A stretch of 18,609 nt of DNA from a virus (taxonomy: Duplodnaviria; Heunggongvirae; Uroviricota; Caudoviricetes): positions 1 through 18,609 of IMG/VR virus record IMGVR_UViG_2534681878_000012. One strand, given 5' to 3'. The notes beneath the pieces are model-generated. The model was given only the letters and a program-made list of their open reading frames with translations. It had not been told where the DNA came from and did not search any database. The number at the start of each line of letters is the position of its first letter. Within the stretch, counting starts at the first letter, position 1. The position numbers were made by a program, and so were the translations under genes. Below, one piece after another: positions 1 to 18,609 of this stretch.

Positions 1-1055
1 TCTTCTGTTTCCTGCTTAGCAGACAGTTCGCGGTTAACTTCTTCCAGGATATCTTTTTCCGGTGTATGTCGTGCAGCAGTGAGAGTTTCCTTGCTGGGGT
101 TCTCGTGATCAGTCTCCGTTAAGTAGGCGTTGATATACCCCTGAAGGCGTCCCGGGTAGTGATAAAACTCAGGGTGAGCGCTCCGGATAAGTGCAAAAAT
201 AGCGGCGCGGGAATAGTCCAGAATACCCGGGGTTGCGCGAAGTGCTGCGGACCATTCTTTGAACGGACTTTCTCTTTTCAGGACGATTTCTTTTGCGCGA
301 CGATAAACGCTGCCCGGAATTTCATAAATATTAAAATCCATCGGAAGTGTGGCTGCTGCAATCTCCACATCCAGCGTATCGAAGGTGTGTACTAAATTCG
401 GATTGCGATCGGTTTTGTTCCCGCCACCGGCATTTGCACCGGAAGCCGTACGGGTGATACGCGAAACACGATTTCCTTTCATCCACTCTTTTGTCAGCAG
501 ACCCCGATCAGTGTAGTCAGCGTCCAGGTATGCCTCGAAAAAAGCAGTTATCAGTCCCAGGTCTGAATTACCGGGATTAGGGAAAACTTTGTCAGTGTCG
601 CGTACCAGTTTGTGAAGGTCGCGAATCTCCAGCGGGTCGAGCAGCTTTGTTTTGTGAGAAATGGCCAGGGCAGTAACAGCCGGCAGTTCTTCCGCCCGTG
701 CTATATGTAATGCCTGAAGTTCTTCCCGTGCAACGTGCGTTACTGGTTTTTCGCTGCCGTGTTGCGCAAGCCAGCGAATGGGCAGCTCCTGACCAGAAAC
801 CGGCAGGAGCATATTCTCCTCAATCTCCGTCATGTCTTCGCCGTTGACGTTGGTATTGTCAGTACTGGCTGGTTTCTCCTGCACGGAGGGAGAGGGCGCG
901 ATAAATACCATTGTAATGCCATCTTCCCCGCCTTTTTCGTATCGGTTGCAGAATTCGGTATCAAACACGCCTTCAGGTGGAAGGTCATTCACAACGGGTA
1001 AATGGACGCGAACGGGTTTTTTAAAGTCGTCTTCATCATAATCGTTGTCATCCAT
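1..1055 (-). CDS. recE: Exonuclease VIII (RecE)-like protein, N-terminal portion; gene runs off the window start (3' end not in window)
   Basis: Manual minus-strand translation gives an open frame across 1..1118 reading ...VVNDLPPEG...[38 protein letters not shown]...[12 protein letters not shown]...TETDHENP..., closely matching remembered Rac RecE. It is absent from the ORF track because no stop lies in the window. First in-frame ATG is at 1055; an MST... start with a GAGG RBS sits at 1195 in another frame. Confidence 0.6.
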
Positions 1056-1306
1056 TGCGGTAATGCAGCGGGAGATGGCAACAGATAATTTTTTGCTGTA
1101 GTCCAGTAAAAACCACCTTTAATTCCCAGACGTTTTCTGACTTTGTCATTTTTTGCTTCGCAATATAGCGCAAATTCTTCTTTATCAGTGCTCATTGATA
1201 AACCTCATTACAGATTTAAGGGTGAACAAATCCCTGCCATTGCTGGCATTTTTAATCCGTTGGTATGGTGTTAATATGGCTGGAGGGTTATCCAGCCGGT
1301 GTTTCG

Positions 1307-1477
1307 TTATTCAGGTACAGCGATTACTTTTTTTACCGGGAGGCATTCACCAGAAATTTTTTGCTCGTCTCTTGCCTGGAGGCAGGATTCTTTACTGGCA
1401 TAAATTCCGGTAATCACATTCTGTGATTCACCCGTTATAAGAAAAACCGTCATCATCAGTGCAAATGCTGAAGTCAT
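1307..1477 (-). CDS. ydfD: Small protein with hydrophobic N-terminus (56 aa), YdfD-like position downstream of dicB
   Basis: ORF below the track cutoff, found by manual translation: MTSAFALMMTVFLITGESQNVITGIYASKESCLQARDEQKISGECLPVKKVIAVPE. Its ATG overlaps the dicB stop as ATGA, indicating translational coupling. Confidence 0.45.
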   Translation of the reverse strand: MTSAFALMMTVFLITGESQNVITGIYASKESCLQARDEQKISGECLPVKKVIAVPE

Positions 1478-1662
1478 TGACGTTCTCCGAAAATACCAAG
1501 TTCAAGAAGAGCAATTCGGGAAAGTATGGAATTATCATTGAGCAGATAAGGCTCATATTTCCTCATGTTAATGGCATCTTCAGTAAACTCCCGGTTACTG
1601 AGCAGAACACCAATATCAAAACAACCTTCAGACGTATTAACGTTTGGTAATAACGTTTCCAT
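1474..1662 (-). CDS. dicB: DicB-like cell division inhibitor (62 aa)
   Basis: Internal start of track ORF 1474..1767: METLLPNVNTSEGCFDIGVLLSNREFTEDAINMRK... resembles remembered K-12 DicB. GAGG RBS 8 nt upstream; lies directly downstream of DicF as in Qin. Confidence 0.75.
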   Translation of the reverse strand: METLLPNVNTSEGCFDIGVLLSNREFTEDAINMRKYEPYLLNDNSILSRIALLELGIFGERQ

Positions 1663-1831
1663 TATCGCGTCCTCAACAATGAATTTTGTGATGCAGTGCC
1701 TGGTGCCTCCAGGTGACGTTAACCAGTTAACAATTAACGCCGGATACAGAGAATCCACCCATAACACTGTTTTTGGTTTTAACTGTTCCGCGTGCGCTTA
1801 GCCGCATTCACCGCATCACAAAATTCACTTT

Positions 1832-1889
1832 AAAAAGGGCGGCAGAGCAGCCACGGAGTAAAACTGATACCGCCAAACGTCACCAGAAA
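1832..1889 (-). ncRNA. dicF: DicF small regulatory RNA (ftsZ-targeting antisense sRNA of the dicB operon)
   Basis: Minus-strand sequence tttctggtgacgtttggcggtatcagttttactccgtggctgctctgccgcccttttt matches remembered DicF apart from one base, ends in a GC stem plus U-run, and sits between the ydfA-side genes and dicB. Ends are approximate. Confidence 0.8.
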
Positions 1890-2434
1890 ATTGATAACAG
1901 AGGGCGTTGCAGCGGGGTTGTCACTTAAGCGTATGGTCAACCTGACAACCCGGTGTCCTCAATGGGGAAGGAATAACCCCGCCATACTTACCGCCGCGCC
2001 ATTTCGCGGAGTGCCACAACCGGAAGCGCACGTTCGAAGAAATCTAACGACAAGCCTTCTAAGGGAAGAGCTTCGCCGTACGCTTTCGCGTTATGCACTG
2101 ACTTTTCAGGGAAATATCCTTTCAGTAAACTGTCAGTACCGGATTCTTATCCGTGTCCGGCGCACGACCACACGTGACAGCGTGTTGGTCTCCATTTTTA
2201 ACCCAGAACCTCAATGGAGGATAAAATGCCAAACAAAAAAGAAATCCGCTTATTGAAAAACAGATTGAATGCCTGGTAAATCAACTCAGGCAATCAGGGT
2301 TATTAAAAACTCATTCAGAGTTGAGGCTCACAGAATCAGCATTCGACGATAAATTAAATAATGTCCTTTATAATGGCATTATTGATTTTAATCGTTCTGT
2401 TGGTCGCCGCGGCCCTGCTGGTGTTTCCTTATAA

Positions 2435-3073
2435 TTACCAGTCAATCCAGAGTGGACCGTGTTCAGCGTAAATATAACTGTACACATCCAGATTATATTT
2501 GTGGTCTGTTAAGAACAGGCCGCAAATACATGCCGAAGCTTCCAGTGCAGCGGCTCTGTTACTGAATAACCATGTAGCAACATTCCAGCGTTTTTCTGCA
2601 TCCCAGTCTTTCTCAAGGCCTGATACCATGAAGAAACCGTTAGTGTTGCCATCAAATAATTCTGTTTCCAAATTTTTAAGCAATGCCTGATGGACTCTTG
2701 CCAGGTATTCCGCCGGAATTTCGCCACGAATTCTGATGAGATTGTCATAAACAAACATGTTCCCCGCATATGGCGATTTTTCTTTCTTGTTTTTTAAACC
2801 AGCATCATGAGCAAACTGATCAATTTCTTCTTCCGTTGGTTTCGTATTGATGTTTTGCGCTGTCGTTTCTGCAATTTTATTTGCCACACTCTCTGAGTCG
2901 TGTTTATTTATAGACGCACAGAAATACAATCCGGTAAACGCATCGCGCACATTACGAGCCATATTATCAGTGTCTTTTTTCGTTACCGATTCCAATTCAA
3001 GTTCGTTCAGACGATGACGAAGTGTGTGTGCTGCAATCTCCTGGATTGAAGGAGGTAAATCTTTAAATTCCAT
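2435..3073 (-). CDS. Hypothetical soluble protein (212 aa) in the leftward early operon; function unknown
   Basis: Track ORF 2435..3085; preferred start is the second ATG (MEFKDLPPSIQ...) with a GAGG RBS 6 nt upstream. No TM segments or recognisable motifs. Confidence 0.6.
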   Translation of the reverse strand: MEFKDLPPSIQEIAAHTLRHRLNELELESVTKKDTDNMARNVRDAFTGLYFCASINKHDSESVANKIAETTAQNINTKPTEEEIDQFAHDAGLKNKKEKSPYAGNMFVYDNLIRIRGEIPAEYLARVHQALLKNLETELFDGNTNGFFMVSGLEKDWDAEKRWNVATWLFSNRAAALEASACICGLFLTDHKYNLDVYSYIYAEHGPLWIDW

Positions 3074-3084
3074 CGTCAACCTCA

Positions 3085-3237
3085 TCAGTCAGTGTTTCTG
3101 GCTAACCAGCGACGCGCGCCAGCTTCAGTTTTAAACGTTTTGCTTCTGGTATACGTCATCGCGGTAAACGTGCCGTCCTGATTGGGAAACACGCCACATA
3201 CCAGAGATTCGTTGTTGCCAAGATCGATAGTATCCAT
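3085..3237 (-). CDS. ydfA: YdfA-like small protein (50 aa), first gene of the leftward operon
   Basis: Internal start of track ORF 3085..3393: MDTIDLGNNESLVCGVFPNQDGTFTAMTYTRSKTFKTEAGARRWLARNTD. GAGG RBS 5 nt upstream; its stop overlaps the first ATG of the next gene. Confidence 0.55.
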   Translation of the reverse strand: MDTIDLGNNESLVCGVFPNQDGTFTAMTYTRSKTFKTEAGARRWLARNTD

Positions 3238-3313
3238 GCTGACCTCATTTCCCCTTAACGCCGGGGTAGCGGAACTGTTTGCTGAGAACACCGTGCGGTG
3301 TCTTGATGGAGGT

Positions 3314-3364
3314 AATTTAGTTTTCTCATTATTTTTCGTCAAGGCTTTTTGATGAGAAAACTCA
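3314..3364 (-). promoter_or_regulatory. Leftward early promoter (pL-like, dicB-operon promoter) with two repressor operator palindromes
   Basis: Minus strand reads TTGACG (3337-3342), 17-nt spacer, TAAATT (3314-3319). Perfect palindrome TGAGAAAACTCA at 3353-3364 and an 11/12 copy at 3317-3328 overlapping the spacer and -10. Confidence 0.55.
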
Positions 3365-3429
3365 AGTATTGGCGCAAGATAAAGCCAATGCATTGAAATG
3401 TAAGGCTTTAAAATTTTGTGAAGGGATGA

Positions 3430-3837
3430 TTATTGATGCTTGTTGCGTTTGCGAGCCTCTAATAGCTCGGTGAACAGGCGATTAAAATTCTCAACGCGGG
3501 CGCGGAGTTCGCTGAGTTGTGCTTGTTGCTCTGATTTAGGAAGTGCGCGATACAAACGCAACATCTCTAACTCATCTTCCGATAAGTCTAAGGCACTATC
3601 GAGTGAAACAGGGGGAGTTGGTGTTTTGTCCTCGTCGCCAAACAGTATCCAGGTTGGTGAACATTGCAATACCTCGGCGAGGCGATGCAAATTTTGCCCG
3701 CGCGGGGCTGTATGGTCACTTTCCCATAATGAAATTGATGAGCCAGATACGCCAGCAGCTTTGCTTAAACCGTTTTGACTTAAGCCTACCTGCTTACGTC
3801 TTTCTCTAATGCGTTGACCTAAAGTTTTCTCGTTCAT
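3430..3837 (-). CDS. dicA: DicA-like HTH (XRE family) prophage repressor, 135 aa, no peptidase domain
   Basis: Internal start MNEKTLGQRIRERRKQVGLSQ... of track ORF 3430..3888; C-terminal ...LQCSPTWILFGDEDK.PTPPV... matches remembered K-12 DicA. Divergent from the cro-like gene. Confidence 0.8.
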   Translation of the reverse strand: MNEKTLGQRIRERRKQVGLSQNGLSKAAGVSGSSISLWESDHTAPRGQNLHRLAEVLQCSPTWILFGDEDKTPTPPVSLDSALDLSEDELEMLRLYRALPKSEQQAQLSELRARVENFNRLFTELLEARKRNKHQ

Positions 3838-3849
3838 ATTTAGATATCT

Positions 3850-3892
3850 TAATAACCCTTGACTTGAGATTCCTTGAGTGATTAGCATTGAG
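3850..3892 (+). promoter_or_regulatory. Rightward early promoter (pR-like) with overlapping operator palindrome
   Basis: TTGACT at 3850-3855, about 18 nt, TAGCAT at 3874-3879; perfect 14-bp palindrome TTGAGAAAACTCAA at 3879-3892 over the -10 and start region, same core as the two leftward sites. Confidence 0.55.
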
Positions 3893-3914
3893 AAAACTCA
3901 ATATTGGAGGTGCG

Positions 3915-4142
3915 ATGTTTAAATCAGACGTAATTAATTTTTACGGTACGAAAGCCAAAGTAGCGAAAGCTGCTGGCGTTGACCCATCTGCTGTTTCTCA
4001 ATGGCAAGAGCTGGTTCCTGAAGGTCGCGCGATGCGTCTACAGGAGGCATCTGGCGGGGGGCTTCAGTATGATCCCAAAGTTTATGACGAATATCGTAAG
4101 ACGAAGCGGGCGGGGCGGTTGAACAATGAAAATCACTCCTGA
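3915..4142 (+). CDS. dicC: Cro-like DNA-binding protein (DicC/YdaS-like), 75 aa
   Basis: Internal start MFKSDVINFYGTKAKVAKAAG... of track ORF 3888..4142 with GGAGG 8 nt upstream; C-terminal ...VPEGRAMRLQEASGGGLQYDPKVYDEYRKTKRAGRLNNENHS matches remembered DicC. Confidence 0.75.
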   Translation: MFKSDVINFYGTKAKVAKAAGVDPSAVSQWQELVPEGRAMRLQEASGGGLQYDPKVYDEYRKTKRAGRLNNENHS

Positions 4143-4677
4143 ACAGGCTCGTGAGGCTCTGGATGCCTGGATATGTCGACCAGGAATGACACAGGAGCAG
4201 GCGACGATATTAATCACTGAAGCATTCTGGGCTTTGAAAGAGCGCCCGAACATCGATGTTCAGCGTGTCACAGATGAAGGTGGCGCGGTTGATCAGCGAG
4301 CGCTTGGCGTTAATCGAGTGAAGATATTCGAACGCTGGAAGGCTATCGATACTAGGGATAAGCGTGAAAAGTTCACGGCGCTAGTGCCTGCAATTATGGA
4401 GGCTATCCGGATTAATGATTTCAGGTTGTATCGTGAAATTAGTGACGGAAAAAGCATCACGTACATGATCGCCGGGTTAAACAAAGAATATGGCGATGTG
4501 GTGGAGTCCGGGCTGCTTTTTGCGGATCCATCTGTTGTGGAACGTGAGACTGGCGAGCTTATAGAAAAAGCTATTGCTTTCAAGCATGCGTATCGTCAGC
4601 AGTATCAATATTACTTTGCAGATAAACAAATATCTGCCAGGGGTTCGTATGAGTATCGATGCACTACGATGGGCTAA
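4126..4677 (+). CDS. Hypothetical early protein (183 aa) in the cII/YdaT position after cro
   Basis: Track ORF; its start overlaps the 3' end of dicC in another frame. No confident family assignment. Confidence 0.5.
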   Translation: MKITPEQAREALDAWICRPGMTQEQATILITEAFWALKERPNIDVQRVTDEGGAVDQRALGVNRVKIFERWKAIDTRDKREKFTALVPAIMEAIRINDFRLYREISDGKSITYMIAGLNKEYGDVVESGLLFADPSVVERETGELIEKAIAFKHAYRQQYQYYFADKQISARGSYEYRCTTMG

Positions 4678-5230
4678 AAAGGTGAAAACCGGCAGTTCAT
4701 CCAGTAAGTCTGTATTGACCTGGCTTGCTGATATGTGCGGTGCCGATTTGTGTGCATACCCGTCTGTATCTGCACTGGCAGAAGTAACGGAACTGAACAA
4801 AAAGACTGTGCAGGACAGCTTACGACACCTGATGGAGATTGGGTTAATTGTTGATACCGGTGAGAGAAAAGGCAGAACAAAGCAAATTGTGGTGTACCGA
4901 CTTATCGGTGTAGAAGAAAGTGTTGCCGAGCCTGAATACACCCAAAAACGGGTGTCTTTAAAGGTGGGTAAAATTGGTGCTGTTAATAAAAACAGTACCG
5001 AAAACGGTTATGTTTCAGCACAAAAGAGCCCCAAAAACGGAACTCTTTGTTGCATGGAAAATAACCAAAGACACCCAAATTTTCCATCAAAGACACCCAA
5101 AAACGGATCACGGAACCCAAAGGAACCCAAAGATCTAAACCCCACACATAACGCACGCGAGAGTGCTCCGATCAGTGAGCAGGAAGTTTTGTCGTTACAG
5201 GCAGCCCCCATGTATTCCTGGATGGCCTGA
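4649..5230 (+). CDS. Replication initiator (lambda O-like) with N-terminal winged-helix domain and low-complexity linker
   Basis: Internal start MSIDALRWAKKVKTG... with AGGGG RBS 6 nt upstream (track ORF starts at 4574). ...VQDSLRHLMEIGLIVD... is typical of phage initiator N-terminal domains; the linker carries PKNG repeats coinciding with DNA iterons. Confidence 0.6.
   Translation: MSIDALRWAKKVKTGSSSSKSVLTWLADMCGADLCAYPSVSALAEVTELNKKTVQDSLRHLMEIGLIVDTGERKGRTKQIVVYRLIGVEESVAEPEYTQKRVSLKVGKIGAVNKNSTENGYVSAQKSPKNGTLCCMENNQRHPNFPSKTPKNGSRNPKEPKDLNPTHNARESAPISEQEVLSLQAAPMYSWMA
4997..5132. repeat. Iteron-like direct repeats (ACCCAAA(AACGG)), candidate origin of replication inside the O-like gene
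   Basis: Five CCCAAA cores (5030, 5074, 5095, 5115, 5125) plus two degenerate copies (4997, 5064), several extended to ACCCAAAAACGG, at about 10-44 bp spacing. Confidence 0.5.
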
Positions 5231-5253
5231 GCGAACCCATCGGAAAATTTCCG

Positions 5254-5688
5254 ATGACCGATAGCTGGTATCCGTCACGGGATTTTCGACGACGGGCTGC
5301 GTTGTGGGGGATGGCTTTGCCGGAGACAGAATTTACACCTGCTGAACTTACCGCATTCCGGGACTACTGGGCAGCGGAGGGGAAAGTGTTTACGCAGATT
5401 CAGTGGGAGCAGAAATTCGCCCGTCACGTAAATCACGTCAGGGCGCAGGTTAAACCAGTCAGCAAGGGGGTAAACCATGCAGCAGCACCAGGTGGCACCG
5501 CATCACGGGCAGTTCAGGAAATTCGGGCAGCACGTGAGCAGTGGGAACGTGAAAACGGATTTATCAGCGACGGAAACGGCCTGGAAGCTGTGGGAACTCA
5601 TGGGGGAGGTTTATTCGAACCGCTGGACCCAGAAGAACGGGGCCGCACCTTCGAAGCTCTGGATTGCACAGATTGGCGCGATGACTGA
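5254..5688 (+). CDS. DnaT-like replication-associated protein (144 aa as drawn)
   Basis: Track ORF; N-terminal half protein-like, C-terminal tail Gly-rich and overlapping the P-like gene out of frame; stop overlaps an in-frame P-like ATG as ATGACTGA. Confidence 0.45.
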   Translation: MTDSWYPSRDFRRRAALWGMALPETEFTPAELTAFRDYWAAEGKVFTQIQWEQKFARHVNHVRAQVKPVSKGVNHAAAPGGTASRAVQEIRAAREQWERENGFISDGNGLEAVGTHGGGLFEPLDPEERGRTFEALDCTDWRDD

Positions 5689-6142
5689 GCAGCAAATCCG
5701 GCAGGTCTGCCGCCAGTGCATGGACCGCTGCCGGGCGGGTGAAACATGGCCTCCGGACCTGGCTGAGTTTGTGGCGCTGATTTCGGAAAGCGGGGCCAAT
5801 CCATTTGGCCTGACGGTGGATGCTGTGATGGAGGAGTATCGCCGCTGGCGTAATGAGTCCTGGCGATATAACGGAAGCGACAAATATCCGTGGCCTCAGC
5901 CTGTGCTGTATCACATTTGCCTCGAGATGCGTTCAAAGGGGATTGAACGCCAGATGACCGAAGGGGAATTAAAACGGCTTGCAGAACGGCAGCTGACGAA
6001 ATGGGCAAAGCATGTTAGTAACGGCCTGAGCGTTCCGCCAGTACGGCGACAACTGGCGGCACCAAAACGCCCGTTGGGACCAACGCCAATTGAGTTGCTG
6101 AAACAGGAGTATGAACGCCGGAAAGCGGCTGGTTTTGTCTGA
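5477..6142 (+). CDS. Replication protein P-like (helicase loader homolog), 221 aa
   Basis: Track ORF with AGGGGG RBS about 6 nt upstream. ...ETWPPDLAEFVAL...YPWPQPVLYHICLEMR...TEGELKRLAERQL... resembles remembered lambda P. Start uncertain: 5477, 5600 or 5681. Confidence 0.55.
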   Translation: MQQHQVAPHHGQFRKFGQHVSSGNVKTDLSATETAWKLWELMGEVYSNRWTQKNGAAPSKLWIAQIGAMTEQQIRQVCRQCMDRCRAGETWPPDLAEFVALISESGANPFGLTVDAVMEEYRRWRNESWRYNGSDKYPWPQPVLYHICLEMRSKGIERQMTEGELKRLAERQLTKWAKHVSNGLSVPPVRRQLAAPKRPLGPTPIELLKQEYERRKAAGFV

Positions 6143-6176
6143 TTTGAGAAGTAATTTTTATCCGGAGGAAATTTTA

Positions 6177-6947
6177 ATGGGAACCGTATTGCATGCACTG
6201 AAAGCGATGGGTAAAGCCAATTCTGTTGAACTGGCGGCGCGGCTTGATATCAGCCGTGAAGAAGTTCTCAACGAACTGTGGGAACTCAAAAAAAATGGCG
6301 TTGTTGATAAAACGGGTCACACCTGGTTTCTGGCTGTCGAAGGCGAATCCGGGGTAACCGAAGGGCAGGCACTACAACCTGAAGCGCCGGATGTGGTAAC
6401 CGAAGAGGTCGCTCCAAAAGTTAGCGCTGACATGATGATTGAGTTTATCGCTCAGGAGGGGGCTAAAACCTGTGAAGAAATAGCGGGTAAGTTCGGTGTC
6501 AGTACTCGCAAGGTTGCTTCCACGCTGGCGGTGGTAACCGCAACGGGGCGGCTGGCACGCGTTAATCAGAACGGTAGATTTCGTTACTGCATGCCGGGCG
6601 ATAATTTACCAGCAGAGCCGAAAGCCGCGCTGGTAACGGAAAATGATGGTAAGGCCTTTCCTCAGCCAGCAGGTGCTGCGTTACCAGTCCGGGAAGCCGC
6701 AACACAGGAAGAAATTAAAACAGAAACTGTGGCGGACATTGTGCAGCCGTTGCCATCGTTTACCGAAACGCAAGCAGATGAGCTGATTTTTCCGTCCCTT
6801 CGCAGGGCAAACCTGGCGCTGCGCAGGGCGAAAAGTGATGTTCAGAAGTGGGAGCGAGTCTGCGCCGCGCTGCGGGAGCTGAACAAGCACCGGGATATTG
6901 TTCGACAGATTACTGATTCTTCCCGCCGTGTTGTATCGGAAAAGTGA
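6177..6947 (+). CDS. Hypothetical protein with two predicted winged-helix-like segments (DUF1627-like, from memory)
   Basis: Internal start MGTVLHALKAMGK... of track ORF 6111..6947 with GGAGG RBS; HTH-like stretches at N-terminus and mid-protein. Confidence 0.55.
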   Translation: MGTVLHALKAMGKANSVELAARLDISREEVLNELWELKKNGVVDKTGHTWFLAVEGESGVTEGQALQPEAPDVVTEEVAPKVSADMMIEFIAQEGAKTCEEIAGKFGVSTRKVASTLAVVTATGRLARVNQNGRFRYCMPGDNLPAEPKAALVTENDGKAFPQPAGAALPVREAATQEEIKTETVADIVQPLPSFTETQADELIFPSLRRANLALRRAKSDVQKWERVCAALRELNKHRDIVRQITDSSRRVVSEK

Positions 6948-6962
6948 TTGCCGGAGGCGCTT

Positions 6963-7355
6963 ATGGCAAAAGTATTTACACCAGAAGAGCGGGAAGAAGT
7001 GAAGGCGCGCATTGTGGAATTCGTGCGCCTGAGCGGACGAGAAACTTTTCGACAACTGGCAGATAAAACGGGTGTCAGTAAGACCGCTATTCGTTGTTTA
7101 TCTGGTGCGCTTGCGGCCAGTGGTGATGTCTGGCTCTCTGGTTGCGGGGTATTTCTATCAGAGCAGGCGTATCGCGTATGGCGCAAGACACCGGAGAAGG
7201 CTGCTGACCCGACACTGATTCGAAAGTTACCTGACGGAGAAATACGTCGTTACAACAGACGGCAGAACATAATTTGTCGTGAGTGCCGCCAGAGCGAAGT
7301 TATGCAGCGTGTGCTGGCGTTCTATCGGGGTAATTTTCAGGAGGTGATGGAGTGA
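6963..7355 (+). CDS. Hypothetical protein (130 aa) with HTH-like segment
   Basis: Internal start MAKVFTPEER... with GGAGG 6 nt upstream (track ORF 6948..7355); stop overlaps the next gene's GTG as GTGA. Confidence 0.55.
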   Translation: MAKVFTPEEREEVKARIVEFVRLSGRETFRQLADKTGVSKTAIRCLSGALAASGDVWLSGCGVFLSEQAYRVWRKTPEKAADPTLIRKLPDGEIRRYNRRQNIICRECRQSEVMQRVLAFYRGNFQEVME

Positions 7356-7648
7356 GGGTGAGAGTTTATATTGCCGGTCCAATGACGGGATATGAAAATT
7401 TCAACCGTGAGGCGTTTCACAAGGCGGAAGAGGAACTGAAACGGGAAGGGCATACCGTCTTAACTCCGGCAGTACTTCCGGACGGGCTGACACAGCCGCA
7501 CTACATGGATATTTGCATGGCAATGATTCGTTGTGTGGATGCGATTTACATGCTGAATGGCTGGCAGCGGTCAGCGGGCGCTAAGGCAGAGCTGGCACTG
7601 GCGGAGAAACTGGGGCATGCGGTGATTTATCAGGAGGTGGCTCGATGA
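7352..7648 (+). CDS. DUF4406 / nucleoside 2-deoxyribosyltransferase-like small protein (98 aa)
   Basis: GTG start; N-terminal VYIAGPMTGYENFNREAFHKAEEEL... is the Rossmann-like signature of the NDT/DNPH1-like fold; stop overlaps the next ATG as ATGA. Confidence 0.6.
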   Translation: MRVRVYIAGPMTGYENFNREAFHKAEEELKREGHTVLTPAVLPDGLTQPHYMDICMAMIRCVDAIYMLNGWQRSAGAKAELALAEKLGHAVIYQEVAR

Positions 7649-8020
7649 GAGAGGTTAACTATGAGGCGCTTCGTGAGGCAGCACAAAACTATCAGTCGAC
7701 GCTGGCGTGGTATCAGGCTACCCCGGACAGCCCAAATGCTGAACGGGATTGTGATGCGGCTCTTGCTGCGTTTAAGCGTCATATCCGTCATCGGGAAGCG
7801 GATATTATCGCTGGTAGCTGGTTTGCTGGATGCGCGGGAAGTTCAATTACCGACTCGCTACGACCTTCGATATGGACACCCGATAAATGCAGATGAGCGA
7901 CATGTCATGATACCTAAAGAAAATGGCAGTTGGCTTTACCTGATTGACCTAGAACACGCATTACGCGTCGCTGGCATTCGCATCAAAGGAGAGGAGCATG
8001 GAAATAAAACCAGAGGATGA
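7645..8020 (+). pseudogene. Ead/Ea22-like gene, copy A, apparently frameshifted and shortened
   Basis: MREVNYEALREAAQ... N-terminus (frame of 7645) shares the Ea22-like motif with copy B; conserved C-terminus ...AGIRIKGEEHGNKTR is in the +1 frame (ends 8020). Frame switch lies near 7810-7830; total span about 125 codons versus 239 in copy B. Confidence 0.5.
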
Positions 8021-8354
8021 GTTAAGCAATATCGTTTTATTTCCGGTAAAAGAGGATGACCCTCGTAATCAGGTTAATTTTCTTTATGAGCCATCGGAAA
8101 GACCATATTGTCATCACGCCTCTGTTCGGGTTGACGAAAAAGAGCGCCAGGTCCGCTGTAAAATCTGCGGTGCGGTTGTGGAGCCGTTTGACTGGATGCT
8201 CTCTGTGGCGAAAAGAGAAACCAGACTGGCAGATGATGTAAGGCTATTGCGCCAGGAGGAACAGGAAAGGCGGAAAAATATAGAAAAGTTAATTCAGATT
8301 GAACGTAACGCGAAAGCGCGGATACGCAGGGCGACAAAATCCAGAACTGAATAA
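7998..8354 (+). CDS. Hypothetical protein with putative zinc ribbon (CHH...CxxC), cassette copy A, 118 aa
   Basis: Track ORF; start lies inside the Ea22-like 3' end; about 95% identical to 9696..10052. Confidence 0.65.
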   Translation: MEIKPEDELSNIVLFPVKEDDPRNQVNFLYEPSERPYCHHASVRVDEKERQVRCKICGAVVEPFDWMLSVAKRETRLADDVRLLRQEEQERRKNIEKLIQIERNAKARIRRATKSRTE

Positions 8355-8404
8355 ATAAATTTAGCGCTGTAAATAAAATCTAATCCTGAACTGGAGGTAT
8401 ATTT

Positions 8405-8617
8405 ATGTTAAATACACAGAAAGCCATTAATGCGGAAAAATATAACGAGTGGGCAAGAAAATTCTCTGAGCAGATTTTTAAAATTACTGGCGATGAGAAT
8501 GCGGCAAAAAATGAATTAGAACCGTGGACACCTGAAGGAAACGCACCAAATTATTGCTGGTGGGAGGTTGATCCGGTTGATGTTGCAAATGAAGCCATGA
8601 GTTACCACAACGATTAA
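8405..8617 (+). CDS. Hypothetical small protein (70 aa), cassette copy A
   Basis: Track ORF with GGAGG RBS; about 88% identical to 10101..10313. Confidence 0.65.
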   Translation: MLNTQKAINAEKYNEWARKFSEQIFKITGDENAAKNELEPWTPEGNAPNYCWWEVDPVDVANEAMSYHND

Positions 8618-8621
8618 TGTC

Positions 8622-8643
8622 AGGAGGCCGCCCGAAAGGGCGG
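8622..8643 (+). promoter_or_regulatory. SD plus GC hairpin with GAAA loop (AGGAGG, CCGCCC-GAAA-GGGCGG) upstream of the 8651 ATG
   Basis: AGGAGG 8622-8627, 6-bp GC stem 8628-8643, ATG at 8651; no U-run, so not a classical terminator. Identical element at 10318-10339. Confidence 0.5.
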
Positions 8644-8650
8644 TAGTTAA

Positions 8651-8833
8651 ATGCGAAAGTTTAAAATAATTATTGAAACGGGAATAGCCGGTGGAGATTT
8701 CGAGGATGAATTCGAAGTGGATGATGATGCGACGCCTGATGAAATACATGACGAAGCAAAAGATATTTTCTTTAACTACTGCAATTATTCATATCACGAA
8801 ATAAAAGACGAAGAGGAAGAACAAAATGGCTGA
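8651..8833 (+). CDS. Small highly acidic protein (60 aa)
   Basis: Track ORF rich in D/E (DFEDEFEVDDDATPDEIHDE...KDEEEEQNG); stop overlaps the next ATG. Confidence 0.55.
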   Translation: MRKFKIIIETGIAGGDFEDEFEVDDDATPDEIHDEAKDIFFNYCNYSYHEIKDEEEEQNG

Positions 8834-9002
8834 TTTTGGTTCAACTAAATACAGCGTCAGTTTTGAAGAATGGCATGAACTGTTAATGGAATATGCAGAG
8901 TTACGTGGTGGCAGTGCTGCTGATGCTGAAGCATGGCGTGATGATTATGAAGCAGGAAAAAATCCGGTCGAAGCATATTGTGATGAGTGGGGCGATGAAT
9001 GA
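8826..9002 (+). CDS. Small acidic protein (58 aa), not in ORF track
   Basis: Manual translation MADFGSTKYSVSFEEWHELLMEYAELRGGSAADAEAWRDDYEAGKNPVEAYCDEWGDE; start overlaps the previous stop and its stop overlaps the Ea22-like B start as ATGA. Confidence 0.5.
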   Translation: MADFGSTKYSVSFEEWHELLMEYAELRGGSAADAEAWRDDYEAGKNPVEAYCDEWGDE

Positions 9003-9718
9003 GCGAGATTGACTATCAGGCGCTGCGTGAAGCAGCAGAGAAAGCAACTAAAGGATGCTACATCGTAGGGCATACATCGGGCAATCAGCATGGGAATATA
9101 ACAGGAGTTTTTGTTTGTCAAAAATGGAAAGGAGAGCCCGGTGGCGTAATTGCAGAATGTCATGTTAACTGCCTGGTTGAAACAGATGCTCAGGCTTACG
9201 CAAACGCTGAATTTATTGCTGCCTTTAATCCAAATGTTGCGCTGGCACTACTGGATGAACGGGAAAGAAACCAGCAATACATCAAATCACGCGACCAGGA
9301 GAACGAGGAGATTGCGCTTACGGAAGGGAAGCTGCTAATCGAAAACGGCCGGCTTGTTGCCGATACGCTACGCCACTTAGCTGATAACGAAATCGACTCT
9401 GATTATTTTGCTATCACCTCAACGAATGAGAACGGTACTGAAATTGATCATGAGATGGCTATTACCGATTACGCACTGCAAGCTGCCGGAACTGTAGACG
9501 AATTGGTTGCGGCGTTGGAATCCGCAGAGAAGCGCATTGCAGAACTGGAAGCACGGGAAATATCGCTCCCAGAACGTAGCAGCATGCTTCATCGAACAGA
9601 TTTTCACGATGATTACCAAACGGTAATGGCATACAAAGTTTCTGAAGTCATCGCTGCAATCCGCGCCGCTGGCATTCGCATCAAAGGAGAGGAGCATGGA
9701 AATAAAACCAGAAGATGA
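8999..9718 (+). CDS. Ead/Ea22-like family protein, copy B (239 aa, intact)
   Basis: N-terminal MSEIDYQALREAAEKA... and C-terminal ...AGIRIKGEEHGNKTRR typical of the family; track ORF. Confidence 0.7.
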   Translation: MSEIDYQALREAAEKATKGCYIVGHTSGNQHGNITGVFVCQKWKGEPGGVIAECHVNCLVETDAQAYANAEFIAAFNPNVALALLDERERNQQYIKSRDQENEEIALTEGKLLIENGRLVADTLRHLADNEIDSDYFAITSTNENGTEIDHEMAITDYALQAAGTVDELVAALESAEKRIAELEAREISLPERSSMLHRTDFHDDYQTVMAYKVSEVIAAIRAAGIRIKGEEHGNKTRR

Positions 9719-10052
9719 GTTAAGCAATATCGTTTTATTTCCGGTAAAAGAGGATGACCCACGTAATCAGGTTAATTTTCTCTATGAGCCATCGGAAAGA
9801 CCATATTGCCATCACGCCTCTGTCCGGGTTGACGAAAAAGAGCGTCAGGTCCGCTGTAAAATCTGCGGTGCAGTTGTGGAGCCATTTGACTGGATGCTCT
9901 CTGTGGCGAAAAGAGAAACCAGACTGGCAGATGATGTAAGGATCTTGCGCCAGGAGGAACGGGAAAGGCGGAGAAATATAGAAAAGCTAATTCAGATTGA
10001 GCGTAACGTGAAAGCGCGGATACGCAGGGTGACAAAATCCAGAACTGAATAA
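9696..10052 (+). CDS. Hypothetical protein with putative zinc ribbon, cassette copy B, 118 aa
   Basis: Paralog of 7998..8354; same overlap with the Ea22-like 3' end. Confidence 0.65.
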   Translation: MEIKPEDELSNIVLFPVKEDDPRNQVNFLYEPSERPYCHHASVRVDEKERQVRCKICGAVVEPFDWMLSVAKRETRLADDVRILRQEERERRRNIEKLIQIERNVKARIRRVTKSRTE

Positions 10053-10100
10053 TTAAATTTAGCTCTGTTAAAAATTTAATCCTTAACCGGAGGTATATCA

Positions 10101-10313
10101 ATGTCAAACGCACAGAAAGTTATTAACGCTGAAAAATATAACGAGTGGGTGAAAAAGTTCTCAGAGCAGATTTTTAAAATTACTGGCGACGAGAATGCGG
10201 CAAAAAATGAATTAGAGCCGTGGACACCTGAAGGTGTCGACCCAAATTATTGCTGGTGGGATGTTGATCCAGTTGATGCTGCAAATGAAGCTATGAGTTA
10301 TCACAACGATTAA
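10101..10313 (+). CDS. Hypothetical small protein (70 aa), cassette copy B
   Basis: Paralog of 8405..8617 with GGAGG RBS. Confidence 0.65.
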   Translation: MSNAQKVINAEKYNEWVKKFSEQIFKITGDENAAKNELEPWTPEGVDPNYCWWDVDPVDAANEAMSYHND

Positions 10314-10317
10314 TGTC

Positions 10318-10339
10318 AGGAGGCCGCCCGAAAGGGCGG
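10318..10339 (+). promoter_or_regulatory. Second copy of the SD plus GAAA-loop hairpin, followed by a 4-codon mini-ORF
   Basis: Same sequence as 8622-8643; ATG at 10342 opens MKSD-stop (10342..10356). Confidence 0.45.
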
Positions 10340-10513
10340 TAATGAAAAGTGACTGAATTAACCAAAGAGAAATTAATCGAAGAAGCCAAATTAAAAATAG
10401 CGATTGCGAAATGCTACCCCAATTCAGGGATGGCACGGGTATAGGGCGAGTTATTCAAAATTGCACTGGCATAGCTGGAAGCAGATCCAGTTAAACGAGT
10501 TAACTCAGATCAG

Positions 10514-11227
10514 ATGCACCGAGTCTGCTTAGAAGCTAATCGCTATTTAGATAAATATGACGCGATGGCGAAAGAGGTAAATAAGTTGCTTGGACGCATC
10601 GCCCCGCCAGCGCCAGTATTTAACGGCGAATACGGTGACGCATATCAGGGCGCTCGTGAAGACCTGTCCATCTGGAAACGGCGAGCGCTTGAAGCTGATG
10701 AGCACGTTCGGCGACTGGAGCAAATCAATGACCACATGGTGAAAGAGGCGCAGGGAGAATCACGCATGGGCGAGCCTGTAATACGTGAGCCAGCACCGGT
10801 AGTGCCTGAAGAAGCAACTCCGGAAAACGTAGAAATGCTCTCTGGCTATGTTTCAACGTACAAATTAACCGATAGCGAGCGCGATATTGCTGCCGAAATA
10901 TGGAACGCCTGCCGCGCCGCCATGCTTCAGGCTGGAAACTTTCGGGAAAATAAGGGTTCGTCAACCAATAATTTTCGGGAAATCTCGGAAACGTCAACCA
11001 ACTATCCGGTAACTCCGGATGGTTGGATAAGCTGTAGTGAGCGAATGCCGGATGATGGTCAGCACGTAATTATTTTATGTGATGGCGCATTCGTTCTTTA
11101 TGCGCAATATCGAGACGGTGAGTTTTTTGATGTAGTCCGTAATGGTGATGAATTTTTCGAAACACAGAGCCGCAATGTAACCGACTGGATGCCGCTACCA
11201 GAACCGCCGCAGGAGGTGCGCCAATGA
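10514..11227 (+). CDS. DUF551-domain protein (Ead/Ea22-associated C-terminal domain), 237 aa as drawn
   Basis: C-terminal ...DGWISCSERMPDDGQHVIILCDGAFVLYAQYRDGEFFDV...WMPLPEPP resembles DUF551. No good RBS at 10514; the upstream same-frame sequence is interrupted by two TAG codons (10442, 10472). Confidence 0.55.
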   Translation: MHRVCLEANRYLDKYDAMAKEVNKLLGRIAPPAPVFNGEYGDAYQGAREDLSIWKRRALEADEHVRRLEQINDHMVKEAQGESRMGEPVIREPAPVVPEEATPENVEMLSGYVSTYKLTDSERDIAAEIWNACRAAMLQAGNFRENKGSSTNNFREISETSTNYPVTPDGWISCSERMPDDGQHVIILCDGAFVLYAQYRDGEFFDVVRNGDEFFETQSRNVTDWMPLPEPPQEVRQ

Positions 11228-11307
11228 TCTGGCCTGAAGCCTTTGCAATTACAGGCGTTGCTATAGCTATTGATTTTTTAGTATATGTTATTTGTCGGTG
11301 GGGGTAA
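11224..11307 (+). CDS. Very small hydrophobic peptide (27 aa), not in track
   Basis: MIWPEAFAITGVAIAIDFLVYVICRWG; ATG overlaps the preceding TGA. Confidence 0.35.
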   Translation: MIWPEAFAITGVAIAIDFLVYVICRWG

Positions 11308-11342
11308 AAACGTTCGCCGGGATTCACACCAAAGGAGGGAAT

Positions 11343-11447
11343 ATGTCGGATGATATTTCACTGGCAATGGAAGGTGCGCTGGCTGTTATTGCTGTTGTGG
11401 GCGTTTACTGCCTGGTTGTGTTTTTGATGGATCGACTAGGGAACTGA
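11343..11447 (+). CDS. Small hydrophobic peptide (34 aa), not in track
   Basis: MSDDISLAMEGALAVIAVVGVYCLVVFLMDRLGN with AAGGAGGG RBS 5 nt upstream. Confidence 0.45.
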   Translation: MSDDISLAMEGALAVIAVVGVYCLVVFLMDRLGN

Positions 11448-11635
11448 ATTCATTACGATATGGGAATTCCCATATCGGGTAAAAACGGTTTGCGGTAAAG
11501 CGAGAGTTAAGTAGAATTGCTGCGGGTGCTTGAGGCTATCTGCCTCGGGCATGAACACCAACGGCAGATAGAGAAAAGCCCCAGTTAACATTACGCGTCC
11601 GGCAAGACGCTTAACATTAATCTGAGGCCATATCT

Positions 11636-11848
11636 ATGCTCTACACACGTAGGTTAGCCTCTTACGTGCCGAAAGGCAAGGAGAAGCAGGCTATGAAGCA
11701 GCAAAAGGCGATGCTAATCGCCCTGATCGTCATCTGTTTAACCGTCATAGTGACGGCACTGGTAACGAGGAAAGACCTCTGCGAGGTACGAATCCGAACC
11801 GGCCAGACGGAGGTCGCTGTCTTCACAGCTTACGAACCTGAGGAGTAA
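11636..11848 (+). CDS. hokD: Hok/Gef-family type I toxin (51-aa core from 11693) with in-frame Mok-like N-terminal extension
   Basis: Core MKQQKAMLIALIVICLTVIVTALVTRKDLCEVRIRTGQTEVAVFTAYEPEE matches remembered HokD/RelF. Structured leader (9-bp inverted repeat 11536-11544 / 11563-11571) and 3' stem-loop as in hok mRNAs. Confidence 0.8.
   Translation: MLYTRRLASYVPKGKEKQAMKQQKAMLIALIVICLTVIVTALVTRKDLCEVRIRTGQTEVAVFTAYEPEE
11644..11679 (-). promoter_or_regulatory. Putative Sok-like antisense RNA promoter opposite the mok/hok start
   Basis: Minus strand reads TTGCCT (11674-11679), 17 nt, TAACCT (11651-11656); transcription would run leftward across the 11636 start. Inferred by analogy with hok/sok. 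Confidence 0.35.
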
Positions 11849-11855
11849 GAGACCT

Positions 11856-11877
11856 GGCGAGGGAGAAATCCCTCGCC
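11856..11877 (+). other. Perfect 9-bp stem-loop with GAAA loop just after the hok stop
   Basis: GGCGAGGGA-GAAA-TCCCTCGCC with no U-run; a weaker hairpin plus T-rich tract follows at about 11919-11945. Confidence 0.5.
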
Positions 11878-11950
11878 ACCTCTGATGTGTCAGGCATCCT
11901 CAACGCACCCGCACTTAACCTGCTTCGGCGGGTTTTGTTGTATTAGAATA

Positions 11951-12268
11951 TCAGGATATTACCTGGATCCCGTTTTTCTCGACAACTGAAAGAAGCCGAA
12001 GAGCTGCACCTCCCGGGCGTTTCACTCCTCGTTCCCAGTCTGATATCAGGTTTTTACTGACGTTGAGGTATCTGGCAAAAACAGGTTGAGACAGATGCTC
12101 TCGTTCTCGCAGTGCACGGATCCTTTCCGGAGACATTACCGGCGCAGGCTGAAGACAAGTTTCATCGAATTCGCGCATAGTTTGTTTTGTGATTGCACCG
12201 ATATCATGGAGTGACTCCATCATTTCATGTACAGATGCAAGTGCATCACTGCGGTAATTTTTACTCAT
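11951..12268 (-). CDS. HTH (XRE-like) antitoxin, HigA-2-like architecture (C-terminal HTH), 105 aa
   Basis: Track ORF; C-terminal ...SQPVFARYLNVSKNLISDWERGVKRP... is HTH-like; lies downstream of and overlaps the toxin by 8 nt. Confidence 0.65.
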   Translation of the reverse strand: MSKNYRSDALASVHEMMESLHDIGAITKQTMREFDETCLQPAPVMSPERIRALREREHLSQPVFARYLNVSKNLISDWERGVKRPGGAALRLLSVVEKNGIQVIS

Positions 12269-12632
12269 TGGGTACCTCCGTGAACTGGCCTTGTTGAATC
12301 AATTGTGCCAGCTGTTCATCAGTAAGATTGAGGACATGGGGAGCGGCTTTTCGAAAAGCATTTTCCTCTATAGCAGTGATATTCTCTCGTTCATTCTTTG
12401 CGTATGCGTAGATGAAAAAGGCTTTTTCTGCAACGCGGTAAAAAATTATTGTCCGGTAACCGCCTGATTTTCCGCCACCACTTCGGGCTAATCTTTGTTT
12501 AATGACACCACTACCCAAATTTGCGGATATGATCCCCTTATCGGCCTGCTCCACGATTTTGCGCAGCGATTTATCGGAAATCCGATGTTTTCGGGCGAAA
12601 CGTTCAAACCAGGCGTTTTTGAAAATTCGCAT
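12261..12632 (-). CDS. RelE/ParE-superfamily toxin, HigB-2-like, 123 aa
   Basis: Motif ...RLARSGGGKSGGYRTIIFYRVAEKAFFIYAYAKNERENI... resembles remembered Vibrio HigB-2; toxin-first order is typical of HigBA modules. Confidence 0.65.
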   Translation of the reverse strand: MRIFKNAWFERFARKHRISDKSLRKIVEQADKGIISANLGSGVIKQRLARSGGGKSGGYRTIIFYRVAEKAFFIYAYAKNERENITAIEENAFRKAAPHVLNLTDEQLAQLIQQGQFTEVPNE

Positions 12633-12652
12633 ACCTGCCTCTGCATTTTATA

Positions 12653-12667
12653 TAACACATAGTGTTA
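12653..12667. promoter_or_regulatory. Inverted repeat TAACAC-ATA-GTGTTA upstream of the toxin gene, candidate autoregulatory operator
   Basis: Perfect 6-bp arms with 3-bp spacer, 21 bp upstream of the toxin start codon. Confidence 0.5.
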
Positions 12668-12855
12668 CACCATGTGGACTATGGAGGCAATCTTTATTTG
12701 AGAATGCTTGCTGATTTATCGGTGTTCAAAAAACAGACGTAATTCAGATTGTATAAACGGCAGACAGAAAAAGTCATTGTTCTTGCGCATAAAATCCTCA
12801 GATTTACTGAGTGAAATGCGTCTCTTTTCATGGTTATAGTCCGAGAGAAGCGATA

Positions 12856-13083
12856 ATGCATTTCATTTCCTTTACGTCAGGAGGTGTTGTGAAAATCCCA
12901 GCCAGTTTGATCCCGGGGTTTTATGAGAGCACGCGCCCGGTTGTTGTTTACAGAAACAGTGATGGTTCTTTTCAATGTGGTTTTGTTATGCGAAGTAATG
13001 AGGTTGTTGTAAGCCTTTCTCTTCTTTCTGAGGTAAGAGAGTTGGCAGGATTACCTGTTGATGATATTCAGAAGCAGCTATAA
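12856..13083 (+). CDS. Hypothetical small protein (rem-like position upstream of ydfU)
   Basis: Track ORF 12811..13083; possible starts GTG 12811, ATG 12856, or GTG 12889 with GGAGG RBS. Confidence 0.45.
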   Translation: MHFISFTSGGVVKIPASLIPGFYESTRPVVVYRNSDGSFQCGFVMRSNEVVVSLSLLSEVRELAGLPVDDIQKQL

Positions 13084-13118
13084 AATCAGGCTGACTTGAA
13101 CCGTCGCTGAGAAACACC

Positions 13119-13406
13119 GTGCCACCGGAGATCCCGATGGCGCACGATAGCAGATTGCACAATTCTGCCGCCCTTGCCAGTAGGCAAGGGCGGTGTTCGC
13201 ACGTATTTAAAACCGACTGGTTCCAGCATCCCCTATGCACTGAAGAACAGGCCGAATGGCTGATCCAGTGTTACCGCAGGCGTGGTTACGAGTTTCAGAA
13301 AGATCTCAGCTTCGATCGTCGTCACTGGATAATCTCCGCCAGGCTCCCTTATTCCGAACGCCCACCGCGTCCGTCCCGCACATTCCAGCAGCGCATCTGG
13401 AGGTAA
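13119..13406 (+). CDS. Hypothetical protein (95 aa)
   Basis: Track ORF ending just before the ydfU-like start; no recognisable motifs. Confidence 0.3.
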   Translation: MPPEIPMAHDSRLHNSAALASRQGRCSHVFKTDWFQHPLCTEEQAEWLIQCYRRRGYEFQKDLSFDRRHWIISARLPYSERPPRPSRTFQQRIWR

Positions 13407-13407
13407 C

Positions 13408-14457
13408 GTGCGGGTATTACTTCGACCTGTTCTGGTACCGGAACTCGGTCTGGTTATCGTTAAGCCAGGCCGTGAATCAATGTCAGTATTCCATAACGGC
13501 AGAATATTGGTGGAGCCGGAACCGAAAAACATGCGCGGTCTGCCGTCCGGAGTCGTTCCTGCCGTTCGCCAGCCGCTGGCAGAGGATAAAACATTACTGC
13601 CATTTTTCAGCGATGAGCGGGTTATTCGTGCAGCAGGTGGTGCAGGTGCACTGTCTGACTGGTTATTACGTCACGTGAAATCCTGCCAGTGGCCACACGG
13701 CGATTATCATCACAGCGAAACAGTCATTCACCGTTATGGTACCGGCGCGATGGTGTTGTGCTGGCACTGTGACAACCAGCTGCGCGACCAGACATCAGAA
13801 TCACTCGATCAACTTGCTCAGCAGAATCTGGTTGCTTGGATGATTGATGTCATCCGTCACGCAATAAGCGGTACGCAGGAGAGGGAGTTATCGCTGGCCG
13901 AATTATCCTGGTGGGCGGCCTGCAATCAGGTGGTGGATGCACTACCTGAGGCAGTAGCGCGTCGTTCGCTGGGATTACCAGCGGAAAAAATCCGCTCCGT
14001 ATACCGTGAAAGCGACATCATACCGGGAGAACAGACCGCCACCAGCATACTGAAGCAGCGCACAAAAAATATTGCGCTACCGTCTCACACCCACCAGCAA
14101 CAGAACCCACCACAGGAAAAGACGGTGGTCAGCATTGCCGTTGATCCGGAGTCTCCGGAATCCTTCATGAAACGACCTAAACGTCGCCGCTGGGTAAATG
14201 AGAAATACACACGCTGGGTAAAGACACAGCCGTGTGCGTGTTGTGGTAAGCCAGCGGACGATCCTCATCATCTGATTGGTCATGGTCAGGGCGGAATGGG
14301 AACAAAATCCCACGATATTTTCACGCTACCGTTGTGCCGGGAGCACCACAACGAACTTCATGCTGACCCGCTGGAGTTTGAGAAAAAGTACGGCTCCCAG
14401 GTTGAGTTAATTTTTCATTTTCTTGATCACGCCTTCGCAACAGGCGTGCTTGGGTAA
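13408..14457 (+). CDS. ydfU: YdfU-like (DUF968) prophage protein, 349 aa
   Basis: GTG start with GGAGG RBS; same length and Q-proximal position as remembered Qin YdfU; C-terminal Cys/His cluster ...QPCACCGKPADDPHHLIGHGQGG...LPLCREHHNELH. Confidence 0.65.
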   Translation: MRVLLRPVLVPELGLVIVKPGRESMSVFHNGRILVEPEPKNMRGLPSGVVPAVRQPLAEDKTLLPFFSDERVIRAAGGAGALSDWLLRHVKSCQWPHGDYHHSETVIHRYGTGAMVLCWHCDNQLRDQTSESLDQLAQQNLVAWMIDVIRHAISGTQERELSLAELSWWAACNQVVDALPEAVARRSLGLPAEKIRSVYRESDIIPGEQTATSILKQRTKNIALPSHTHQQQNPPQEKTVVSIAVDPESPESFMKRPKRRRWVNEKYTRWVKTQPCACCGKPADDPHHLIGHGQGGMGTKSHDIFTLPLCREHHNELHADPLEFEKKYGSQVELIFHFLDHAFATGVLG

Positions 14458-14469
14458 AAGAGGTGACTG

Positions 14470-14844
14470 ATGCCCATAGATTTGGTTTTACCTTACCCGC
14501 CAACGGTGAACACCTACTGGCGACGTCGTGGCAGCACATATTTTATCTCGGAGGAGGGAAAGCGTTATCGCCGGGCTGTGGCGCTTATTGTTCGCCAGCA
14601 GCGGCTGAAATTAATCCTGTCCGGAAGGCTGGCGATAAAGGTGATTGCAGAGCCACCGGATAAGCGTCGTCGCGACCTGGACAATATCCTGAAAGCACCG
14701 CTGGATGCGCTGACGCATGCGGGAGTGTTAATGGACGATGAGCAGTTTGATGAAATCAATATCGTTCGTGGTCAGCCAGTATCTGGTGGACGTCTGGGGG
14801 TGAAGATTTACCCCATAATGCTTGAAGGGCAGGTCAAAAAATGA
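14470..14844 (+). CDS. rusA: RusA Holliday junction resolvase
   Basis: ...LPYPPTVNTYW...PDKRRRDLDNILKAPLDALTHAGVLMDDEQ... matches remembered RusA catalytic region; AAGAGG RBS; lies just upstream of Q. Confidence 0.8.
   Translation: MPIDLVLPYPPTVNTYWRRRGSTYFISEEGKRYRRAVALIVRQQRLKLILSGRLAIKVIAEPPDKRRRDLDNILKAPLDALTHAGVLMDDEQFDEINIVRGQPVSGGRLGVKIYPIMLEGQVKK

Positions 14845-18609: not shown

Follow-up and report, generated by a model that had tools for sequence, protein, structure and literature searches.

A 212-amino-acid prophage protein gene and its convergent small partner in a polymorphic slot of DicA-type operons

The window analyzed here is a stretch of 18,609 nucleotides of Caudoviricetes DNA (IMG/VR record IMGVR_UViG_2534681878_000012). 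The gene of interest lies at 2435..3073 on the minus strand (639 nt) and encodes a protein of 212 amino acids. The open reading frame begins with an ATG at 3073, six nucleotides downstream of a GAGG, and ends with a stop codon at 2435-2437. An alternative in-frame ATG at 3085 would give a product of 216 aa, and the stop codon of the preceding ydfA-like gene overlaps this upstream ATG (TGATG). RefSeq lists an identical CDS of 639 nt as a 'hypothetical protein' (WP_000394548.1). The original prediction had placed a 212-aa gene at this position between a ydfA-like gene and the DicF/dicB segment; the reading frame, the RefSeq CDS and the neighboring genes all agree with it.

The target is the second gene of a repressor-controlled early-left operon of the dicBF type. 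Gene order, strand and both flanks match this assignment, and the transcription itself is taken from K-12 (PMC10448788). A DicA-type HTH repressor of 135 aa is encoded at 3430..3837 on the minus strand (Pfam HTH_3; blastp, 58% identity to K-12 DicA; annotation). A promoter-like site, TTGACG-17-TAAATT, is located at 3314..3342 on the minus strand. It is the putative equivalent of dicBp, on the basis of a consensus scan, itself weak evidence, and of the K-12 homology boundary, as homology to K-12 starts at 3308, just downstream of it. The first gene of the operon is the ydfA-like gene (DUF1391, 50 aa; 3085..3237, minus strand; Pfam E 1.3e-28; annotation). Downstream of the target on the same strand are a conserved untranslated leader of about 280 nt (1889..2166), present in all slot types and in K-12, the DicF sRNA (1837..1888; Rfam RF00039, 75 bits, E 8e-16) and dicB (62 aa; 1474..1662; Pfam DicB E 2.7e-36; NCBIfam NF049927), which is followed by a DUF1482/ydfD-like gene. 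The K-12 operon has its promoter, dicBp, upstream of ydfA and is under DicA repression, and its DicF leader is processed by RNase III/E (PMC10448788). Since the target lies downstream of the dicBp equivalent in an operon of this kind, it would by position be an early gene, expressed upon induction and not co-transcribed with the repressor in lysogens.

This position bears on an equivalence to the rexAB/sieB slot that had been proposed for the locus. In lysogens, rexAB shares a transcript with cI; RexB, like SieB, is a membrane protein. Like lambda rexAB and P22/lambda sieB, the target is an accessory gene in the immunity-proximal leftward region. However, it belongs to the repressed early operon, with a promoter region of 192 nt and the ydfA-like gene between it and the repressor, and encodes a soluble, acidic protein (pI 5.2, GRAVY −0.48) with no membrane segment and no homology to these proteins (Pfam, PADLOC, NCBIfam). 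As judged from its place in the sequence, it is not set up for lysogen expression of the RexAB/SieB type, and a membrane exclusion protein was rejected on the grounds of solubility. The proposed equivalence was therefore dropped.

The segment 2167..3093 is an exchangeable cassette that is not shared with K-12 Qin (blastn of the window against K-12). Both flanks (3094-3308 and 1558-2166) share 91-93% identity with K-12, whereas the interior is unrelated. K-12 Qin carries ydfB (42 aa) and ydfC (72 aa) in place of the cassette; that this position has only these two small genes had been stated in the original prediction, correctly. The target was also considered as a homolog of YdfB or YdfC, but it has no similarity to them.

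The target is a genuine gene under purifying selection. This follows from the RefSeq CDS, from DNA that is 100% identical across many STEC genomes, from the presence of at least 80% of the target DNA in 567 of 5426 complete E. coli genomes (approximately 10%), and from the dN/dS of 0.18-0.26 between variants in the C-terminal part, which indicates that the frame is coding. The carriers among the complete genomes are mainly O157, O26, O103, O111, O121 and O145 STEC. In the collections searched, relatives are confined to Escherichia (coli, albertii, marmotae) and Salmonella. An exhaustive search of representatives gave full-length relatives in only one cluster at 50% identity, together with Salmonella proteins that share the C-terminal domain. 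The full gene was absent from 50,697 deposited phage genomes (tblastn), where the N-terminal module alone was matched. A repeat protein of 548 aa (P0133) was rejected as a low-complexity chance match.

PHROG 2151, a family of unknown function, matches the whole target (E 1.8e-147), with residues 1-212 aligned to all 212 profile positions. It is the only family found for the target among the libraries searched; there was no match in Pfam, NCBIfam, PADLOC or PDB sequences. The earlier description of a soluble protein with no recognizable motif thus stands. No toxin-like or enzymatic motif was recognized (Pfam, PADLOC, NCBIfam, PDB and fold searches), and no DNA-binding motif was found in Pfam. 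The original prediction would have been undermined by clear homology to a housekeeping phage protein; none was found in Pfam, PHROG, NCBIfam, PDB or fold searches.

The protein, for which an AlphaFold2 (AF2) model was made, falls into three parts. The N-terminal helical module (aa 1-50, MEFKDLP...NVRDAFTGLY; 2924..3073, minus strand) is delimited by PHROG matches, tblastn, the slot survey and AF2, and helices are predicted in this region at residues 8-24 and 32-55. PHROGs 1363, 9419, 6937 and 33007 match residues 1-75 only. This module is common to most forward genes of the slot and to small early-left proteins of Stx2a phages; in phages such as PA2, a protein of 147 aa starts with it. An acidic linker (aa 51-98; 2780..2923, minus strand; pI 4.7) follows, with two short helices predicted at pLDDT 57-69. 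The third part is a C-terminal α/β domain (C-domain; aa 99-212; 2438..2779, minus strand), predicted at pLDDT 75-91 with the order β-β-α-β-β-α-β and followed by an aromatic tail of low AF2 confidence. The homologs of this domain are Salmonella prophage proteins only (P0143, P0155-P0160 and P0139; 206-300 aa, approximately 30% identity). The invariant residues include Y109, G117, P120, Y123, F140-D141-G142, N145-G146, W168 and E178.

The structural comparison that had been suggested as a check gave generic matches only. The best fold matches of the C-domain are ACT, the ArgR C-terminal domain and eIF1/SUI1, with scores at the level of a generic two-layer sandwich. A PDB sequence search with the C-domain profile returned nothing at E up to 10, a Foldseek search of BFVD had no match at E ≤0.001, and SUI1/eIF1 (PF01253) was absent from the Pfam scan of the target at E up to 1. 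We treat the modeled resemblance to SUI1/eIF1 (YciH) and ACT-type domains as a lead and not as a classification.

The original prediction missed the modularity of the protein, the polymorphic gene-pair slot in which it lies, and a second gene that converges on it. This partner ORF (2226..2434, plus strand; 69 aa, pI 9.7; WP_001133037.1) is supported by RefSeq, PHROG and dN/dS. Its stop codon abuts that of the target. PHROG 4274, also of unknown function, matches it with E 1.2e-51. A GGAGG is placed six bases 5' of its ATG. The AF2 model (pLDDT 82) is a helical hairpin with helices at residues 8-24 and 37-60 and a disordered basic tail, GRRGPAG. A spurious antisense ORF was considered and rejected, given the dN/dS of 0.03-0.27, the strong ribosome-binding site and conservation into Salmonella; a type I toxin was rejected as the protein is hydrophilic. 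No helix-turn-helix or ribbon-helix-helix was recognized in it, with fold matches to generic helical hairpins only, and nothing was significant among the PADLOC-DB 2.0 models. A search for the partner in a contig collection with one genome per species gave no confirmed locus. The charges of the two proteins are complementary (pI 5.2 for the target against 9.7).

In the window itself, the partner is frameshifted. Positions 2236-2241 read A6 instead of A7, a deletion of one nucleotide that leaves 17 aa. The A6 state occurs in only four of approximately 509 near-identical complete genomes, and about 99% have A7; several IMG/VR loci also carry A6. Compared with E. coli O157 FDAARGOS_293 (NZ_CP022050.2), to which it is 99.9% identical, the window has eight substitutions and six indels of one base; five of the indels are homopolymers shortened in the window. 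Because A6 is rare elsewhere and the window contains these other shortenings, the frameshift is probably an assembly error. A biologically meaningful frameshift was rejected in view of the five other single-base indels (four of them homopolymer shortenings) and the prevalence of A7.

The target and its partner travel together. In IMG/VR, the target is present in all 65 loci with the partner ORF, and the partner is present in 73 of 79 target loci, typically abutting the target stop codon. Three of the six target loci with no partner are explained by a contig end or a truncated target. In the other three (L143, L144 and L148), the partner is internally deleted and the target is intact. Together with the A6 frameshifts and the 124-aa slot type, which usually has no reverse ORF, these loci indicate that the partner is not essential while the operon is repressed. 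The pair is also found in Salmonella, where the C-domain retains approximately 30% identity and the small ORF 52%; the genes are still convergent and overlap by 11-53 nt. These loci follow cox within a P2-like integrase/repressor/cox switch at around six chromosomal sites. The pairing of C-domain and partner is kept with the E. coli N-terminal module, with another Salmonella N-terminal domain, or with an inserted XRE HTH (286-300 aa). In L236-238, an ORF of approximately 130 aa comprising the C-domain with no N-terminal domain is still paired with the partner.

To quantify this, we counted discordant pairs, in which one part is near-identical while the other has diverged, among 54 E. coli haplotypes (1431 pairs). 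None was discordant for the C-domain and the small ORF. The same pairs gave 12 discordances between the N-terminal module and the C-domain, 130 between the small ORF and its leader, and 122 between ydfA and the N-terminal module. In both E. coli and Salmonella, the C-domain and the partner are transmitted together. Two considerations moderate what this means. The cassette is only around 850 bp, so physical linkage alone favors co-inheritance. Salmonella has also received the adjacent DicF-type leader (approximately 76-81% identical, in loci that lack DicF), and block transfer thus explains part of the conservation.

We surveyed the slot between ydfA and DicF in the type-A loci and in 80 loci fetched with a YdfA query, 51 of which still have a DicF match downstream. 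Its contents vary over at least eight alternatives, among them ydfB/ydfC and an empty state. The gene is therefore not a core component of related prophages, in line with the accessory role that the original prediction had suggested. Forward genes of 106, 112-119, 122, 124, 133 and 212 aa share the MEFKDLP...GLY start and diverge thereafter. Almost every C-terminal type has its own reverse ORF. The 212-aa type is found with the 69-aa ORF (MPNK...), the 112-119-aa type with an ORF of 64 aa (MSEQELKL...), the 133-aa type with one of 92 aa (MDKKQIEAL...), the 106-aa type with one of 91 aa (MSTENDEI...), and the 122-aa type with one of 100 aa. The 124-aa type usually has no reverse ORF, or else one of 73 aa. 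The mapping is near one-to-one over at least six types. Some slots apparently hold a reverse ORF only (148 aa, up to 249 aa), which implies that the reverse platform can carry stand-alone cargo.

This pattern of pairs suggests a protein with its own inhibitor and not a lone phage gene. It could also arise if the two genes were independent neighbors, the forward gene an early lytic accessory of the kil/ral/ea class and the reverse gene a moron expressed in the lysogen from a plug-in promoter and leader. Slots with forward genes only (K-12 ydfB/ydfC and the 124-aa type) and the apparently reverse-only slots fit such independence, as do the persistence of the forward gene after loss of the reverse gene, the sharing of one leader by many unrelated reverse ORFs, and the N-module proteins of Stx2a phages, which have no reverse gene annotated alongside. 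What speaks against it is the near one-to-one mapping of forward and reverse types, the lack of any C-domain/small-ORF discordance despite breakpoints on both sides, and pairing that is kept at approximately 30% identity and across three N-terminal configurations. We consider independent neighbors somewhat doubtful on this evidence.

The same survey bears on anti-phage exclusion or defense, the function that the original prediction had in mind for this candidate. As cargo of a variable slot, the gene is accessory as proposed; the defense part found no signature, with none of 5027 PADLOC models matching. A defense gene or pair could act constitutively through the reverse gene, or in a derepressed subpopulation, as DicB does. 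The slot is variable and holds only uncharacterized cargo, and the pair is enriched in poly-lysogenic STEC, both of which fit defense. So does DicB from the same operon, which is reported to be protective against phages that use ManYZ (PMC6832061). However, PADLOC gave no family at E up to 1 for the target and its neighbors and nothing significant for the partner or five alternative reverse ORFs, the 212-aa gene lies behind a repressed promoter, and its product has no membrane segment and none of the effector signatures usual in defense proteins, such as nuclease or NTPase (Pfam, fold search, composition). Defense is in our estimation very unlikely. The alternative forward proteins were scanned against Pfam only; none of the alternative slot cargo scanned had a Pfam match.

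The reverse genes share a structured 5' leader (2135..2225, plus strand), conserved from E. coli to Salmonella and analyzed by RNAalifold and single-sequence folding. It comprises a strong hairpin, HP1 (2136-2163), a second hairpin, HP2 (2166-2190), and an anti-Shine-Dalgarno element, CUCCAU (2190-2195), all on the plus strand. The last can pair with AUGGAG (2214-2219), a stretch overlapping the Shine-Dalgarno sequence GGAGG (2216-2220). In both E. coli and Salmonella, all reverse ORFs have HP1, HP2, CUCCAU/AUGGAG and the start codon in this order. RNAalifold recovers HP1 together with the anti-SD/SD helix, and the helix shows a compensatory change from AU to UA in five of 25 sequences. A hairpin at the HP2 position appears in nearly all of the 30 variants folded singly, which fall into three sequence families. 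Minimum free energies of the sense strand are usually lower than those of the antisense strand, and a U-G wobble in HP1 favors the reverse-ORF strand. The folding thus predicts that the leader can sequester its own Shine-Dalgarno sequence. A −10-like TAAACT stands 7-8 nt upstream of HP1. From this we infer a putative reverse promoter, which matches the consensus at only eight of 12 positions and escaped the promoter scan. Rfam scans at gathering and E-value thresholds detected DicF only, and the conserved reverse leader matches no family. No terminator was found between the convergent target and partner by inspection of the sequence or by scan. The early transcript must consequently read antisense through the partner to reach DicF.

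These features could also belong to a regulatory pair acting on the lysis-lysogeny switch or on dicBF, in which the basic protein or the antisense RNA would damp the early-left operon and the 212-aa protein would antagonize it or sense a signal through its ACT-/SUI1-like domain. The pair always adjoins the immunity switch, after ydfA or cox; its convergent transcripts would be fully complementary, with no terminator between them; the partner has a basic tail; the C-domain has its best fold matches among regulatory or binding domains (ACT, ArgR C-terminal domain, eIF1/SUI1); and some C-domain relatives in Salmonella carry an XRE HTH. All of these fit. However, the 212-aa protein has no DNA-binding motif, the partner shows only generic hairpin matches and no recognizable HTH or RHH, and a series of unrelated polymorphic pairs is unlike core regulation. 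K-12 Qin, moreover, regulates dicBF with no such pair (PMC10448788). A regulatory pair of this kind therefore seems to us quite improbable.

Our tentative preference is for the target as an effector expressed upon induction, with a cognate partner transcribed in the opposite direction. The pairing, the absence of discordances, the six or more cognate types, purifying selection on both ORFs and the complementary charge argue for an effector and its partner. The anti-SD/SD helix, the DicA-repressed operon of K-12 (PMC10448788) and the flank identity of 91-93% are consistent with it. On the other side are the survival of the target after loss of the partner, the 124-aa type that is usually unpaired, the reverse-only slots, the shortness of the cassette, the share of the conservation owed to block transfer, the imperfect consensus match of the reverse promoter and the lack of any recognizable toxin-like or enzymatic motif. 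On this preferred reading, the cassette would consist of one forward and one reverse gene in the immediate-early, repressed operon of DicA-type lambdoid prophages and of Salmonella P2-like int/C/cox prophages. Derepression would yield a transcript from the dicBp equivalent that covers ydfA, the 212-aa gene, the DicF leader, DicF and dicB. The type-specific C-domain would carry the activity, directed at a target of the host or of a phage. In the opposite direction, a weak promoter of its own would supply the reverse transcript, with the structured leader hiding the Shine-Dalgarno sequence. The 69-aa protein would most likely act in the lysogen to neutralize or tune the effector, as its inhibitor or regulator, and strong early antisense transcription may silence it after induction.

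A broader proposal is that the ydfA-to-DicF slot and the cox-proximal slots of Salmonella represent an undescribed polymorphic effector/cognate-partner system of temperate phages, with a shared N-terminal module, interchangeable C-terminal effectors produced right at the onset of induction or infection, and matching antidotes that resident prophages would express on the opposite strand behind a riboregulated leader. We think this unlikely as it stands. If true, such a system could decide contests between co-resident or superinfecting prophages in poly-lysogenic STEC through kin-specific immunity; alternatively, it could enforce commitment to lysis. More generally, the pair bears on early gene control or on competition among co-resident lambdoid prophages. 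Should the pairs be effector/antidote sets, they would form a new class of phage-borne polymorphic systems; should they not, the shared leader would still be a reusable expression platform for prophage cargo. The series offers twelve small proteins in cognate and non-cognate combinations and one leader as material.

The closest analogy in layout appears to be the colicin operon. In pore-forming colicin loci, a repressed colicin gene is accompanied by an immunity gene in the opposite orientation and by a lysis gene further downstream. The locus described here similarly has a repressed gene for the candidate effector, a small convergent gene after it, and downstream lysis or host-damaging genes (DicF, DicB and the DUF1482/YdfD-like lysis protein). 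It differs in lacking any similarity of sequence or fold, in that the target is not secreted, and in having a soluble and basic partner while colicin immunity proteins of this kind are membrane proteins. In polymorphic toxins, a conserved N-terminal region is joined to variable C-terminal domains, each with a cognate small gene. The forward genes likewise share an N-terminal region with variable C-terminal domains and have a cognate small gene for each C-terminal type. They resemble CdiA-CT/CdiI and Rhs-CT/RhsI further in that the small gene lies directly downstream and that breakpoints fall at the N/C junction. Unlike these systems, the forward proteins are only 106-212 aa, no known toxin domain and no delivery or secretion module was detected (Pfam, PDB and fold searches), the partner is encoded on the opposite strand, and the genes lie in an early operon of a phage. 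The pair also departs from type II toxin-antitoxin modules, which are co-directional and bicistronic with an autoregulating antitoxin, as its genes converge and their 3' ends abut or overlap.

The target family is already cataloged as hypothetical. PHROG 2151 and PHROG 4274 match the target and the partner, respectively, and their pairing is unrecorded in the libraries used. Literature searches with the accession numbers of the two proteins, 'Ybl81' and the PHROG identifiers found no papers; a paper on the prophage sRNA svsR was unrelated to this locus. The partner pairing, the polymorphic modular series and the shared leader appear to be undescribed, with no paper on them among the literature searches.

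The ydfB/ydfC slot of K-12 Qin corresponds most directly to the locus in position, with the same flanks at 91-93% identity and the same repressed operon yielding DicF and DicB. It differs in its unrelated sequences and in having two small forward genes with no reverse ORF. K-12 Qin nevertheless retains the portion of the leader with HP1 and HP2.

The 69-aa ORF that converges on the 212-aa gene (2226-2434, plus strand) is cut to 17 aa in the window. The A-run at 2236-2241 is A6, not A7. Of the complete E. coli genomes that are near-identical here, about 509 in number, only four share the A6 state, namely O26 RM8426 and O145 RM12581, RM13514 and RM12275-C1. The tblastn matches to the ORF begin at residue 4 in seven IMG/VR loci, suggesting that these loci are in the same A6 state.

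Compared with NZ_CP022050.2 (E. coli O157 FDAARGOS_293), the window carries six single-base indels (1089, 1324, 2066, 2235, 5205, and 15206), five of which are homopolymer shortenings in the window. Single-base indels split the recE-type exonuclease (region 1-1200) into several ORFs. Indels also shorten the DUF1482/ydfD-like gene, which occupies 1307-1477 in the window versus 189 nt in NZ_CP022050.2. The window has the look of a long-read assembly that was not polished. The longest repressor ORF spans 3430-3888 on the minus strand (152 aa); RefSeq and the alignment to DicA favour a start inside it, at 3837, which gives 135 aa.

The interval between ydfA and DicF, termed here the slot, holds other contents in related prophages. 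Mechanical ORF calls in the variants L181, L174, and L185 gave a long reverse ORF in place of any forward gene with the MEFKDLP start. This reverse ORF is of two kinds: one of 148 aa with hydrophobic stretches, and one of up to 249 aa with cysteine pairs (CPKC...C..C). Neither had a match in Pfam or PADLOC. Three Salmonella enterica loci (L236-L238) appear to carry a tandem array of two slot-type cassettes. The first consists of the 69-aa partner and an ORF made up of the C-domain only, and the second contains a 119-aa MEFKDLP-type gene, on the convergent side of which lie a leader and then an MSEQELKL-type reverse ORF.

DicF is preceded by an untranslated leader (1889-2166, minus strand), which is kept at 76-81% conservation in Salmonella P2-like prophages without DicF (L149, L151, L154, and L004), where it lies downstream of the small ORF. 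By eye, the DicF position in these loci is occupied by another hairpin, which resembles a terminator and runs into a stretch of T (GCGGG...CCCGC TTTTTT). This element may be a 3' sRNA analogous to DicF but with a different seed.

A C4 antisense RNA (Rfam RF01695, 74-77 bits; L149 10674-10761 and L151 10582-10669) is also present in the Salmonella prophages with the homologous pair, together with P4-epsilon-like 'Derepression' and Phage_ASH genes. In the window, the type I toxin gene hokD and genes for a RelE/ParE toxin and its HTH antitoxin lie at approximately 11690-12640, as placed from the L153 annotation (14696-15635). In addition to the 212-aa/69-aa pair, the prophage therefore has two or more toxin-antitoxin modules of conventional type. 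The early-right region contains a direct repeat of 688 bp with 92% identity (7958-8645 and 9656-10341). It spans the ead/Ea22-like genes and the hypothetical genes after them, which are annotated twice in NZ_CP022050.2.

Follow-up and report, generated by a model that had tools for sequence, protein, structure and literature searches.

The closest described counterpart of the locus analysed here is the dicA-dicC system of the Qin prophage of Escherichia coli K-12, which has been known since the studies by Béjar et al. in 1986/1988 (cited in PMC10448788) and by Yun et al. in 2012 (PMC3441716). Qin contains the operators Oc, Om and Oa at dicCp/dicAp, plus operators at dicBp (PMC10448788, PMC3441716). 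Binding of DicA to Oc is supported by in vivo assays, namely titration by multicopy clones, an rpsL reporter and the loss of the effect by a single base change, and the start of dicC was mapped by 5'RACE inside Oc (PMC3441716). For DicC, ChIP-seq showed the strongest binding on both sides of dicA and a palindrome of the type TTNG...CNAA (PMC11430063), and where DicA binds at dicBp is listed as unknown (PMC7567609).

The repressor c2 of phage P22 is also related. Its operator consensus is ATTTAAGATATCTTAAAT (TTAAG-N4-CTTAA), with arms of 5 bp that enclose an A/T centre of 4 bp and have TT at positions 6-7 counted from the dyad, and its partner is a divergent gene of the P22_Cro family; all these features are shared by the locus described below. 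Structures of P22 c2 and its operator are available (PDB 2R1J, 3JXB), and in the complex with DNA the contacts involve Val33, on the TTAA half-site, and Gln37, on a thymine of each half-site (PMC5175364).

We analysed a stretch of DNA of 18,609 nucleotides (18.6 kb; hereafter, the window), which is a lambdoid prophage of E. coli O157. Its sequence matches E. coli O157 FDAARGOS_293 with 100% identity, and its immunity region is ca. 98% identical to those of phages mEp460_ev081 and HannyBb. Whereas Qin is a cryptic remnant, mEp460_ev081, a close relative of the window prophage, is a functional phage. Both prophages share the same gene order, with dicB, DicF, a ydfA-like gene, a DicA-family repressor and a divergent DicC/P22-Cro-like gene (Table 1). 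The repressor matches NCBIfam NF007257 (DicA subfamily) with 239.8 bits, for a cut-off of 101, and the match covers residues 1-135 of 135; this full-length match, together with the Qin-like gene order, places the protein in the DicA subfamily. It shows 58% identity with K-12 DicA, and the Cro-like protein 70% identity with K-12 DicC.

As in Qin, the repressor has 135 aa and does not contain an S24 domain: Pfam retrieves HTH families only, with Peptidase_S24 absent. Its residues 1-72 align without gaps to the N-terminal domain of P22 c2 (E=8e-16), but the C-terminal domains are unrelated, since P22 c2 (216 aa) contains a RecA-cleavable domain. The window repressor thus falls outside the cleavable class of P22 c2 and LexA-like proteins, its HTH being homologous and the peptidase domain missing. 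The short repressors without an Ala-Gly/S24 domain include those of Gifsy type (controlled by GfoR/GfhR), Qin DicA (controlled by Rem) and that of the window. Because there is no S24 domain, derepression is expected to occur via an antirepressor or bistable switching, as in Qin (PMC10448788). Unlike Qin, which has the Rem antirepressor, the window did not yield any Rem homologue in tblastn and BLASTP searches, and the small ORFs at the position of Rem had no match in NCBIfam. A 64-aa ORF at 12890-13084 is a candidate antirepressor.

Table 1. Features of the immunity region and neighbouring genes. Coordinates are those of the window; operator-like and promoter-like sites are predicted.
Feature	Position	Strand	Description
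dicB	1472-1660	minus	
DicF sRNA	1837-1888	minus	
212-aa ORF			listed between DicF and the ydfA-like gene
ydfA-like DUF1391 gene	3085-3237	minus	first gene of the leftward operon
Leftward early promoter-like site (PL/dicBp equivalent)	3314-3342	minus	TTGACG 3342-3337, 17 nt, TAAATT 3319-3314
OL1, putative	3316-3329	minus	minus-strand ATGAGAAAACTAAA; 12-mer 3317-3328, 11/12
OL2, putative	3352-3365	plus	ATGAGAAAACTCAA, arms 9/10; exact 12-mer 3353-3364
DicA-family immunity repressor, 135 aa	3430-3837	minus	N-terminal HTH domain homologous to the P22 c2 N-terminal domain
OR3-like (Oa-equivalent) weak site, inferred	3839-3852	plus	TTTAGATATCTTAA, arms 8/10, symmetric G-to-T change
Rightward early promoter-like site (PR/dicCp equivalent)	3859-3888	plus	TTGACT 3859-3864, 18 nt, TAGCAT 3883-3888; predicted +1 ~3895
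OR2-like weak site, inferred, low confidence	3864-3877	plus	TTGAGATTCCTTGA, arms 8/10, in the rightward promoter spacer
OR1 (Oc-equivalent), putative	3888-3901	plus	TTGAGAAAACTCAA, 5-bp perfect arms, AAAA centre
DicC/P22_Cro-like gene, 75 aa	3915-4142	plus	divergent from the repressor gene; DicC subfamily, 164 bits
YdaT-like and replication genes		 	further right of the Cro-like gene

A pattern search of the window located the 12-mer TGAGAAAACTCA exactly at positions 3353-3364 and 3889-3900, both on the plus strand, and a copy with a single mismatch, TGAGAAAACTAA, on the minus strand. With up to one mismatch there were four matches in 18.6 kb, for 0.07 expected, and none of 200 shuffles reached four; the fourth match, at 160-171, lies within the exonuclease gene and breaks an arm. 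An earlier note on this DNA had described the element at 3353-3364 as a perfect 12-bp palindrome. The copy is indeed there, but it is not a perfect palindrome: the reverse complement of TGAGAAAACTCA is TGAGTTTTCTCA, each match is found on a single strand only, and the sequence is better described as an interrupted inverted repeat (TGAG / AAAA / CTCA) of 4-bp arms around an asymmetric AAAA centre, with 8 of its 12 positions being self-complementary. The 11/12 copy reported in that note at 3317-3328 was found at this very place, and the 14-bp copy that it assigned to 3879-3892 in fact occupies 3888-3901, with the 12-mer at 3889-3900, so that the range 3314-3892 considered there cuts through it. 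In this 14-bp form, TTGAGAAAACTCAA, the arms lengthen to 5 bp.

No copies other than the four of the window appeared in the 37-kb stretch of host chromosome that we scanned. When only the arms were compared, with up to two mismatches, there was no enrichment across the window (11 matches found versus 8.5 expected), and five of the 11 matches sit in the two intergenic regions, of 269 bp in total, that flank the repressor gene. Two longer versions of the site were considered and discarded: similarity continues past both exact copies as CTCAA[G]TATTGG, which is not kept in related haplotypes and is hence outside the site, and a 16-bp extension, ATTGAG...CTCAAT, is not conserved. Literature searches with the 12-mer, in either strand, retrieved unrelated primer matches only, and those on DicA-like repressors returned no account of operators for the allele of the window, whose DNA specificity is apparently undescribed.

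A consensus scan identified one promoter-like site on each side of the repressor gene; these are consensus matches only, and two were found versus 1.4 expected in shuffled sequences. The leftward site, with a predicted start at ca. 3307 on the minus strand, would drive the ydfA-like gene, DicF, dicB, exo, xis and int, and the natural variants of the rightward -10 all retain TAnnnT. The strong copies of the motif, which we designate OL1, OL2 and OR1, overlap or adjoin these promoter-like sites to the left and right of the repressor gene, which is the layout of lambdoid operators. OR1 abuts the rightward -10, covers the predicted +1 and stops 13 nt ahead of the cro-like ATG (3915). On the other side, OL1 fills the spacer of the leftward promoter and overlaps its -10 (TAAATT), the sole mismatch of this copy (C to A) falling on the second base (A) of the -10, and OL2 is situated 9 bp upstream of the leftward -35, with its centre at ca. 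-51. The placement of the copies relative to the promoters in the earlier note was thus roughly right, if imprecise, because 3317-3328 corresponds to the spacer plus the initial bases of the -10, and 3888-3901 lies next to the rightward -10 and over the predicted +1.

The arrangement closely parallels that of Qin. In the Qin-type locus L002, Oc is TTGTTAGTTATGACTAACAA (2269-2288) and overlaps the -10 (TATCTT) of a TTGACT promoter, with the dicC ATG at 2302; as in the window, the strong operator stops 13 nt before the ATG of the cro-like gene and overlaps the -10 and the +1. Likewise, K-12 dicBp (TTGACC-17-TAATCT) contains TGTTAGTCATGGCTAA within its spacer and -10, as does the leftward promoter with OL1, and a second site containing TGTTAG is found upstream of the -35 (ca. 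1758-1777 in L002), in the position of OL2. The centres of these two sites are 35 bp apart in K-12 and 36 bp apart in the window.

The positions of the copies also bear on the idea that they are RNA hairpins, be it structures of a 5'-UTR or of a terminator, rather than DNA sites. TTGAGAAAACUCAA can indeed fold into a stem of 5 bp that encloses a loop of 4 nt; moreover, the predicted 5' leader of the cro-like mRNA includes OR1, and the repressor transcript includes OL2 in its 3' region. Nevertheless, the predicted folds of the three contexts are weak (-2.4 to -4.6 kcal/mol) and not significant (z-scores of -0.1 to -1.8), we found no terminator-like site, and OL1 is located in the spacer and -10 of a promoter and would not be transcribed from it. 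Additionally, the predicted +1 falls inside OR1, which would cut the stem short in the RNA. In an Rfam scan nothing matched at the sites, and the only matches, to DicF, sok, STnc100 and AgvB, fell in other parts of the window. We therefore consider it almost certain that the copies do not act as RNA hairpins, and treat them as candidate DNA sites.

The count of three copies given in the earlier note falls short, as two weaker arm-only matches (3839-3852 and 3864-3877) lie in the same 77-bp intergenic region as OR1. At the background density of the window, ca. 0.04 matches with 8/10 arms would be expected in 77 bp. The OR2-like site is separated from OR1 by 24 bp, centre to centre, and shows no variation in loci of the same type; a Buttiauxella relative retains the TGAG half beside the -35 (CTGAG), with a poor second arm. 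The OR3-like site is 25 bp from the OR2-like site and directly upstream of the repressor ATG, a position (offset 0-2 from the ATG) that holds an inverted repeat in 10 of the 14 types of the family that we compared. Most of the 77-bp region is, however, invariant in loci of the same type, so that conservation alone does not single out these weak sites. Moreover, they may be non-functional, because their K-12 equivalents Oa and Om, when isolated, were not bound by DicA in vivo (PMC3441716). The sequence suggests a right side resembling a three-part operator, in which a perfect site is accompanied by two others with 8/10 arms, as compared to a left side with two sites; the 8/10 ones are probably weak or cooperative sites only.

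We then examined conservation within the immunity type. A scan of viral contigs yielded 80 loci whose repressors are 96-100% identical to that of the window, and the set used for conservation comprised 79 IMG/VR loci and four others, which are closely related, their haplotypes not being independent. The 14-bp core of OR1 was invariant in 16 distinct haplotypes of the right intergenic region, and the three columns on each side of it are the most polymorphic of the region. Similarly, OL1 and OL2 showed singleton changes only among 43 haplotypes of the left intergenic region, in which the flanks are heavily polymorphic (promoter spacer, 3330-3338, and segment 3366-3374). The exact 12-mer occurs in 85 of 85 loci with the repressor type of the window or its Buttiauxella relative, in 82 of them twice, and in none of 25 other loci. 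The repressor of Buttiauxella gaviniae is 74% identical to that of the window and has the same recognition helix (SSISLWESD); this species retains TTGAGAAAACTCAG, TTGAGAAAACTCAG and TTGAGAAAACTAAA at all three positions, amid unrelated flanks.

These patterns are difficult to reconcile with the sites binding a host factor, such as YjdC, for which an action on DicA targets is reported, or a nucleoid protein, or being non-functional remnants of a duplicated promoter segment. In favour of the former, a host regulator is reported to repress DicA targets when DicA is absent (ref. 14 in PMC11430063), and the intergenic DNA is A/T-rich. Nonetheless, a host site would not change with the allele of the prophage repressor, and the motif is specific for the type and is retained in another genus along with the same recognition helix. 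As for the remnants, similarity between copies does not extend beyond the 14-bp core, outside which the sequences are polymorphic and unrelated to one another. Both possibilities are thus highly improbable, and we favour sites of a prophage-encoded regulator.

Further support came from comparing 14 heteroimmune alleles of the DicA family from E. coli, E. albertii, E. ruysiae, E. whittamii, three Citrobacter species, Enterobacter, Buttiauxella, Superficieibacter, Rahnella, Symbiopectobacterium and an unclassified Enterobacteriaceae isolate. In each of them, an inverted repeat particular to the allele occupies the same three positions. For instance, in a 14-bp frame OR1 reads TTAGT-TATG-ACTAA in K-12, TTAGA-AAAG-TCTAA in L097, TTAGG-AAAA-CCTAA in L096 and ATAAC-TCAA-GTTAT in L104, as compared to TTGAG-AAAA-CTCAA in the window. 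Because generic matching of 14-mers between the intergenic regions of the two sides gave too much noise in A/T-rich DNA, it was replaced by an arm-only test, in which the OR1 arms of each type were compared, in a fixed 5+4+5 frame, with the two best sites downstream of each repressor gene. Arm mismatches averaged 3.1 for cognate and 5.7 for non-cognate pairs, and none of 20,000 permutations was as good (p≈5e-5). In BLAST comparisons with heteroimmune alleles, the breakpoints of the mosaic lie at ca. 3308-3320 and ca. 4011, and therefore the exchangeable cassette holds all the sites, together with the repressor gene and the part of the Cro-like gene (to ca. 4010) that encodes the N-terminal, DNA-binding half of its product. 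An allele-specific operator thus travels with its repressor in mosaic exchange.

Covariation alone cannot separate the repressor from Cro, because the N-terminal part of the Cro-like protein is inside the same cassette. The sites could accordingly be recognised by the Cro-like (DicC-like) protein only, with the DicA-like repressor binding elsewhere, and the ChIP-seq evidence flanking dicA in K-12 is for DicC (PMC11430063), with the DicA site at dicBp still to be located (PMC7567609). Three observations argue against this. In vivo assays in K-12 support that DicA binds Oc, which corresponds in position to OR1, and one base change abolishes this binding (PMC3441716). The geometry of the sites is that of the P22 c2 operator, and the N-terminus of the repressor is a gapless homologue of P22 c2 that differs at the contact positions 33 and 37. 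Lastly, loci L004 and L005 have identical Cro recognition helices and differ in the outer bases of the operator, which track helix 2 of the repressor. Recognition by Cro only is the least improbable of the three alternatives, yet very unlikely, and all three are disfavoured by the covariation with repressor type, by where the sites lie and by the weakness of the predicted folds. We conclude that the motif sites very probably serve as operators in a lambdoid immunity switch like that of Qin dicA/dicC. The proposal in the earlier note that they are operators of the DicA-like repressor is thereby supported by the comparisons (gene identity, positional homology with K-12, conservation, covariation and cassette), and so is its view that the motif defines immunity specificity, since the motif changes with the repressor allele and the mosaic cassette holds all the sites.

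The half-sites of the window and P22 differ by one base (TTGAG versus TTAAG). At the contact positions, Val33 and Gln37 of P22 are replaced by Ser33 and Leu37 in the window, where Asn32 is also changed to Gly and Glu42 to His; K-12 DicA, in contrast, keeps Val and Gln at P22 positions 33 and 37. Among the 14 types, a small sample, residue 37 tracks the half-site, with Gln accompanying TTAG/CTAA, Leu accompanying CTCAA and Lys accompanying GTTA. The allele may represent a distinct, hitherto undescribed class of DNA recognition within the P22-c2/DicA fold, in which Ser33/Leu37 replace Val33/Gln37 and the half-site is TTGAG, although we put this forward tentatively and regard it as rather doubtful. 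A more distant homologue is 434 Cro, which shares the HTH_3 fold (E=2.6e-6). The operators of phage 434 repressor and Cro are also 14 bp long (ACAA-N6-TTGT), with short conserved arms and conserved central bases that are probably not contacted, as in the window, and differ from those described here in half-site and spacing. The AAAA centre is identical, with conserved orientation, in the three strong sites and in Buttiauxella, and it might add shape readout or a directional discrimination between repressor and Cro.

From the sequence, positions, conservation and covariation of the sites we infer a switch in which the 135-aa repressor would bind as a dimer, via its P22-c2-like helix-turn-helix domain, to the 14-bp target TTGAG-N4-CTCAA, whose half-sites are one helical turn apart on both sides of an A-tract centre. 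Occupancy of OR1 would block the rightward promoter of the cro/dicC-like and replication genes and, by analogy with K-12 DicA at Oc, may stimulate the weak promoter of the repressor itself. Likewise, occupancy of OL1, over the -10, and OL2, upstream of the -35, would block the leftward promoter, and an OR of three parts is probably completed by the weak sites. It is very likely that the Cro-like protein shares these operators, as judged from lambdoid switches and from the ChIP-seq of K-12 DicC (PMC11430063); it would compete for them with the repressor and shut off repressor synthesis.

Despite the common layout, the specificities of the window and Qin appear to be different. The half-site is TTGAG-N4-CTCAA in the window and TGTTAG-N6-CTAACA in K-12 (TTGAG versus TTAGT in the common 14-bp frame), and the recognition helices, SGSSISLWESD and SHVSVSQWERG, respectively, differ at 6 of the 11 positions of helix 3. 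The K-12 motif TGTTAG-N6-CTAACA (TTGTTAG-N6-CTAACAA in Oc) is absent from the homologous positions of the window, and this, together with the differences in helix 3, leads us to predict that the window locus is heteroimmune to Qin. The immunity group of the window is predicted to be common to mEp460_ev081 and HannyBb.

In all, the kind of system that we describe is already known, and our analysis reveals no new mechanism. Its interest lies in that the motif, being specific to the repressor allele, sets the immunity group, and can thus be used to assign one to the E. coli O157 prophage and to the functional phages mEp460_ev081 and HannyBb related to it. The switch would keep silent dicB, DicF and the recombination and replication genes. 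The comparison also locates the probable operators of K-12 dicBp, suggests residues 33 and 37 as determinants of specificity and predicts cross-repression among DicA-type prophages in strains containing multiple prophages. If the distinct recognition class suggested above holds true, the residue-37 code would predict the immunity groups of DicA-type prophages from sequence alone.

Immediately 5' of the ATG of the DicA-family repressor gene, at 3838-3853, lies ATTTAGATATCTTAAT, a close match, minus one base per half, to the P22 operator consensus ATTTAAGATATCTTAAAT. This sequence is kept in all four alleles carrying the 'ISLWESD' recognition-helix residues (those of the window, Buttiauxella, C. 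braakii and Superficieibacter), despite their differing sequences at OR1, the putative repressor operator at 3888-3901. We detected no Shine-Dalgarno sequence 5' of the repressor ATG (3838-3860, minus strand; …AAGATATCTAAATATG) and no clear sigma-70 promoter in the same interval, and K-12 dicA is likewise devoid of both before its ATG. Together, these absences suggest that the repressor maintenance transcript is leaderless or near-leaderless, like that of lambda cI from PRM.

Two other repeats were evaluated. The inverted repeat ATTGGC-N10-GCCAAT (3368-3389), just past the putative operator OL2 and in the 3' region of the repressor gene, is probably non-functional, judging by the sequence comparisons, because its arms are not kept in divergent haplotypes of the same type (L003-like). 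A fourth copy of the operator motif, with one mismatch (TGATAAAACTCA), occurs at 160-171 within the exonuclease gene; its arms match at just 7 of 10 positions in the 14-bp frame, and the resemblance is probably due to chance.

Where the K-12 prophage Qin has rem, the gene for the DicA antirepressor, the window has a 64-aa ORF. Its product shows no detectable similarity to Rem, and it is a candidate for the cognate antirepressor of the window repressor allele. As in Qin, a RelE/ParE-type toxin-antitoxin pair follows sok/hokD. In the early-right region, an ead/Ea22-like gene followed by a gene for a 118-aa hypothetical protein is present twice in tandem. STnc100 and AgvB are found in a late or antiterminator-proximal prophage region.

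Coordinates of features in the window and at the compared loci
Feature	Position	Strand	Details
dicB	1472-1660	-	
DicF sRNA	1837-1888	-	Rfam, 75 bits
Tandem ead/Ea22-like + 118-aa units	L001 22647-23356 and 24001-25054 (window about 7646-8355 and 9000-10053)		
sok antitoxin RNA	11524-11698	+	Rfam, 111.7 bits; adjoins hokD
64-aa ORF	12890-13084	+	between TA module and ydfU-like gene
STnc100	16433-16623	+	Rfam, 145 bits
AgvB, anti-GcvB sRNA	16624-16685	-	Rfam, 96.5 bits; directly adjoins STnc100, opposite strand
Probable K-12 dicBp site	L002 1723-1742		ATGTTAGTCATGGCTAATCT, over -10 and spacer
Probable K-12 dicBp site	L002 about 1758-1777		ATGTTAGCTATAGCAT, upstream of -35

Among the compared loci, E. 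coli-type prophage immunity regions also appeared in metagenome-assembled genomes that bear the labels Bacillota, Veillonella parvula and Collinsella (L089, L090 and L094). Two of the three are 99% identical to the window repressor and the other belongs to the K-12 DicA type; mis-binning of these contigs is almost certain.

Sequence comparison with the K-12-type Qin locus (L002) also located the probable DicA/DicC operators at dicBp, at the two sites in the table; the DicA site for dicB is listed with location unknown in the Reg-Seq paper (PMC7567609). In the window, the leftward promoter-like site, the dicBp equivalent, is upstream of both DicF and dicB, and the putative operators therefore control cell-division inhibitors, as do those of Qin.

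Follow-up and report, generated by a model that had tools for sequence, protein, structure and literature searches.

The repeat array at positions 4935-5132 is probably the replication origin of a lambdoid prophage, embedded in the disordered-linker part of its initiator gene, and by analogy with known systems we put the likelihood of this reading at roughly 75%. The array lies in a stretch of 18,609 nt, which we refer to as the window and which corresponds to positions 1 to 18,609 of the IMG/VR record IMGVR_UViG_2534681878_000012; the window represents a lambdoid prophage of E. coli. A lambda-like candidate origin inside an O-like gene had been proposed from the DNA alone, and this view is upheld by conserved DNA-level sites, by their association with the N-terminal domain of the initiator and by the replication-module context. 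Judged from sequence comparison, we are most likely dealing with a lambda-style origin inside an initiator gene, but of a non-lambda initiator family.

The genetic context is that of a replication module, in which a PHROG replication initiator gene is followed by a Phage_lambda_P gene. By megablast, region 4649-6142 is 99.9% identical, with one gap, to E. coli O157 strain FDAARGOS_293 (NZ_CP022050.2), and the same O-P query was matched by 1256 of 5426 complete E. coli genomes. The original prediction took 4649-6142 for one O-like gene; in fact, it comprises two, an O-like initiator gene (4649-5688) and a P-like gene (5681-6142) that shares 8 nt with the 3' end of the former. Upstream of both, the RefSeq annotation of NZ_CP022050.2 lists a cI-like repressor, a cro-like gene and a YdaT-family gene, while the P-like gene of this near-identical record is named 'replication protein P'. 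The P-like product matches Phage_lambda_P (PF06992, 1.7e-15, 57.6 bits against a cut-off of 26) and PHROG 109 'P-like helicase loader' (2.7e-54). The intact allele of the initiator gene comprises 1041 nt and encodes 346 aa (WP_000020565.1, RefSeq 'DnaT-like ssDNA-binding domain-containing protein'). The initiator protein belongs with PHROG 1032 'replication initiation protein' (E 5e-90), while the 'O-like' PHROGs match it more weakly (best E 1e-11). Its Pfam matches are DnaT (1.4e-16, aa 201-267) and, weakly, HTH_36 at the N-terminus (3e-4). In the intact allele the DnaT-like domain scores 60.4 bits against PF17948 (cut-off 25), and aa 197-267 match the PDB entries of DnaT 6AEP, 4OU6 and 9ZBT with E values from 5.5e-19 (6AEP) to 1.7e-17. 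The features of the module and of the array are:

4649-5688, + strand: O-like replication initiator gene, frameshifted in the window (megablast, PHROG, Pfam).
4649-4912, + strand: region coding for the N-terminal winged-helix domain (aa 1-88), the presumed iteron binder (AF2, Foldseek, HTH_36 scores).
4935-4958, + strand: iteron 1, AATACACCCAAAAACGGGTGTCTT, the most palindromic copy, with arms ACACCC/GGGTGT; read YTQKRVS, in a frame unlike that of iterons 2-4.
4991-5014, + strand: iteron 2, AACAGTACCGAAAACGGTTATGTT, read NSTENGY.
5024-5047, + strand: iteron 3, AAGAGCCCCAAAAACGGAACTCTT, read KSPKNGT.
5066-5087, + strand: T-tract half-iteron, CAAAGACACCCAAATTTTCCAT, left arm only, 22 nt before iteron 4; read QRHPNFP, in the third frame.
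5090-5113, + strand: iteron 4, the terminal one, AAGACACCCAAAAACGGATCACGG, read KTPKNGSR.
5112-5132, + strand: two tandem 10-mers, GGAACCCAAA, read RNPKEPK; a family-wide GAAYC(N5-8) repeat.
5133-5160, + strand: A/T patch and C-run, GATCTAAACCCCACACATAACGCACGC, mosaic joint (megablast, shared sequence).
5205-5209, + strand: C5 homopolymer with a 1-nt deletion, all relatives having C6 or more (alignment).
5236-5448, + strand: region coding for aa 197-267 of the intact allele, the DnaT-like ssDNA-binding domain at the C-terminus (PF17948).
5681-6142, + strand: lambda-P-like helicase loader gene, 462 nt, 153 aa (Pfam, PHROG, RefSeq).

Due to the change from C6 to C5 at 5205-5209, the initiator frame of the window ends at a stop codon at 5228-5230, ahead of the DnaT-like domain, which is out of frame with the initiator start codon. 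The C5 allele was found in none of the 5426 complete E. coli genomes, where the best match (98.9%) amounts to one gap, and the short run reflects either a mutation private to this prophage or a sequencing error in the homopolymer. The earlier claim of a retained initiator-ori pair is consequently only half right, since the ori array has stayed intact whereas the 1-nt deletion cuts the initiator. To fire, the array would then depend on an intact initiator of matching specificity acting in trans, for example from a co-resident prophage.

The array itself consists of seven elements, namely four 24-bp palindromic sites, one T-tract half-site and two tandem 10-mers. All of them lie inside 4649-5688, 5' of the lambda-P-like gene and in the linker-coding part of the O-like gene. 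The latter position is as stated in the original prediction, and its estimate of five to seven copies was correct too. It had delimited the array as 4997-5132, of which the end is right, but the true start is at 4935, 62 nt earlier, so that iteron 1, the best palindrome, falls outside that range. Each full site measures 24 nt and has 10-nt arms inverted around AAAA; counted by eye, the inverted arms match at 8/10, 8/10 and 7/10 positions in iterons 1 to 3 and at few in the terminal copy. Successive elements are spaced 56, 33, 44, 22, 20 and 10 nt apart. Within the 18.6-kb window, the core CCRAAAACGG occurs four times (4942, 4998, 5031 and 5097, all on the + strand) against an expectation of 0.11, and 0 of 200 shuffles reached four; a chance origin of the repeats is excluded. 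The shorter word ACCCAAA, found seven times in the window and five times within 4940-5131, is weak when taken alone, as 10 of 200 shuffles reached seven. A repeat search of the window returned a 19-nt family with four copies and a 14-nt family with three, and TRF reported GGAACCCAAA in 2.1 copies at 5112-5132 (period 10, 100% match). These tandem 10-mers are a candidate unwinding or half-site element.

Viral relatives of the window turned out to be almost all identical E. coli prophages and were thus useful only for studying population variation, for which a set of 69 E. coli prophage contigs was employed. Among these contigs, iteron 1 and the tandem 10-mers are nearly invariant, the T-tract half-site is unaltered in 66 and iteron 4 in 68. 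One variant of iteron 1 in this set alters both arms symmetrically (ACCCCCAAAAACGGGGGG). Core substitutions are common in iterons 2 and 3, the iteron 2 core being CCGAAAATGG in 49 of the 69 contigs, and some copies may therefore be functionally dispensable. A circular E. coli record of 8,461 bp (NZ_CP148379.1) comprises cI-like, cro, ydaT, O-like and P-like genes together with an intact array, and no replication genes beyond the O-P region were found in it. It looks like a lambda-dv-type replicon and counts in favour of an origin, but it could be an assembly artefact.

We also gathered relatives of the N-terminal domain, each species being represented by a single genome. The 59 loci so obtained, 55 of them usable (286 kb), came from Enterobacterales, Vibrio, Arsenophonus, Acinetobacter, Burkholderiales, Rhodocyclales, Sphingomonadales and other groups. 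An absence of the repeats from homologous initiator genes, named in the original prediction as speaking against an origin, was not found: homologues from Alpha-, Beta- and Gammaproteobacteria carry the motif at the equivalent position. In the 55 loci the 10-mer core has 98 matches on the coding strand versus two on the opposite strand, and 94 of the 98 fall within the initiator ORF (gene positions 263-651). These 94 matches are distributed over the frames as 58/22/14 and are translated as PKNG/TENG, QKR or PKT, with the flank AACAGT kept in all three frame classes. The copies of the window likewise occupy three frames (YTQKRVS, NSTENGY, KSPKNGT, QRHPNFP, KTPKNGS and RNPKEPK). Neighbouring elements most often stand 22 nt (49 cases) or 17 nt (30 cases) apart, and the distribution of the distances modulo three (51/88/57) does not favour multiples of three.

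Codon usage points in the same direction. [KE]NG peptides were located in the linkers at the protein level, without selection on the DNA, and only then were their codons counted. Lysine is encoded by AAA/AAG at a ratio of 34/0 in these motifs versus 503/337 elsewhere in the same genes; the corresponding ratios are 25/0 versus 451/288 for GAA/GAG and 58/1 versus 176/152 for AAC/AAT. If only genes with a GC content of 0.54 or more are considered, AAA/AAG amounts to 7/0 in the linker motifs versus 47/130 elsewhere. In addition, the AlphaFold model predicts the iteron-encoded segment, aa 90-172, to be disordered. Taken together, the three reading frames, the spacing without a modulo-three bias, the fixed synonymous positions and the disordered linker make the encoded PKNG repeats a by-product, as had been suspected from the start. 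On the evidence of these comparisons, the sites are under DNA-level and not peptide-level selection, and they provide a clean case of one DNA motif held constant though it is translated in three frames.

If the sites are selected as DNA, the N-terminal domain of the initiator is their presumed reader. Its AF2 model (aa 1-88) shows a winged helix of the H-H-H-H-beta-beta type with a pLDDT of 76-91. Foldseek searches with this domain returned generic winged-helix regulators, and the N-terminal domain of RepA_N (4pql, E about 5e-3) was among the matches. Against HTH_36 (PF13730) the window domain reaches 23.7 bits, with a cut-off of 25, while eight of nine array-bearing relatives score 33-55 bits. 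The domain falls outside Phage_rep_O (PF04492), against which it scores 14.8 bits (E 0.044; cut-off 28.7) and lambda O 125.6. Rep_3 gave no match in the initiator and RP-C a sub-threshold one. An hhalign comparison with lambda O aligned the winged-helix region at a probability of 4%, and we discarded it as evidence of homology.

The distribution of the motif is in line with such a role. It accompanies C-terminal domains as different as DnaT-like (E. coli, phiV10, Klebsiella), Phg_2220_C (Edwardsiella), DnaA_N (Altericroceibacterium) and unrecognised ones. It is absent from E. coli alleles with a DUF1376 N-terminal domain, including Rac-type YdaU, despite the same C-terminal domain and P gene. 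These DUF1376 alleles are 86-92% identical to the window from 5129 onward (six megablast matches, H19-H24, start at query position 481), and at the corresponding place they carry other repeats, namely two copies of TGTTCAAAC at a distance of 33 nt and a further one in inverted orientation. A mosaic joint at AAACCCCACACATAACGC, directly 3' of the array, is common to locus L006 and the window. Since the motif follows the N-terminal domain and the DUF1376 alleles have replaced repeats, the domain and its repeats are exchanged as one unit. Comparative evidence thus strongly supports the repeats as putative DNA-level target sites of the initiator's own winged-helix domain, and on the same comparative grounds we regard DNA-level selection on the sites and their co-occurrence with the N-domain family as demonstrated. 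As a side observation, the Edwardsiella loci L003, L012 and L014 have one inverted copy of the motif 18 nt upstream of the gene start.

Across the family, the sites follow the consensus AACAGTnCCRAAAACGGnACnGTT, and locus L051 has a perfect palindrome. The arm variants GACACCC and AACAGTCCC were also encountered, as was the centre AACAAC in Acinetobacter. The order of elements is common to alpha-, beta- and gammaproteobacterial arrays. Several full palindromic iterons come first, followed by one to three half-sites, 22 nt apart, with a T-tract (AACAGTCCCGTTTTTCC) in place of the A-tract; a AACAGTCCCGTTTTTCC element stands 22 nt before the terminal iteron in homologues from all three classes. 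The terminal iteron ends in ...AAAACGGGACACGG or ...GGATCCGG, which is conserved family-wide. Then, two or three head-to-tail GAAYC repeats with a period of 10-13 nt occur, often with an A-rich patch and a C-run after them. In the relatives, GAAYC is enriched 19-fold in the 50 nt 3' of the terminal iteron. The DnaT-like domain was considered as a reader of the GAAYC repeats and down-weighted, since relatives with other C-terminal domains have these repeats as well.

An adjacent AT-rich region, for which the original prediction had suggested to search, is weak in the window but visible at the family level. In a sample of 43 loci dominated by Acinetobacter, the 40 nt after the terminal iteron are richer in AT than the gene average, by +0.11 to +0.18, in 91-98% of the loci, and the stretch at offset 0-39 from the first GAAYC is the most AT-rich one of the gene. 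In the window, the 40 nt after the terminal iteron contain about 55% AT versus 50% for the gene (an excess of about +0.05, counted by hand). The least stable 40-mer near the array is located between iterons 1 and 2 (4957-4996, 97.7th percentile of the window), and a strong AT-rich unwinding element adjoining the array was not found in the window.

From the shared order of elements one might speculate, tentatively, that the array is an instance of an ancient, Proteobacteria-wide origin grammar tied to HTH_36. Such a grammar would consist of palindromes, T-tract half-sites at 22 nt, a terminal iteron ending in GGGACACGG and two or three GAAYC 10-13-mers, with the palindromes taking up dimers and the GAAYC repeats monomers or one strand. 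If this were true, the GAAYC repeats, resembling one iteron arm (GGAAC...), would open the duplex. A switch from dimer to monomer, or from dsDNA to ssDNA, would then operate as in iteron plasmids and DnaA-trios, but within a coding sequence, and the interchangeable C-terminal domains (DnaT-like, DnaA_N, Phg_2220_C) would only adapt the complex to different helicase-loading routes.

For the origin at 4935-5132 itself, the following mechanism can be envisioned. The N-terminal winged helix would bind, probably as a dimer, each 24-bp palindromic iteron with its 10-bp arms around an A-tract. Since the sites are phased at 22, 33 and 44 nt and contain central A-tracts, the bound initiators could wrap or bend the DNA into a complex like the lambda 'O-some'. 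The duplex would then open beside the terminal iteron, at the tandem GAAYC 10-13-mers and the short A/T patch, whereupon the C-terminal DnaT-like domain and the lambda-P-like protein would recruit the host DnaB helicase. Binding, bending, opening site and helicase loading are steps that we infer from lambda O/P and from iteron plasmids. DnaA boxes (TTWTNCACA), the mark of a DnaA-dependent origin, are absent from the entire window, and a promoter and terminator scan of 3300-6400 gave no more matches than shuffles and none in the array.

The literature we searched contains no report of binding or origin firing for any member of the family, and no description of the repeats was found in publications on oriJ/Rac, epsilon15/phiV10, HTH_36 or DnaT plus iterons. 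HTH_36 proteins, though not iterons, are mentioned in a survey of the replication regions of Stx phages. Literature matches to the core sequence were limited to papillomavirus E2 sites (ACCGN4CGGT) and primers, and were set aside as coincidental resemblance.

Analogy and context argue that the array is probably an initiation site rather than a set of regulatory sites only. The initiator-bound sites could instead serve regulation or titration, for instance by autoregulating O-P expression, by acting as a roadblock to transcription or by determining copy number or incompatibility, with the true origin located elsewhere. The palindromes do resemble operator-type dimer sites, the inverted copy ahead of the Edwardsiella genes would suit an operator-like role, and the unwinding element of the window is weak. 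However, no other repeat cluster or AT-rich candidate is tied to the module, and the family-wide tandem 10-13-mers and the A/T patch follow the array as they do in real origins. Moreover, the 22-nt phasing and the A-tracts suit origin iterons and the position of the array matches that of ori-lambda exactly. Regulatory and origin roles can also coexist. We therefore consider a purely regulatory function rather unlikely.

Considerably less probable still is that the DNA is conserved as a host-factor site, as a recombination hotspot for module exchange, or as an mRNA structure or frameshift signal. While a mosaic joint directly after the array would fit recombination, this joint lies downstream of the array and outside it. 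The single strand of the array folds better than shuffles (z = -3.5), but this signal follows from the palindromes; it is the sequence that is conserved, not pairing alone, and Rfam families gave no match in the array. A host-factor site would not be expected to vanish where the N-terminal domain is replaced, as the motif does, and 94 of the 98 motif matches lie inside genes with an HTH_36-type N-terminal domain. With regard to frameshifting, CCCAAAAAC lacks a full slippery heptamer. Programmed frameshifting at CCCAAAAAC was rejected, the run having only five A's and the copies being already read in all frames.

We give hardly any credence to the idea that selection acts on protein function, the repeats being a low-complexity PKNG linker whose DNA similarity is secondary: the copies of phiV10 and Superficieibacter do all share one frame at distances of 18 or 24 nt, but the window and the family use three frames within ORFs that are uninterrupted in the relatives, spacings are not biased to multiples of three, synonymous codons are fixed even against host codon bias, flanking nucleotides are conserved in every frame and the encoded segment is predicted to be disordered.

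If 4935-5132 is read as an origin, a replication module frequent among E. coli O157/O145 prophages gains a concrete candidate origin together with its putative cognate binding domain. Phages infecting many different Proteobacteria carry modules of this type, and the non-lambda 'Eru' type replication regions of Stx phages are among them. To our knowledge, the origins of these 'Eru' type regions have not been described so far. The 24-bp consensus could be used for origin annotation and for predicting replication specificity and cross-talk of co-resident prophages. In our opinion, the reach of this consensus and of the grammar across Proteobacteria is the more interesting part, compared with the embedded origin itself.

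E. coli DnaT, the primosomal protein of replication restart, is related to the initiator through its C-terminal ssDNA-binding domain, which is homologous to aa 197-267 of the intact allele. DnaT has neither a sequence-specific winged helix nor iterons, whereas the intact allele fuses the domain to a putative origin binder. In relatives, this DnaT-like domain is replaced by Phg_2220_C or DnaA_N.

In RepA_N plasmids of Firmicutes and in SPP1 gene 38 / oriL, the origin repeats are located inside the initiator coding sequence, between a DNA-binding N-terminal and a host-specific C-terminal domain. The position of the origin is alike, while sequence families and hosts differ.

Iteron plasmids (RK2 TrfA, F RepE, pPS10 RepA) employ winged-helix initiators and phased repeats about 22 bp apart, and their Rep proteins can contact the short tandem repeats of the unwinding region (13-mers) as ssDNA (PMC4081077, PMC4980987). 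The array shares with them the phased repeats about 22 bp apart beside short tandem repeats. In contrast, iterons of these plasmids are direct repeats outside the rep gene, while the sites of the window are palindromic and lie inside coding sequence.

The closest comparison is with ori-lambda in gene O and with the O-P module as it occurs in phage lambda and in the Stx phages 933W and P27. For lambda, the literature describes the origin, how its iterons are bent and what the AT-rich region contributes (PMC7466680). Four iterons are annotated in gene O at 39034-39118 (TCCCTCAAAACGAGGGA), as palindromes around AAAAC; they are translated in different frames as IPQNEG, SPKTRD, SLKLGD and PSKQGD, with GGGACAC and an A-rich tract after the last copy. 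As in ori-lambda, the sites of the window occupy the middle, linker-coding portion of the initiator gene, use more than one reading frame, form palindromes around an A-tract (TCCCTCAAAACGAGGGA in lambda, ACACCCAAAAACGGGTGT in the window) and stand about two helical turns apart, with a GGGACAC-type sequence after them. The lambda O-P arrangement also recurs in the winged-helix N-terminal domain and in the gene for a lambda-P-family loader immediately 3', and N-terminal domain and iterons swap as one specificity module, as in lambda O type specificity (PMC7466680). In contrast to lambda, the N-terminal domain belongs to HTH_36, not to Phage_rep_O, and the C-terminal domain is DnaT-like and not that of lambda O; furthermore, the array adds T-tract half-sites and tandem GAAYC 10-13-mers and lacks a strong 40-bp AT-rich tract. 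Conceptually, the lambda paradigm is repeated here, and the array is thus not a new kind of system.

In the initiator gene of the window, an O-like gene at 4649-5688 on the plus strand, positions 5205-5209 hold a run of five C, whereas all relatives have six or more at this place. The predicted product of the frameshifted gene comprises 193 amino acids, which correspond to the winged helix and the linker, without the DnaT-like domain. Since the C5 allele occurs in none of 5426 complete E. coli genomes, it is either a sequencing error in the homopolymer or a mutation private to this prophage.

The DnaT-like domain and the adjoining P gene of the window are shared with initiators of the DUF1376 type (Rac YdaU type), such as those of the related loci L006 and L005, the latter being Rac-SA53 ydaU. 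At the place equivalent to the iteron array, both loci carry a different repeat set (1895-1965 in L006), comprising two copies of ATGTTCAAACAAA at a spacing of 33 nt and an inverted GTGTTTGAACAT; an AT-rich stretch follows the set. Judged from sequence, this set is a candidate for the Rac-type origin (oriJ). Furthermore, at residues ~284-339 the initiator of L039, a relative from Altericroceibacterium, comprises the N-terminal domain of DnaA (PF11638, E 5e-10), which takes the place of the DnaT-like domain. This replacement suggests that C-terminal domains serve as interchangeable adaptors for helicase recruitment.

Iteron cores were also found outside of the initiator gene. Three Edwardsiella loci (L003, L012 and L014) contain a single inverted core, with CCRAAAACGG read on the minus strand; it precedes the start codon of the initiator by about 18 nt and may be an autoregulatory site. 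In Arsenophonus nasoniae (L060), three cores form a second cluster at 1468-1536, upstream of the initiator gene by about 1 kb, and the module may thus be present there in a second but incomplete copy.

Besides the replication region, the window comprises the following features, the four RNAs being Rfam matches above the gathering score:

1837-1888, minus strand: DicF antisense RNA, adjoining dicB
7958-8656 and 9656-10352: segment of ~700 bp in tandem duplicate, period 1.7 kb
11524-11698, plus strand: sok antitoxin RNA, adjoining hokD
~11951-12632, minus strand: RelE/ParE-family toxin and helix-turn-helix antitoxin pair beside hokD/sok, as annotated in the near-identical O157 record (NZ_CP022050.2)
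16433-16623, plus strand: sRNA STnc100
16624-16685, minus strand: anti-GcvB sRNA AgvB

The copies of the tandem duplicate share 96% identity over a block of 300 nt and 88% over one of 282 nt, and cover ORFs of 118 and 70 amino acids that adjoin ead/Ea22-like genes, one of these being annotated in the O157 record as frameshifted. Further downstream of the toxin-antitoxin pair lies a TerB-family pseudogene that is interrupted by a stop codon.

A circular E. coli record of 8,461 bp (NZ_CP148379.1) comprises the region of the cI-like, cro, ydaT, O-like and P-like genes together with hokD, rem and a few cargo genes, and contains no further replication gene. This record is either an assembly artefact or a natural lambda-dv-like plasmid.

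What the first reader, a model, noticed from the sequence alone, without database searches (positions are those of the whole stretch)
7352..7648. Nucleoside 2-deoxyribosyltransferase-like (DUF4406) gene in a tightly coupled early gene chain
The 98-aa protein has the N-terminal signature of the NDT/DNPH1-like fold and is linked to its neighbours by GTGA and ATGA overlaps (6963..7355, 7352..7648, 7645..). Such small phage enzymes could act on nucleotides or nucleotide-derived signals, so a role in nucleotide metabolism or counter-defence is conceivable but unproven.
Basis: partly seen in the sequence, partly recalled or inferred. Interest (0 to 1): 0.45.

Follow-up and report, generated by a model that had tools for sequence, protein, structure and literature searches.

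The report
Small prophage DUF4406 nucleotide-glycosidase-like gene
This is a real, well-conserved 98-amino-acid prophage gene, already annotated in E. coli as a DUF4406 protein; it is a cut-down relative of enzymes that clip the base off DNA building blocks, its substrate is untested, and the finding is ordinary.

Summary
The ORF at 7352..7648 (+, GTG start, 98 aa) exists. It overlaps the upstream DUF977 gene by GTGA and the downstream gene by ATGA, and it matches Pfam DUF4406 at E=2.3e-37. The window is the early-right region of a lambdoid prophage of E. coli O157. The protein is identical to RefSeq WP_001266133.1, and the gene occurs in 865 of 5426 complete E. coli genomes. dN/dS of about 0.04-0.2 shows purifying selection.

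An AlphaFold model (pLDDT 89.7) matches nucleoside 2-deoxyribosyltransferases, DNPH1 and MilB. A family profile reaches T. brucei NDT at E=1.3e-4 over the full length. Several key residues are kept:
- the nucleophile Glu (E80, 241/243 homologues)
- the Tyr (Y6)
- a Ser six residues before the Glu (S74, 243/243), as in the dNMP/NMP-specific enzymes DNPH1, MilB and phage DmtZ

The third triad residue, normally Asp or Asn, is Cys55. The C-terminal third of NDTs is missing.

The best reading is a stand-alone minimal deoxynucleotide N-glycosidase expressed with the replication genes. The substrate is unknown. I found no evidence for counter-defence: there is no conserved partner gene and no informative fusion. 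The gene is already annotated and of modest interest.

The parts
7352..7648 (+). DUF4406 gene, 98 aa, GTG start, TGA stop (identical to RefSeq WP_001266133.1)
   Evidence: dN/dS 0.04-0.2 against 57 distinct homologous core sequences
7340..7344 (+). Shine-Dalgarno GGAGG, 7 nt before the GTG start, lying inside the last codons (QEV) of the upstream gene
   Evidence: conserved in related loci
7352..7355 (+). GTGA start/stop overlap with the upstream DUF977 gene
   Evidence: the same overlap occurs in almost all E. coli-type loci, and GTGA, ATGA or TGATG junctions occur in 60-65% identical relatives
7367..7369 (+). codon of Tyr6, equivalent to Tyr24 of DNPH1, Tyr7 of L. leichmannii NDT and Tyr6 of DmtZ
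   Evidence: Y in 225 and F in 17 of 243 homologues
7514..7516 (+). codon of Cys55, at the position of the triad Asp/Asn (DNPH1 D80, L. leichmannii NDT D72, T. brucei NDT Asn)
   Evidence: C in 199 and D in 18 of 243 homologues, with T/A/G/S/N in the other 26
7571..7573 (+). codon of Ser74, six residues before the nucleophile, equivalent to the phosphate-binding Ser98 of DNPH1 and Ser97 of MilB; nucleoside-specific NDTs have Asp here
   Evidence: S in 243 of 243; residue roles from PMC10603095
7589..7591 (+). codon of Glu80, the predicted catalytic nucleophile (DNPH1 E104, L. leichmannii NDT E98, MilB E103)
   Evidence: E in 241 of 243
7645..7648 (+). ATGA stop/start overlap with the downstream gene; AGGAGG at 7632-7637
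6963..7355 (+). upstream DUF977 gene (PHROG 142, 'Ren-like exclusion protein'), whose stop overlaps the DUF4406 start
7645..8020 (+). downstream ead/Ea22-like gene, frameshifted in this window (frames 7645..7896 and 7661..8020)
   Evidence: an intact 153-aa version is seen in L009

Best explanation
The gene encodes a stand-alone, minimal member of the nucleoside deoxyribosyltransferase (NDT) superfamily. It has a four-strand alpha/beta core without the C-terminal segment. It most likely works as an N-glycosidase on a 2'-deoxynucleoside 5'-monophosphate.

Proposed mechanism: Glu80 attacks C1' and forms a covalent deoxyribosyl-5-phosphate-enzyme intermediate. Tyr6 orients the Glu and disfavours ribose. 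Ser74 and the Gly-rich loop after strand 1 (GPMTG) hold the 5'-phosphate. Water, or possibly another base, then resolves the intermediate.

The gene is transcribed in the rightward early operon, downstream of a candidate promoter, together with the prophage replication genes. Its start overlaps the stop of the upstream gene, which suggests translational coupling. The enzyme would therefore act on the deoxynucleotide pool during lytic DNA replication.

Shown here: the gene is real and under purifying selection; the fold; the residue equivalences; and the genomic position. Inferred: the chemistry, the phosphate and deoxyribose preference, and the timing of expression. Unknown: which base or nucleotide it removes, and what the phage gains.
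For: Family and fold:
- Pfam DUF4406 at E=2.3e-37, plus weak hits to the related DUF1937, DUF7768 and Nuc_deoxyrib_tr.
- phrog_355 'nucleoside 2-deoxyribosyltransferase' at 1.4e-47.
- AlphaFold2 model with pLDDT 89.7 and pTM 0.83.
- Foldseek against the PDB: the top hits are NDTs (2a0k at E=1.2e-5, TM 0.74; Chroococcidiopsis NDT at TM 0.77-0.79), followed by DNPH1 and MilB/BcmB. TIR domains score lower, at TM about 0.6.
- A profile of 59 homologues matches T. brucei NDT 2a0k at E=1.3e-4 over positions 2-97.
- A bridging phage homologue (BaileyBlu gp28) passes both the DUF4406 and the PF05014 cut-offs.

Residue mapping in two independent alignments:
- Y6 = DNPH1 Y24 = L. leichmannii NDT Y7.
- E80 = DNPH1 E104 = L. 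leichmannii NDT E98.
- S74 = DNPH1 S98 = L. leichmannii NDT D92.
- Conservation over 243 homologues: S74 243/243, E80 241/243, Y6 225 Y plus 17 F.

Published residue roles:
- DNPH1 uses the triad Y24/D80/E104 and binds the phosphate with S98. MilB keeps S97. Tyr versus Phe at the first position sets deoxyribose versus ribose preference (PMC10603095).
- Phage DmtZ is an NDT-superfamily dAMP hydrolase/transferase with Tyr6/Asn77/Glu103 (PMC12884076). It lacks the Asp/Asn that binds the 5'-OH in NDTs. Its Wayne orthologue has the same S-x-G-x-x-x-E spacing.

Selection and context:
- dN/dS is 0.04-0.2.
- The gene lies after the replication genes in this window.
- In 80 other species it sits next to DnaB, lambda P, RusA, DNA methylases, NinX and NinI-like phosphoesterases.
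Against: - No member of DUF4406 has been assayed, as far as the searchable literature shows.
- The third triad residue is Cys55 here, not Asp or Asn. It varies in the family (C 199, D 18, others 26 of 243).
- The protein lacks the roughly 50 C-terminal residues that in NDT and DNPH1 reach into the partner subunit's active site. These include DNPH1 S128', which helps bind the phosphate. TM normalised to the target is only about 0.5.
- The score against the bona fide NDT model PF05014 is below its cut-off, 14.2 against 28.8 bits.
- No nucleotide-metabolism gene is consistently adjacent.
- I could not inspect the model's coordinates, so the active-site geometry is inferred from alignments only.
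Confidence: 0.45

Rival explanations
1. It is a true nucleoside 2-deoxyribosyltransferase. It swaps bases between deoxynucleosides for salvage, as many database names for homologues say.
For: Homologues are widely annotated 'nucleoside 2-deoxyribosyltransferase'. The best structural matches are NDTs, and the best sequence-profile match is T. brucei NDT.
Against: The residue that holds the 5'-OH in NDTs (L. leichmannii NDT D92, and Asp in T. brucei and L. mexicana NDT) is an invariant Ser, as in the phosphate-binding enzymes (PMC10603095; PMC12884076). The C-terminal elements that complete the NDT active site are absent. PF05014 is below its cut-off. The database names are propagated from fold similarity and not from assays.
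Confidence: 0.1
2. It is a counter-defence protein. It cleaves or sequesters a nucleotide-derived immune signal or an NAD-derived molecule (cyclic ADP-ribose isomers, cyclic oligonucleotides), or a toxic nucleotide made by a host defence system.
For: It is a small accessory gene in a mosaic early region. The fold is shared with TIR and other NAD-cleaving domains (TIR hits at TM about 0.6). The absence of a conserved general acid would matter less for a substrate with a good leaving group such as nicotinamide; this last point is my inference from general enzymology.
Against: No positive evidence was found. There is no conserved association with other anti-defence genes and no informative fusion, and nothing in the literature. 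The gene is a stable component of the replication/nin region in very diverse prophages. NDT, DNPH1 and MilB are clearly closer structurally than TIR. The invariant Ser/Tyr pattern matches dNMP enzymes.
Confidence: 0.12
3. It is a glycosidase with a different substrate class, such as NMN/NAD+ or other ribonucleotides, or a nucleotide within a polymer. Alternatively it is a non-catalytic nucleotide-binding protein whose open, truncated pocket serves regulation.
For: The C-terminal lid is missing and the third triad residue is variable. 17 of 243 homologues have Phe instead of Tyr6, the MilB-like ribose signature (PMC10603095). Four further positions with no identified NDT counterpart are conserved: F22 243/243, P43 239/243, Y51 241/243 and W71 224/243.
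Against: Near-absolute conservation of the nucleophile Glu and of the Ser argues for catalysis and for a phosphate-type ligand. Tyr6 in this protein argues for deoxyribose.
Confidence: 0.18
4. It is a spurious or decaying ORF with no function.
For: The immediately downstream gene is a pseudogene here.
Against: dN/dS is 0.04-0.2 over many variants. There are 18,431 family clusters (50% identity) at E<=1e-3. The full-length gene is intact in 857 E. coli genomes. The fold prediction is confident.
Confidence: 0.01

Closest known systems
Pfam DUF4406 (PF14359); RefSeq WP_001266133.1 'DUF4406 domain-containing protein'
   Same: Full-length match to the model (127.7 bits). The sequence is identical to the RefSeq protein annotated in many E. 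coli O157, O26, O103 and O145 prophages.
   Different: Nothing differs; this is the family it belongs to. The family has no characterised member in the searchable literature.
DNPH1/Rcl (2'-deoxynucleoside 5'-phosphate N-hydrolase) and MilB/BcmB (CMP/hmCMP N-glycosidases)
   Same: Same fold (Foldseek TM 0.7-0.79). Tyr, the Glu nucleophile and the phosphate-binding Ser six residues before it are all present.
   Different: No sequence-level match. Cys replaces the catalytic Asp80. There is no helical extension or fifth strand, so no S128'-type contact from a partner subunit. There is no H56/E55 helical element. The protein has 98 aa against about 145-165.
DmtZ of Z-genome actinophages (dAMP hydrolase / deoxyribose-5-phosphate transferase; PMC12884076)
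   Same: A phage-encoded NDT-superfamily enzyme acting on a dNMP. It has the Tyr and the Glu, a non-Asp third triad residue (Asn), and the same S-x-G-x-x-x-E motif.
   Different: DmtZ has about 145 aa and five strands, has no Pfam model, and is linked to PurZ0 and DutZ. The window protein gives no significant profile match to Wayne DmtZ. It also sits in a lambdoid prophage, and neither PurZ nor DutZ is annotated in the window.
Nucleoside 2-deoxyribosyltransferases (PF05014; L. leichmannii 1F8X, T. brucei 2A0K, Chroococcidiopsis 8PQT)
   Same: These are the best structural and profile matches, with the same Tyr and Glu. T. brucei NDT also lacks the Asp, having Asn instead.
   Different: The match is below the PF05014 gathering score. 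Ser replaces the 5'-OH-binding Asp. The C-terminal third, including the residues contributed to the neighbouring active site, is absent.

Membership tests
Pfam DUF4406 (PF14359) | Score at or above the gathering cut-off (22 bits) over the whole 91-position model | tested here: met
   127.7 bits, E=2.3e-37, model positions 2-91
NDT superfamily (N-(deoxy)ribosyltransferase-like fold) | Flavodoxin-like alpha/beta fold with a parallel sheet | tested here: met
   AlphaFold model at pLDDT 89.7 with beta-alpha repeats. Foldseek probability 1.00 to NDT, DNPH1 and MilB, TM 0.74-0.79 normalised to the query. Profile match to 2a0k at E=1.3e-4.
NDT superfamily | Catalytic Glu nucleophile at the start of the helix after strand 3 | tested here: met
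   E80 aligns with L. leichmannii NDT E98, DNPH1 E104 and the T. brucei NDT Glu; 241/243 conserved
NDT superfamily | Tyr at the end of strand 1 (triad member) | tested here: met
   Y6 aligns with L. leichmannii NDT Y7 and DNPH1 Y24; Y in 225 and F in 17 of 243
NDT superfamily | Asp (or Asn) as the third triad residue, eight residues before the acidic residue that precedes strand 3 | tested here: not met
   Cys55 occupies this position. In the family it is C 199, D 18, T/A/G/S/N 26.
NDT superfamily | C-terminal strand and helices that complete the active site of the partner subunit | tested here: not met
   The protein ends after strand 4 at residue 98. TM normalised to the targets is only about 0.5, and the targets have 130-160 aa.
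Bona fide nucleoside 2-deoxyribosyltransferase (PF05014) | PF05014 gathering score (28.8 bits) | tested here: not met
   14.2 bits, E=0.05
Bona fide nucleoside 2-deoxyribosyltransferase (PF05014) | Asp six residues before the nucleophile, which binds the free 5'-OH | tested here: not met
   Ser74 aligns with L. leichmannii NDT D92 and the T. brucei NDT Asp
DNPH1/MilB-type (d)NMP N-glycosidases | Phosphate-binding Ser six residues before the nucleophile | tested here: met
   S74-x5-E80, as in DNPH1 S98-E104 and MilB S97-E103; S in 243/243
DNPH1/MilB-type (d)NMP N-glycosidases | Hydrolysis of a nucleoside 5'-monophosphate to base plus (deoxy)ribose 5-phosphate | not testable with these tools
   Needs an enzyme assay
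DNPH1/MilB-type (d)NMP N-glycosidases | Second phosphate ligand (S128' from the partner's helical extension in DNPH1; Arg23 in MilB) | tested here: inconclusive
   The helical extension is absent. R19, conserved in 228/243, lies in the loop/helix after strand 1 and could play the MilB Arg23 role, but its spacing from the Tyr differs (13 against 6 residues).
DmtZ (phage dAMP hydrolase/transferase) | Sequence relatedness to DmtZ and linkage to PurZ0/DutZ | tested here: not met
   hhalign probability 0.6% against Wayne gp53 N-terminal domain. No PurA-like or Dut gene is annotated in the window.
Known anti-phage defence system component (PADLOC) | Match to any PADLOC model | tested here: not met
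   0 families at E<=1

The most novel reading that the evidence does not exclude
DUF4406 proteins may be a distinct, very widespread class of minimal phage glycosidases. They would have only the Glu/Tyr/Ser core, with Cys in place of the general acid and an open pocket without the C-terminal lid. Their real substrate would not be a canonical dNMP but a defence-related or damaged nucleotide, such as an NAD-derived or cyclic-nucleotide immune signal, or deaminated or otherwise modified dNMPs produced by host defence. That would make them a new enzymatic counter-defence or pool-sanitising module of temperate phages.
Probability: 0.1. Interest if true: 0.7.

Novelty: already known. Interest (0 to 1): 0.3.

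Why it matters
The gene is an annotated member of a Pfam DUF and is identical to a RefSeq protein, so nothing new is discovered by seeing it. The family is large, with 18,431 clusters at 50% identity, and it is concentrated in phages and prophages from Enterobacterales to Actinomycetes, Planctomycetota and Clostridia. As far as the searchable literature shows, it has never been assayed.

The residue pattern worked out here gives a specific, cheap hypothesis to test: a dNMP N-glycosidase. The pattern is an invariant Ser-x5-Glu plus Tyr, as in DNPH1, MilB and the recently described phage DmtZ. If confirmed, it would assign a function to a common phage gene and show that base removal from deoxynucleotides is a routine part of temperate-phage replication.

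Tried and rejected
- Single-sequence phmmer and a shallow profile against the PDB gave nothing significant. A more diverse profile was needed.
- hhalign of the family profile against single DNPH1, L. leichmannii NDT and DmtZ sequences was not significant. An HMM search against DNPH1 and L. leichmannii NDT aligned only the N-terminal Tyr region. Residue equivalences therefore rest on the 2a0k profile alignment and a MAFFT alignment that includes bridging phage homologues.
- Fusion partners of 54 longer homologues gave only DUF551, a ClpX zinc finger and unannotated extensions, which are uninformative.
- The phage annotations 'MazG-like pyrophosphatase' and 'deoxycytidylate deaminase' for homologues turned out to be naming errors on DUF4406-only proteins, not fusions.
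- The neighbour census in 80 species found no constant partner.
- A possible link to DNA methyltransferases was noted in several loci and in PMC8845278. It accounts for only 6 of 141 neighbours, so I did not pursue it.
- PADLOC gave no hit.
- Literature searches for DUF4406, PF14359, WP_001266133, DUF1937 and DUF7768 found only passing mentions or nothing.

Full report
**Observation.** The window contains an ORF at 7352..7648 on the + strand. It starts with GTG and encodes 98 amino acids. Its GTG (7352-7354) overlaps the TGA (7353-7355) of the gene at 6963..7355. Its own TGA (7646-7648) overlaps the ATG (7645-7647) of the next ORF. A GGAGG lies 7 nt before the GTG, and an AGGAGG lies 7 nt before the downstream ATG. 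Both sit inside the last codons (Gln-Glu-Val) of the preceding gene. In close relatives the second in-frame GTG (7358) is often GTC while the first GTG is kept, so 7352 is the start. One correction is needed: the downstream partner is a frameshifted ead/Ea22-like pseudogene in this window. Overlapping starts and stops are the rule along this whole operon.

**Where the window comes from.** The window is 99.9% identical to a prophage region of E. coli O157 strain FDAARGOS_293. The RefSeq annotation of that region reads, on one strand: Cro/CI-like regulator, YdaT-family protein, DnaT-like and lambda-P-like replication proteins, DUF1627, DUF977, DUF4406, ead/Ea22 (frameshifted). A run of small genes follows, then RusA and an antiterminator. 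The gene thus lies in the rightward early operon of a lambdoid prophage, between the replication genes and the Q-like antiterminator. A consensus-like promoter is found before the cro-like gene at 3859-3888, but promoter-like sites in the region are no more frequent than in shuffled sequence. The protein is identical to WP_001266133.1, 'DUF4406 domain-containing protein'. The 297-nt gene is found in 865 of 5426 complete E. coli genomes, at full length in 857, with up to 4 copies per genome.

**Is it a real gene?** Against 57 distinct homologous core sequences from viral contigs, dN/dS is 0.04-0.2 wherever dS is measurable. This is clear purifying selection. The family is very large. A profile search of 1.84 billion cluster representatives gave 18,431 proteins at E<=1e-3 and 6,710 at E<=1e-10.

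**Family and fold.** Pfam DUF4406 matches at E=2.3e-37 over the whole model. The related families DUF1937, DUF7768 and Nuc_deoxyrib_tr appear only below their cut-offs. PHROG 355, named 'nucleoside 2-deoxyribosyltransferase', matches at 1.4e-47. NCBIfam has no model for it. An AlphaFold2 model built on 40 homologues is confident (pLDDT 89.7, pTM 0.83). It shows four beta-alpha units: strands 4-8, 35-37, 64-67 and 90-93. Foldseek against the PDB ranks these hits:
- nucleoside 2-deoxyribosyltransferases first (T. brucei 2a0k at E=1.2e-5; Chroococcidiopsis NDT at TM 0.77-0.79 normalised to the query)
- then DNPH1 and the CMP N-glycosidases MilB/BcmB
- TIR domains lower, at TM about 0.6

TM normalised to the targets is only about 0.5, because the targets are 130-160 residues long.

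At the sequence level, a single sequence or a shallow profile does not reach any solved structure. A profile of 59 more diverse homologues matches T. brucei NDT at E=1.3e-4 over positions 2-97. One actinophage homologue (BaileyBlu gp28) passes both the DUF4406 and the PF05014 cut-offs.

**Catalytic residues.** Two independent alignments give the same equivalences. They are the profile alignment to 2a0k and a MAFFT alignment that includes bridging phage homologues, T. brucei and L. mexicana NDT, human DNPH1 and L. leichmannii NDT. The reference sequences were verified against the PDB.
- Tyr6 corresponds to DNPH1 Tyr24 and L. leichmannii NDT Tyr7.
- Glu80 corresponds to the nucleophiles DNPH1 Glu104 and L. 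leichmannii NDT Glu98.
- Ser74, six residues before the Glu, corresponds to DNPH1 Ser98 and L. leichmannii NDT Asp92.
- Cys55 corresponds to the third triad residue: DNPH1 Asp80, L. leichmannii NDT Asp72 and the T. brucei NDT Asn.

Across 243 homologous domains the conservation is as follows:

| Position | Residues seen |
|---|---|
| Ser74 | S 243/243 |
| Glu80 | E 241/243 |
| Tyr6 | Y 225, F 17 |
| Position 55 | C 199, D 18, T/A/G/S/N 26 |

Further invariant or nearly invariant residues have no identified counterpart in NDTs: Phe22, Pro39, Pro43, Gly45, Tyr51 and Trp71.

**What the pattern means.** In DNPH1 the triad is Y24/D80/E104. The 5'-phosphate is held by S98 and by S128' from the partner subunit's helical extension. 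MilB keeps the equivalent S97 and uses Arg23 as the second ligand. Tyr versus Phe at the first triad position goes with deoxyribose versus ribose preference (PMC10603095). The phage enzyme DmtZ was described in 2026. It is an NDT-superfamily dAMP-specific hydrolase that can also transfer deoxyribose 5-phosphate to 2-aminoadenine. It has Tyr6/Asn77/Glu103, and mutation of Tyr6 or Glu103 abolishes activity. The authors stress that it lacks the Asp/Asn that binds the 5'-OH in nucleoside-specific NDTs (PMC12884076). I retrieved the Wayne orthologue (gp53 of KU160672). It carries the same Ser-x-Gly-x-x-x-Glu spacing, although the profile comparison itself is not significant.

The window protein therefore shares with all three characterised nucleotide-specific enzymes the feature that separates them from nucleoside transferases. 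It also keeps the nucleophile and the deoxyribose-type Tyr. It differs in two ways:
- Cys stands where the acid/amide normally is.
- The protein lacks everything after strand 4, so there is no lid or second phosphate ligand from a partner subunit. Arg19 (228/243) is a candidate substitute, but that is only an inference.

**Context elsewhere.** In E. coli-type loci the upstream gene is always DUF977, with the same GTGA junction, while the downstream gene varies. In relatives of 60-65% identity the upstream gene is a DnaB-type helicase, a Dam-type methylase or a small unknown protein, again with overlapping or abutting stop and start codons. I took one locus from each of 80 species, spanning Enterobacterales, Vibrio, Shewanella, Aeromonas, Burkholderiales, Actinomycetes, Chloroflexota, Planctomycetota and Clostridia. 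I then scanned the flanking same-strand ORFs against Pfam. The hits were RusA, DnaB, lambda P, DNA methylases, DUF968, an Rv2179c-like exoribonuclease, metallophosphoesterases, NinX, Rha/antirepressor and lysis genes. These are typical of the replication-to-lysis stretch of temperate phages. No family recurs often enough to be a partner.

Among 50,697 phage records, 511 encode a relative. They are mostly Arthrobacter, Vibrio, Gordonia, Mycobacterium and Pseudomonas phages, where the gene again sits among replication and nucleotide genes. Annotations such as 'MazG-like pyrophosphatase' or 'deoxycytidylate deaminase' on these homologues are misnomers for DUF4406-only proteins. Longer homologues carry only uninformative extensions. 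PADLOC has no matching model.

**Interpretation.** The best-supported reading is a stand-alone minimal N-glycosidase of the NDT superfamily. It would act on a 2'-deoxynucleoside 5'-monophosphate through a Glu80-linked covalent intermediate, and would be made together with the replication proteins. I put this at about 0.45. The chemistry is inferred from residue equivalences, the third triad residue is unusual, and no family member has been assayed. The identity of the base is unknown, as is the benefit to the phage (pool sanitation, pool shaping or salvage).

The rivals are:
- a true nucleoside transferase, disfavoured by the Ser and the missing C-terminus
- a counter-defence enzyme or sponge for nucleotide signals, for which no positive evidence was found
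- another substrate class such as NAD+/NMN, or a binding-only role

A spurious ORF is excluded by the selection analysis.

**Novelty and score.** The feature is already annotated and belongs to a known Pfam family, so seeing it is not a discovery. Its interest lies only in the fact that a very common phage family remains uncharacterised, and that a concrete, testable activity can now be proposed for it. Interest 0.3.

Noticed in passing
window 7645-8020: The ead/Ea22-like gene right after the DUF4406 gene is broken. Its N-terminal part reads in frame 7645..7896 and its C-terminal part in frame 7661..8020. Related loci carry an intact 153-aa version (L009). RefSeq marks it 'frameshifted'.
   Followed up: partly
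window 7958-8656 and 9656-10352: There is a tandem duplication of a small-gene module: the tail of the Ea22-like gene, a 118-aa zinc-ribbon-like protein and a 70-aa protein. 7958-8257 matches 9656-9955 at 96%, and 8375-8656 matches 10071-10352 at 88%, with a spacing of about 1697 nt.
   Followed up: partly
window 1837-1888 (-), 11524-11698 (+), 16433-16623 (+), 16624-16685 (-): Rfam matches above gathering score: DicF antisense RNA, sok antitoxin RNA (next to hokD), STnc100 sRNA, and the anti-GcvB sRNA AgvB.
   Followed up: no
window 11951-12632 (-): A RelE/ParE-family toxin and an HTH antitoxin pair lie on the opposite strand, inside the early-right region, next to hok/sok.
   Followed up: no
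window about 15900-16260: A TerB-family (tellurite-resistance-like) gene with an internal stop is annotated as a pseudogene in the near-identical RefSeq record.
   Followed up: no
window 7336-7346 and 7630-7638: The same nonamer CAGGAGGTG, encoding Gln-Glu-Val, ends both the DUF977 gene and the DUF4406 gene. In each case its (A)GGAGG core lies 7 nt before the next start and serves as the ribosome-binding site for the following gene.
   Followed up: partly
proteins P0094, P0137, P0153, P0162, P0166, P0169, P0173: Several Vibrio-type homologues carry one or more copies of an unannotated N-terminal domain fused to DUF4406. Its motif is roughly '...L.WLV.NL..WP...GW.W...'. It has no Pfam match.
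   Followed up: no
L077, L085, L006 (LESphi3), L007 (NancyRae); Brachyspira prophage in PMC8845278: A DNA methyltransferase lies directly next to the DUF4406 gene in several unrelated prophages. In the 80-species census, methylases were 6 of 141 flanking ORFs, which may be no more than the background for this genome region.
   Followed up: partly
phage records NC_071022.1 gp28, OP297545.1 gp62, NC_028953.1 gp166, OQ594956.1 P31_11: DUF4406-only proteins are deposited as 'MazG-like pyrophosphatase' or 'deoxycytidylate deaminase'. Pfam shows only DUF4406/NDT-type matches, so these are annotation errors.
   Followed up: yes

Follow-up and report, generated by a model that had tools for sequence, protein, structure and literature searches.

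How a prophage comes to carry the same run of small genes twice in succession, and whether that run is a functional unit, are the questions raised by the window analysed here (the whole stretch of 18,609 nt). The window is the early-right accessory region, the stretch that separates the replication genes from the nin/Q genes, in a prophage of Rac/lambda-like type from EHEC O145/O157. Our preferred explanation is that two alleles of a shuffled accessory module were placed in tandem by recombination, that the pieces of the module assort independently, that its terminal hairpin serves a split ribosome-binding site and that its small proteins are to be read as described below. We assign this explanation as a whole a probability of roughly 0.75. 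The tandem arrangement is ordinary, and its only detail of note is a small, conserved RNA hairpin. All genes and elements described are on the + strand.

Extent and identity of the repeat

The window contains a direct repeat of 688 bp, with copy A at 7958–8645 and copy B at 9656–10341. Each copy consists of a leader, a gene for a 118-aa protein, a spacer, a gene for a 70-aa protein and a hairpin preceded by a Shine-Dalgarno (SD) sequence. The copies are 92% identical overall and are offset by 1698 nt, which a 2-nt indel in the spacer between the two genes reduces to 1696 nt from there on. Similarity begins abruptly about 40 nt before the start codon of the 118-aa gene and ends abruptly 2 nt past the hairpin, such that nucleotide alignment set sharp boundaries on both sides. 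The 118-aa ORFs (7998–8354 and 9696–10052) are 95.5% identical at the DNA level and encode proteins sharing 113 of 118 residues, whereas the 70-aa ORFs (8405–8617 and 10101–10313) are 88.7% identical and their products share 61 of 70. The gap is also apparent in dS, at 0.16 between the 118-aa genes and three-fold higher, 0.49, between the 70-aa genes. The last 31 nt of the repeat, comprising the stop codon, AGGAGG, CCGCCC-GAAA-GGGCGG and TA, contain no differences between the copies, even though they lie beside the gene with a dS of 0.49.

These results bear out the preliminary description in its claims that the two cassettes are paralogous and that each is closed by the same AGGAGG and GAAA-loop hairpin. 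That description also held that the cassettes were neither an assembly artefact nor a recent duplication, and both points stand. Because the 3.3 kb containing both cassettes recurs with 100% identity in several independently closed O145/O157 genomes, the tandem is not an artefact. Near-identical counterparts of each copy exist in single-cassette prophages.

Origin of the tandem arrangement

Comparison with these counterparts indicates that the cassettes are two alleles of one widespread, freely shuffled accessory module of lambda-like E. coli prophages. Positions 7335–9188 match one prophage type (L037/ArgO145) at 99.8–100%; copy A with its right flank (7970–9265) is 99.8% identical to Stx phage ArgO145, and L037 is 99.8% identical over 7826–9265 and has no mismatch over 7335–7809. 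On the other side, 8998–11400 matches a single-cassette prophage (L004; strain 95-3192) at 99.6%, and the 118-aa and 70-aa proteins of copy B have the same RefSeq protein accessions in the single-cassette prophage of strain 95-3192. Mismatch maps placed the change from one type to the other. The L037 type had no mismatches up to 9188, whereas the L004 type had 8 mismatches in 9004–9163 and then only 1 in 9164–11400. The interval holding the joint is thus 9164–9188, which lies inside the shared N-terminal domain region of the second Ea22-like gene (8999–9718).

These alignments show that the alleles were set in tandem by one homologous crossover, in which non-allelic Ea22-like genes of two related lambdoid genomes recombined. 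One parent had the order DUF4406, short Ea22-like gene, 118A, 70A, DUF7167, 58-aa gene, Ea22', and the other the order DUF4406, Ea22, 118B, 70B, DUF551; crossing over at 9164–9188 joined the first parent, on the left, to the second, on the right, and produced the tandem. As is seen for lambdoid mosaics, each of the parental arrangements can be identified and the joint falls in sequence that the two have in common. A parent identical over the whole left flank was not found, L037 being only 93% identical over 6523–7841, though identical from 7335; more than one exchange may therefore have taken place.

We also considered an old duplication in situ of a unit of ~1.7 kb (Ea22-like, 118-aa and 70-aa genes) whose copies subsequently diverged in place. 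The copies do lie head to tail at a regular spacing of 1696–1698 nt, and an Ea22-like ORF precedes each. However, this history is already contradicted by the finding that the copies are not each other's closest relatives (92% identity, compared with 99.6–99.8% between each copy with its own flanks and a counterpart in single-cassette context elsewhere). Moreover, the 1.0 kb between the copies, containing the DUF7167 gene, the 58-aa gene and the 5' portion of Ea22, is single-copy in the window, the dS of the two gene pairs is three-fold unequal, and no more than 12 of the 5426 complete E. coli genomes carry the tandem. We consider duplication in situ highly improbable. About 137 other genomes match at least 80% of the 3.3-kb query, and most of them have the same backbone with a single cassette.

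The closest known process is the mosaic evolution of lambdoid phages by homologous or homeologous recombination between phages and resident prophages (PMC2327257, PMC3945230), and 'full or partial gene duplication' has been noted in the exo-xis regions of Stx phages (PMC8614690). Nothing essential differs in the present case. The joint falls in homology shared by paralogous Ea22-like genes, module boundaries lie at gene starts, and the O145/O157 host lineage carries several lambdoid prophages; the outcome here is an allele tandem via exchange between non-allelic Ea22 paralogues.

The upstream ORFs and the leader of the 118-aa gene

The preliminary description placed the start of each 118-aa gene inside the 3' end of an Ea22-like gene. 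A 23-nt overlap with the upstream ORF was found in both copies, but the first of the two upstream genes (7645–8020) is a pseudogene. Alignment to the intact 153-aa gene of the near-identical prophage L037 showed that 86 nt are missing near 7817, which shifts the reading frame, and RefSeq lists the gene as 'frameshifted'. Its N-terminal fragment (7645–7896) matches PF13935 only weakly (E=5.5e-4; 20.9 bits, under the cutoff of 27), and its last ~60 nt lie in copy A. In contrast, the second gene is intact, encodes 239 aa and is clearly Ead/Ea22-like (PF13935, E=8e-34; 117.6 bits compared with the cutoff of 27).

In both copies the upstream ORF ends in AGIRIKGEEHGNKTR(G/R). Among 58 different upstream ORFs nearly all share this 16-residue C-terminal end, and these ORFs include short fragments, one DUF551-type C-terminus and remnants of 33–47 aa. 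Because such varied ORFs share the tail, the overlap belongs to the leader of the 118-aa gene rather than to Ea22; judged from these sequences, the AGIRIKGEEHGNKTR(G/R) tail is the ~40-nt leader read in another frame.

In lambda, ea22 was reported to be pro-lysogenic (PMC7093339, PMC10834534), and ea8.5 comes after ea22 in the gene order (PMC8614690). The 239-aa protein resembles lambda Ea22 in that a predicted coiled coil follows its PF13935 N-terminal domain, and here, too, a small ORF of zinc-binding type comes next. Unlike in lambda, the genes described here come after the replication genes and not between exo and xis, and the C-terminal part of the Ea22-like protein differs, its shared tail coming from the leader of the gene that follows. 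No similarity of the 118-aa protein to lambda Ea8.5 was detectable.

Independent assortment of the module pieces

Pieces of the module were found in 3486 of 5426 complete E. coli genomes, or about two thirds. Linkage among the pieces was assessed in IMG/VR samples of 80–120 listed loci, which are redundant with many near-identical prophages, such that the fractions are rough. Among the loci listed, a 70-aa gene followed the 118-aa gene in 25 of 79 cases (about one third), 70-aa genes had a 118-aa gene upstream in 35 of 78 cases and lacked one in 43, and 42 of 114 hairpins followed neither gene. Thus the trio did not co-occur in most carriers (25/79, 35/78 and 12/114), and distant homologues of both proteins are located in unrelated neighborhoods. 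In the form of the module that lacks the 70-aa gene, a 23-nt spacer replaces this ORF, while 70-aa genes without a 118-aa gene upstream still keep the last ~18 nt of the 118-aa gene.

From these comparisons the module consists of the 118 leader, the gene for the 118-aa protein with its putative zinc ribbon, a 70-aa gene that may be absent, and the SD-hairpin, and these pieces assort independently across prophages. The exchange boundaries lie at two short conserved translation-initiation regions, the ~40-nt 118 leader and the 31-nt SD-hairpin. The earlier proposal of a modular unit kept in two versions is not supported by this survey. The two versions are the alleles of two phage lineages joined at 9164–9188, the trio is not conserved, its distant homologues are unlinked, and the two gene pairs differ in dS as described above; what the prophages contain is largely common independent morons without linkage.

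A related possibility is that the Ea22-like, 118-aa and 70-aa proteins form a co-adapted system, for example as interacting partners or in a toxin/antidote-like relationship, and that two specificity variants benefit the phage. The listed cases in which the 118-aa and 70-aa genes are adjacent are consistent with such a system, as are the overlap of the 118 start with the upstream ORF, which would permit translational coupling, and the purifying selection on both genes. In addition, a 33%-identical homologue of the 118-aa protein in Enterobacter phage Tyrion also overlaps an Ead/Ea22-like gene. However, most listed 118-aa genes lack the 70-aa gene and more than half of the listed 70-aa genes lack the 118-aa gene. 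The 118 family spans the Enterobacterales while the 70-aa family is essentially confined to Escherichia and Shigella, distant 118 homologues come after NinG or unrelated ORFs, and distant 70 homologues have no 118 neighbor. Furthermore, many of the upstream ORFs are remnants or are not Ea22-like, that of copy A is a pseudogene, and PADLOC gave no significant defense-system match for six proteins of the region. Co-adaptation is thus an unlikely explanation, and we favor independent assortment.

The small proteins

Both the 118-aa and the 70-aa genes are real coding genes under purifying selection, with a dN/dS of about 0.11–0.13. The copy A products belong to phrog_1621 (118-aa protein; E=1.5e-56) and phrog_4659 (70-aa protein; E=8e-51), and the copy B products were identified by PHROGs matches and alignment to copy A. 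Between the cassettes are a 60-aa DUF7167 gene (8651–8833; phrog_1997; PF23768, E=7.9e-15) and the 58-aa gene (8826–9002; phrog_519, PHROGs match). The matches to all four PHROG families are full-length and highly significant, but these families lack an assigned function, so that membership provides a name and not a mechanism. As the preliminary description stated, no family of known function was matched by the small proteins in Pfam, PHROGs, NCBIfam, PADLOC or fold searches.

The 118-aa protein has an acidic N-terminus, a putative CxH...CxxC zinc ribbon and a 55-residue basic helix. Residues C38, H40, C54 and C57 do not vary among 24 diverse homologues, and the helix NIEKLIQIERNAKARIR is also invariant across Enterobacterales. 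The AlphaFold2 model of the copy A protein (pLDDT 76) contains beta-hairpins at 43–61. Its best Foldseek match is TFIIB, with an E-value of only 0.25, and the match to Zn_Ribbon_TF (PF08271) is 21.5 bits, below the cutoff of 29. These features tentatively suggest a dimeric protein with a zinc ribbon and a basic coiled coil, whose binding target early in infection may be nucleic acid or some conserved component of the host. The product of the 70-aa gene is a small three-helix protein (copy A model: pLDDT 83, pTM 0.73) and may be an independent helical accessory protein.

The hairpin as part of a probable split ribosome-binding site

In copy A the hairpin element (8622–8644) consists of AGGAGG at 8622–8627 and a stem-loop at 8628–8643, with an extra G8627-U8644 pair, and the next start codon is the ATG at 8651, that of the DUF7167 gene, which the element is predicted to serve. 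In copy B (10318–10340) AGGAGG is at 10318–10323, the stem-loop is at 10324–10339 and the next start codon is the GTG at 10349, 9 nt after the stem. This GTG opens a 31-codon ORF (10349–10444) that comparison with relatives identified as the truncated 5' end of a VTELTKEK... gene, intact (277 aa) in those relatives; the ORF is in frame with the DUF551 CDS on the right (10514–11227; PF04448, E=5e-21), but two in-frame stop codons interrupt. The left neighbor, a DUF4406 gene (7352–7648; PF14359, E=2.3e-37; also annotated in RefSeq), is outside the repeat.

The hairpin motif occurs at only these two places in the window, compared with 0.01 matches expected by chance. Its fold energy is −15.5 kcal/mol, and AGGAG and AUG stay unpaired. 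Natural variants include three types that keep pairing via G-U and four that lose a pair; the loop reads GAAA or, in one variant, GAGA (both GNRA), and no compensatory double changes were found. An intrinsic terminator was considered and rejected, as the tail is TAGTTAAATG (A) or TAATGAAAAG (B), with no T-run, and a terminator scan made no call. Rfam gave no match at E≤1 in 7000–11500, and only chance-level matches (E≥1) for the 70-less form.

The distance from the SD sequence to the start codon is 23 nt in A and 25 nt in B, beyond the ~15 nt at which an SD sequence would be too far away, and no nearer SD sequence is present; skipping the 16-nt hairpin leaves an effective spacing of 7 and 9 nt, within the range of ~5–11 nt. 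The SD:anti-SD duplex is predicted at −10.3 kcal/mol, whereas the spacers after the stem do not pair (+0.4 and +1.0). Downstream genes of six or more unrelated families start 6–9 nt past the stem among 123 hairpin instances, nearly all of which have this effective spacing, with one at 2 nt. Homologues of the DUF7167 gene that lack the hairpin (Klebsiella phage) have GGAGG or GGGAG 8–9 nt before the ATG. This distance equals the spacing obtained here when the 16-nt hairpin is skipped, which supports a split SD site.

The hairpin thus probably bridges a split ribosome-binding site like those of T4 genes 38 and 25 (Nivinskas et al. 1999; Malys and Nivinskas 2009; reviewed in PMC3014915). A strong AGGAGG stands directly 5' of a stable GNRA-loop hairpin, with the start codon of the next gene 6–9 nt 3' of the stem, and folding would bring the SD sequence and the start codon to a working distance. 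In T4, hairpin formation shortens the gap to the start codon from 22 to 5 nt for gene 38 and from 27 to 11 nt for gene 25 (PMC3014915). The likeness lies in an SD sequence too distant from the start codon, no alternative SD sequence and a stable hairpin that would shorten the effective spacing to 6–9 nt. In contrast to T4, the element here is in a temperate lambdoid context, shows no covariation, and has a minimal GC stem of 6–7 bp with a GNRA tetraloop directly abutting the SD sequence. It also precedes at least six unrelated genes, behaving as a portable junction.

Stable GNRA hairpins between cistrons commonly serve as decay barriers. The GC hairpin could accordingly be an mRNA stabilizer or processing signal (a barrier to 3'-exonucleases or, once the RNA is cleaved, a protective 5' stem), or an occluder that represses the downstream gene. 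Its intercistronic position, 10 nt after the 70-aa stop codon, would suit a stabilizer. If the hairpin opened, the loop and 3' arm (AAGGGCGG) might serve as a weak SD sequence (−8.2 kcal/mol with a bulge), and the effect of the hairpin on translation would then be repression instead of promotion; in the 70-less form, which has a conserved core of ~63 nt, the consensus fold has a conserved TCCT paired to AGGA within the SD sequence. However, a stabilizer has no need of AGGAGG abutting the stem, nor of start codons of six or more unrelated families 6–9 nt past it with no other SD sequence, and hairpin-less homologues have their SD sequence at exactly the hairpin-skipped distance. We regard these roles as unlikely, though less so than co-adaptation of the proteins, and prefer the split SD site.

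A possible portable junction

The 16-bp palindrome could instead act on DNA, either by binding a dimeric protein or as a hotspot at which recombination generates the boundaries of the module. This perfect inverted repeat falls exactly at the mosaic boundary and is common to many differing junctions. However, the GNRA loop (GAAA or GAGA), the strand-specific AGGAGG and the fixed distance to the start codon point to a function at the RNA level, and any conserved stretch of 30–60 nt suffices for homologous exchange without being a dedicated site. A dedicated DNA site is very unlikely. DNA-level and RNA-level roles of the element are not mutually exclusive.

Returning to the split SD site, the SD-hairpin could express any gene recombined in behind it. 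We tentatively suggest that the ~31-nt AGGAGG and GNRA-hairpin may be a portable junction, acting as a split ribosome-binding site on RNA and as a short homology for swapping on DNA. If so, this could explain why at least five kinds of upstream neighbor and six kinds of downstream neighbor adjoin it, and why roughly two thirds of the complete E. coli genomes contain pieces of the module.

The tandem cassettes and their surroundings

The window belongs to a Rac/lambda-like prophage of EHEC, and the 3.3 kb around the repeats is 100% identical to prophages in closed O145 and O157 chromosomes. According to RefSeq annotation, the plus-strand gene order is dicC, a ydaT-like gene, replication genes, DUF1627, DUF977, DUF4406, the repeat region, DUF551, hokD, DUF968, rusA and Q. 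Thus, the cassettes sit in the early-right accessory region rather than between exo and xis. Beside hokD, the RefSeq annotation of the identical locus places a RelE/ParE-family toxin gene and an HTH antitoxin-like gene on the minus strand (11951–12632). We also observed a 33-nt tandem direct repeat (10937–11001, 75% identical) inside the DUF551 gene, which encodes NFRENKGSSTN and NFREISETSTN.

Nucleotide alignment was carried out to define the repeat boundaries. An extended direct repeat, well beyond short motifs, was found at 7958–8645 (copy A) and 9656–10341 (copy B), with an offset of 1698 nt that later becomes 1696 nt. Similarity stops sharply about 40 nt upstream of the start codon for the 118-aa protein (118) and 2 nt past the hairpin. 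The 118 genes (7998–8354 and 9696–10052) encode proteins that are identical at 113 of 118 residues, and the genes for the 70-aa protein (70; 8405–8617 and 10101–10313) encode proteins identical at 61 of 70. The final 31 nt, consisting of the stop codon, AGGAGG, CCGCCC-GAAA-GGGCGG and TA, are the same in both copies. These results bear out the preliminary description of two paralogous cassettes with a shared AGGAGG-hairpin end. The dN/dS ratios of the two small genes (0.11 and 0.13) indicate purifying selection. However, dS between the copies was 0.16 for the 118 pair and 0.49 for the 70 pair, a three-fold difference indicating that the proposed unit does not have a single history.

Origin of the tandem

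Relatives with one cassette matched each half of the arrangement. Stx phage ArgO145, whose single cassette is in the exo-xis region, is 99.8% identical to window positions 7970–9265, a segment that runs from 118A through 70A and the DUF7167 and 58-aa genes into the second Ea22-like gene, of which it takes in the first 267 nt. The left context of L037, an IMG/VR prophage, is that of the window (DUF4406, short Ea22-like gene, 118A, 70A, DUF7167, 58-aa gene, Ea22'), and the two are identical over 7335–9188 except for an 86-nt stretch that is absent from the window. L004, a sister prophage in O145:H28 strains, contains one cassette in the order DUF4406, Ea22, 118B, 70B and DUF551; its proteins have the same RefSeq accessions as the copy B proteins, and it is 99.6% identical to 8998–11400. 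Mapping of mismatches to L004 revealed 8 differences in 9004–9163 and 1 in 9164–11400, whereas L037 and ArgO145 showed 0 differences up to 9188 and divergence beyond. A single crossover at 9164–9188 therefore accounts for the arrangement. The crossover would have paired the second of the two Ea22-like genes in an L037-type genome with the only one in an L004-type genome. Lambdoid phages are well known to recombine across diverged sequences and with resident prophages (PMC2327257, PMC3945230). The near-identical single-cassette parents, together with the closed O145 and O157 genomes, uphold the earlier view that the tandem is neither a recent duplication nor an assembly artefact.

The tandem, scored as at least 80% coverage of the 70A-to-118B span, was present in 12 of 5426 complete genomes, while pieces of it occurred in 3486, at a median of two places per genome. 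At least 80% of the 3.3-kb query was matched in 149 genomes; among the matches listed, the non-tandem genomes carried the same prophage backbone with one cassette (81% coverage). On these sequence comparisons, the tandem is best described as a rare recombinant of ubiquitous, individually mobile lambdoid accessory genes, and hence as ordinary biology. A different partial tandem was seen in four IMG/VR prophages (L189, L205, L237 and L245), in which two hairpins lie ~1064 nt apart in the order 70, hairpin, 72-aa gene, shared-tail ORF, 118, hairpin and DUF7167. The window is thus not the only case in which one genome uses the junction element more than once.

Linkage of the cassette genes

The cassette had been proposed to be a modular unit kept in two versions. 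We surveyed other prophages for the trio of Ea22-like, 118 and 70 genes; the samples were redundant and limited in number of loci, and all linkage fractions are approximate. Among the best 80 IMG/VR loci, 118 was followed by 70 in 25 instances, versus 54 in which 118 led through the hairpin to the next gene without 70. In this 70-less form, a 23-nt spacer, GATTTCTGCACCCTCAGAACATC, occupies the exact site of the 70-aa ORF. An upstream 118 gene was lacking for 43 of 78 genes encoding 70; a 118 3′ end of ~18 nt persists at these loci, indicating that 118 was replaced. When the upstream context of the hairpin could be evaluated (n = 114), it consisted of 118 then 70 in 12 cases, 70 without 118 in 21, 118 directly in 39 and neither gene in 42. 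This mostly unlinked occurrence, the unequal dS values and the one crossover do not support the modular unit; as far as sequence comparison goes, the trio is not a fixed unit.

The 118 family extends across Enterobacterales; homologues in Klebsiella, Serratia, Yersinia and Erwinia are as little as ~45% identical. The gene 5′ of distant 118 homologues is Ead/Ea22-like in phage Tyrion, NinG in a Klebsiella phage, and an unrelated ORF in Serratia phage Parlo and a Hafnia phage. ORFs overlapping 118 from upstream in Kluyvera, Erwinia, Photorhabdus and Pantoea genomes are also unrelated to those of E. coli. The 70 family is essentially limited to Escherichia and Shigella, plus two remote small homologues (P0244 and P0245), the true ones recovered in an exhaustive HMMER search; neither a 118 neighbour nor the hairpin was present beside them. 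Two giant repetitive proteins from that search were judged spurious, since their scores accumulate from numerous weak alignments to acidic repeats.

The 3′ end of the 70 gene and the hairpin were also found on ~93–100-kb non-mobilizable E. coli plasmids (H112–H119), which may be phage-plasmids, and an Ea22-like segment matched the 115-kb record of phage RCS47 (H15/H16). Module sequence with 93–98% identity in records from unrelated hosts (L009, a Collinsella MAG contig; L013, a 233-nt Ursidibacter contig; H17/H130, Actinobacillus phage vB_Apl-pPE4) likely reflects contamination or mis-binning.

The 118 leader and the Ea22-like genes

Each 118 gene had been described as starting inside the 3′ end of an Ea22-like gene (7645–8020 and 8999–9718). 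The overlap was confirmed, but the tie to Ea22 was not. Nearly all ORFs overlapping the 118 start in the E. coli-type loci sampled end in AGIRIKGEEHGNKTR(G/R), and their bodies comprise 58 different sequences, including several Ea22-like kinds, one with a DUF551-type C-terminus and remnants of 33–47 codons. Occurrence of the same tail on 58 different bodies indicates that it is the ~40-nt leader of the 118 gene read in another frame. This leader, which holds the gene's own SD sequence (GGAGAGGAG) and its first codons, also forms the left exchange boundary of the module. Annotation and domain analyses of Ea22 are affected, as the common tail of many 'Ea22-like' ORFs is the leader of the next gene.

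Compared with the intact 153-aa gene of L037, the first Ea22-like gene has an 86-nt deletion at ~7810–7841, between short GCTGG...CTGGATG repeats. The resulting frameshift makes it a pseudogene. An explanation by programmed frameshifting or by a natural Ea22::118 fusion was considered and rejected. Fusions in relatives, in which 118 is joined in-frame to Ea22-like, DUF1133 or DUF977 sequences (P0002, P0042, P0015 and P0040), are sporadic and appear to be deletion products, illustrating how recombination-prone the region is.

Predicted features of the small proteins

The acidic N-terminus of the 118 protein contains a conserved motif (consensus TETExELSNVVxFP), and C38, H40, C54 and C57 are invariant in the homologue alignment. 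In the AlphaFold2 model of 118 (pLDDT 76), beta structure resembling a zinc ribbon leads into one helix of 55 residues; the prediction for 70 is a small protein of three helices (pLDDT 83). Foldseek with the 118 model returned only TFIIB-type ribbons (E≥0.25), and structural neighbours of the 70 model were uninformative. As described previously, the proteins lack a known function: Pfam and PHROGs gave unknown-function families only, and NCBIfam and PADLOC gave no matches. The basic helix of 118, NIEKLIQIERNAKARIR, hardly changes from Escherichia through to Yersinia and Serratia. From this conservation and the modelled architecture, we would guess that 118 acts as a dimer, combining a zinc ribbon with a coiled coil, and that its ligand is nucleic acid or a conserved host target. 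Conservation of the helix across genera makes 118 a reasonable target in a host-partner search.

A candidate split Shine-Dalgarno site

In copy A, the plus-strand AGGAGG (8622–8627) directly abuts a hairpin (8628–8643) with a 6-bp GC stem, a GAAA loop and an additional G-U pair. The SD sequence is 23 nt from the DUF7167 ATG (8651), a distance that drops to 7 nt once the hairpin is left out; the corresponding values for the copy B GTG (10349) are 25 and 9 nt. Anti-SD pairing of the upstream AGGAGG (−10.3 kcal/mol) was on par with the ordinary ribosome binding site of the 70 gene (−10.6 kcal/mol), whereas the short post-hairpin spacers did not pair (+1.0 and +0.4 kcal/mol). Across 123 instances, the hairpin precedes at least six unrelated gene families, among them DUF7167, 72-aa MTTLFRKE/MKHYLEKN proteins, M(T/A)ELTKEQ proteins of 92–277 aa (some with a DUF551 C-terminus) and MQEIKENI proteins, and start codons lie 6–9 nt past the stem with a single exception at 2 nt. 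Klebsiella-phage DUF7167 homologues have no hairpin and instead have GGAGG or GGGAG 8–9 nt 5′ of the ATG. The arrangement in E. coli therefore resembles a standard ribosome binding site into which a 16-nt hairpin was inserted.

This anatomy matches the split ribosome binding sites of T4 genes 38 and 25, where efficient initiation requires a hairpin that brings the spacing down from 22 to 5 nt and from 27 to 11 nt, respectively (PMC3014915). Our best reading is that the hairpin forms part of a split SD site, with a probability of roughly 0.5–0.6, and it is plausibly a new example of a known translational device. Alternatively, the hairpin may stabilise the mRNA or act as an occluding structure. 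The hairpin A fold is −15.5 kcal/mol, with AGGAG and the next start codon predicted to be unpaired; in the consensus fold of the 70-less element, a conserved TCCT is predicted to pair with AGGA of the SD sequence. As for an intrinsic terminator, no T run follows the stem, the hairpin is not among the terminator-scan calls, and terminator and promoter counts were not above shuffles.

The 70-less element (L036 3357–3450 plus 51 further sequence variants at related loci) has an almost invariant core of ~63 nt, AATCCTTAACCGGAGGGATTTCTGCACCCTCAGAACATCAGGAGGCCGCCCGAAAGGGCGGTA, which contains a second small hairpin (GAGGG...CCCTC) and was found behind at least five different upstream genes. Neither the window region nor this element matched Rfam. 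Three types of natural hairpin variant retain pairing via G-U and four break one pair; no compensatory pairs were detected among hairpin variants or in the 70-less intergenic core, and an apparent GAGTG/CACTC compensation was rejected as a register shift. Disruption was seen in the gene downstream of hairpin B: the frame opened by GTG 10349 runs into the DUF551 CDS (10514–11227; RefSeq start ATG 10514) but contains two in-frame stops (a TAG at 10442–10444 and another stop at 10475–10477), where intact relatives read VEGELFKIALASLEA.

Significance

The earlier reading of the cassettes is right only in part, although the observation itself is confirmed. The tandem carries little weight, being textbook lambdoid mosaicism in a host with many related prophages; it is useful mainly as an example that is clean and datable, its crossover being confined to 25 nt. 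The candidate split SD site is widespread in E. coli prophages and easily tested. If the reading is true, it would carry a mechanism known from T4 over to temperate phages, and the hairpin could provide a compact translation-initiation part.

What the first reader, a model, noticed from the sequence alone, without database searches (positions are those of the whole stretch)
8622..8653. SD-hairpin-AUG arrangement repeated at both cassette ends
AGGAGG is followed by a 6-bp GC stem with a GAAA tetraloop and then a start codon (23 nt from the SD at 8651; 2 nt after the hairpin at 10342, opening a 4-codon mini-ORF). Folding the hairpin would bring SD and AUG to a functional distance, a mechanism known from T4 gene 38. 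It could also be an RNA processing or stabilising element; there is no U-run, so it is not a classical terminator.
Basis: partly seen in the sequence, partly recalled or inferred. Interest (0 to 1): 0.5.

Follow-up and report, generated by a model that had tools for sequence, protein, structure and literature searches.

The report
Portable SD-hairpin ribosome-binding cassette in prophages
A 26-base unit, a strong ribosome-binding motif followed by a very stable RNA hairpin, sits just before the start codons of several unrelated small genes in E. coli lambda-like prophages; it most likely folds to bring that motif next to the start codon, as in two phage T4 genes, and it also marks where gene modules are swapped.

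Summary
AGGAGG (8622-8627; 10318-10323) is followed by a 6-GC-pair stem, a G·U closing pair and a GAAA loop (-15.5 kcal/mol). The two copies are not independent: each is the 3' end of a diverged 0.69-kb direct repeat (7958-8645 / 9656-10341).

The independent evidence is comparative. The 26-nt core TCAGGAGGCCGCCCGAAAGGGCGGTA occurs in about half of complete E. coli genomes and is always intergenic. Two upstream contexts reassort with five downstream gene families. The start codon lies 5-8 nt after the hairpin, and the spacer has no SD, in four families; the fifth has its own GGAG and starts at +10. Hairpin-less alleles of three of these genes carry an ordinary SD 4-8 nt upstream.

This fits a hairpin-bridged ("split") ribosome-binding site as in T4 genes 38 and 25. 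Here it is portable and doubles as a mosaic recombination joint. Function is inferred, not shown. Natural variation is too small for a covariation test.

At copy 2 the 4-codon mini-ORF is incidental. The relevant start is GTG 10349, 8 nt after the hairpin, and it opens a gene remnant killed by a nonsense mutation.

Rivals: stabiliser or processing hairpin, neutral boundary sequence, translational attenuator. It is not an intrinsic terminator.

The parts
8620..8645 (+). Copy 1 of the conserved 26-nt core TCAGGAGGCCGCCCGAAAGGGCGGTA (SD plus hairpin plus TA)
   Evidence: Identical in both window copies. The same core is shared by two upstream and five downstream contexts in IMG/VR loci. A 34-nt query centred on it matches 2659 of 5426 complete E. 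coli genomes.
8622..8627 (+). Shine-Dalgarno AGGAGG, 23 nt upstream of ATG 8651
   Evidence: Variants elsewhere keep GGAG or GAGG, except one AGGAAG: GGGAGG x27, CGGAGG x3, AGGGGG x1. TCAGGAGG is also the usual RBS of neighbouring genes in this operon.
8627..8644 (+). Hairpin: 5' arm 8627-8633, GAAA loop 8634-8637, 3' arm 8638-8644 (six G-C pairs plus closing G·U)
   Evidence: Energy -15.5 kcal/mol. P(stem) about 0.99. Unique among window hairpins.
8645..8650 (+). A/U-rich 6-nt spacer AGTTAA without an SD; the in-frame TAA at 8648-8650 rules out an upstream start
   Evidence: Spacer length is fixed per gene family while its sequence drifts: AGTTAA, AGTGAA, AATGAA, AAGACA.
8651..8833 (+). DUF7167 gene (60 aa), the cistron served by copy 1
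   Evidence: Pfam DUF7167 E=7.9e-15, aligned from residue 2. PGAP calls the same start. A 64%-identical homologue starts at the same Met behind a normal RBS, GGGGGAG-TGAAAG-ATG, with no hairpin.
8405..8617 (+). Upstream 70-aa gene (context 'a'); its TAA stop lies 4 nt before the SD
   Evidence: In context 'b' this gene is absent and a noncoding stretch of about 45 nt precedes the same core.
7958..8645 (+). Repeat copy 1: end of an ead/Ea22-like gene, 118-aa Zn-ribbon-like gene, 70-aa gene and the core
9656..10341 (+). Repeat copy 2, same content and 88-96% identical; homology ends at GGCGGTA
   Evidence: The related prophage in RM12761 has a single copy: ead-118aa-70aa-hairpin-DUF551.
10316..10341 (+). 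Copy 2 of the 26-nt core (SD 10318-10323; stem 10323-10329 / 10334-10340; loop 10330-10333)
10342..10356 (+). 4-codon mini-ORF ATG AAA AGT GAC TGA, judged incidental
   Evidence: It overlaps the N-terminus of the real downstream frame, and relatives use the start at +8.
10349..10444 (+). Remnant of the MTELTKE... gene: GTG start 8 nt after the hairpin, 31 codons, then TAG (GAG to TAG)
   Evidence: The frame is intact and 277 aa long in L054, L056 and L098, and starts with ATG in other relatives. The window carries a nonsense mutation and diverges after about 10500. PGAP leaves window 10314-10513 unannotated.
10514..11227 (+).
   Evidence: Pfam DUF551 E=5e-21. Annotation.

Best explanation
The element is a portable intercistronic translation-initiation cassette of Escherichia/Shigella lambdoid prophages. 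It lies in the nin-like region of the early-right operon.

On the polycistronic mRNA the GC stem with its GNRA-type loop folds almost constitutively. That loops out 16-18 nt, so the single-stranded AGGAGG on its 5' side lies only 5-8 nt (6-9 counting the closing U) from the start codon on its 3' side. A 30S subunit can then pair with the SD and place the AUG in the P site. This is the 'split RBS' mechanism shown experimentally for T4 genes 38 and 25.

The same 26-nt core precedes many different genes. It therefore also acts as a short patch of homology at which gene modules are exchanged, and whatever is joined downstream arrives with a working RBS.

What is shown and what is inferred:
- Shown here: the sequence, the predicted stability, the conserved geometry, the reassortment of flanks, and the ordinary SDs of hairpin-less alleles.
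- Inferred: that the hairpin forms in vivo, that the distal SD is the one used, and that recombination is targeted to the core.

In this window copy 1 would drive the DUF7167 gene (ATG 8651). Copy 2 sits before a dead gene remnant (GTG 10349).
For: 1. The geometry is conserved across unrelated genes. In 128 occurrences from 80 IMG/VR loci, the start codon lies at +6 (DUF7167), +5 (72-aa membrane protein), +8 (MTELTKE/DUF551-N) and +8 (MQEIKEN). The spacers are A/U-rich and contain no SD. A fifth family (MEITKER) starts at +10 behind its own GGAG. No spacer-length variant occurs within a gene family.
2. Natural controls exist. Hairpin-less alleles carry ordinary SDs: GGGGGAG-TGAAAG-ATG for DUF7167, AAGGAG-AGTGAT-ATG and GGGAG-TGAT-ATG for the 72-aa gene, and AAGGA-AAACTGAA-ATG for DUF551-N. 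These genes therefore depend on an SD, and in hairpin alleles the only strong one is the AGGAGG before the hairpin.
3. Neighbouring genes in this operon mostly have an SD about 5 nt upstream, often the same TCAGGAGG. The core looks like a normal RBS with a hairpin inserted.
4. The hairpin is very stable (-15.5 kcal/mol) and P(stem) is at least 0.99 in 13 of 14 contexts. Using the 3'-arm pseudo-SD or a 23-nt linear spacing would require melting it.
5. The few natural variants keep the structure. Four C-to-U changes in the 5' arm all give G·U pairs, and the loop variants GGCA and GUCA keep the G...A ends.
6. The hairpin is always next to a start codon but not always next to a stop codon. In context 'a' the stop is 10 nt upstream; in context 'b' roughly 90-150 nt of noncoding sequence lie between the stop and the hairpin. 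This ties it to the downstream cistron.
7. Flanks reassort. Two upstream types and five downstream families give 8 of the 10 possible combinations, with homology breaking at the core edges.
8. There is an experimental precedent in T4 genes 38 and 25 (PMC3014915).
Against: - There is no expression, toeprint or structure-probing data for any copy.
- There is no double compensatory substitution. The element is young and confined to Escherichia/Shigella: only 1 real hit in 185,579 GTDB species genomes. Structural selection is therefore not demonstrated. By my own count 8 of the 14 possible stem transitions would keep pairing, so about five pair-keeping variants has a chance probability near 0.06.
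- The 3' arm AGGGCGGUA is itself a moderate anti-SD match (-7.8 kcal/mol) at the same spacing. The spacing argument therefore does not by itself discriminate bridging from a masked proximal SD.
- In context 'b' the distal SD is predicted to be partly paired with upstream UCCU or CCCUC (mean pairing 0.2-0.76).
- Allowing about 3 nt-equivalents for the helix end, the effective spacing is 9-12 nt, which is at the long end of the functional range.
- Three loci keep DUF7167 with only the 3' half of the hairpin and no AGGAGG.
Confidence: 0.5

Rival explanations
1. Intercistronic mRNA stabiliser or processing element. The hairpin forms the protected 3' end of upstream segments, or a 5' cap for the downstream segment, after endonucleolytic cleavage in the A/U-rich spacer. 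This would set differential stability within the long early-right transcript. The adjacent SD would be incidental.
For: The hairpin is an extremely stable GNRA-capped GC stem with no U-tract. It is followed by an A/U-rich single strand. In the window it lies directly after a stop codon, and it occurs up to 9 times per genome in polycistronic operons. Stabilising intercistronic hairpins are established biology (REP in malE-malF; recalled from my own knowledge, not checked here).
Against: This does not explain why a perfect AGGAGG always abuts the 5' side. It does not explain why the next start codon is always 5-10 nt away in five gene families, or why the spacers lack their own SD in four of them when hairpin-less alleles have one. 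In context 'b' the nearest upstream stop is roughly 90-150 nt away, so the hairpin is not tied to 3' ends of cistrons.
Confidence: 0.15
2. The element is essentially a neutral 'boundary sequence'. It would be a short conserved joint that persists and spreads because homologous recombination between co-resident lambdoid prophages keeps using and homogenising it, with no RNA-level role.
For: Homology between the window repeats and between unrelated loci breaks exactly at the core edges. Eight of the ten possible pairings of two upstream types with five downstream families are seen. The last 40 nt of the window repeat are identical although the adjacent gene is only 88% identical. The boundary-sequence model for lambdoid mosaicism exists (Susskind & Botstein 1978 and Clark et al. 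2001, as cited in PMC3233612).
Against: A neutral joint need not be a perfect hairpin, need not carry an SD, and need not sit at a fixed 5-8 nt from start codons that have lost their own SD. The only stem variants seen are pair-preserving. Twenty-six nt is at the lower limit for efficient homologous exchange (my own knowledge). This reading is compatible with the best explanation as a second role rather than a replacement.
Confidence: 0.15
3. Translational attenuator. The functional SD would be the weak GGGCGGU in the 3' arm, at the canonical distance. The hairpin masks it and keeps possibly toxic small proteins at very low level. The upstream AGGAGG would at most be a standby site.
For: AGGGCGGUA pairs with the anti-SD at -7.8 kcal/mol, about 5 nt from the start. 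That is comparable with some real RBSs in this operon, such as ydaT and rusA at -7.1. Three loci with an IS66-family insertion and three recombinant loci retain only the 3' arm before DUF7167.
Against: Melting a -15.5 kcal/mol stem to use a -7.8 kcal/mol SD is strongly unfavourable. The stop codon of the upstream gene lies 10 nt before the stem. By my estimate from known ribosome footprint dimensions, that is too far for a terminating ribosome to open it, and context 'b' has no upstream ORF nearby. The conserved perfect AGGAGG is left unexplained.
Confidence: 0.12
4. Transcription-level or protein-binding signal: a terminator, a pause hairpin, or a boxB-like site for an N-type antiterminator.
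For: GCCC-GAAA-GGGC resembles the lambda boxB stem with its GNRA-like loop (my own recollection). The element lies in the nin-like region, where lambda has terminators.
Against: There is no U-run on either strand. No boxA-like CGCTCTTA is visible in the roughly 40 nt upstream (read directly). The loop is a tetraloop, not a pentaloop. Transcription must pass both copies to reach Q at about 14.8 kb. There is no Rfam match.
Confidence: 0.05

Closest known systems
Split (hairpin-bridged) ribosome-binding sites of phage T4 genes 38 and 25
   Same: The SD and AUG are too far apart in the linear sequence: 23 nt here, against 22 and 27 nt in T4. A stable hairpin lies entirely between them. Folded spacing is 5-8 nt here, against 5 and 11 nt in T4 (PMC3014915). 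The position is intercistronic in a phage polycistronic mRNA.
   Different: The T4 cases are gene-specific and experimentally proven. This element is a single invariant 26-nt unit reused before at least five unrelated genes in temperate lambdoid prophages. It coincides with mosaic breakpoints and has no experimental support. Its 3' arm also resembles a weak SD.
PeSLs (promoter-early stem-loops) of T4-type phages
   Same: A short conserved regulatory cassette containing a stem-loop, repeated between small non-essential ORFs of a hyperplastic region and mediating modular shuffling by recombination between copies (PMC2839356).
   Different: PeSLs consist of a sigma-70 promoter plus a terminator hairpin and act on transcription. 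Here there is no promoter and no U-tract, and the expression signal carried is an SD, so it would act on translation.
Conserved boundary or linker sequences at lambdoid module joints (Susskind-Botstein model; HK620 analysis of Clark et al. 2001)
   Same: A short conserved intergenic sequence shared by otherwise unrelated neighbouring modules, with homology breaks at its edges (model as cited in PMC3233612).
   Different: The described boundary sequences are not, to my knowledge, SD-hairpin-AUG units. I could not read the original HK620 paper.
Intercistronic stabilising hairpins / REP elements
   Same: A GC-rich hairpin without a U-tract between cistrons, present in many copies per genome.
   Different: REPs are chromosomal, imperfect palindromes of about 35 nt, usually found after stop codons and unconnected with the SD or start geometry. 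This comparison rests on my own knowledge and was not tested.

Membership tests
Hairpin-bridged (split) RBS, T4 gene 38/25 type | SD and start codon separated by a linear distance too long for direct use (more than about 15 nt) | tested here: met
   There are 23 nt between G8627 and A8651. The distance is 22-25 nt in the four other-gene contexts that lack their own SD.
Hairpin-bridged (split) RBS, T4 gene 38/25 type | A stable secondary structure lies wholly between SD and AUG and reduces the spacing to a functional 5-11 nt | tested here: met
   Energy -15.5 kcal/mol. P(stem) at least 0.99 in 13 of 14 contexts. Residual spacer 5-8 nt.
Hairpin-bridged (split) RBS, T4 gene 38/25 type | SD and AUG themselves remain single-stranded | tested here: inconclusive
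   They are free in context 'a', which is the window's context (centroid). In context 'b' the SD is predicted to be partly paired, with mean pairing up to 0.76.
Hairpin-bridged (split) RBS, T4 gene 38/25 type | No alternative SD at canonical distance | tested here: inconclusive
   The spacers have none. However, the 3' arm AGGGCGGUA is a -7.8 kcal/mol anti-SD match, though it is locked in the stem.
Hairpin-bridged (split) RBS, T4 gene 38/25 type | Stem-disrupting mutations lower translation and compensatory ones restore it | not testable with these tools
   Needs reporter fusions or toeprinting.
Hairpin-bridged (split) RBS, T4 gene 38/25 type | Phylogenetic conservation of the structure (covariation) | tested here: inconclusive
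   Only C-to-U changes giving G·U pairs, and GNNA loop variants, were found. No double compensatory change was seen. The element is confined to Escherichia/Shigella.
Intrinsic (Rho-independent) terminator | GC-rich hairpin immediately followed by a U-tract | tested here: not met
   The hairpin is followed by AGTTAAATG or AATGAAAAG, and the reverse strand gives CCTCCTGAC. It was not listed by the terminator scan.
Lambdoid boundary sequence at module joints | Short conserved intergenic sequence shared by modules whose flanks are otherwise unrelated, with homology breaking at its edges | tested here: met
   26-nt core; two upstream types and five downstream families, with 8 of 10 combinations seen. 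The window repeat ends at GGCGGTA.
PeSL (T4-type mobile regulatory cassette) | Strong sigma-70 early promoter joined to a terminator stem-loop | tested here: not met
   No promoter-like site at or next to the core. The nearest listed sites, 8525-8554 and 10221-10250, are weak 9-of-12 matches inside the 70-aa gene. There is no U-tract.
Lambda-type nut site (boxA + boxB) | boxA (CGCTCTTA-like) a few nt upstream of a 5-bp stem with a GNRA-like pentaloop | tested here: not met
   No boxA-like sequence in 8580-8621 (read directly). The loop is a tetraloop on a 7-bp stem. The feature definition is from my own knowledge.
Any curated RNA family (Rfam 15) | Covariance-model match | tested here: not met
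   No hit at the hairpin at gathering threshold or at E up to 10, in the window or in a context-'b' locus.

The most novel reading that the evidence does not exclude
The 26-nt SD-hairpin core is a self-contained, recombination-spread expression cassette, a translational counterpart in lambdoid prophages of the T4 PeSLs. Any ORF joined behind it by exchange at the core is immediately translated. The constitutively folded hairpin both sets the SD-AUG geometry and insulates the RBS from whatever sequence lies upstream. This would couple gene shuffling in the nin-region 'ORFanage' to guaranteed expression, and it would explain the element's presence in about half of E. coli genomes.
Probability: 0.3. 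Interest if true: 0.65.

Novelty: new member of a known kind. Interest (0 to 1): 0.42.

Why it matters
Proven split ribosome-binding sites are very few; the review read here describes only T4 genes 38 and 25. If this element works the same way, it would be a very widespread natural example. A 34-nt query centred on the core matched 4900 places in 2659 of 5426 complete E. coli genomes. It would also be an example in which the SD-hairpin unit is reused in front of unrelated genes.

There are two practical consequences:
- Gene finders that score linear SD-start spacing can mis-call these starts. Database proteins that read through the hairpin were seen.
- The unit could serve as a compact insulated RBS part.

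It also gives a concrete, testable case for the old idea that lambdoid mosaicism uses short conserved boundary sequences.

Tried and rejected
- **Rfam.** Whole window at gathering threshold, the 7900-10700 region at E up to 10, and a context-'b' locus all gave nothing at the hairpin.
- **Covariation.** A degenerate transition-tolerant pattern scanned over one genome per GTDB species gave 1 real hit (Shigella flexneri) and 4 random ones. No divergent orthologues exist to test.
- **Protein-anchored retrieval.** The DUF7167 search returned 80 loci that were all 100% identical at protein level. The family is E. coli-only by word search. The 70-aa upstream protein is found in only 8 phage records.
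- **Literature.** No paper contains the hairpin sequence. The Pas sRNA preprint was irrelevant.
- **K-12 data.** I looked for a copy in K-12 so that public Ribo-seq or structure-probing data could be used. The Rac prophage region of MG1655 lacks it, and one script failed on a missing file.
- **A general design?** I scanned 1.39 Mb of fetched prophage DNA for any other SD-hairpin-start arrangement. Only this element turned up, plus three terminator or spurious-GTG cases. A scan of the window found only copy 1.
- **Context 'b' as a small ORF.** Rejected. The variants are non-synonymous in both open frames (own reading).
- **The 4-codon mini-ORF as a functional leader peptide.** Rejected as incidental overlap with the MTELTKE frame.

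Full report
**What the window is.** The 2.7 kb around the finding is 100% identical to prophages of E. coli O145 and O157 strains. The RefSeq annotation of one of them and a BLAST map show the early-right operon of a lambdoid, Rac/Stx-like prophage:
- a repressor on the minus strand, then dicC/cro-like, ydaT, and replication genes;
- a nin-like run of small genes (DUF977, DUF4406, ead/Ea22-like, DUF7167, DUF551);
- hokD/sok, a RelE/HTH pair, DUF968, RusA and Q.

The finding lies in the nin-like run, on the sense strand of that operon.

**Checking the observation.**
- AGGAGG is at 8622-8627.
- The stem is C8628-C8633 paired with G8638-G8643, plus a closing G8627·U8644. The loop is GAAA (8634-8637).
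- ATG is at 8651, with 23 nt between the SD and the A.
- An identical copy occupies 10318-10340. The ATG at 10342 opens ATG AAA AGT GAC TGA.
- The hairpin is predicted at -15.5 kcal/mol and dominates the ensemble.
- These are the only two hairpins with six consecutive G-C pairs in the window. The 22-mer is never matched in shuffles.

So the description is accurate.

**The two copies are not independent.** A direct repeat of about 0.69 kb (7958-8645 vs 9656-10341) carries the end of an ead/Ea22-like gene, a 118-aa Zn-ribbon-like gene, a 70-aa gene and the hairpin. The copies are 96% and 88% identical in their two parts, so this is a juxtaposition of two diverged alleles rather than a fresh duplication. 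Homology stops one base after the hairpin (GGCGGTA). A close relative, the prophage in RM12761, has a single copy: ead-118aa-70aa-hairpin-DUF551. 'Both cassette ends' therefore means 'the 3' end of each repeat unit'.

- All but one, an unrelated terminator, share the 26-nt core TC(A/G/C)GGAGGCCGCCCGAAAGGGCGGTA, with TG in place of TA in the own-SD family.
- There are two upstream contexts. In (a) the 70-aa gene's stop lies 4 nt before the SD, as in the window. In (b) a noncoding stretch, AATCCTTAACCGGAGGGATTTCTGCACCCTCARAACA, replaces that gene.
- There are five downstream gene families: DUF7167 (start at +6 after the hairpin), a 72-aa membrane protein (+5), the MTELTKE N-terminal module of DUF551 proteins (+8), MQEIKEN (+8), and MEITKER (+10, with its own GGAG).
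- Upstream and downstream types reassort. Eight of the ten possible combinations are seen among 94 non-identical junctions.
- A 34-nt query centred on the core matches 2659 of 5426 complete E. coli genomes at 4900 places, up to 9 per genome. The listed hits have no annotated feature under the match.
- Only about 21 deposited phage genomes have it.
- Among one genome per GTDB species, only Shigella flexneri does.

**Evidence bearing on mechanism.**
- Within each downstream family the spacer length never changes although its sequence drifts (for example AGTTAA, AGTGAA, AATGAA and AAGACA for DUF7167). In four of the five families the spacer contains no SD.
- Hairpin-less alleles of three of these genes have a conventional SD 4-8 nt upstream:
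  - GGGGGAG-TGAAAG-ATG for a 64%-identical DUF7167;
  - AAGGAG-AGTGAT-ATG and GGGAG-TGAT-ATG for the 72-aa gene;
  - AAGGA-AAACTGAA-ATG for the DUF551-N module.
- Other genes of this operon mostly have an SD about 5 nt upstream, often the very same TCAGGAGG. The core therefore reads like a normal RBS into which a hairpin has been placed between SD and spacer.
- The hairpin is always within 5-10 nt of a start codon. It is not always near a stop codon; in context (b) roughly 90-150 nt separate the stop from the hairpin. This ties it to the downstream cistron.
- The few natural variants keep the structure. There are four C-to-U changes in the 5' arm, all giving G·U pairs, and two loop variants (GGCA, GUCA) that keep the terminal G and A.
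- P(stem) is at least 0.99 in 13 of 14 natural mRNA contexts.

**Best explanation: a hairpin-bridged ('split') ribosome-binding site.** The stem loops out 16-18 nt, so the AGGAGG lies 5-8 nt (6-9 with the closing U) from the start codon. This mechanism was shown experimentally for T4 gene 38 (22 nt reduced to 5) and gene 25 (27 nt reduced to 11) (PMC3014915). The difference here is that the SD-hairpin unit is reused before unrelated genes and coincides with mosaic joints. It thereby resembles two other things:
- the short boundary sequences proposed for lambdoid module exchange (model cited in PMC3233612);
- functionally, the PeSL cassettes of T4-type phages (PMC2839356), although PeSLs carry a promoter and terminator rather than an SD.

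I put this explanation at about 0.5, for five reasons:
- Nothing has been measured.
- There is no double compensatory change.
- The 3' arm AGGGCGGUA is a -7.8 kcal/mol anti-SD match at the same spacing.
- In context (b) the distal SD may be partly paired.
- A few loci keep DUF7167 behind only the 3' half of the hairpin.

**Rivals.**
- Stabiliser or processing hairpin (0.15). This fits the stable stem with no U-tract and the A/U-rich spacer. It does not explain the abutting SD, the fixed distance to starts, or the missing proximal SD.
- Neutral boundary sequence (0.15). This fits the breakpoints. It does not explain why the joint is a perfect hairpin with an SD at a fixed distance from starts. 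It is better seen as a second role of the same element.
- Attenuator through the masked 3'-arm pseudo-SD (0.12). Possible, but energetically unfavourable, and it leaves AGGAGG unexplained. By my estimate from known ribosome footprint sizes, a ribosome terminating at 8615-8617 would not reach the stem.
- Terminator, pause or boxB-like site (0.05). There is no U-run, no boxA and no Rfam hit, and transcription must pass both copies to reach Q.

**Copy 2.** Relatives start the downstream gene 8 nt after the hairpin, with ATG or GTG (MTELTKE...), and the frame is up to 277 aa long. In the window this frame starts at GTG 10349 and is cut by GAG-to-TAG at 10442-10444. It then diverges, and the intact DUF551 gene begins at 10514. 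PGAP leaves the gap unannotated. The 4-codon mini-ORF at 10342 overlaps this N-terminus and is most likely incidental. Its AUG would also sit too close to the SD in the folded state.

**Novelty and interest.** If the mechanism holds, this is a new member of the small class of split RBSs. Its new twist is that it is portable, very widespread in E. coli, and a recombination joint. It is not a new kind of system, and its function is unproven. I score interest at 0.42. The most novel reading not excluded is a recombination-spread translational expression cassette for nin-region ORFans, at probability about 0.3.

Noticed in passing
L002:3320-3385, L003:6620-6690, L209:215-280 (absent from the window): Context 'b' element in relatives: AATCCTTAACCGGAGGGATTTCTGCACCCTCAGAACATCAGGAGG plus the hairpin. 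It holds a first orphan SD (GGAGGG) that can pair with a downstream CCCUC. A UCCU in the AATCCTTAAC 'linker' can pair with the second SD (z-scores only -1.9 to -3.0). The same AATCCTKAACYGGAGG linker precedes the 70-aa gene in the window (8386-8401, 10082-10097). It may be a second conserved boundary sequence or an SD-masking switch.
   Followed up: partly
L210:1400-1600, L211:1-220: An IS66-family element (HTH_Tnp_1, TnpB_IS66, DDE_Tnp_IS66) is inserted inside the hairpin, leaving only GGCGGTAGTGAA before the DUF7167 ATG. Gene callers then extend the ORF upstream to 93 aa (P0004).
   Followed up: partly
proteins P0002, P0003: Database DUF7167 proteins of 87 aa start at an upstream ATG and read through context 'b' and the hairpin (MNFIKSLTGGISAPSEHQEAARKGGSE...). 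In P0003 (139 members) the normal ATG is mutated to AGG. These are probably mis-called starts or pseudogenes caused by the unusual RBS.
   Followed up: no
window 16433-16623 (+), 16624-16685 (-), 11524-11698 (+), 1837-1888 (-): Rfam matches above gathering score: STnc100 sRNA downstream of Q, the anti-sRNA AgvB on the opposite strand right next to it, sok antitoxin RNA with hokD, and DicF.
   Followed up: no
window 7645-8020: The first ead/Ea22-like gene is annotated as frameshifted in the identical RefSeq prophage. The left end of the 0.69-kb repeat (7958) lies inside it, so the repeat was probably created by recombination within ead/Ea22-like genes.
   Followed up: partly
window 10937-11001: Two tandem, 75%-identical 32-nt units (AACTTTCGGGAAAATAAGGGTTCGTCAACCAA / AATTTTCGGGAAATCTCGGAAACGTCAACCAA), with starts spaced 33 nt apart, inside the DUF551 gene (family D4).
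   Followed up: no
phage record PP818812.1 (hits H16, H95): 'Actinobacillus phage vB_Apl-pPE4' carries the E. coli-type core and about 95%-identical flanking nin-region DNA. That is odd for a Pasteurellaceae phage. It could be a host mis-assignment or a contaminating or induced E. coli prophage.
   Followed up: no
window 8612-8650: Frame coincidence: the frame of the 70-aa gene, after its TAA stop, stays open through the SD and hairpin (TGT CAG GAG GCC GCC CGA AAG GGC GGT AGT) to the TAA at 8648-8650, immediately before ATG 8651. This is probably without meaning and was not examined for readthrough.
   Followed up: no

Follow-up and report, generated by a model that had tools for sequence, protein, structure and literature searches.

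What do two short, overlapping genes for strongly acidic proteins do in the early region of a lambdoid prophage? The question is raised by ORF-A and ORF-B (Table 1), which lie in the 18,609-nucleotide stretch of viral DNA analysed here (IMG/VR record IMGVR_UViG_2534681878_000012, positions 1 to 18,609; called the window in the following) and for which an earlier note, made from the letters of the DNA, had proposed a role as anti-restriction or anti-defence factors, possibly as DNA mimics. We therefore compiled their genomic setting, families, predicted folds and relatives and compared them with known acidic inhibitors.

Table 1. Features of the ORF-A/ORF-B module and its surroundings (positions refer to the window).
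Feature	Position	Strand	Remarks
cI-like repressor	3430-3888	-	first in the gene order of the region
Upstream cassette	7998..8617	+	duplicated at 9696-10313
Zinc-ribbon-like protein, 118 aa	7998-8354	+	first gene of the upstream cassette
Acidic protein, 70 aa	8405-8617	+	second gene of the upstream cassette
Shine-Dalgarno (SD) sequence AGGAGG for ORF-A	8622..8627	+	5' of the hairpin; kept with the hairpin wherever the module occurs
GC hairpin CCGCCC-GAAA-GGGCGG	8628..8643	+	between SD and ORF-A start; left edge of the ORF-A/ORF-B module
ORF-A	8651..8833	+	60 aa, member of DUF7167; predicted fold beta-beta-alpha-beta, acidic tail at the C-terminus
8-nt overlap ATGGCTGA	8826..8833	+	ORF-A stop/ORF-B start; read from sequence
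ORF-B	8826..9002	+	58 aa, acidic; predicted bundle of three helices; no family in Pfam; matches PHROG 519 in its C-terminal half
4-nt overlap ATGA	8999..9002	+	ORF-B stop/Ea22-like start; read from sequence
Ead/Ea22-like gene, 239 aa	8999..9718	+	Pfam PF13935, E 8e-34; downstream neighbour, outside the module
Second SD and hairpin copy	10318..10339	+	after the duplicated cassette; no ORF-A/ORF-B follows

The window covers the immunity and early-right region of a lambdoid prophage. On the plus strand cro is followed by a YdaT/cII-like gene, O-like and lambda-P-like replication genes, DUF1627, DUF977, DUF4406 and the cassettes with ORF-A and ORF-B, and then by DUF551, Hok, a HigBA-like pair on the minus strand, DUF968, RusA and the antiterminator Q. 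With replication gene P on one side and antiterminator Q on the other, ORF-A and ORF-B belong to the nin region, and by the lambda paradigm we infer from this position that they would be transcribed as delayed-early genes from pR; a scan of positions 7300-11400 revealed neither promoter- or terminator-like signals above chance nor an Rfam match. The cassette upstream of ORF-A belongs to a direct duplication in two parts (7958-8257/9656-9955 at 96% identity and 8375-8656/10071-10352 at 88% identity). The segment with ORF-A and ORF-B is not part of it, and tblastn with both proteins gave only self-matches in the window, in agreement with the earlier note, which had regarded the two genes as unique to the first cassette junction. 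Ea22-like fragments surround both copies of the cassette (7958-8656 and 9656-10352), and its 118-aa and 70-aa proteins were assigned to phrog_1621 and phrog_4659, two PHROGs without an assigned function.

Coordinates and lengths of both ORFs were exactly as first described, and the calculation of pI and charge also bore out their strong acidity. ORF-A contains 20 Asp and Glu among its 60 residues (33%) and five Lys and Arg, resulting in a net charge of -15 and a pI of 4.05, and ORF-B has 16 acidic residues out of 58 (28%) and four basic ones, with a net charge of -12 and the same pI. They are the most acidic among 11 compared neighbouring plus-strand ORFs, eight of which are acidic too, and acidity is common among small phage proteins and hence non-specific evidence. 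The description as Asp/Glu runs holds for ORF-A (DFEDEFEVDDD and DEEEE) but is less apt for ORF-B, in which the acidic residues are dispersed. Start/stop overlaps connect ORF-A to ORF-B and ORF-B to the Ea22-like gene, as had been noted, so that the picture of small, strongly acidic and translationally chained accessory genes of a lambdoid prophage stands; following ORF-A, translation would pass via these overlaps to ORF-B and then to the Ea22-like gene.

Both ORFs are genuine genes. Of 5,426 complete E. coli genomes, 1,908 contain the 391-bp segment with the pair, 1,748 of them with both genes, which PGAP annotates as 'DUF7167 family protein' and 'hypothetical protein'. Phage ArgO145 (gp15 and gp14, 'hypothetical protein') and several Stx2a phages have the segment with 100% identity. 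Comparison of ORF-B with its copy on IncI2 plasmids gave a dN of 0.079 and a dS of 0.63 (dN/dS ~0.13), which points to clear purifying selection. As expected of decaying accessory genes, the module falls apart in cryptic prophages: premature stop codons are present in both genes of a Qin-like prophage (PhiR42_1, 4032-4393 of the stretch examined), and in a Rac-like prophage (442/2, 4032-4211 of the stretch examined) ORF-A has a premature stop and has lost its ATG, from which it follows that the genes are dispensable for the lysogen. ORF-A and ORF-B are independent families of 'moron-like' accessory genes that form a fixed pair in E. coli prophages only. ORF-B occurs without ORF-A on IncI2, IncT and IncU plasmids, in Ackermannviridae, in phages phiKDA1 and JL22 and in Enterobacter prophages, and Klebsiella, Enterococcus and Phapecoctavirus phages carry ORF-A alone.

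An SD-plus-hairpin element forms the left boundary of the module, and its right boundary is the start of whichever gene follows. Homology to other phages runs from position 8620 to just inside the Ea22-like gene, which defines a mobile unit of ~0.4 kb. The hairpin has a 6-bp GC stem and a GAAA loop, with the ATG of ORF-A 7 nt past the stem, and RNA folding of the surrounding 56 nt (8610-8665) gave -17.3 kcal/mol with a z of -2.7; as no T-run follows 3' of the hairpin it is not terminator-like. SD and hairpin are found together 5' of ORF-A in four prophages with differing upstream genes, including ArgO145 and the Rac-like and Qin-like prophages, and a C>U change in the Rac-like copy retains a G.U pair. 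ArgO145 carries the identical module in the pL exo-xis region, where two Ea22-like genes flank it and int is close by, and in the Rac-like and Qin-like prophages it is again found in the nin region. Folding of the hairpin would bring the SD to ~7 nt from the ATG of ORF-A, a workable distance, and SD-bridging hairpins of this type have been described for T4 genes 38 and 25. Since the second copy stands without ORF-A, the element may mark a recombination joint, either instead of or in addition to bridging the SD. In the interval from the second hairpin to the DUF551 gene (10342-10513) no ORF of at least 40 aa starts; a 4-codon mini-ORF, ATGAAAAGTGACTGA, lies directly 3' of the hairpin and the interval resembles a degraded N-terminal piece of an Ea22/DUF551-type gene.

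ORF-A belongs to Pfam DUF7167 (PF23768; 55.1 bits against a gathering cut-off of 24.4, E 7.9e-15), with residues 2-53 covering positions 1-60 of the 60-position profile, and to phrog_1997 (E 9e-31), and is thus a full member of a family to which no function has been assigned. Its AlphaFold2 model, computed from an alignment of 11 sequences (pLDDT 77.6), predicts strands at residues 2-9 and 16-23, a helix at 29-39, a strand at 46-51 and a short acidic C-terminal helix. The homologues are stand-alone proteins of ~56 aa from Klebsiella temperate phages, Guernseyvirinae, Enterococcus Herelleviridae, a Pseudomonas phage, Phapecoctavirus and E. coli phages. Among the aligned homologues I8-E9-T10, E22, I32, A36, F40 and C44 are invariant and the acidic C-terminal tail is present in all. 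A Foldseek search of the model against BFVD retrieved uncharacterised small phage proteins only (best E 0.03), and a profile search against the PDB gave nothing relevant, with the Gp2 entries 2LMC and 2WNM not among the hits. The genes next to ORF-A are inconsistent among the homologue loci; a link to an exonuclease was considered and rejected, as the neighbours in question belong to the unrelated families DUF2800/PD-(D/E)XK and DUF3850/ASCH. In Klebsiella phage VLCpiS11a (Guernseyvirinae) the homologue lies between the nucleotide-modification-associated protein Nmad5 and a DUF2800/PD-(D/E)XK nuclease (2046-4525 of the stretch examined), a possible DNA-modification neighbourhood.

ORF-B falls into PHROG 519 (E 1e-21, 78.8 bits), with a match that spans no more than positions 76-137 of the 143 in the profile, the same part that is matched by the scanned fusion proteins and stand-alone homologues. 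A Pfam scan of 31 family members gave only noise and no NCBIfam model matched, so that the ORF-B domain is an uncurated family. AlphaFold2 predicts a confident three-helix bundle (31 sequences, pLDDT 88) with helices at residues 13-26, 34-42 and 47-55. W16, L20, A24, W37, Y41, G44 and G56 are invariant, F13, H17, D33, D40, K45, A50, D53 and E54 nearly so, and in the model most of the conserved residues, including Trp, Tyr and Phe, belong to the predicted core. A conserved acidic and aromatic patch in the model is located on helices 2-3 and the C-terminus. On helix 1 the acidic positions are variable, and the i/i+4 stripe of acidic residues seen there in ORF-B is not conserved among the Ackermannviridae homologues.

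An exhaustive HMM search yielded 140 representatives of the ORF-B family (50% identity clusters), ~97 of them stand-alone proteins of 45-75 aa with a median pI of 4.34. ORF-B aligns end to end with proteins of 50-78 aa such as Cba120 orf183, WP_000753050 from IncI2 and ORFs of Rts1-like and IncU plasmids, with an identity of 84.5% to the IncI2 copy and of 52-58% to the Ackermannviridae copies. The 200 phage records are mainly Ackermannviridae (e.g. Cba120), with a KP34-like podovirus and a P1-like phage, JL22, where the homologue is located immediately 5' of an adenine methyltransferase gene. The 561 plasmid records, 516 of them conjugative, are mostly IncI2, and ~420 carry an 80-90% identical copy (84.5% among the matches listed). 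In the two IncI2 plasmids examined the homologue is part of an operon downstream of repA, with genes for a CaiF/GrlA regulator, DUF1187 (RcbA-like), the ORF-B homologue, SPFH and NfeD (6348-8662 of the stretch examined in one of them), and the junction between DUF1187 and the ORF-B homologue shows the same overlap as ORF-A and ORF-B here, ATGGCTGA. A placement of this operon in the IncI2 'leading region' was not established, as it is ~15 kb from the relaxase/MobC end. In Enterobacter prophages the homologue follows an Ea22-like gene, beside xis/int or in the nin region. N- or C-terminal copies of the domain are also present in NADAR, GemA, ParB-like, RIIB-like and other proteins, for example in a 218-aa protein of phage EP_H11 that combines NADAR (Pfam E 7e-27) with a C-terminal ORF-B-type domain (2506-3162 of the stretch examined). 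NADAR enzymes reverse DarT-type DNA ADP-ribosylation, and the EP_H11 protein may be a targeting fusion. What looks like an overlap of ORF-B with a DUF551 protein in phiSTEC1575-Stx2k is no fusion, as only 85 bp of the ORF-B 3' end are left there, upstream of the DUF551 gene.

Published work offered little guidance. DUF7167 was neither mentioned nor given a function in the literature searched, queries for DUF7167, the protein accession numbers, lygF and IncI2 with DUF1187 returned nothing useful, and no experimental characterisation of DUF7167 or PHROG 519 was found there, the only label being a putative anti-CRISPR (Acr) flag set on phrog_519 by a machine-learning tool (PMC9409062). The nearest functional analogues are TifA, T7 Gp2 and the DNA mimics T7 Ocr, ArdA and T7 Gp5.9, and the mimics are, like ORF-A and ORF-B, small, early, very acidic and encoded by phages and conjugative plasmids. 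The strong net negative charge of a DNA mimic is present in both proteins, and their acidic content may be compared with the 29% quoted for Ocr and the 21% of TifA, an inhibitor that is not a mimic (PMC11322646). However, ORF-A and ORF-B are much shorter than Ocr, ArdA and Gp5.9 and show no similarity to them in sequence or fold, and no conserved phosphate-like acidic array could be made out in them; a sequence search of both proteins against the PDB gave nothing relevant. TifA from Enterococcus phage phi47, a small acidic protein that is not strictly a DNA mimic, binds directly to type IV restriction enzymes and so inhibits them (PMC11322646), which is the same kind of mechanism as the one we propose below. 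As a relative of ORF-A or ORF-B it was rejected, since it has two domains, one of them SH3-like (PMC11322646), and no homology was detected.

We favour, with a probability of about 0.4, that ORF-A and ORF-B bind stoichiometrically to a conserved and basic protein, of the host or of a defence system, that handles nucleic acids. Each product is a single compact acidic domain, too small for an enzyme, and its binding would block or redirect a positively charged host or defence protein, with true DNA mimicry as one version of this mechanism. Binding is favoured over catalysis by the small, featureless products and the acidity throughout the families, and Pfam and NCBIfam scans gave no match to a catalytic family for these single domains of 58-60 aa. 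The attachment of the ORF-B domain to NADAR, GemA, ParB-like and RIIB-like proteins also speaks for a binder, whereas the inconsistent neighbours of ORF-A and the stop codons in cryptic prophages speak against it. A more specific form of the binding model appears rather doubtful to us: ORF-B would be a portable acidic three-helix domain directed against a single conserved hub of the host or of its defences, which it would neutralise by itself or, when joined to NADAR, GemA, ParB-like or RIIB-like proteins, as their targeting module. Its users would be Ackermannviridae, prophages of the lambdoid and P1-like types, a KP34-like podovirus and IncI2, IncT and IncU conjugative plasmids (including the IncI2 backbone), with ORF-A as a second, independent inhibitor common to phages of Gram-negative and Gram-positive hosts.

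If one or both proteins were DNA mimics in the manner of Ocr, ArdA or Gp5.9, they would sit where restriction or other defence enzymes bind DNA and so relieve the restriction of unmodified phage or plasmid DNA. The share of acidic residues, the acidity retained across both families and the location in accessory hot-spots of temperate and virulent phages, for ORF-B also on conjugative plasmids, are consistent with this, as are the methyltransferase next to the ORF-B homologue of JL22, the NADAR fusion in EP_H11 and, for anti-defence in general, the machine-learning flag. We nevertheless consider it improbable for either protein, as searches of the PDB and by fold detected no similarity to solved DNA mimics, Acr or anti-restriction proteins, and the variable acidic positions of ORF-B helix 1 and a three-helix core of 45 residues, rather short for a B-DNA-like array unless it forms oligomers, also argue against mimicry. 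The IncI2 operon, in its genes and its distance from the relaxase/MobC end, differs from the classical leading-region set of ardA, psiB and ssb, and the GemA, ParB-like and RIIB-like fusions suggest a generic interaction module. Neither homology to a known Acr nor an adjacent gene for an aca-type HTH regulator was found, and PADLOC, whose library covers defence systems and not anti-defence proteins, gave no match. The 42% identity of ORF-A between E. coli prophages and Enterococcus phages suggests that the target is very conserved and not a defence system confined to certain strains. About equally likely, and hence an equally tentative option, is that the two proteins modulate the phage life cycle or host physiology like the exo-xis and nin proteins Orf63, Orf61, Orf60a, Ea8.5 and Ea22, acting on the lysis-lysogeny decision or on host transcription, for example through Gp2-like binding of ORF-A to RNA polymerase. 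The identical module in the exo-xis region of ArgO145, where it is flanked by Ea22-like genes, and the ORF-B homologues beside Ea22-like genes in Enterobacter prophages fit such a role, and exo-xis genes affect lysogenisation and induction (PMC3824215, PMC7093339). Orf63, Orf61, Orf60a and Ea8.5 of lambda and Stx phages share with ORF-A and ORF-B this neighbourhood in ArgO145, early expression and a similar size (60-90 aa), and their function is mostly unknown, but they belong to different families and in our window the pair is in the nin region instead; the section headings and abstract of PMC8614690 do not name ORF-A or ORF-B among the exo-xis proteins. Modulation is disfavoured by homologues in strictly virulent phages and on plasmids, which have no lysis-lysogeny decision to make, and the comparison of ORF-A with T7 Gp2 by hhalign gave a probability of 0.2% over 10 aligned columns and thus no sign of homology. 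Gp2 binds the beta' jaw of RNA polymerase via arginines of strand 3, which are unmatched in ORF-A, with H49 and K52 there.

Less probable still is that ORF-B is a portable adaptor or oligomerisation domain whose stand-alone form would serve as decoy or regulator of proteins with the same domain and not as inhibitor of a host target. Its occurrence at either end of partners such as NADAR, GemA, ParB-like and RIIB-like proteins and the conservation of mostly core aromatics could be explained in this way, but most family representatives are stand-alone proteins and tblastn found no other protein with an ORF-B domain encoded in the window. Two short overlapping genes with Hok and HigBA-like modules nearby might also suggest a toxin-antitoxin couple, or ORFs that are spurious. 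Both ideas are effectively refuted: strong conservation and purifying selection exclude spurious ORFs, and both products are acidic, each gene stands alone in many genomes and no toxin or antitoxin family was matched in Pfam, NCBIfam or PADLOC.

If either protein is an inhibitor, it would be among the most widespread in Enterobacteria, with the pair in about one third of complete E. coli genomes and ORF-B on hundreds of IncI2 plasmids, and with such a prevalence it could bear on the host range in phage therapy and on plasmid spread. The kind of gene is already known, namely small acidic accessory proteins of mobile elements, and the present gain is a clean account of two ordinary accessory genes of the 'hypothetical' kind with their predicted folds, module boundaries and distribution, and the recognition of ORF-B as a domain family without a curated model. 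What deserves to be retained is how widespread the pair is, the occurrence of ORF-B in virulent phages and on IncI2 plasmids, its fusions and the module edge formed by SD and hairpin.

Some further observations concern the rest of the window. Its ends (1-2400 and 15700-18609) are without convincing long ORFs, and ARAGORN predicted no tRNA genes. By eye the right end, which follows Q, is rich in G+C, and it does not have the tRNA-stx arrangement that is typical of Stx phages. In the part of the nin region that separates DUF551 from DUF968 we assigned by eye a Hok/Gef-type toxin ORF (11636-11848, plus strand) and a HigB/HigA-like toxin-antitoxin pair (11951-12632, minus strand), the antitoxin of which has only weak HTH matches in PADLOC.

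Follow-up and report, generated by a model that had tools for sequence, protein, structure and literature searches.

The window, that is, the whole stretch of 18,609 nt analysed here (IMG/VR record IMGVR_UViG_2534681878_000012), very probably carries two independent toxin–antitoxin modules arranged tail to tail, a type I hok/mok/sok locus and a type II operon of the HigBA2 type, which are regarded as independent because each occurs without the other. The Qin-like lambdoid prophage, one of enterohaemorrhagic E. coli, carries them in a variable slot that is flanked by the replication/ead genes on one side and by ydfU-rusA-Q on the other. Both are also members of well-known families, already annotated in RefSeq by the PGAP pipeline, and the finding is real but ordinary.

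The hok/mok/sok Locus

Judged by its predicted elements, the hok/mok/sok locus of the window is complete, from the promoter and the tac–fbi closing helix through an in-frame mok and the promoter and hairpin of Sok to the terminator. The toxin gene (11693..11848, plus strand) encodes a protein of 51 aa that matches the Pfam family HOK_GEF above its cut-off (E 2.9e-23) and bears the RefSeq accession of K-12 HokD/RelF, WP_000813254.1, which is found both in K-12 J53 and in the source genomes of the window; in PHROGs it falls into phrog_251 (MokW-like host killing, E 2.8e-33), and the NCBIfam Hok models match it with scores below their curated cut-offs. A mok-like frame of 70 aa (11636..11848, plus strand), with GAGG 9 nt before its ATG, forms an in-frame 5' extension of hok. 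The leader is recognized on the sense strand by the Rfam model sok (RF01794), which aligns over its full length with 11524..11698 at 111.7 bits (gathering score, 59), apart from 16 nt inserted into one of the leader hairpins (11594-11609). The first base of this model is also the predicted transcript start (~11524), and a putative hok promoter (11490..11517, plus strand; −35 TTGCGG at 11490-11495, 16-nt spacer, −10 TAGAAT at 11512-11517) can be proposed from the reading of the sequence together with the Rfam start; the consensus promoter scan missed it because the −35 element matches at only three of six positions.

The predicted full-length hok mRNA of about 417 nt (11524..11940, plus strand) folds with a minimum free energy (MFE) of −174.5 kcal/mol (z = −7.4 relative to 100 shuffled sequences), and in both the MFE and the centroid folds a helix of 12 pairs with one bulge joins tac at the 5' end (11524-11535) to fbi near the 3' end (11898-11910). 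The 3' untranslated region contains a hairpin of 9 bp with a GAAA tetraloop (11856..11877, plus strand), read from the sequence and present in the MFE fold as well, and the predicted intrinsic terminator (11917..11944, plus strand) consists of a 7-bp stem followed by TTTTGTTGTATT. On the opposite strand, a putative Sok promoter (11651..11679, minus strand; −35 TTGCCT at 11679-11674, 17-nt spacer, −10 TAACCT at 11656-11651) would give rise to an antisense RNA of about 76 nt (11568..11643, minus strand), the ends of which, at 11643 and 11568, are themselves predictions, and which would have a single-stranded 5' end, a long hairpin and a U-rich tail, GGGGCUUUUCUCU. Its sequence complements that of the region in which mok translation would be initiated, and a 91-nt stretch of the Sok strand folds at −35.6 kcal/mol (z = −4.9). 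A promoter-less ('pro-less') mutant of sokW, located around the sokW −10 by the legend of Fig. 1E, was made with primer YO-421 (PMC8621323), and the sequence of this primer, as we read it, replaces with its 5' end AGGTTA on the plus strand, or TAACCT on the minus strand, the same hexamer as the Sok −10 of the window. The HokD-like toxin, the structured leader, the putative Sok promoter and the 3' GAAA stem-loop that an earlier note had proposed for this DNA are thus all borne out, the Sok promoter being intact (TTGCCT-17-TAACCT) and its −10 being the hexamer that the sokW mutant primer replaces.

The hokW-sokW locus of Sakai prophage 5 (an Stx2 phage of E. coli O157:H7) is a near-identical paralogue in a lambdoid prophage, also with a toxin of 51 aa. 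Four of the published hokW primers or probes (Takada et al. 2021, PMC8621323) have exact matches in the window, including primers placed at the 5' end of the mRNA, in the 3' fbi region and around the Sok promoter. The two loci differ in the C-terminus of Hok (..TAYEPEE in the window, ..VDYESEK in HokW), in the downstream neighbour, which in the window, unlike in hokW-sokW, is a type II pair, and in the Sok-target stretch (hokW probe YO-592 compared with 11616-11645), and because of this last difference the Sok of the window and SokW are probably not interchangeable. For hokW-sokW a type I mode of action is proven: it is toxic, is neutralized by its Sok and makes Hok on induction. [quoted passage not shown] The same parts, namely hok, an overlapping mok, antisense Sok, the tac–fbi fold-back and a 3' hairpin, make up the hok/sok system of plasmid R1, and plasmid hok loci show about 81% DNA similarity over 11624..11697 (mok start and Sok promoter), whereas R1 Hok has only 44% protein identity with HokW, the close paralogue of the window Hok; the window further differs from R1 in that its mok extends hok in frame and in that the setting is a prophage, not a plasmid.

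K-12 hokD (relF) of the Qin prophage belongs to the same prophage family, encodes the same Hok and likewise has ydfU (DUF968) downstream, and over 11679..11939, which takes in its 3' untranslated region and its terminator, it is 97.7% identical to the window. Its homology to the window begins only at 11679, relBE lying upstream of hokD, and because relBE sits there K-12 hokD has no leader: the promoter, tac, mok start, Sok target and Sok −10, all upstream of 11679, are present in the window and missing from K-12. In the window one sees the crippled hokD of K-12 as it was before relBE displaced the leader. This comparison bears on the alternative that the hok locus of the window is a hitch-hiking relic, silent as the chromosomal hok of K-12, E. 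coli C and ECOR24 is reported to be, which we consider unlikely. Such a reading would agree with a preprint (10.1101/2025.08.07.668861) in which chromosomal hokA, hokB and hokC of laboratory strains are reported to be without post-segregational killing, and with the number of places matched by a 491-nt hok query, a median of 2 and a maximum of 10 per matching E. coli genome, which suggests redundancy; nevertheless, every regulatory element is intact in the window, unlike in K-12 hokD, where Sok, mok and tac are absent, and the near-identical hokW-sokW is active (PMC8621323).

The HigBA2-Type Pair

Convergent to hok, on the minus strand, a toxin gene (12632 to 12261) is followed by an antitoxin gene (12268 to 11951), with an overlap of 8 nt (ATGAGTAA). 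The HigB2-like toxin (12261..12632, minus strand; 123 aa) belongs to PF06296 ('RelE' family), the only Pfam family that it matches, over positions 1-120 of the 120 of the profile (E 1.4e-47; 161 bits, cut-off 27), and the family is carried by all of the best 120 of its 1418 homologues. PF06296 is the family of HigB2, characterized by toxin-then-antitoxin order and ribosome dependence. The best solved relative of the toxin is V. cholerae HigB-2 (E 4.2e-4, single sequence against the PDB), with hardly any gain from an alignment-profile search (1.1e-4). The catalytic residues of VcHigB2, R51, R64, Y82 and K84, align with R47, R60, Y77 and K79; in 36 homologues, R60 and K79 do not vary and R47 hardly does, while position 77, Y in the window toxin, is F in most close homologues, in which Y75 is conserved. 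The loop between β2 and β3 is rich in Gly and Lys (ARSGGGKSGGY), and the toxin is predicted to be a ribosome-dependent mRNA endonuclease of the RelE-like type. The NCBIfam scan returned no specific model for the toxin, and the defence models of PADLOC-DB 2.0 gave no match for either the toxin or Hok.

The HigA2-like antitoxin (11951..12268, minus strand; 105 aa), the Shine-Dalgarno sequence of which (GGAGG) lies within the 3' end of the toxin gene, is composed of an N-terminal extension of about 44 aa and a C-terminal XRE helix-turn-helix, recognized as Pfam HTH_3 at residues 50-94. Its best solved relative is V. cholerae HigA-2 (E 6.7e-8, residues 45-99), and in PHROGs it matches phrog_2104 (E 5e-43). 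Sequence similarity to VcHigA2 is not detectable in the N-terminal 44 aa, which may be disordered and bind the toxin. PADLOC assigns the antitoxin to generic HTH models only, and its NCBIfam matches are all below threshold (HTH, MqsA-like); an MqsA identity was rejected on the score (18 bits, cut-off 30) and on the lack of a zinc-finger N-domain. Taken together, the convergent toxin-then-antitoxin pair beside hok and its HigB-2/HigA-2-like identity, both suggested previously, are upheld by the minus-strand reading frames with their overlap, by the profile matches of the two proteins and by their best solved relatives. PGAP labels the antitoxin as 'helix-turn-helix domain-containing protein' only, and PHROGs list toxin and antitoxin as unknown; the HigA2/HigB2 assignment and the candidate operator described below thus provide a concrete, testable annotation for a pair that about 4% of the complete genomes of E. 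coli possess, most of them STEC. Our literature searches returned no experimental study of this E. coli pair.

V. cholerae HigBA2 (PDB 5JA8, 5JAA and 8A0X) shares with the window PF06296, the toxin-first order, the aligned R, R, Y and K residues, the Gly/Lys-rich loop between β2 and β3 and an antitoxin of similar build (104 aa in VcHigA2), with an N-terminal extension and a C-terminal XRE-HTH. The similarity is low, however, with E-values of 4e-4 for the toxin and 7e-8 for the antitoxin, in the HTH only, and the V. cholerae operon lies in the superintegron, whereas the pair of the window lies in a prophage. Rts1 HigBA of Proteus vulgaris, also toxin-first, and K-12 RelBE are ribosome-dependent mRNases of the RelE/ParE superfamily, as the toxin of the window is predicted to be, but the Pfam families differ: PF05015 or PF09907 for the HigB types and PF05016 for K-12 RelE, against PF06296 for the toxin of the window. 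RelBE has the antitoxin first and a ribbon-helix-helix antitoxin. A K-12 RelBE-type identity was rejected for the pair, which is toxin-first, matches only PF06296 and has an XRE-HTH antitoxin.

The pair might instead be a decaying remnant, with a weak or inactive toxin and an antitoxin kept as an orphan repressor or as an anti-addiction factor against related toxins, a reading that we judge improbable. In related loci the toxin gene is frameshifted (twice in L005, and in L007 and L008) while the antitoxin is intact and 90 to 100% identical; for the close allele, 56 of 168 genomes differ in a 67-nt stretch around a C-run (a +1 insertion in L008), a count that, being taken with a 67-nt probe, is an upper bound for frameshifts, and the toxin annotation is split in two of the four rows sampled from this 56-genome band. 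On the other hand, the toxin of the window is full length with respect to PF06296 and keeps all four aligned catalytic residues and the Gly-rich loop between β2 and β3, the remaining 112 of the 168 close alleles are identical in the 67-nt stretch, and repeated loss of the toxin is what would be expected of an active, costly one. The combination of frameshifted toxin and intact antitoxin in relatives accordingly points to a costly toxin.

Candidate Operator and Promoter of the Pair

Between 18 and 37 nt before the start codon of the toxin gene, at 12651..12669, lies a putative HigA2 operator, an imperfect 19-bp inverted repeat, TGTAACAC-TAT-GTGTTATA in the minus-strand reading. Its core is the perfect palindrome TAACAC-ATA-GTGTTA (12653-12667) that the earlier note had taken for the operator; the palindrome is present, but on its own, unlike the protein and RNA family matches, which greatly exceed chance, it does not rise above chance, since at least one inverted repeat with 6-bp arms occurs in 45% of composition-matched random sequences of 256 nt, and a repeat search gave nothing at its length threshold. 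Conservation argues in its favour, as the same 19 nt are identical in L005 and L007, where the flanks are otherwise unrelated, and a variant occurs in L006, so that the repeat precedes diverged copies of the pair, and it is because of this conserved 19-nt island that the operator is kept as a candidate. In V. cholerae, one inverted repeat of 19 bp that spans the −10 element serves as the operator, and a single 19-bp inverted repeat near the promoter is also what the candidate of the window would represent, although the sequences differ (TGTACGC-N5-GCGTACA in V. cholerae, TGTAACAC-N3-GTGTTATA putatively in the window). The base-contacting residues of VcHigA2, R68, E71, N72 and R77, align with N73, S76, D77 and V82 of the antitoxin and are not conserved, so that it is position and conservation that carry the operator assignment. 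Autoregulation of the pair by the antitoxin at this site may be envisaged. A search for a convincing consensus promoter of the pair was negative, the hexamers being poor matches to consensus, and TTGCCT (12690-12685) with an extended −10 is tentatively put forward.

Mosaic Slot and Distribution

The pair belongs to a mosaic block of 1165 bp (11940..13104) that comprises the higA2-like and higB2-like genes, the promoter region and an ORF at 12889..13083, and that, according to the breakpoints against L002, L003 and L004, stands in for the 409-bp rem block found downstream of hokD in K-12-type prophages. The idea of a module exchange in the relBE slot of K-12 therefore holds in part: an exchange has taken place, for rem, but the same breakpoints put relBE upstream of hokD and the pair downstream of hok, and a replacement of relBE was rejected. 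Qin-like prophages have an exchange slot immediately downstream of hok, which may be empty, may contain rem or a HigBA2-type pair alone, or may combine a HigBA2-type with a Phd/Doc-type pair; three toxin modules stand in a row in this region of O104:H4.

The block 11200..12900 is 100% identical in many O157, O145 and other STEC chromosomes, and of 5426 complete genomes of E. coli, 214 carry the pair. It is adjacent to hok in about 200 genomes, almost all of which carry one cassette with 99 to 100% identity, indicating shared descent rather than repeated association. L006 and phage PhiR12_3 have the pair but no hok, and thousands of genomes have hok but not the pair. It is highly unlikely that hok and the pair form one coupled unit, be it through read-through from higBA2 as a second antisense control or as a two-toxin abortive-infection system. 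The adjacency, the convergent 3' ends (6 nt lie between the hok terminator and the opposite-strand stop codon of the higA2-like gene), the terminator scan, which was negative for the minus strand beyond the end of the antitoxin gene, and the row of modules in O104:H4 would fit such a unit, but each module occurs alone, on which ground an obligate functional link was rejected as the main reading, the co-occurrences reduce almost entirely to one cassette, and a preprint (10.1101/2025.08.07.668861) reports no enrichment of hok near defence systems. There is likewise only a slight chance that the tail-to-tail layout is not neutral and that higBA2 transcripts enter the 3' end of hok and pair with fbi and the coding region; if this were the case, the type II operon would influence when the type I toxin mRNA unlocks.

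Proposed Mechanism and Role

For the two independent modules favoured here, the toxicity, neutralization, transcript ends, autoregulation and biological role are as we infer them. The full-length hok mRNA (~11524 to ~11940) would be kept closed and untranslatable by the pairing of 5' tac with 3' fbi, and slow trimming of its 3' end would allow it to refold, so that mok could be translated and hok by coupling, unless the short-lived Sok (~11643 to 11568, minus strand) paired with the mok start region and blocked translation; once Sok was lost, the 51-aa Hok would enter the inner membrane and the cell would be killed or lysed. In the HigBA2-type operon, in which the toxin gene comes first, the antitoxin gene would be translated by coupling to it, the RelE-like toxin would be neutralized through the N-terminal extension of the antitoxin, and a dimer of the C-terminal HTH would repress the operon at the single 19-bp inverted repeat overlapping the promoter. 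The role of the modules is most likely prophage-selfish, as a help in lysis on induction, in the manner of hokW-sokW, and/or as an addiction or defence function, and a role in abortive infection or prophage stabilization is plausible. Should prophage induction, lysis timing or superinfection in STEC be influenced by the pair or by the hok locus, this would have a bearing on phage and Shiga-toxin release; the practical value of the finding is modest.

Small ORFs around the Modules

The two small hydrophobic peptide genes noted earlier just upstream of hok are real and conserved reading frames. The first (11224..11307, plus strand; 27 aa, one hydrophobic helix) overlaps with its start the stop of the DUF551 gene (ATGA), is kept in L005 and L010, in the latter with an in-frame deletion of 6 nt, has no match in Pfam, NCBIfam or PHROGs and carries no PGAP annotation. 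The second (11343..11447, plus strand; 34 aa, one hydrophobic helix), with AGGAGG as Shine-Dalgarno sequence 6 nt upstream, is the PGAP hypothetical protein WP_001278450.1, shows five synonymous against two conservative changes between the window and L010, and its block is found in 680 of 5426 genomes. An upstream small ORF is common to the window and the hokW locus, primer YO-432 beginning at its homologue (PMC8621323). There is only a slight chance that the two conserved small membrane peptides are further, undescribed components of the hok module. On the other side of the pair, the ORF at 12889..13083 (plus strand; 64 aa, GTG start, AGGAGG Shine-Dalgarno sequence) diverges from the toxin gene and corresponds over its full length to phrog_31309 (E 7e-48) and to WP_000701093.1.

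Prophage setting and the hok locus

The window is a Qin-like lambdoid prophage from enterohaemorrhagic Escherichia coli, and E. coli O157 strain FDAARGOS_293 matches it at 99.9% identity across all 18.6 kb. Its genes run from an exonuclease, dicB and DicF through a repressor, cro and ydaT to the replication genes, then through ead/Ea22-like and DUF551 genes, a small ORF, hokD and two leftward genes to two small ORFs, a DUF968 (ydfU-like) gene, rusA and Q. Every feature described in the earlier note was found in its place, as sequence and as ORFs. The block 11200..12900 occurs with 100% identity in many STEC chromosomes (O157, O145 and others), and 200 of 5426 complete genomes contain 80% or more of it.

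Pfam HOK_GEF (E 2.9e-23) and PHROG 251 ('MokW-like host killing') both recognise the hok toxin ORF (11693..11848, +), whose product shares the PGAP accession WP_000813254.1 with K-12 HokD; a mok-like ORF starting at 11636 (+) is in frame with it. The Rfam sok model is matched over its whole length at 11524..11698 (111.7 bits; gathering score 59). The match has the orientation of hok and ends at its ATG, and thus describes the mRNA leader complementary to Sok. The 417 nt of 11524..11940 fold at -174.5 kcal/mol (z = -7.4), with tac (11524-11535) paired to fbi (11898-11910) in the predicted fold, and the 3' part of the mRNA holds a GAAA-loop hairpin (11856-11877, +) and, by terminator scan, a terminator (11917-11944, +). 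The Pfam and Rfam matches and the fold bear out the HokD-like toxin with structured leader and GAAA stem-loop previously read from the sequence. A candidate promoter, TTGCGG-16-TAGAAT, would plausibly start the transcript at 11524. On the opposite strand, the predicted Sok promoter (TTGCCT-17-TAACCT, 11679..11651, -) precedes a long hairpin, itself followed by GGGGCUUUUCUCU (-), and the sequence predicts a Sok RNA of ~76 nt.

This hok locus and hokW-sokW from Sakai prophage 5 of E. coli O157:H7, a proven type I toxin-antitoxin system (PMC8621323), are near-identical paralogues. Four published primers or probes for hokW-sokW match the window exactly (11530-54, 11522-70, 11882-906 and 11681-52), and the primer for the promoter-less sokW mutant replaces the hexamer assigned here as the Sok -10, which supports the Sok promoter suggested earlier. 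The Hok C-terminus and the Sok-target stretch differ between the two loci, and this second difference indicates that the window copy probably has a Sok specificity of its own, distinct from that of sokW.

The 491-nt hok query (11460..11950) is matched over 80% or more of its length by 3861 of 5426 genomes, and the locus also has matches in 102 phage records, many from Stx phages. Copies with 88 to 90% identity lie on plasmids from E. coli, E. fergusonii and Shigella that measure about 94-372 kb, mostly about 94-118 kb, and a copy at 96% identity is found in an 'Actinobacillus phage' record (PP818812), which is odd for such a host. Codon 47 of hok (window 11831-11834) is TAC followed by G, that is, UACG in the mRNA. 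UACG is the core motif of TadA. A-to-I editing by TadA in the hokC, hokD and hokE mRNAs is reported to change this C-terminal Tyr to Cys, with an effect on toxicity (10.1101/2025.08.07.668861).

The two small hydrophobic peptide genes noticed just upstream of hok are indeed present and are retained in diverged copies, ORF 1 with an in-frame 6-nt deletion and ORF 2 with five synonymous versus two conservative changes. This block occurs in 680 genomes; annotation covers ORF 2 only, and Pfam, NCBIfam and PHROG searches gave no family match to either.

The HigB2/HigA2-like pair

The toxin gene (12632 to 12261, -) comes first and the antitoxin gene (12268 to 11951, -) second, the two overlapping by ATGAGTAA, and GGAGG is located within the 3' end of the toxin gene. 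The toxin matches Pfam PF06296 end to end (E 1.4e-47), a family whose members are named HigB2 and for which toxin-antitoxin order and ribosome-dependent mRNA cleavage are described (2025 RelE/ParE superfamily survey). Its closest solved relatives are Vibrio cholerae HigB-2 chains (E 4e-4 with the single sequence, 1e-4 with a profile); R47, R60, Y77 and K79 align to R51, R64, Y82 and K84 of VcHigB2, which are important by mutagenesis, and the Gly-rich loop between the aligned catalytic residues is also present. All of 36 toxin homologues have R60 and K79, and nearly all have R47; at position 77 the E. coli prophage clade has Tyr, and most others have Phe together with a conserved Tyr75 on the same strand. 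[quoted passage not shown] PF06296 and the closest solved relatives agree with the proposed HigB-2/HigA-2-like type II module; PADLOC defence-system models searched with the toxin gave no match. The toxin family is a broad one, its 1418 homologues including proteins from Salmonella, Chromatiaceae, Halomonas and cyanobacteria.

The palindrome claimed upstream of the pair (12653-12667) is present and extends to a 19-bp imperfect repeat, TGTAACAC-TAT-GTGTTATA (12669 to 12651). By itself it is not above chance, a similar repeat being found in 45% of composition-matched random sequences. The identical 19 nt recur in O104:H4 2009EL-2071 and phage PhiR12_3, with pair copies 84% identical and both flanks unrelated, and a variant is found in L006, a pair without hok whose antitoxin is 92% identical. 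In V. cholerae, too, the mapped operator consists of one 19-bp inverted repeat, which covers the -10 element; its sequence and all four base-contacting residues differ, which fits a different specificity for the candidate HigA2 operator. Promoter hexamers for the pair allowed no confident assignment from sequence.

Of 5426 genomes, 214 carry the pair, in every case on the chromosome. The window toxin is intact, and several relatives combine an intact antitoxin with a frameshifted toxin. The O104:H4 toxin has two frameshifts and that of PhiR12_3 one; the close allele L008 and its lineage have an additional C within a C4 run at about 12533 (L008 about 3090). Of 168 close alleles scored with a 67-nt probe over this run, 112 share the window sequence and 56 depart from it, and the toxin annotation is split in two of four sampled rows among the latter. 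That the toxin alone has been lost more than once indicates indirectly that an intact toxin carries a cost, and the homopolymer could in principle permit reversible on/off switching. The lineage with the additional C comprises non-O157 STEC (e.g., O104:H21, O22:H8), with the toxin annotated as two CDS and the antitoxin 100% identical.

Mosaicism around hok

In K-12 (strain J53 record) relB, relE and hokD are co-oriented, as the earlier note stated. K-12 homology to the window begins at 11679, 14 nt 5' of the hok ATG, runs to 11939 and resumes at 13105; since it begins only there, relBE lies upstream of hokD and removes the promoter, tac, mok start, Sok target and Sok -10. Downstream of hok, a 1165-bp block with the pair stands in place of a 409-bp rem block. 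The suggested module exchange therefore holds as mosaicism and fails as replacement in the relBE slot, the breakpoints placing the pair downstream and relBE upstream of hok. Elsewhere the downstream slot is empty (L010, a diverged prophage copy), holds rem (the K-12-type loci L003 and L004) or, in O104:H4, contains a HigBA2-type pair together with a gene for a death-on-curing (Doc) family toxin, which has a small ORF upstream of it. The pair occurs without hok in L006 and PhiR12_3. The hok locus and the pair are independent neighbours, and coupling of these convergent modules, transcriptional or antisense, is very improbable.

In O104:H4 2009EL-2071, hokD, the small ORF with the Doc-family toxin gene, and the HigBA2-type pair stand in a row (2407-4135), three toxin modules within a single prophage. 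A 64-aa ORF (12889-13083, +; phrog_31309) accompanies the close allele of the pair (window, L001, L008) and is absent beside the diverged copies L005 (O104:H4), L006 and L007 (PhiR12_3).

Possible roles

The mechanisms proposed are the established behaviour of hok/sok and VcHigBA2 applied to parts verified in the window, and we infer toxicity, neutralisation, transcript ends and repression at both modules. As to a biological role, experiments on hokW-sokW are the best guide, and they show that it helps lysis and phage release when the prophage is induced: sokW RNA is lost under mitomycin C, HokW is then produced in a RecA-dependent manner, and deletion of hokW-sokW halves phage release (PMC8621323). 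Prophage addiction or stabilisation and exclusion of other phages are possible alternatives, R1 hok/sok lowering T4 plating according to work cited in PMC8621323.

Both families are textbook material, and PGAP names hokD and labels the toxin a RelE/ParE family toxin; literature searches brought up no experimental work devoted to this E. coli pair. The HigB2/HigA2 assignment, the candidate operator and the slot analysis are new, a useful annotation and no surprise.

Other prophage features

Beside both toxin modules stand further host-inhibiting prophage functions, namely the DicF small RNA (1837-1888, -; Rfam, 75 bits) upstream of dicB (~1474-1662, -), and a YdaT-family gene (~4128-4679). STnc100 (16433-16623, +; Rfam, 145 bits) abuts, on the opposite strand, the prophage-encoded anti-GcvB small RNA AgvB (16624-16685, -; 96.5 bits, a perfect Rfam model match), both flanked by a DUF3927 gene and a SASA esterase gene. 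An ead/Ea22-like gene, a 357-nt ORF and a 213-nt ORF form a diverged tandem duplicate (~7648-8620 and ~9002-10316), in which ead copy 1 is frameshifted.
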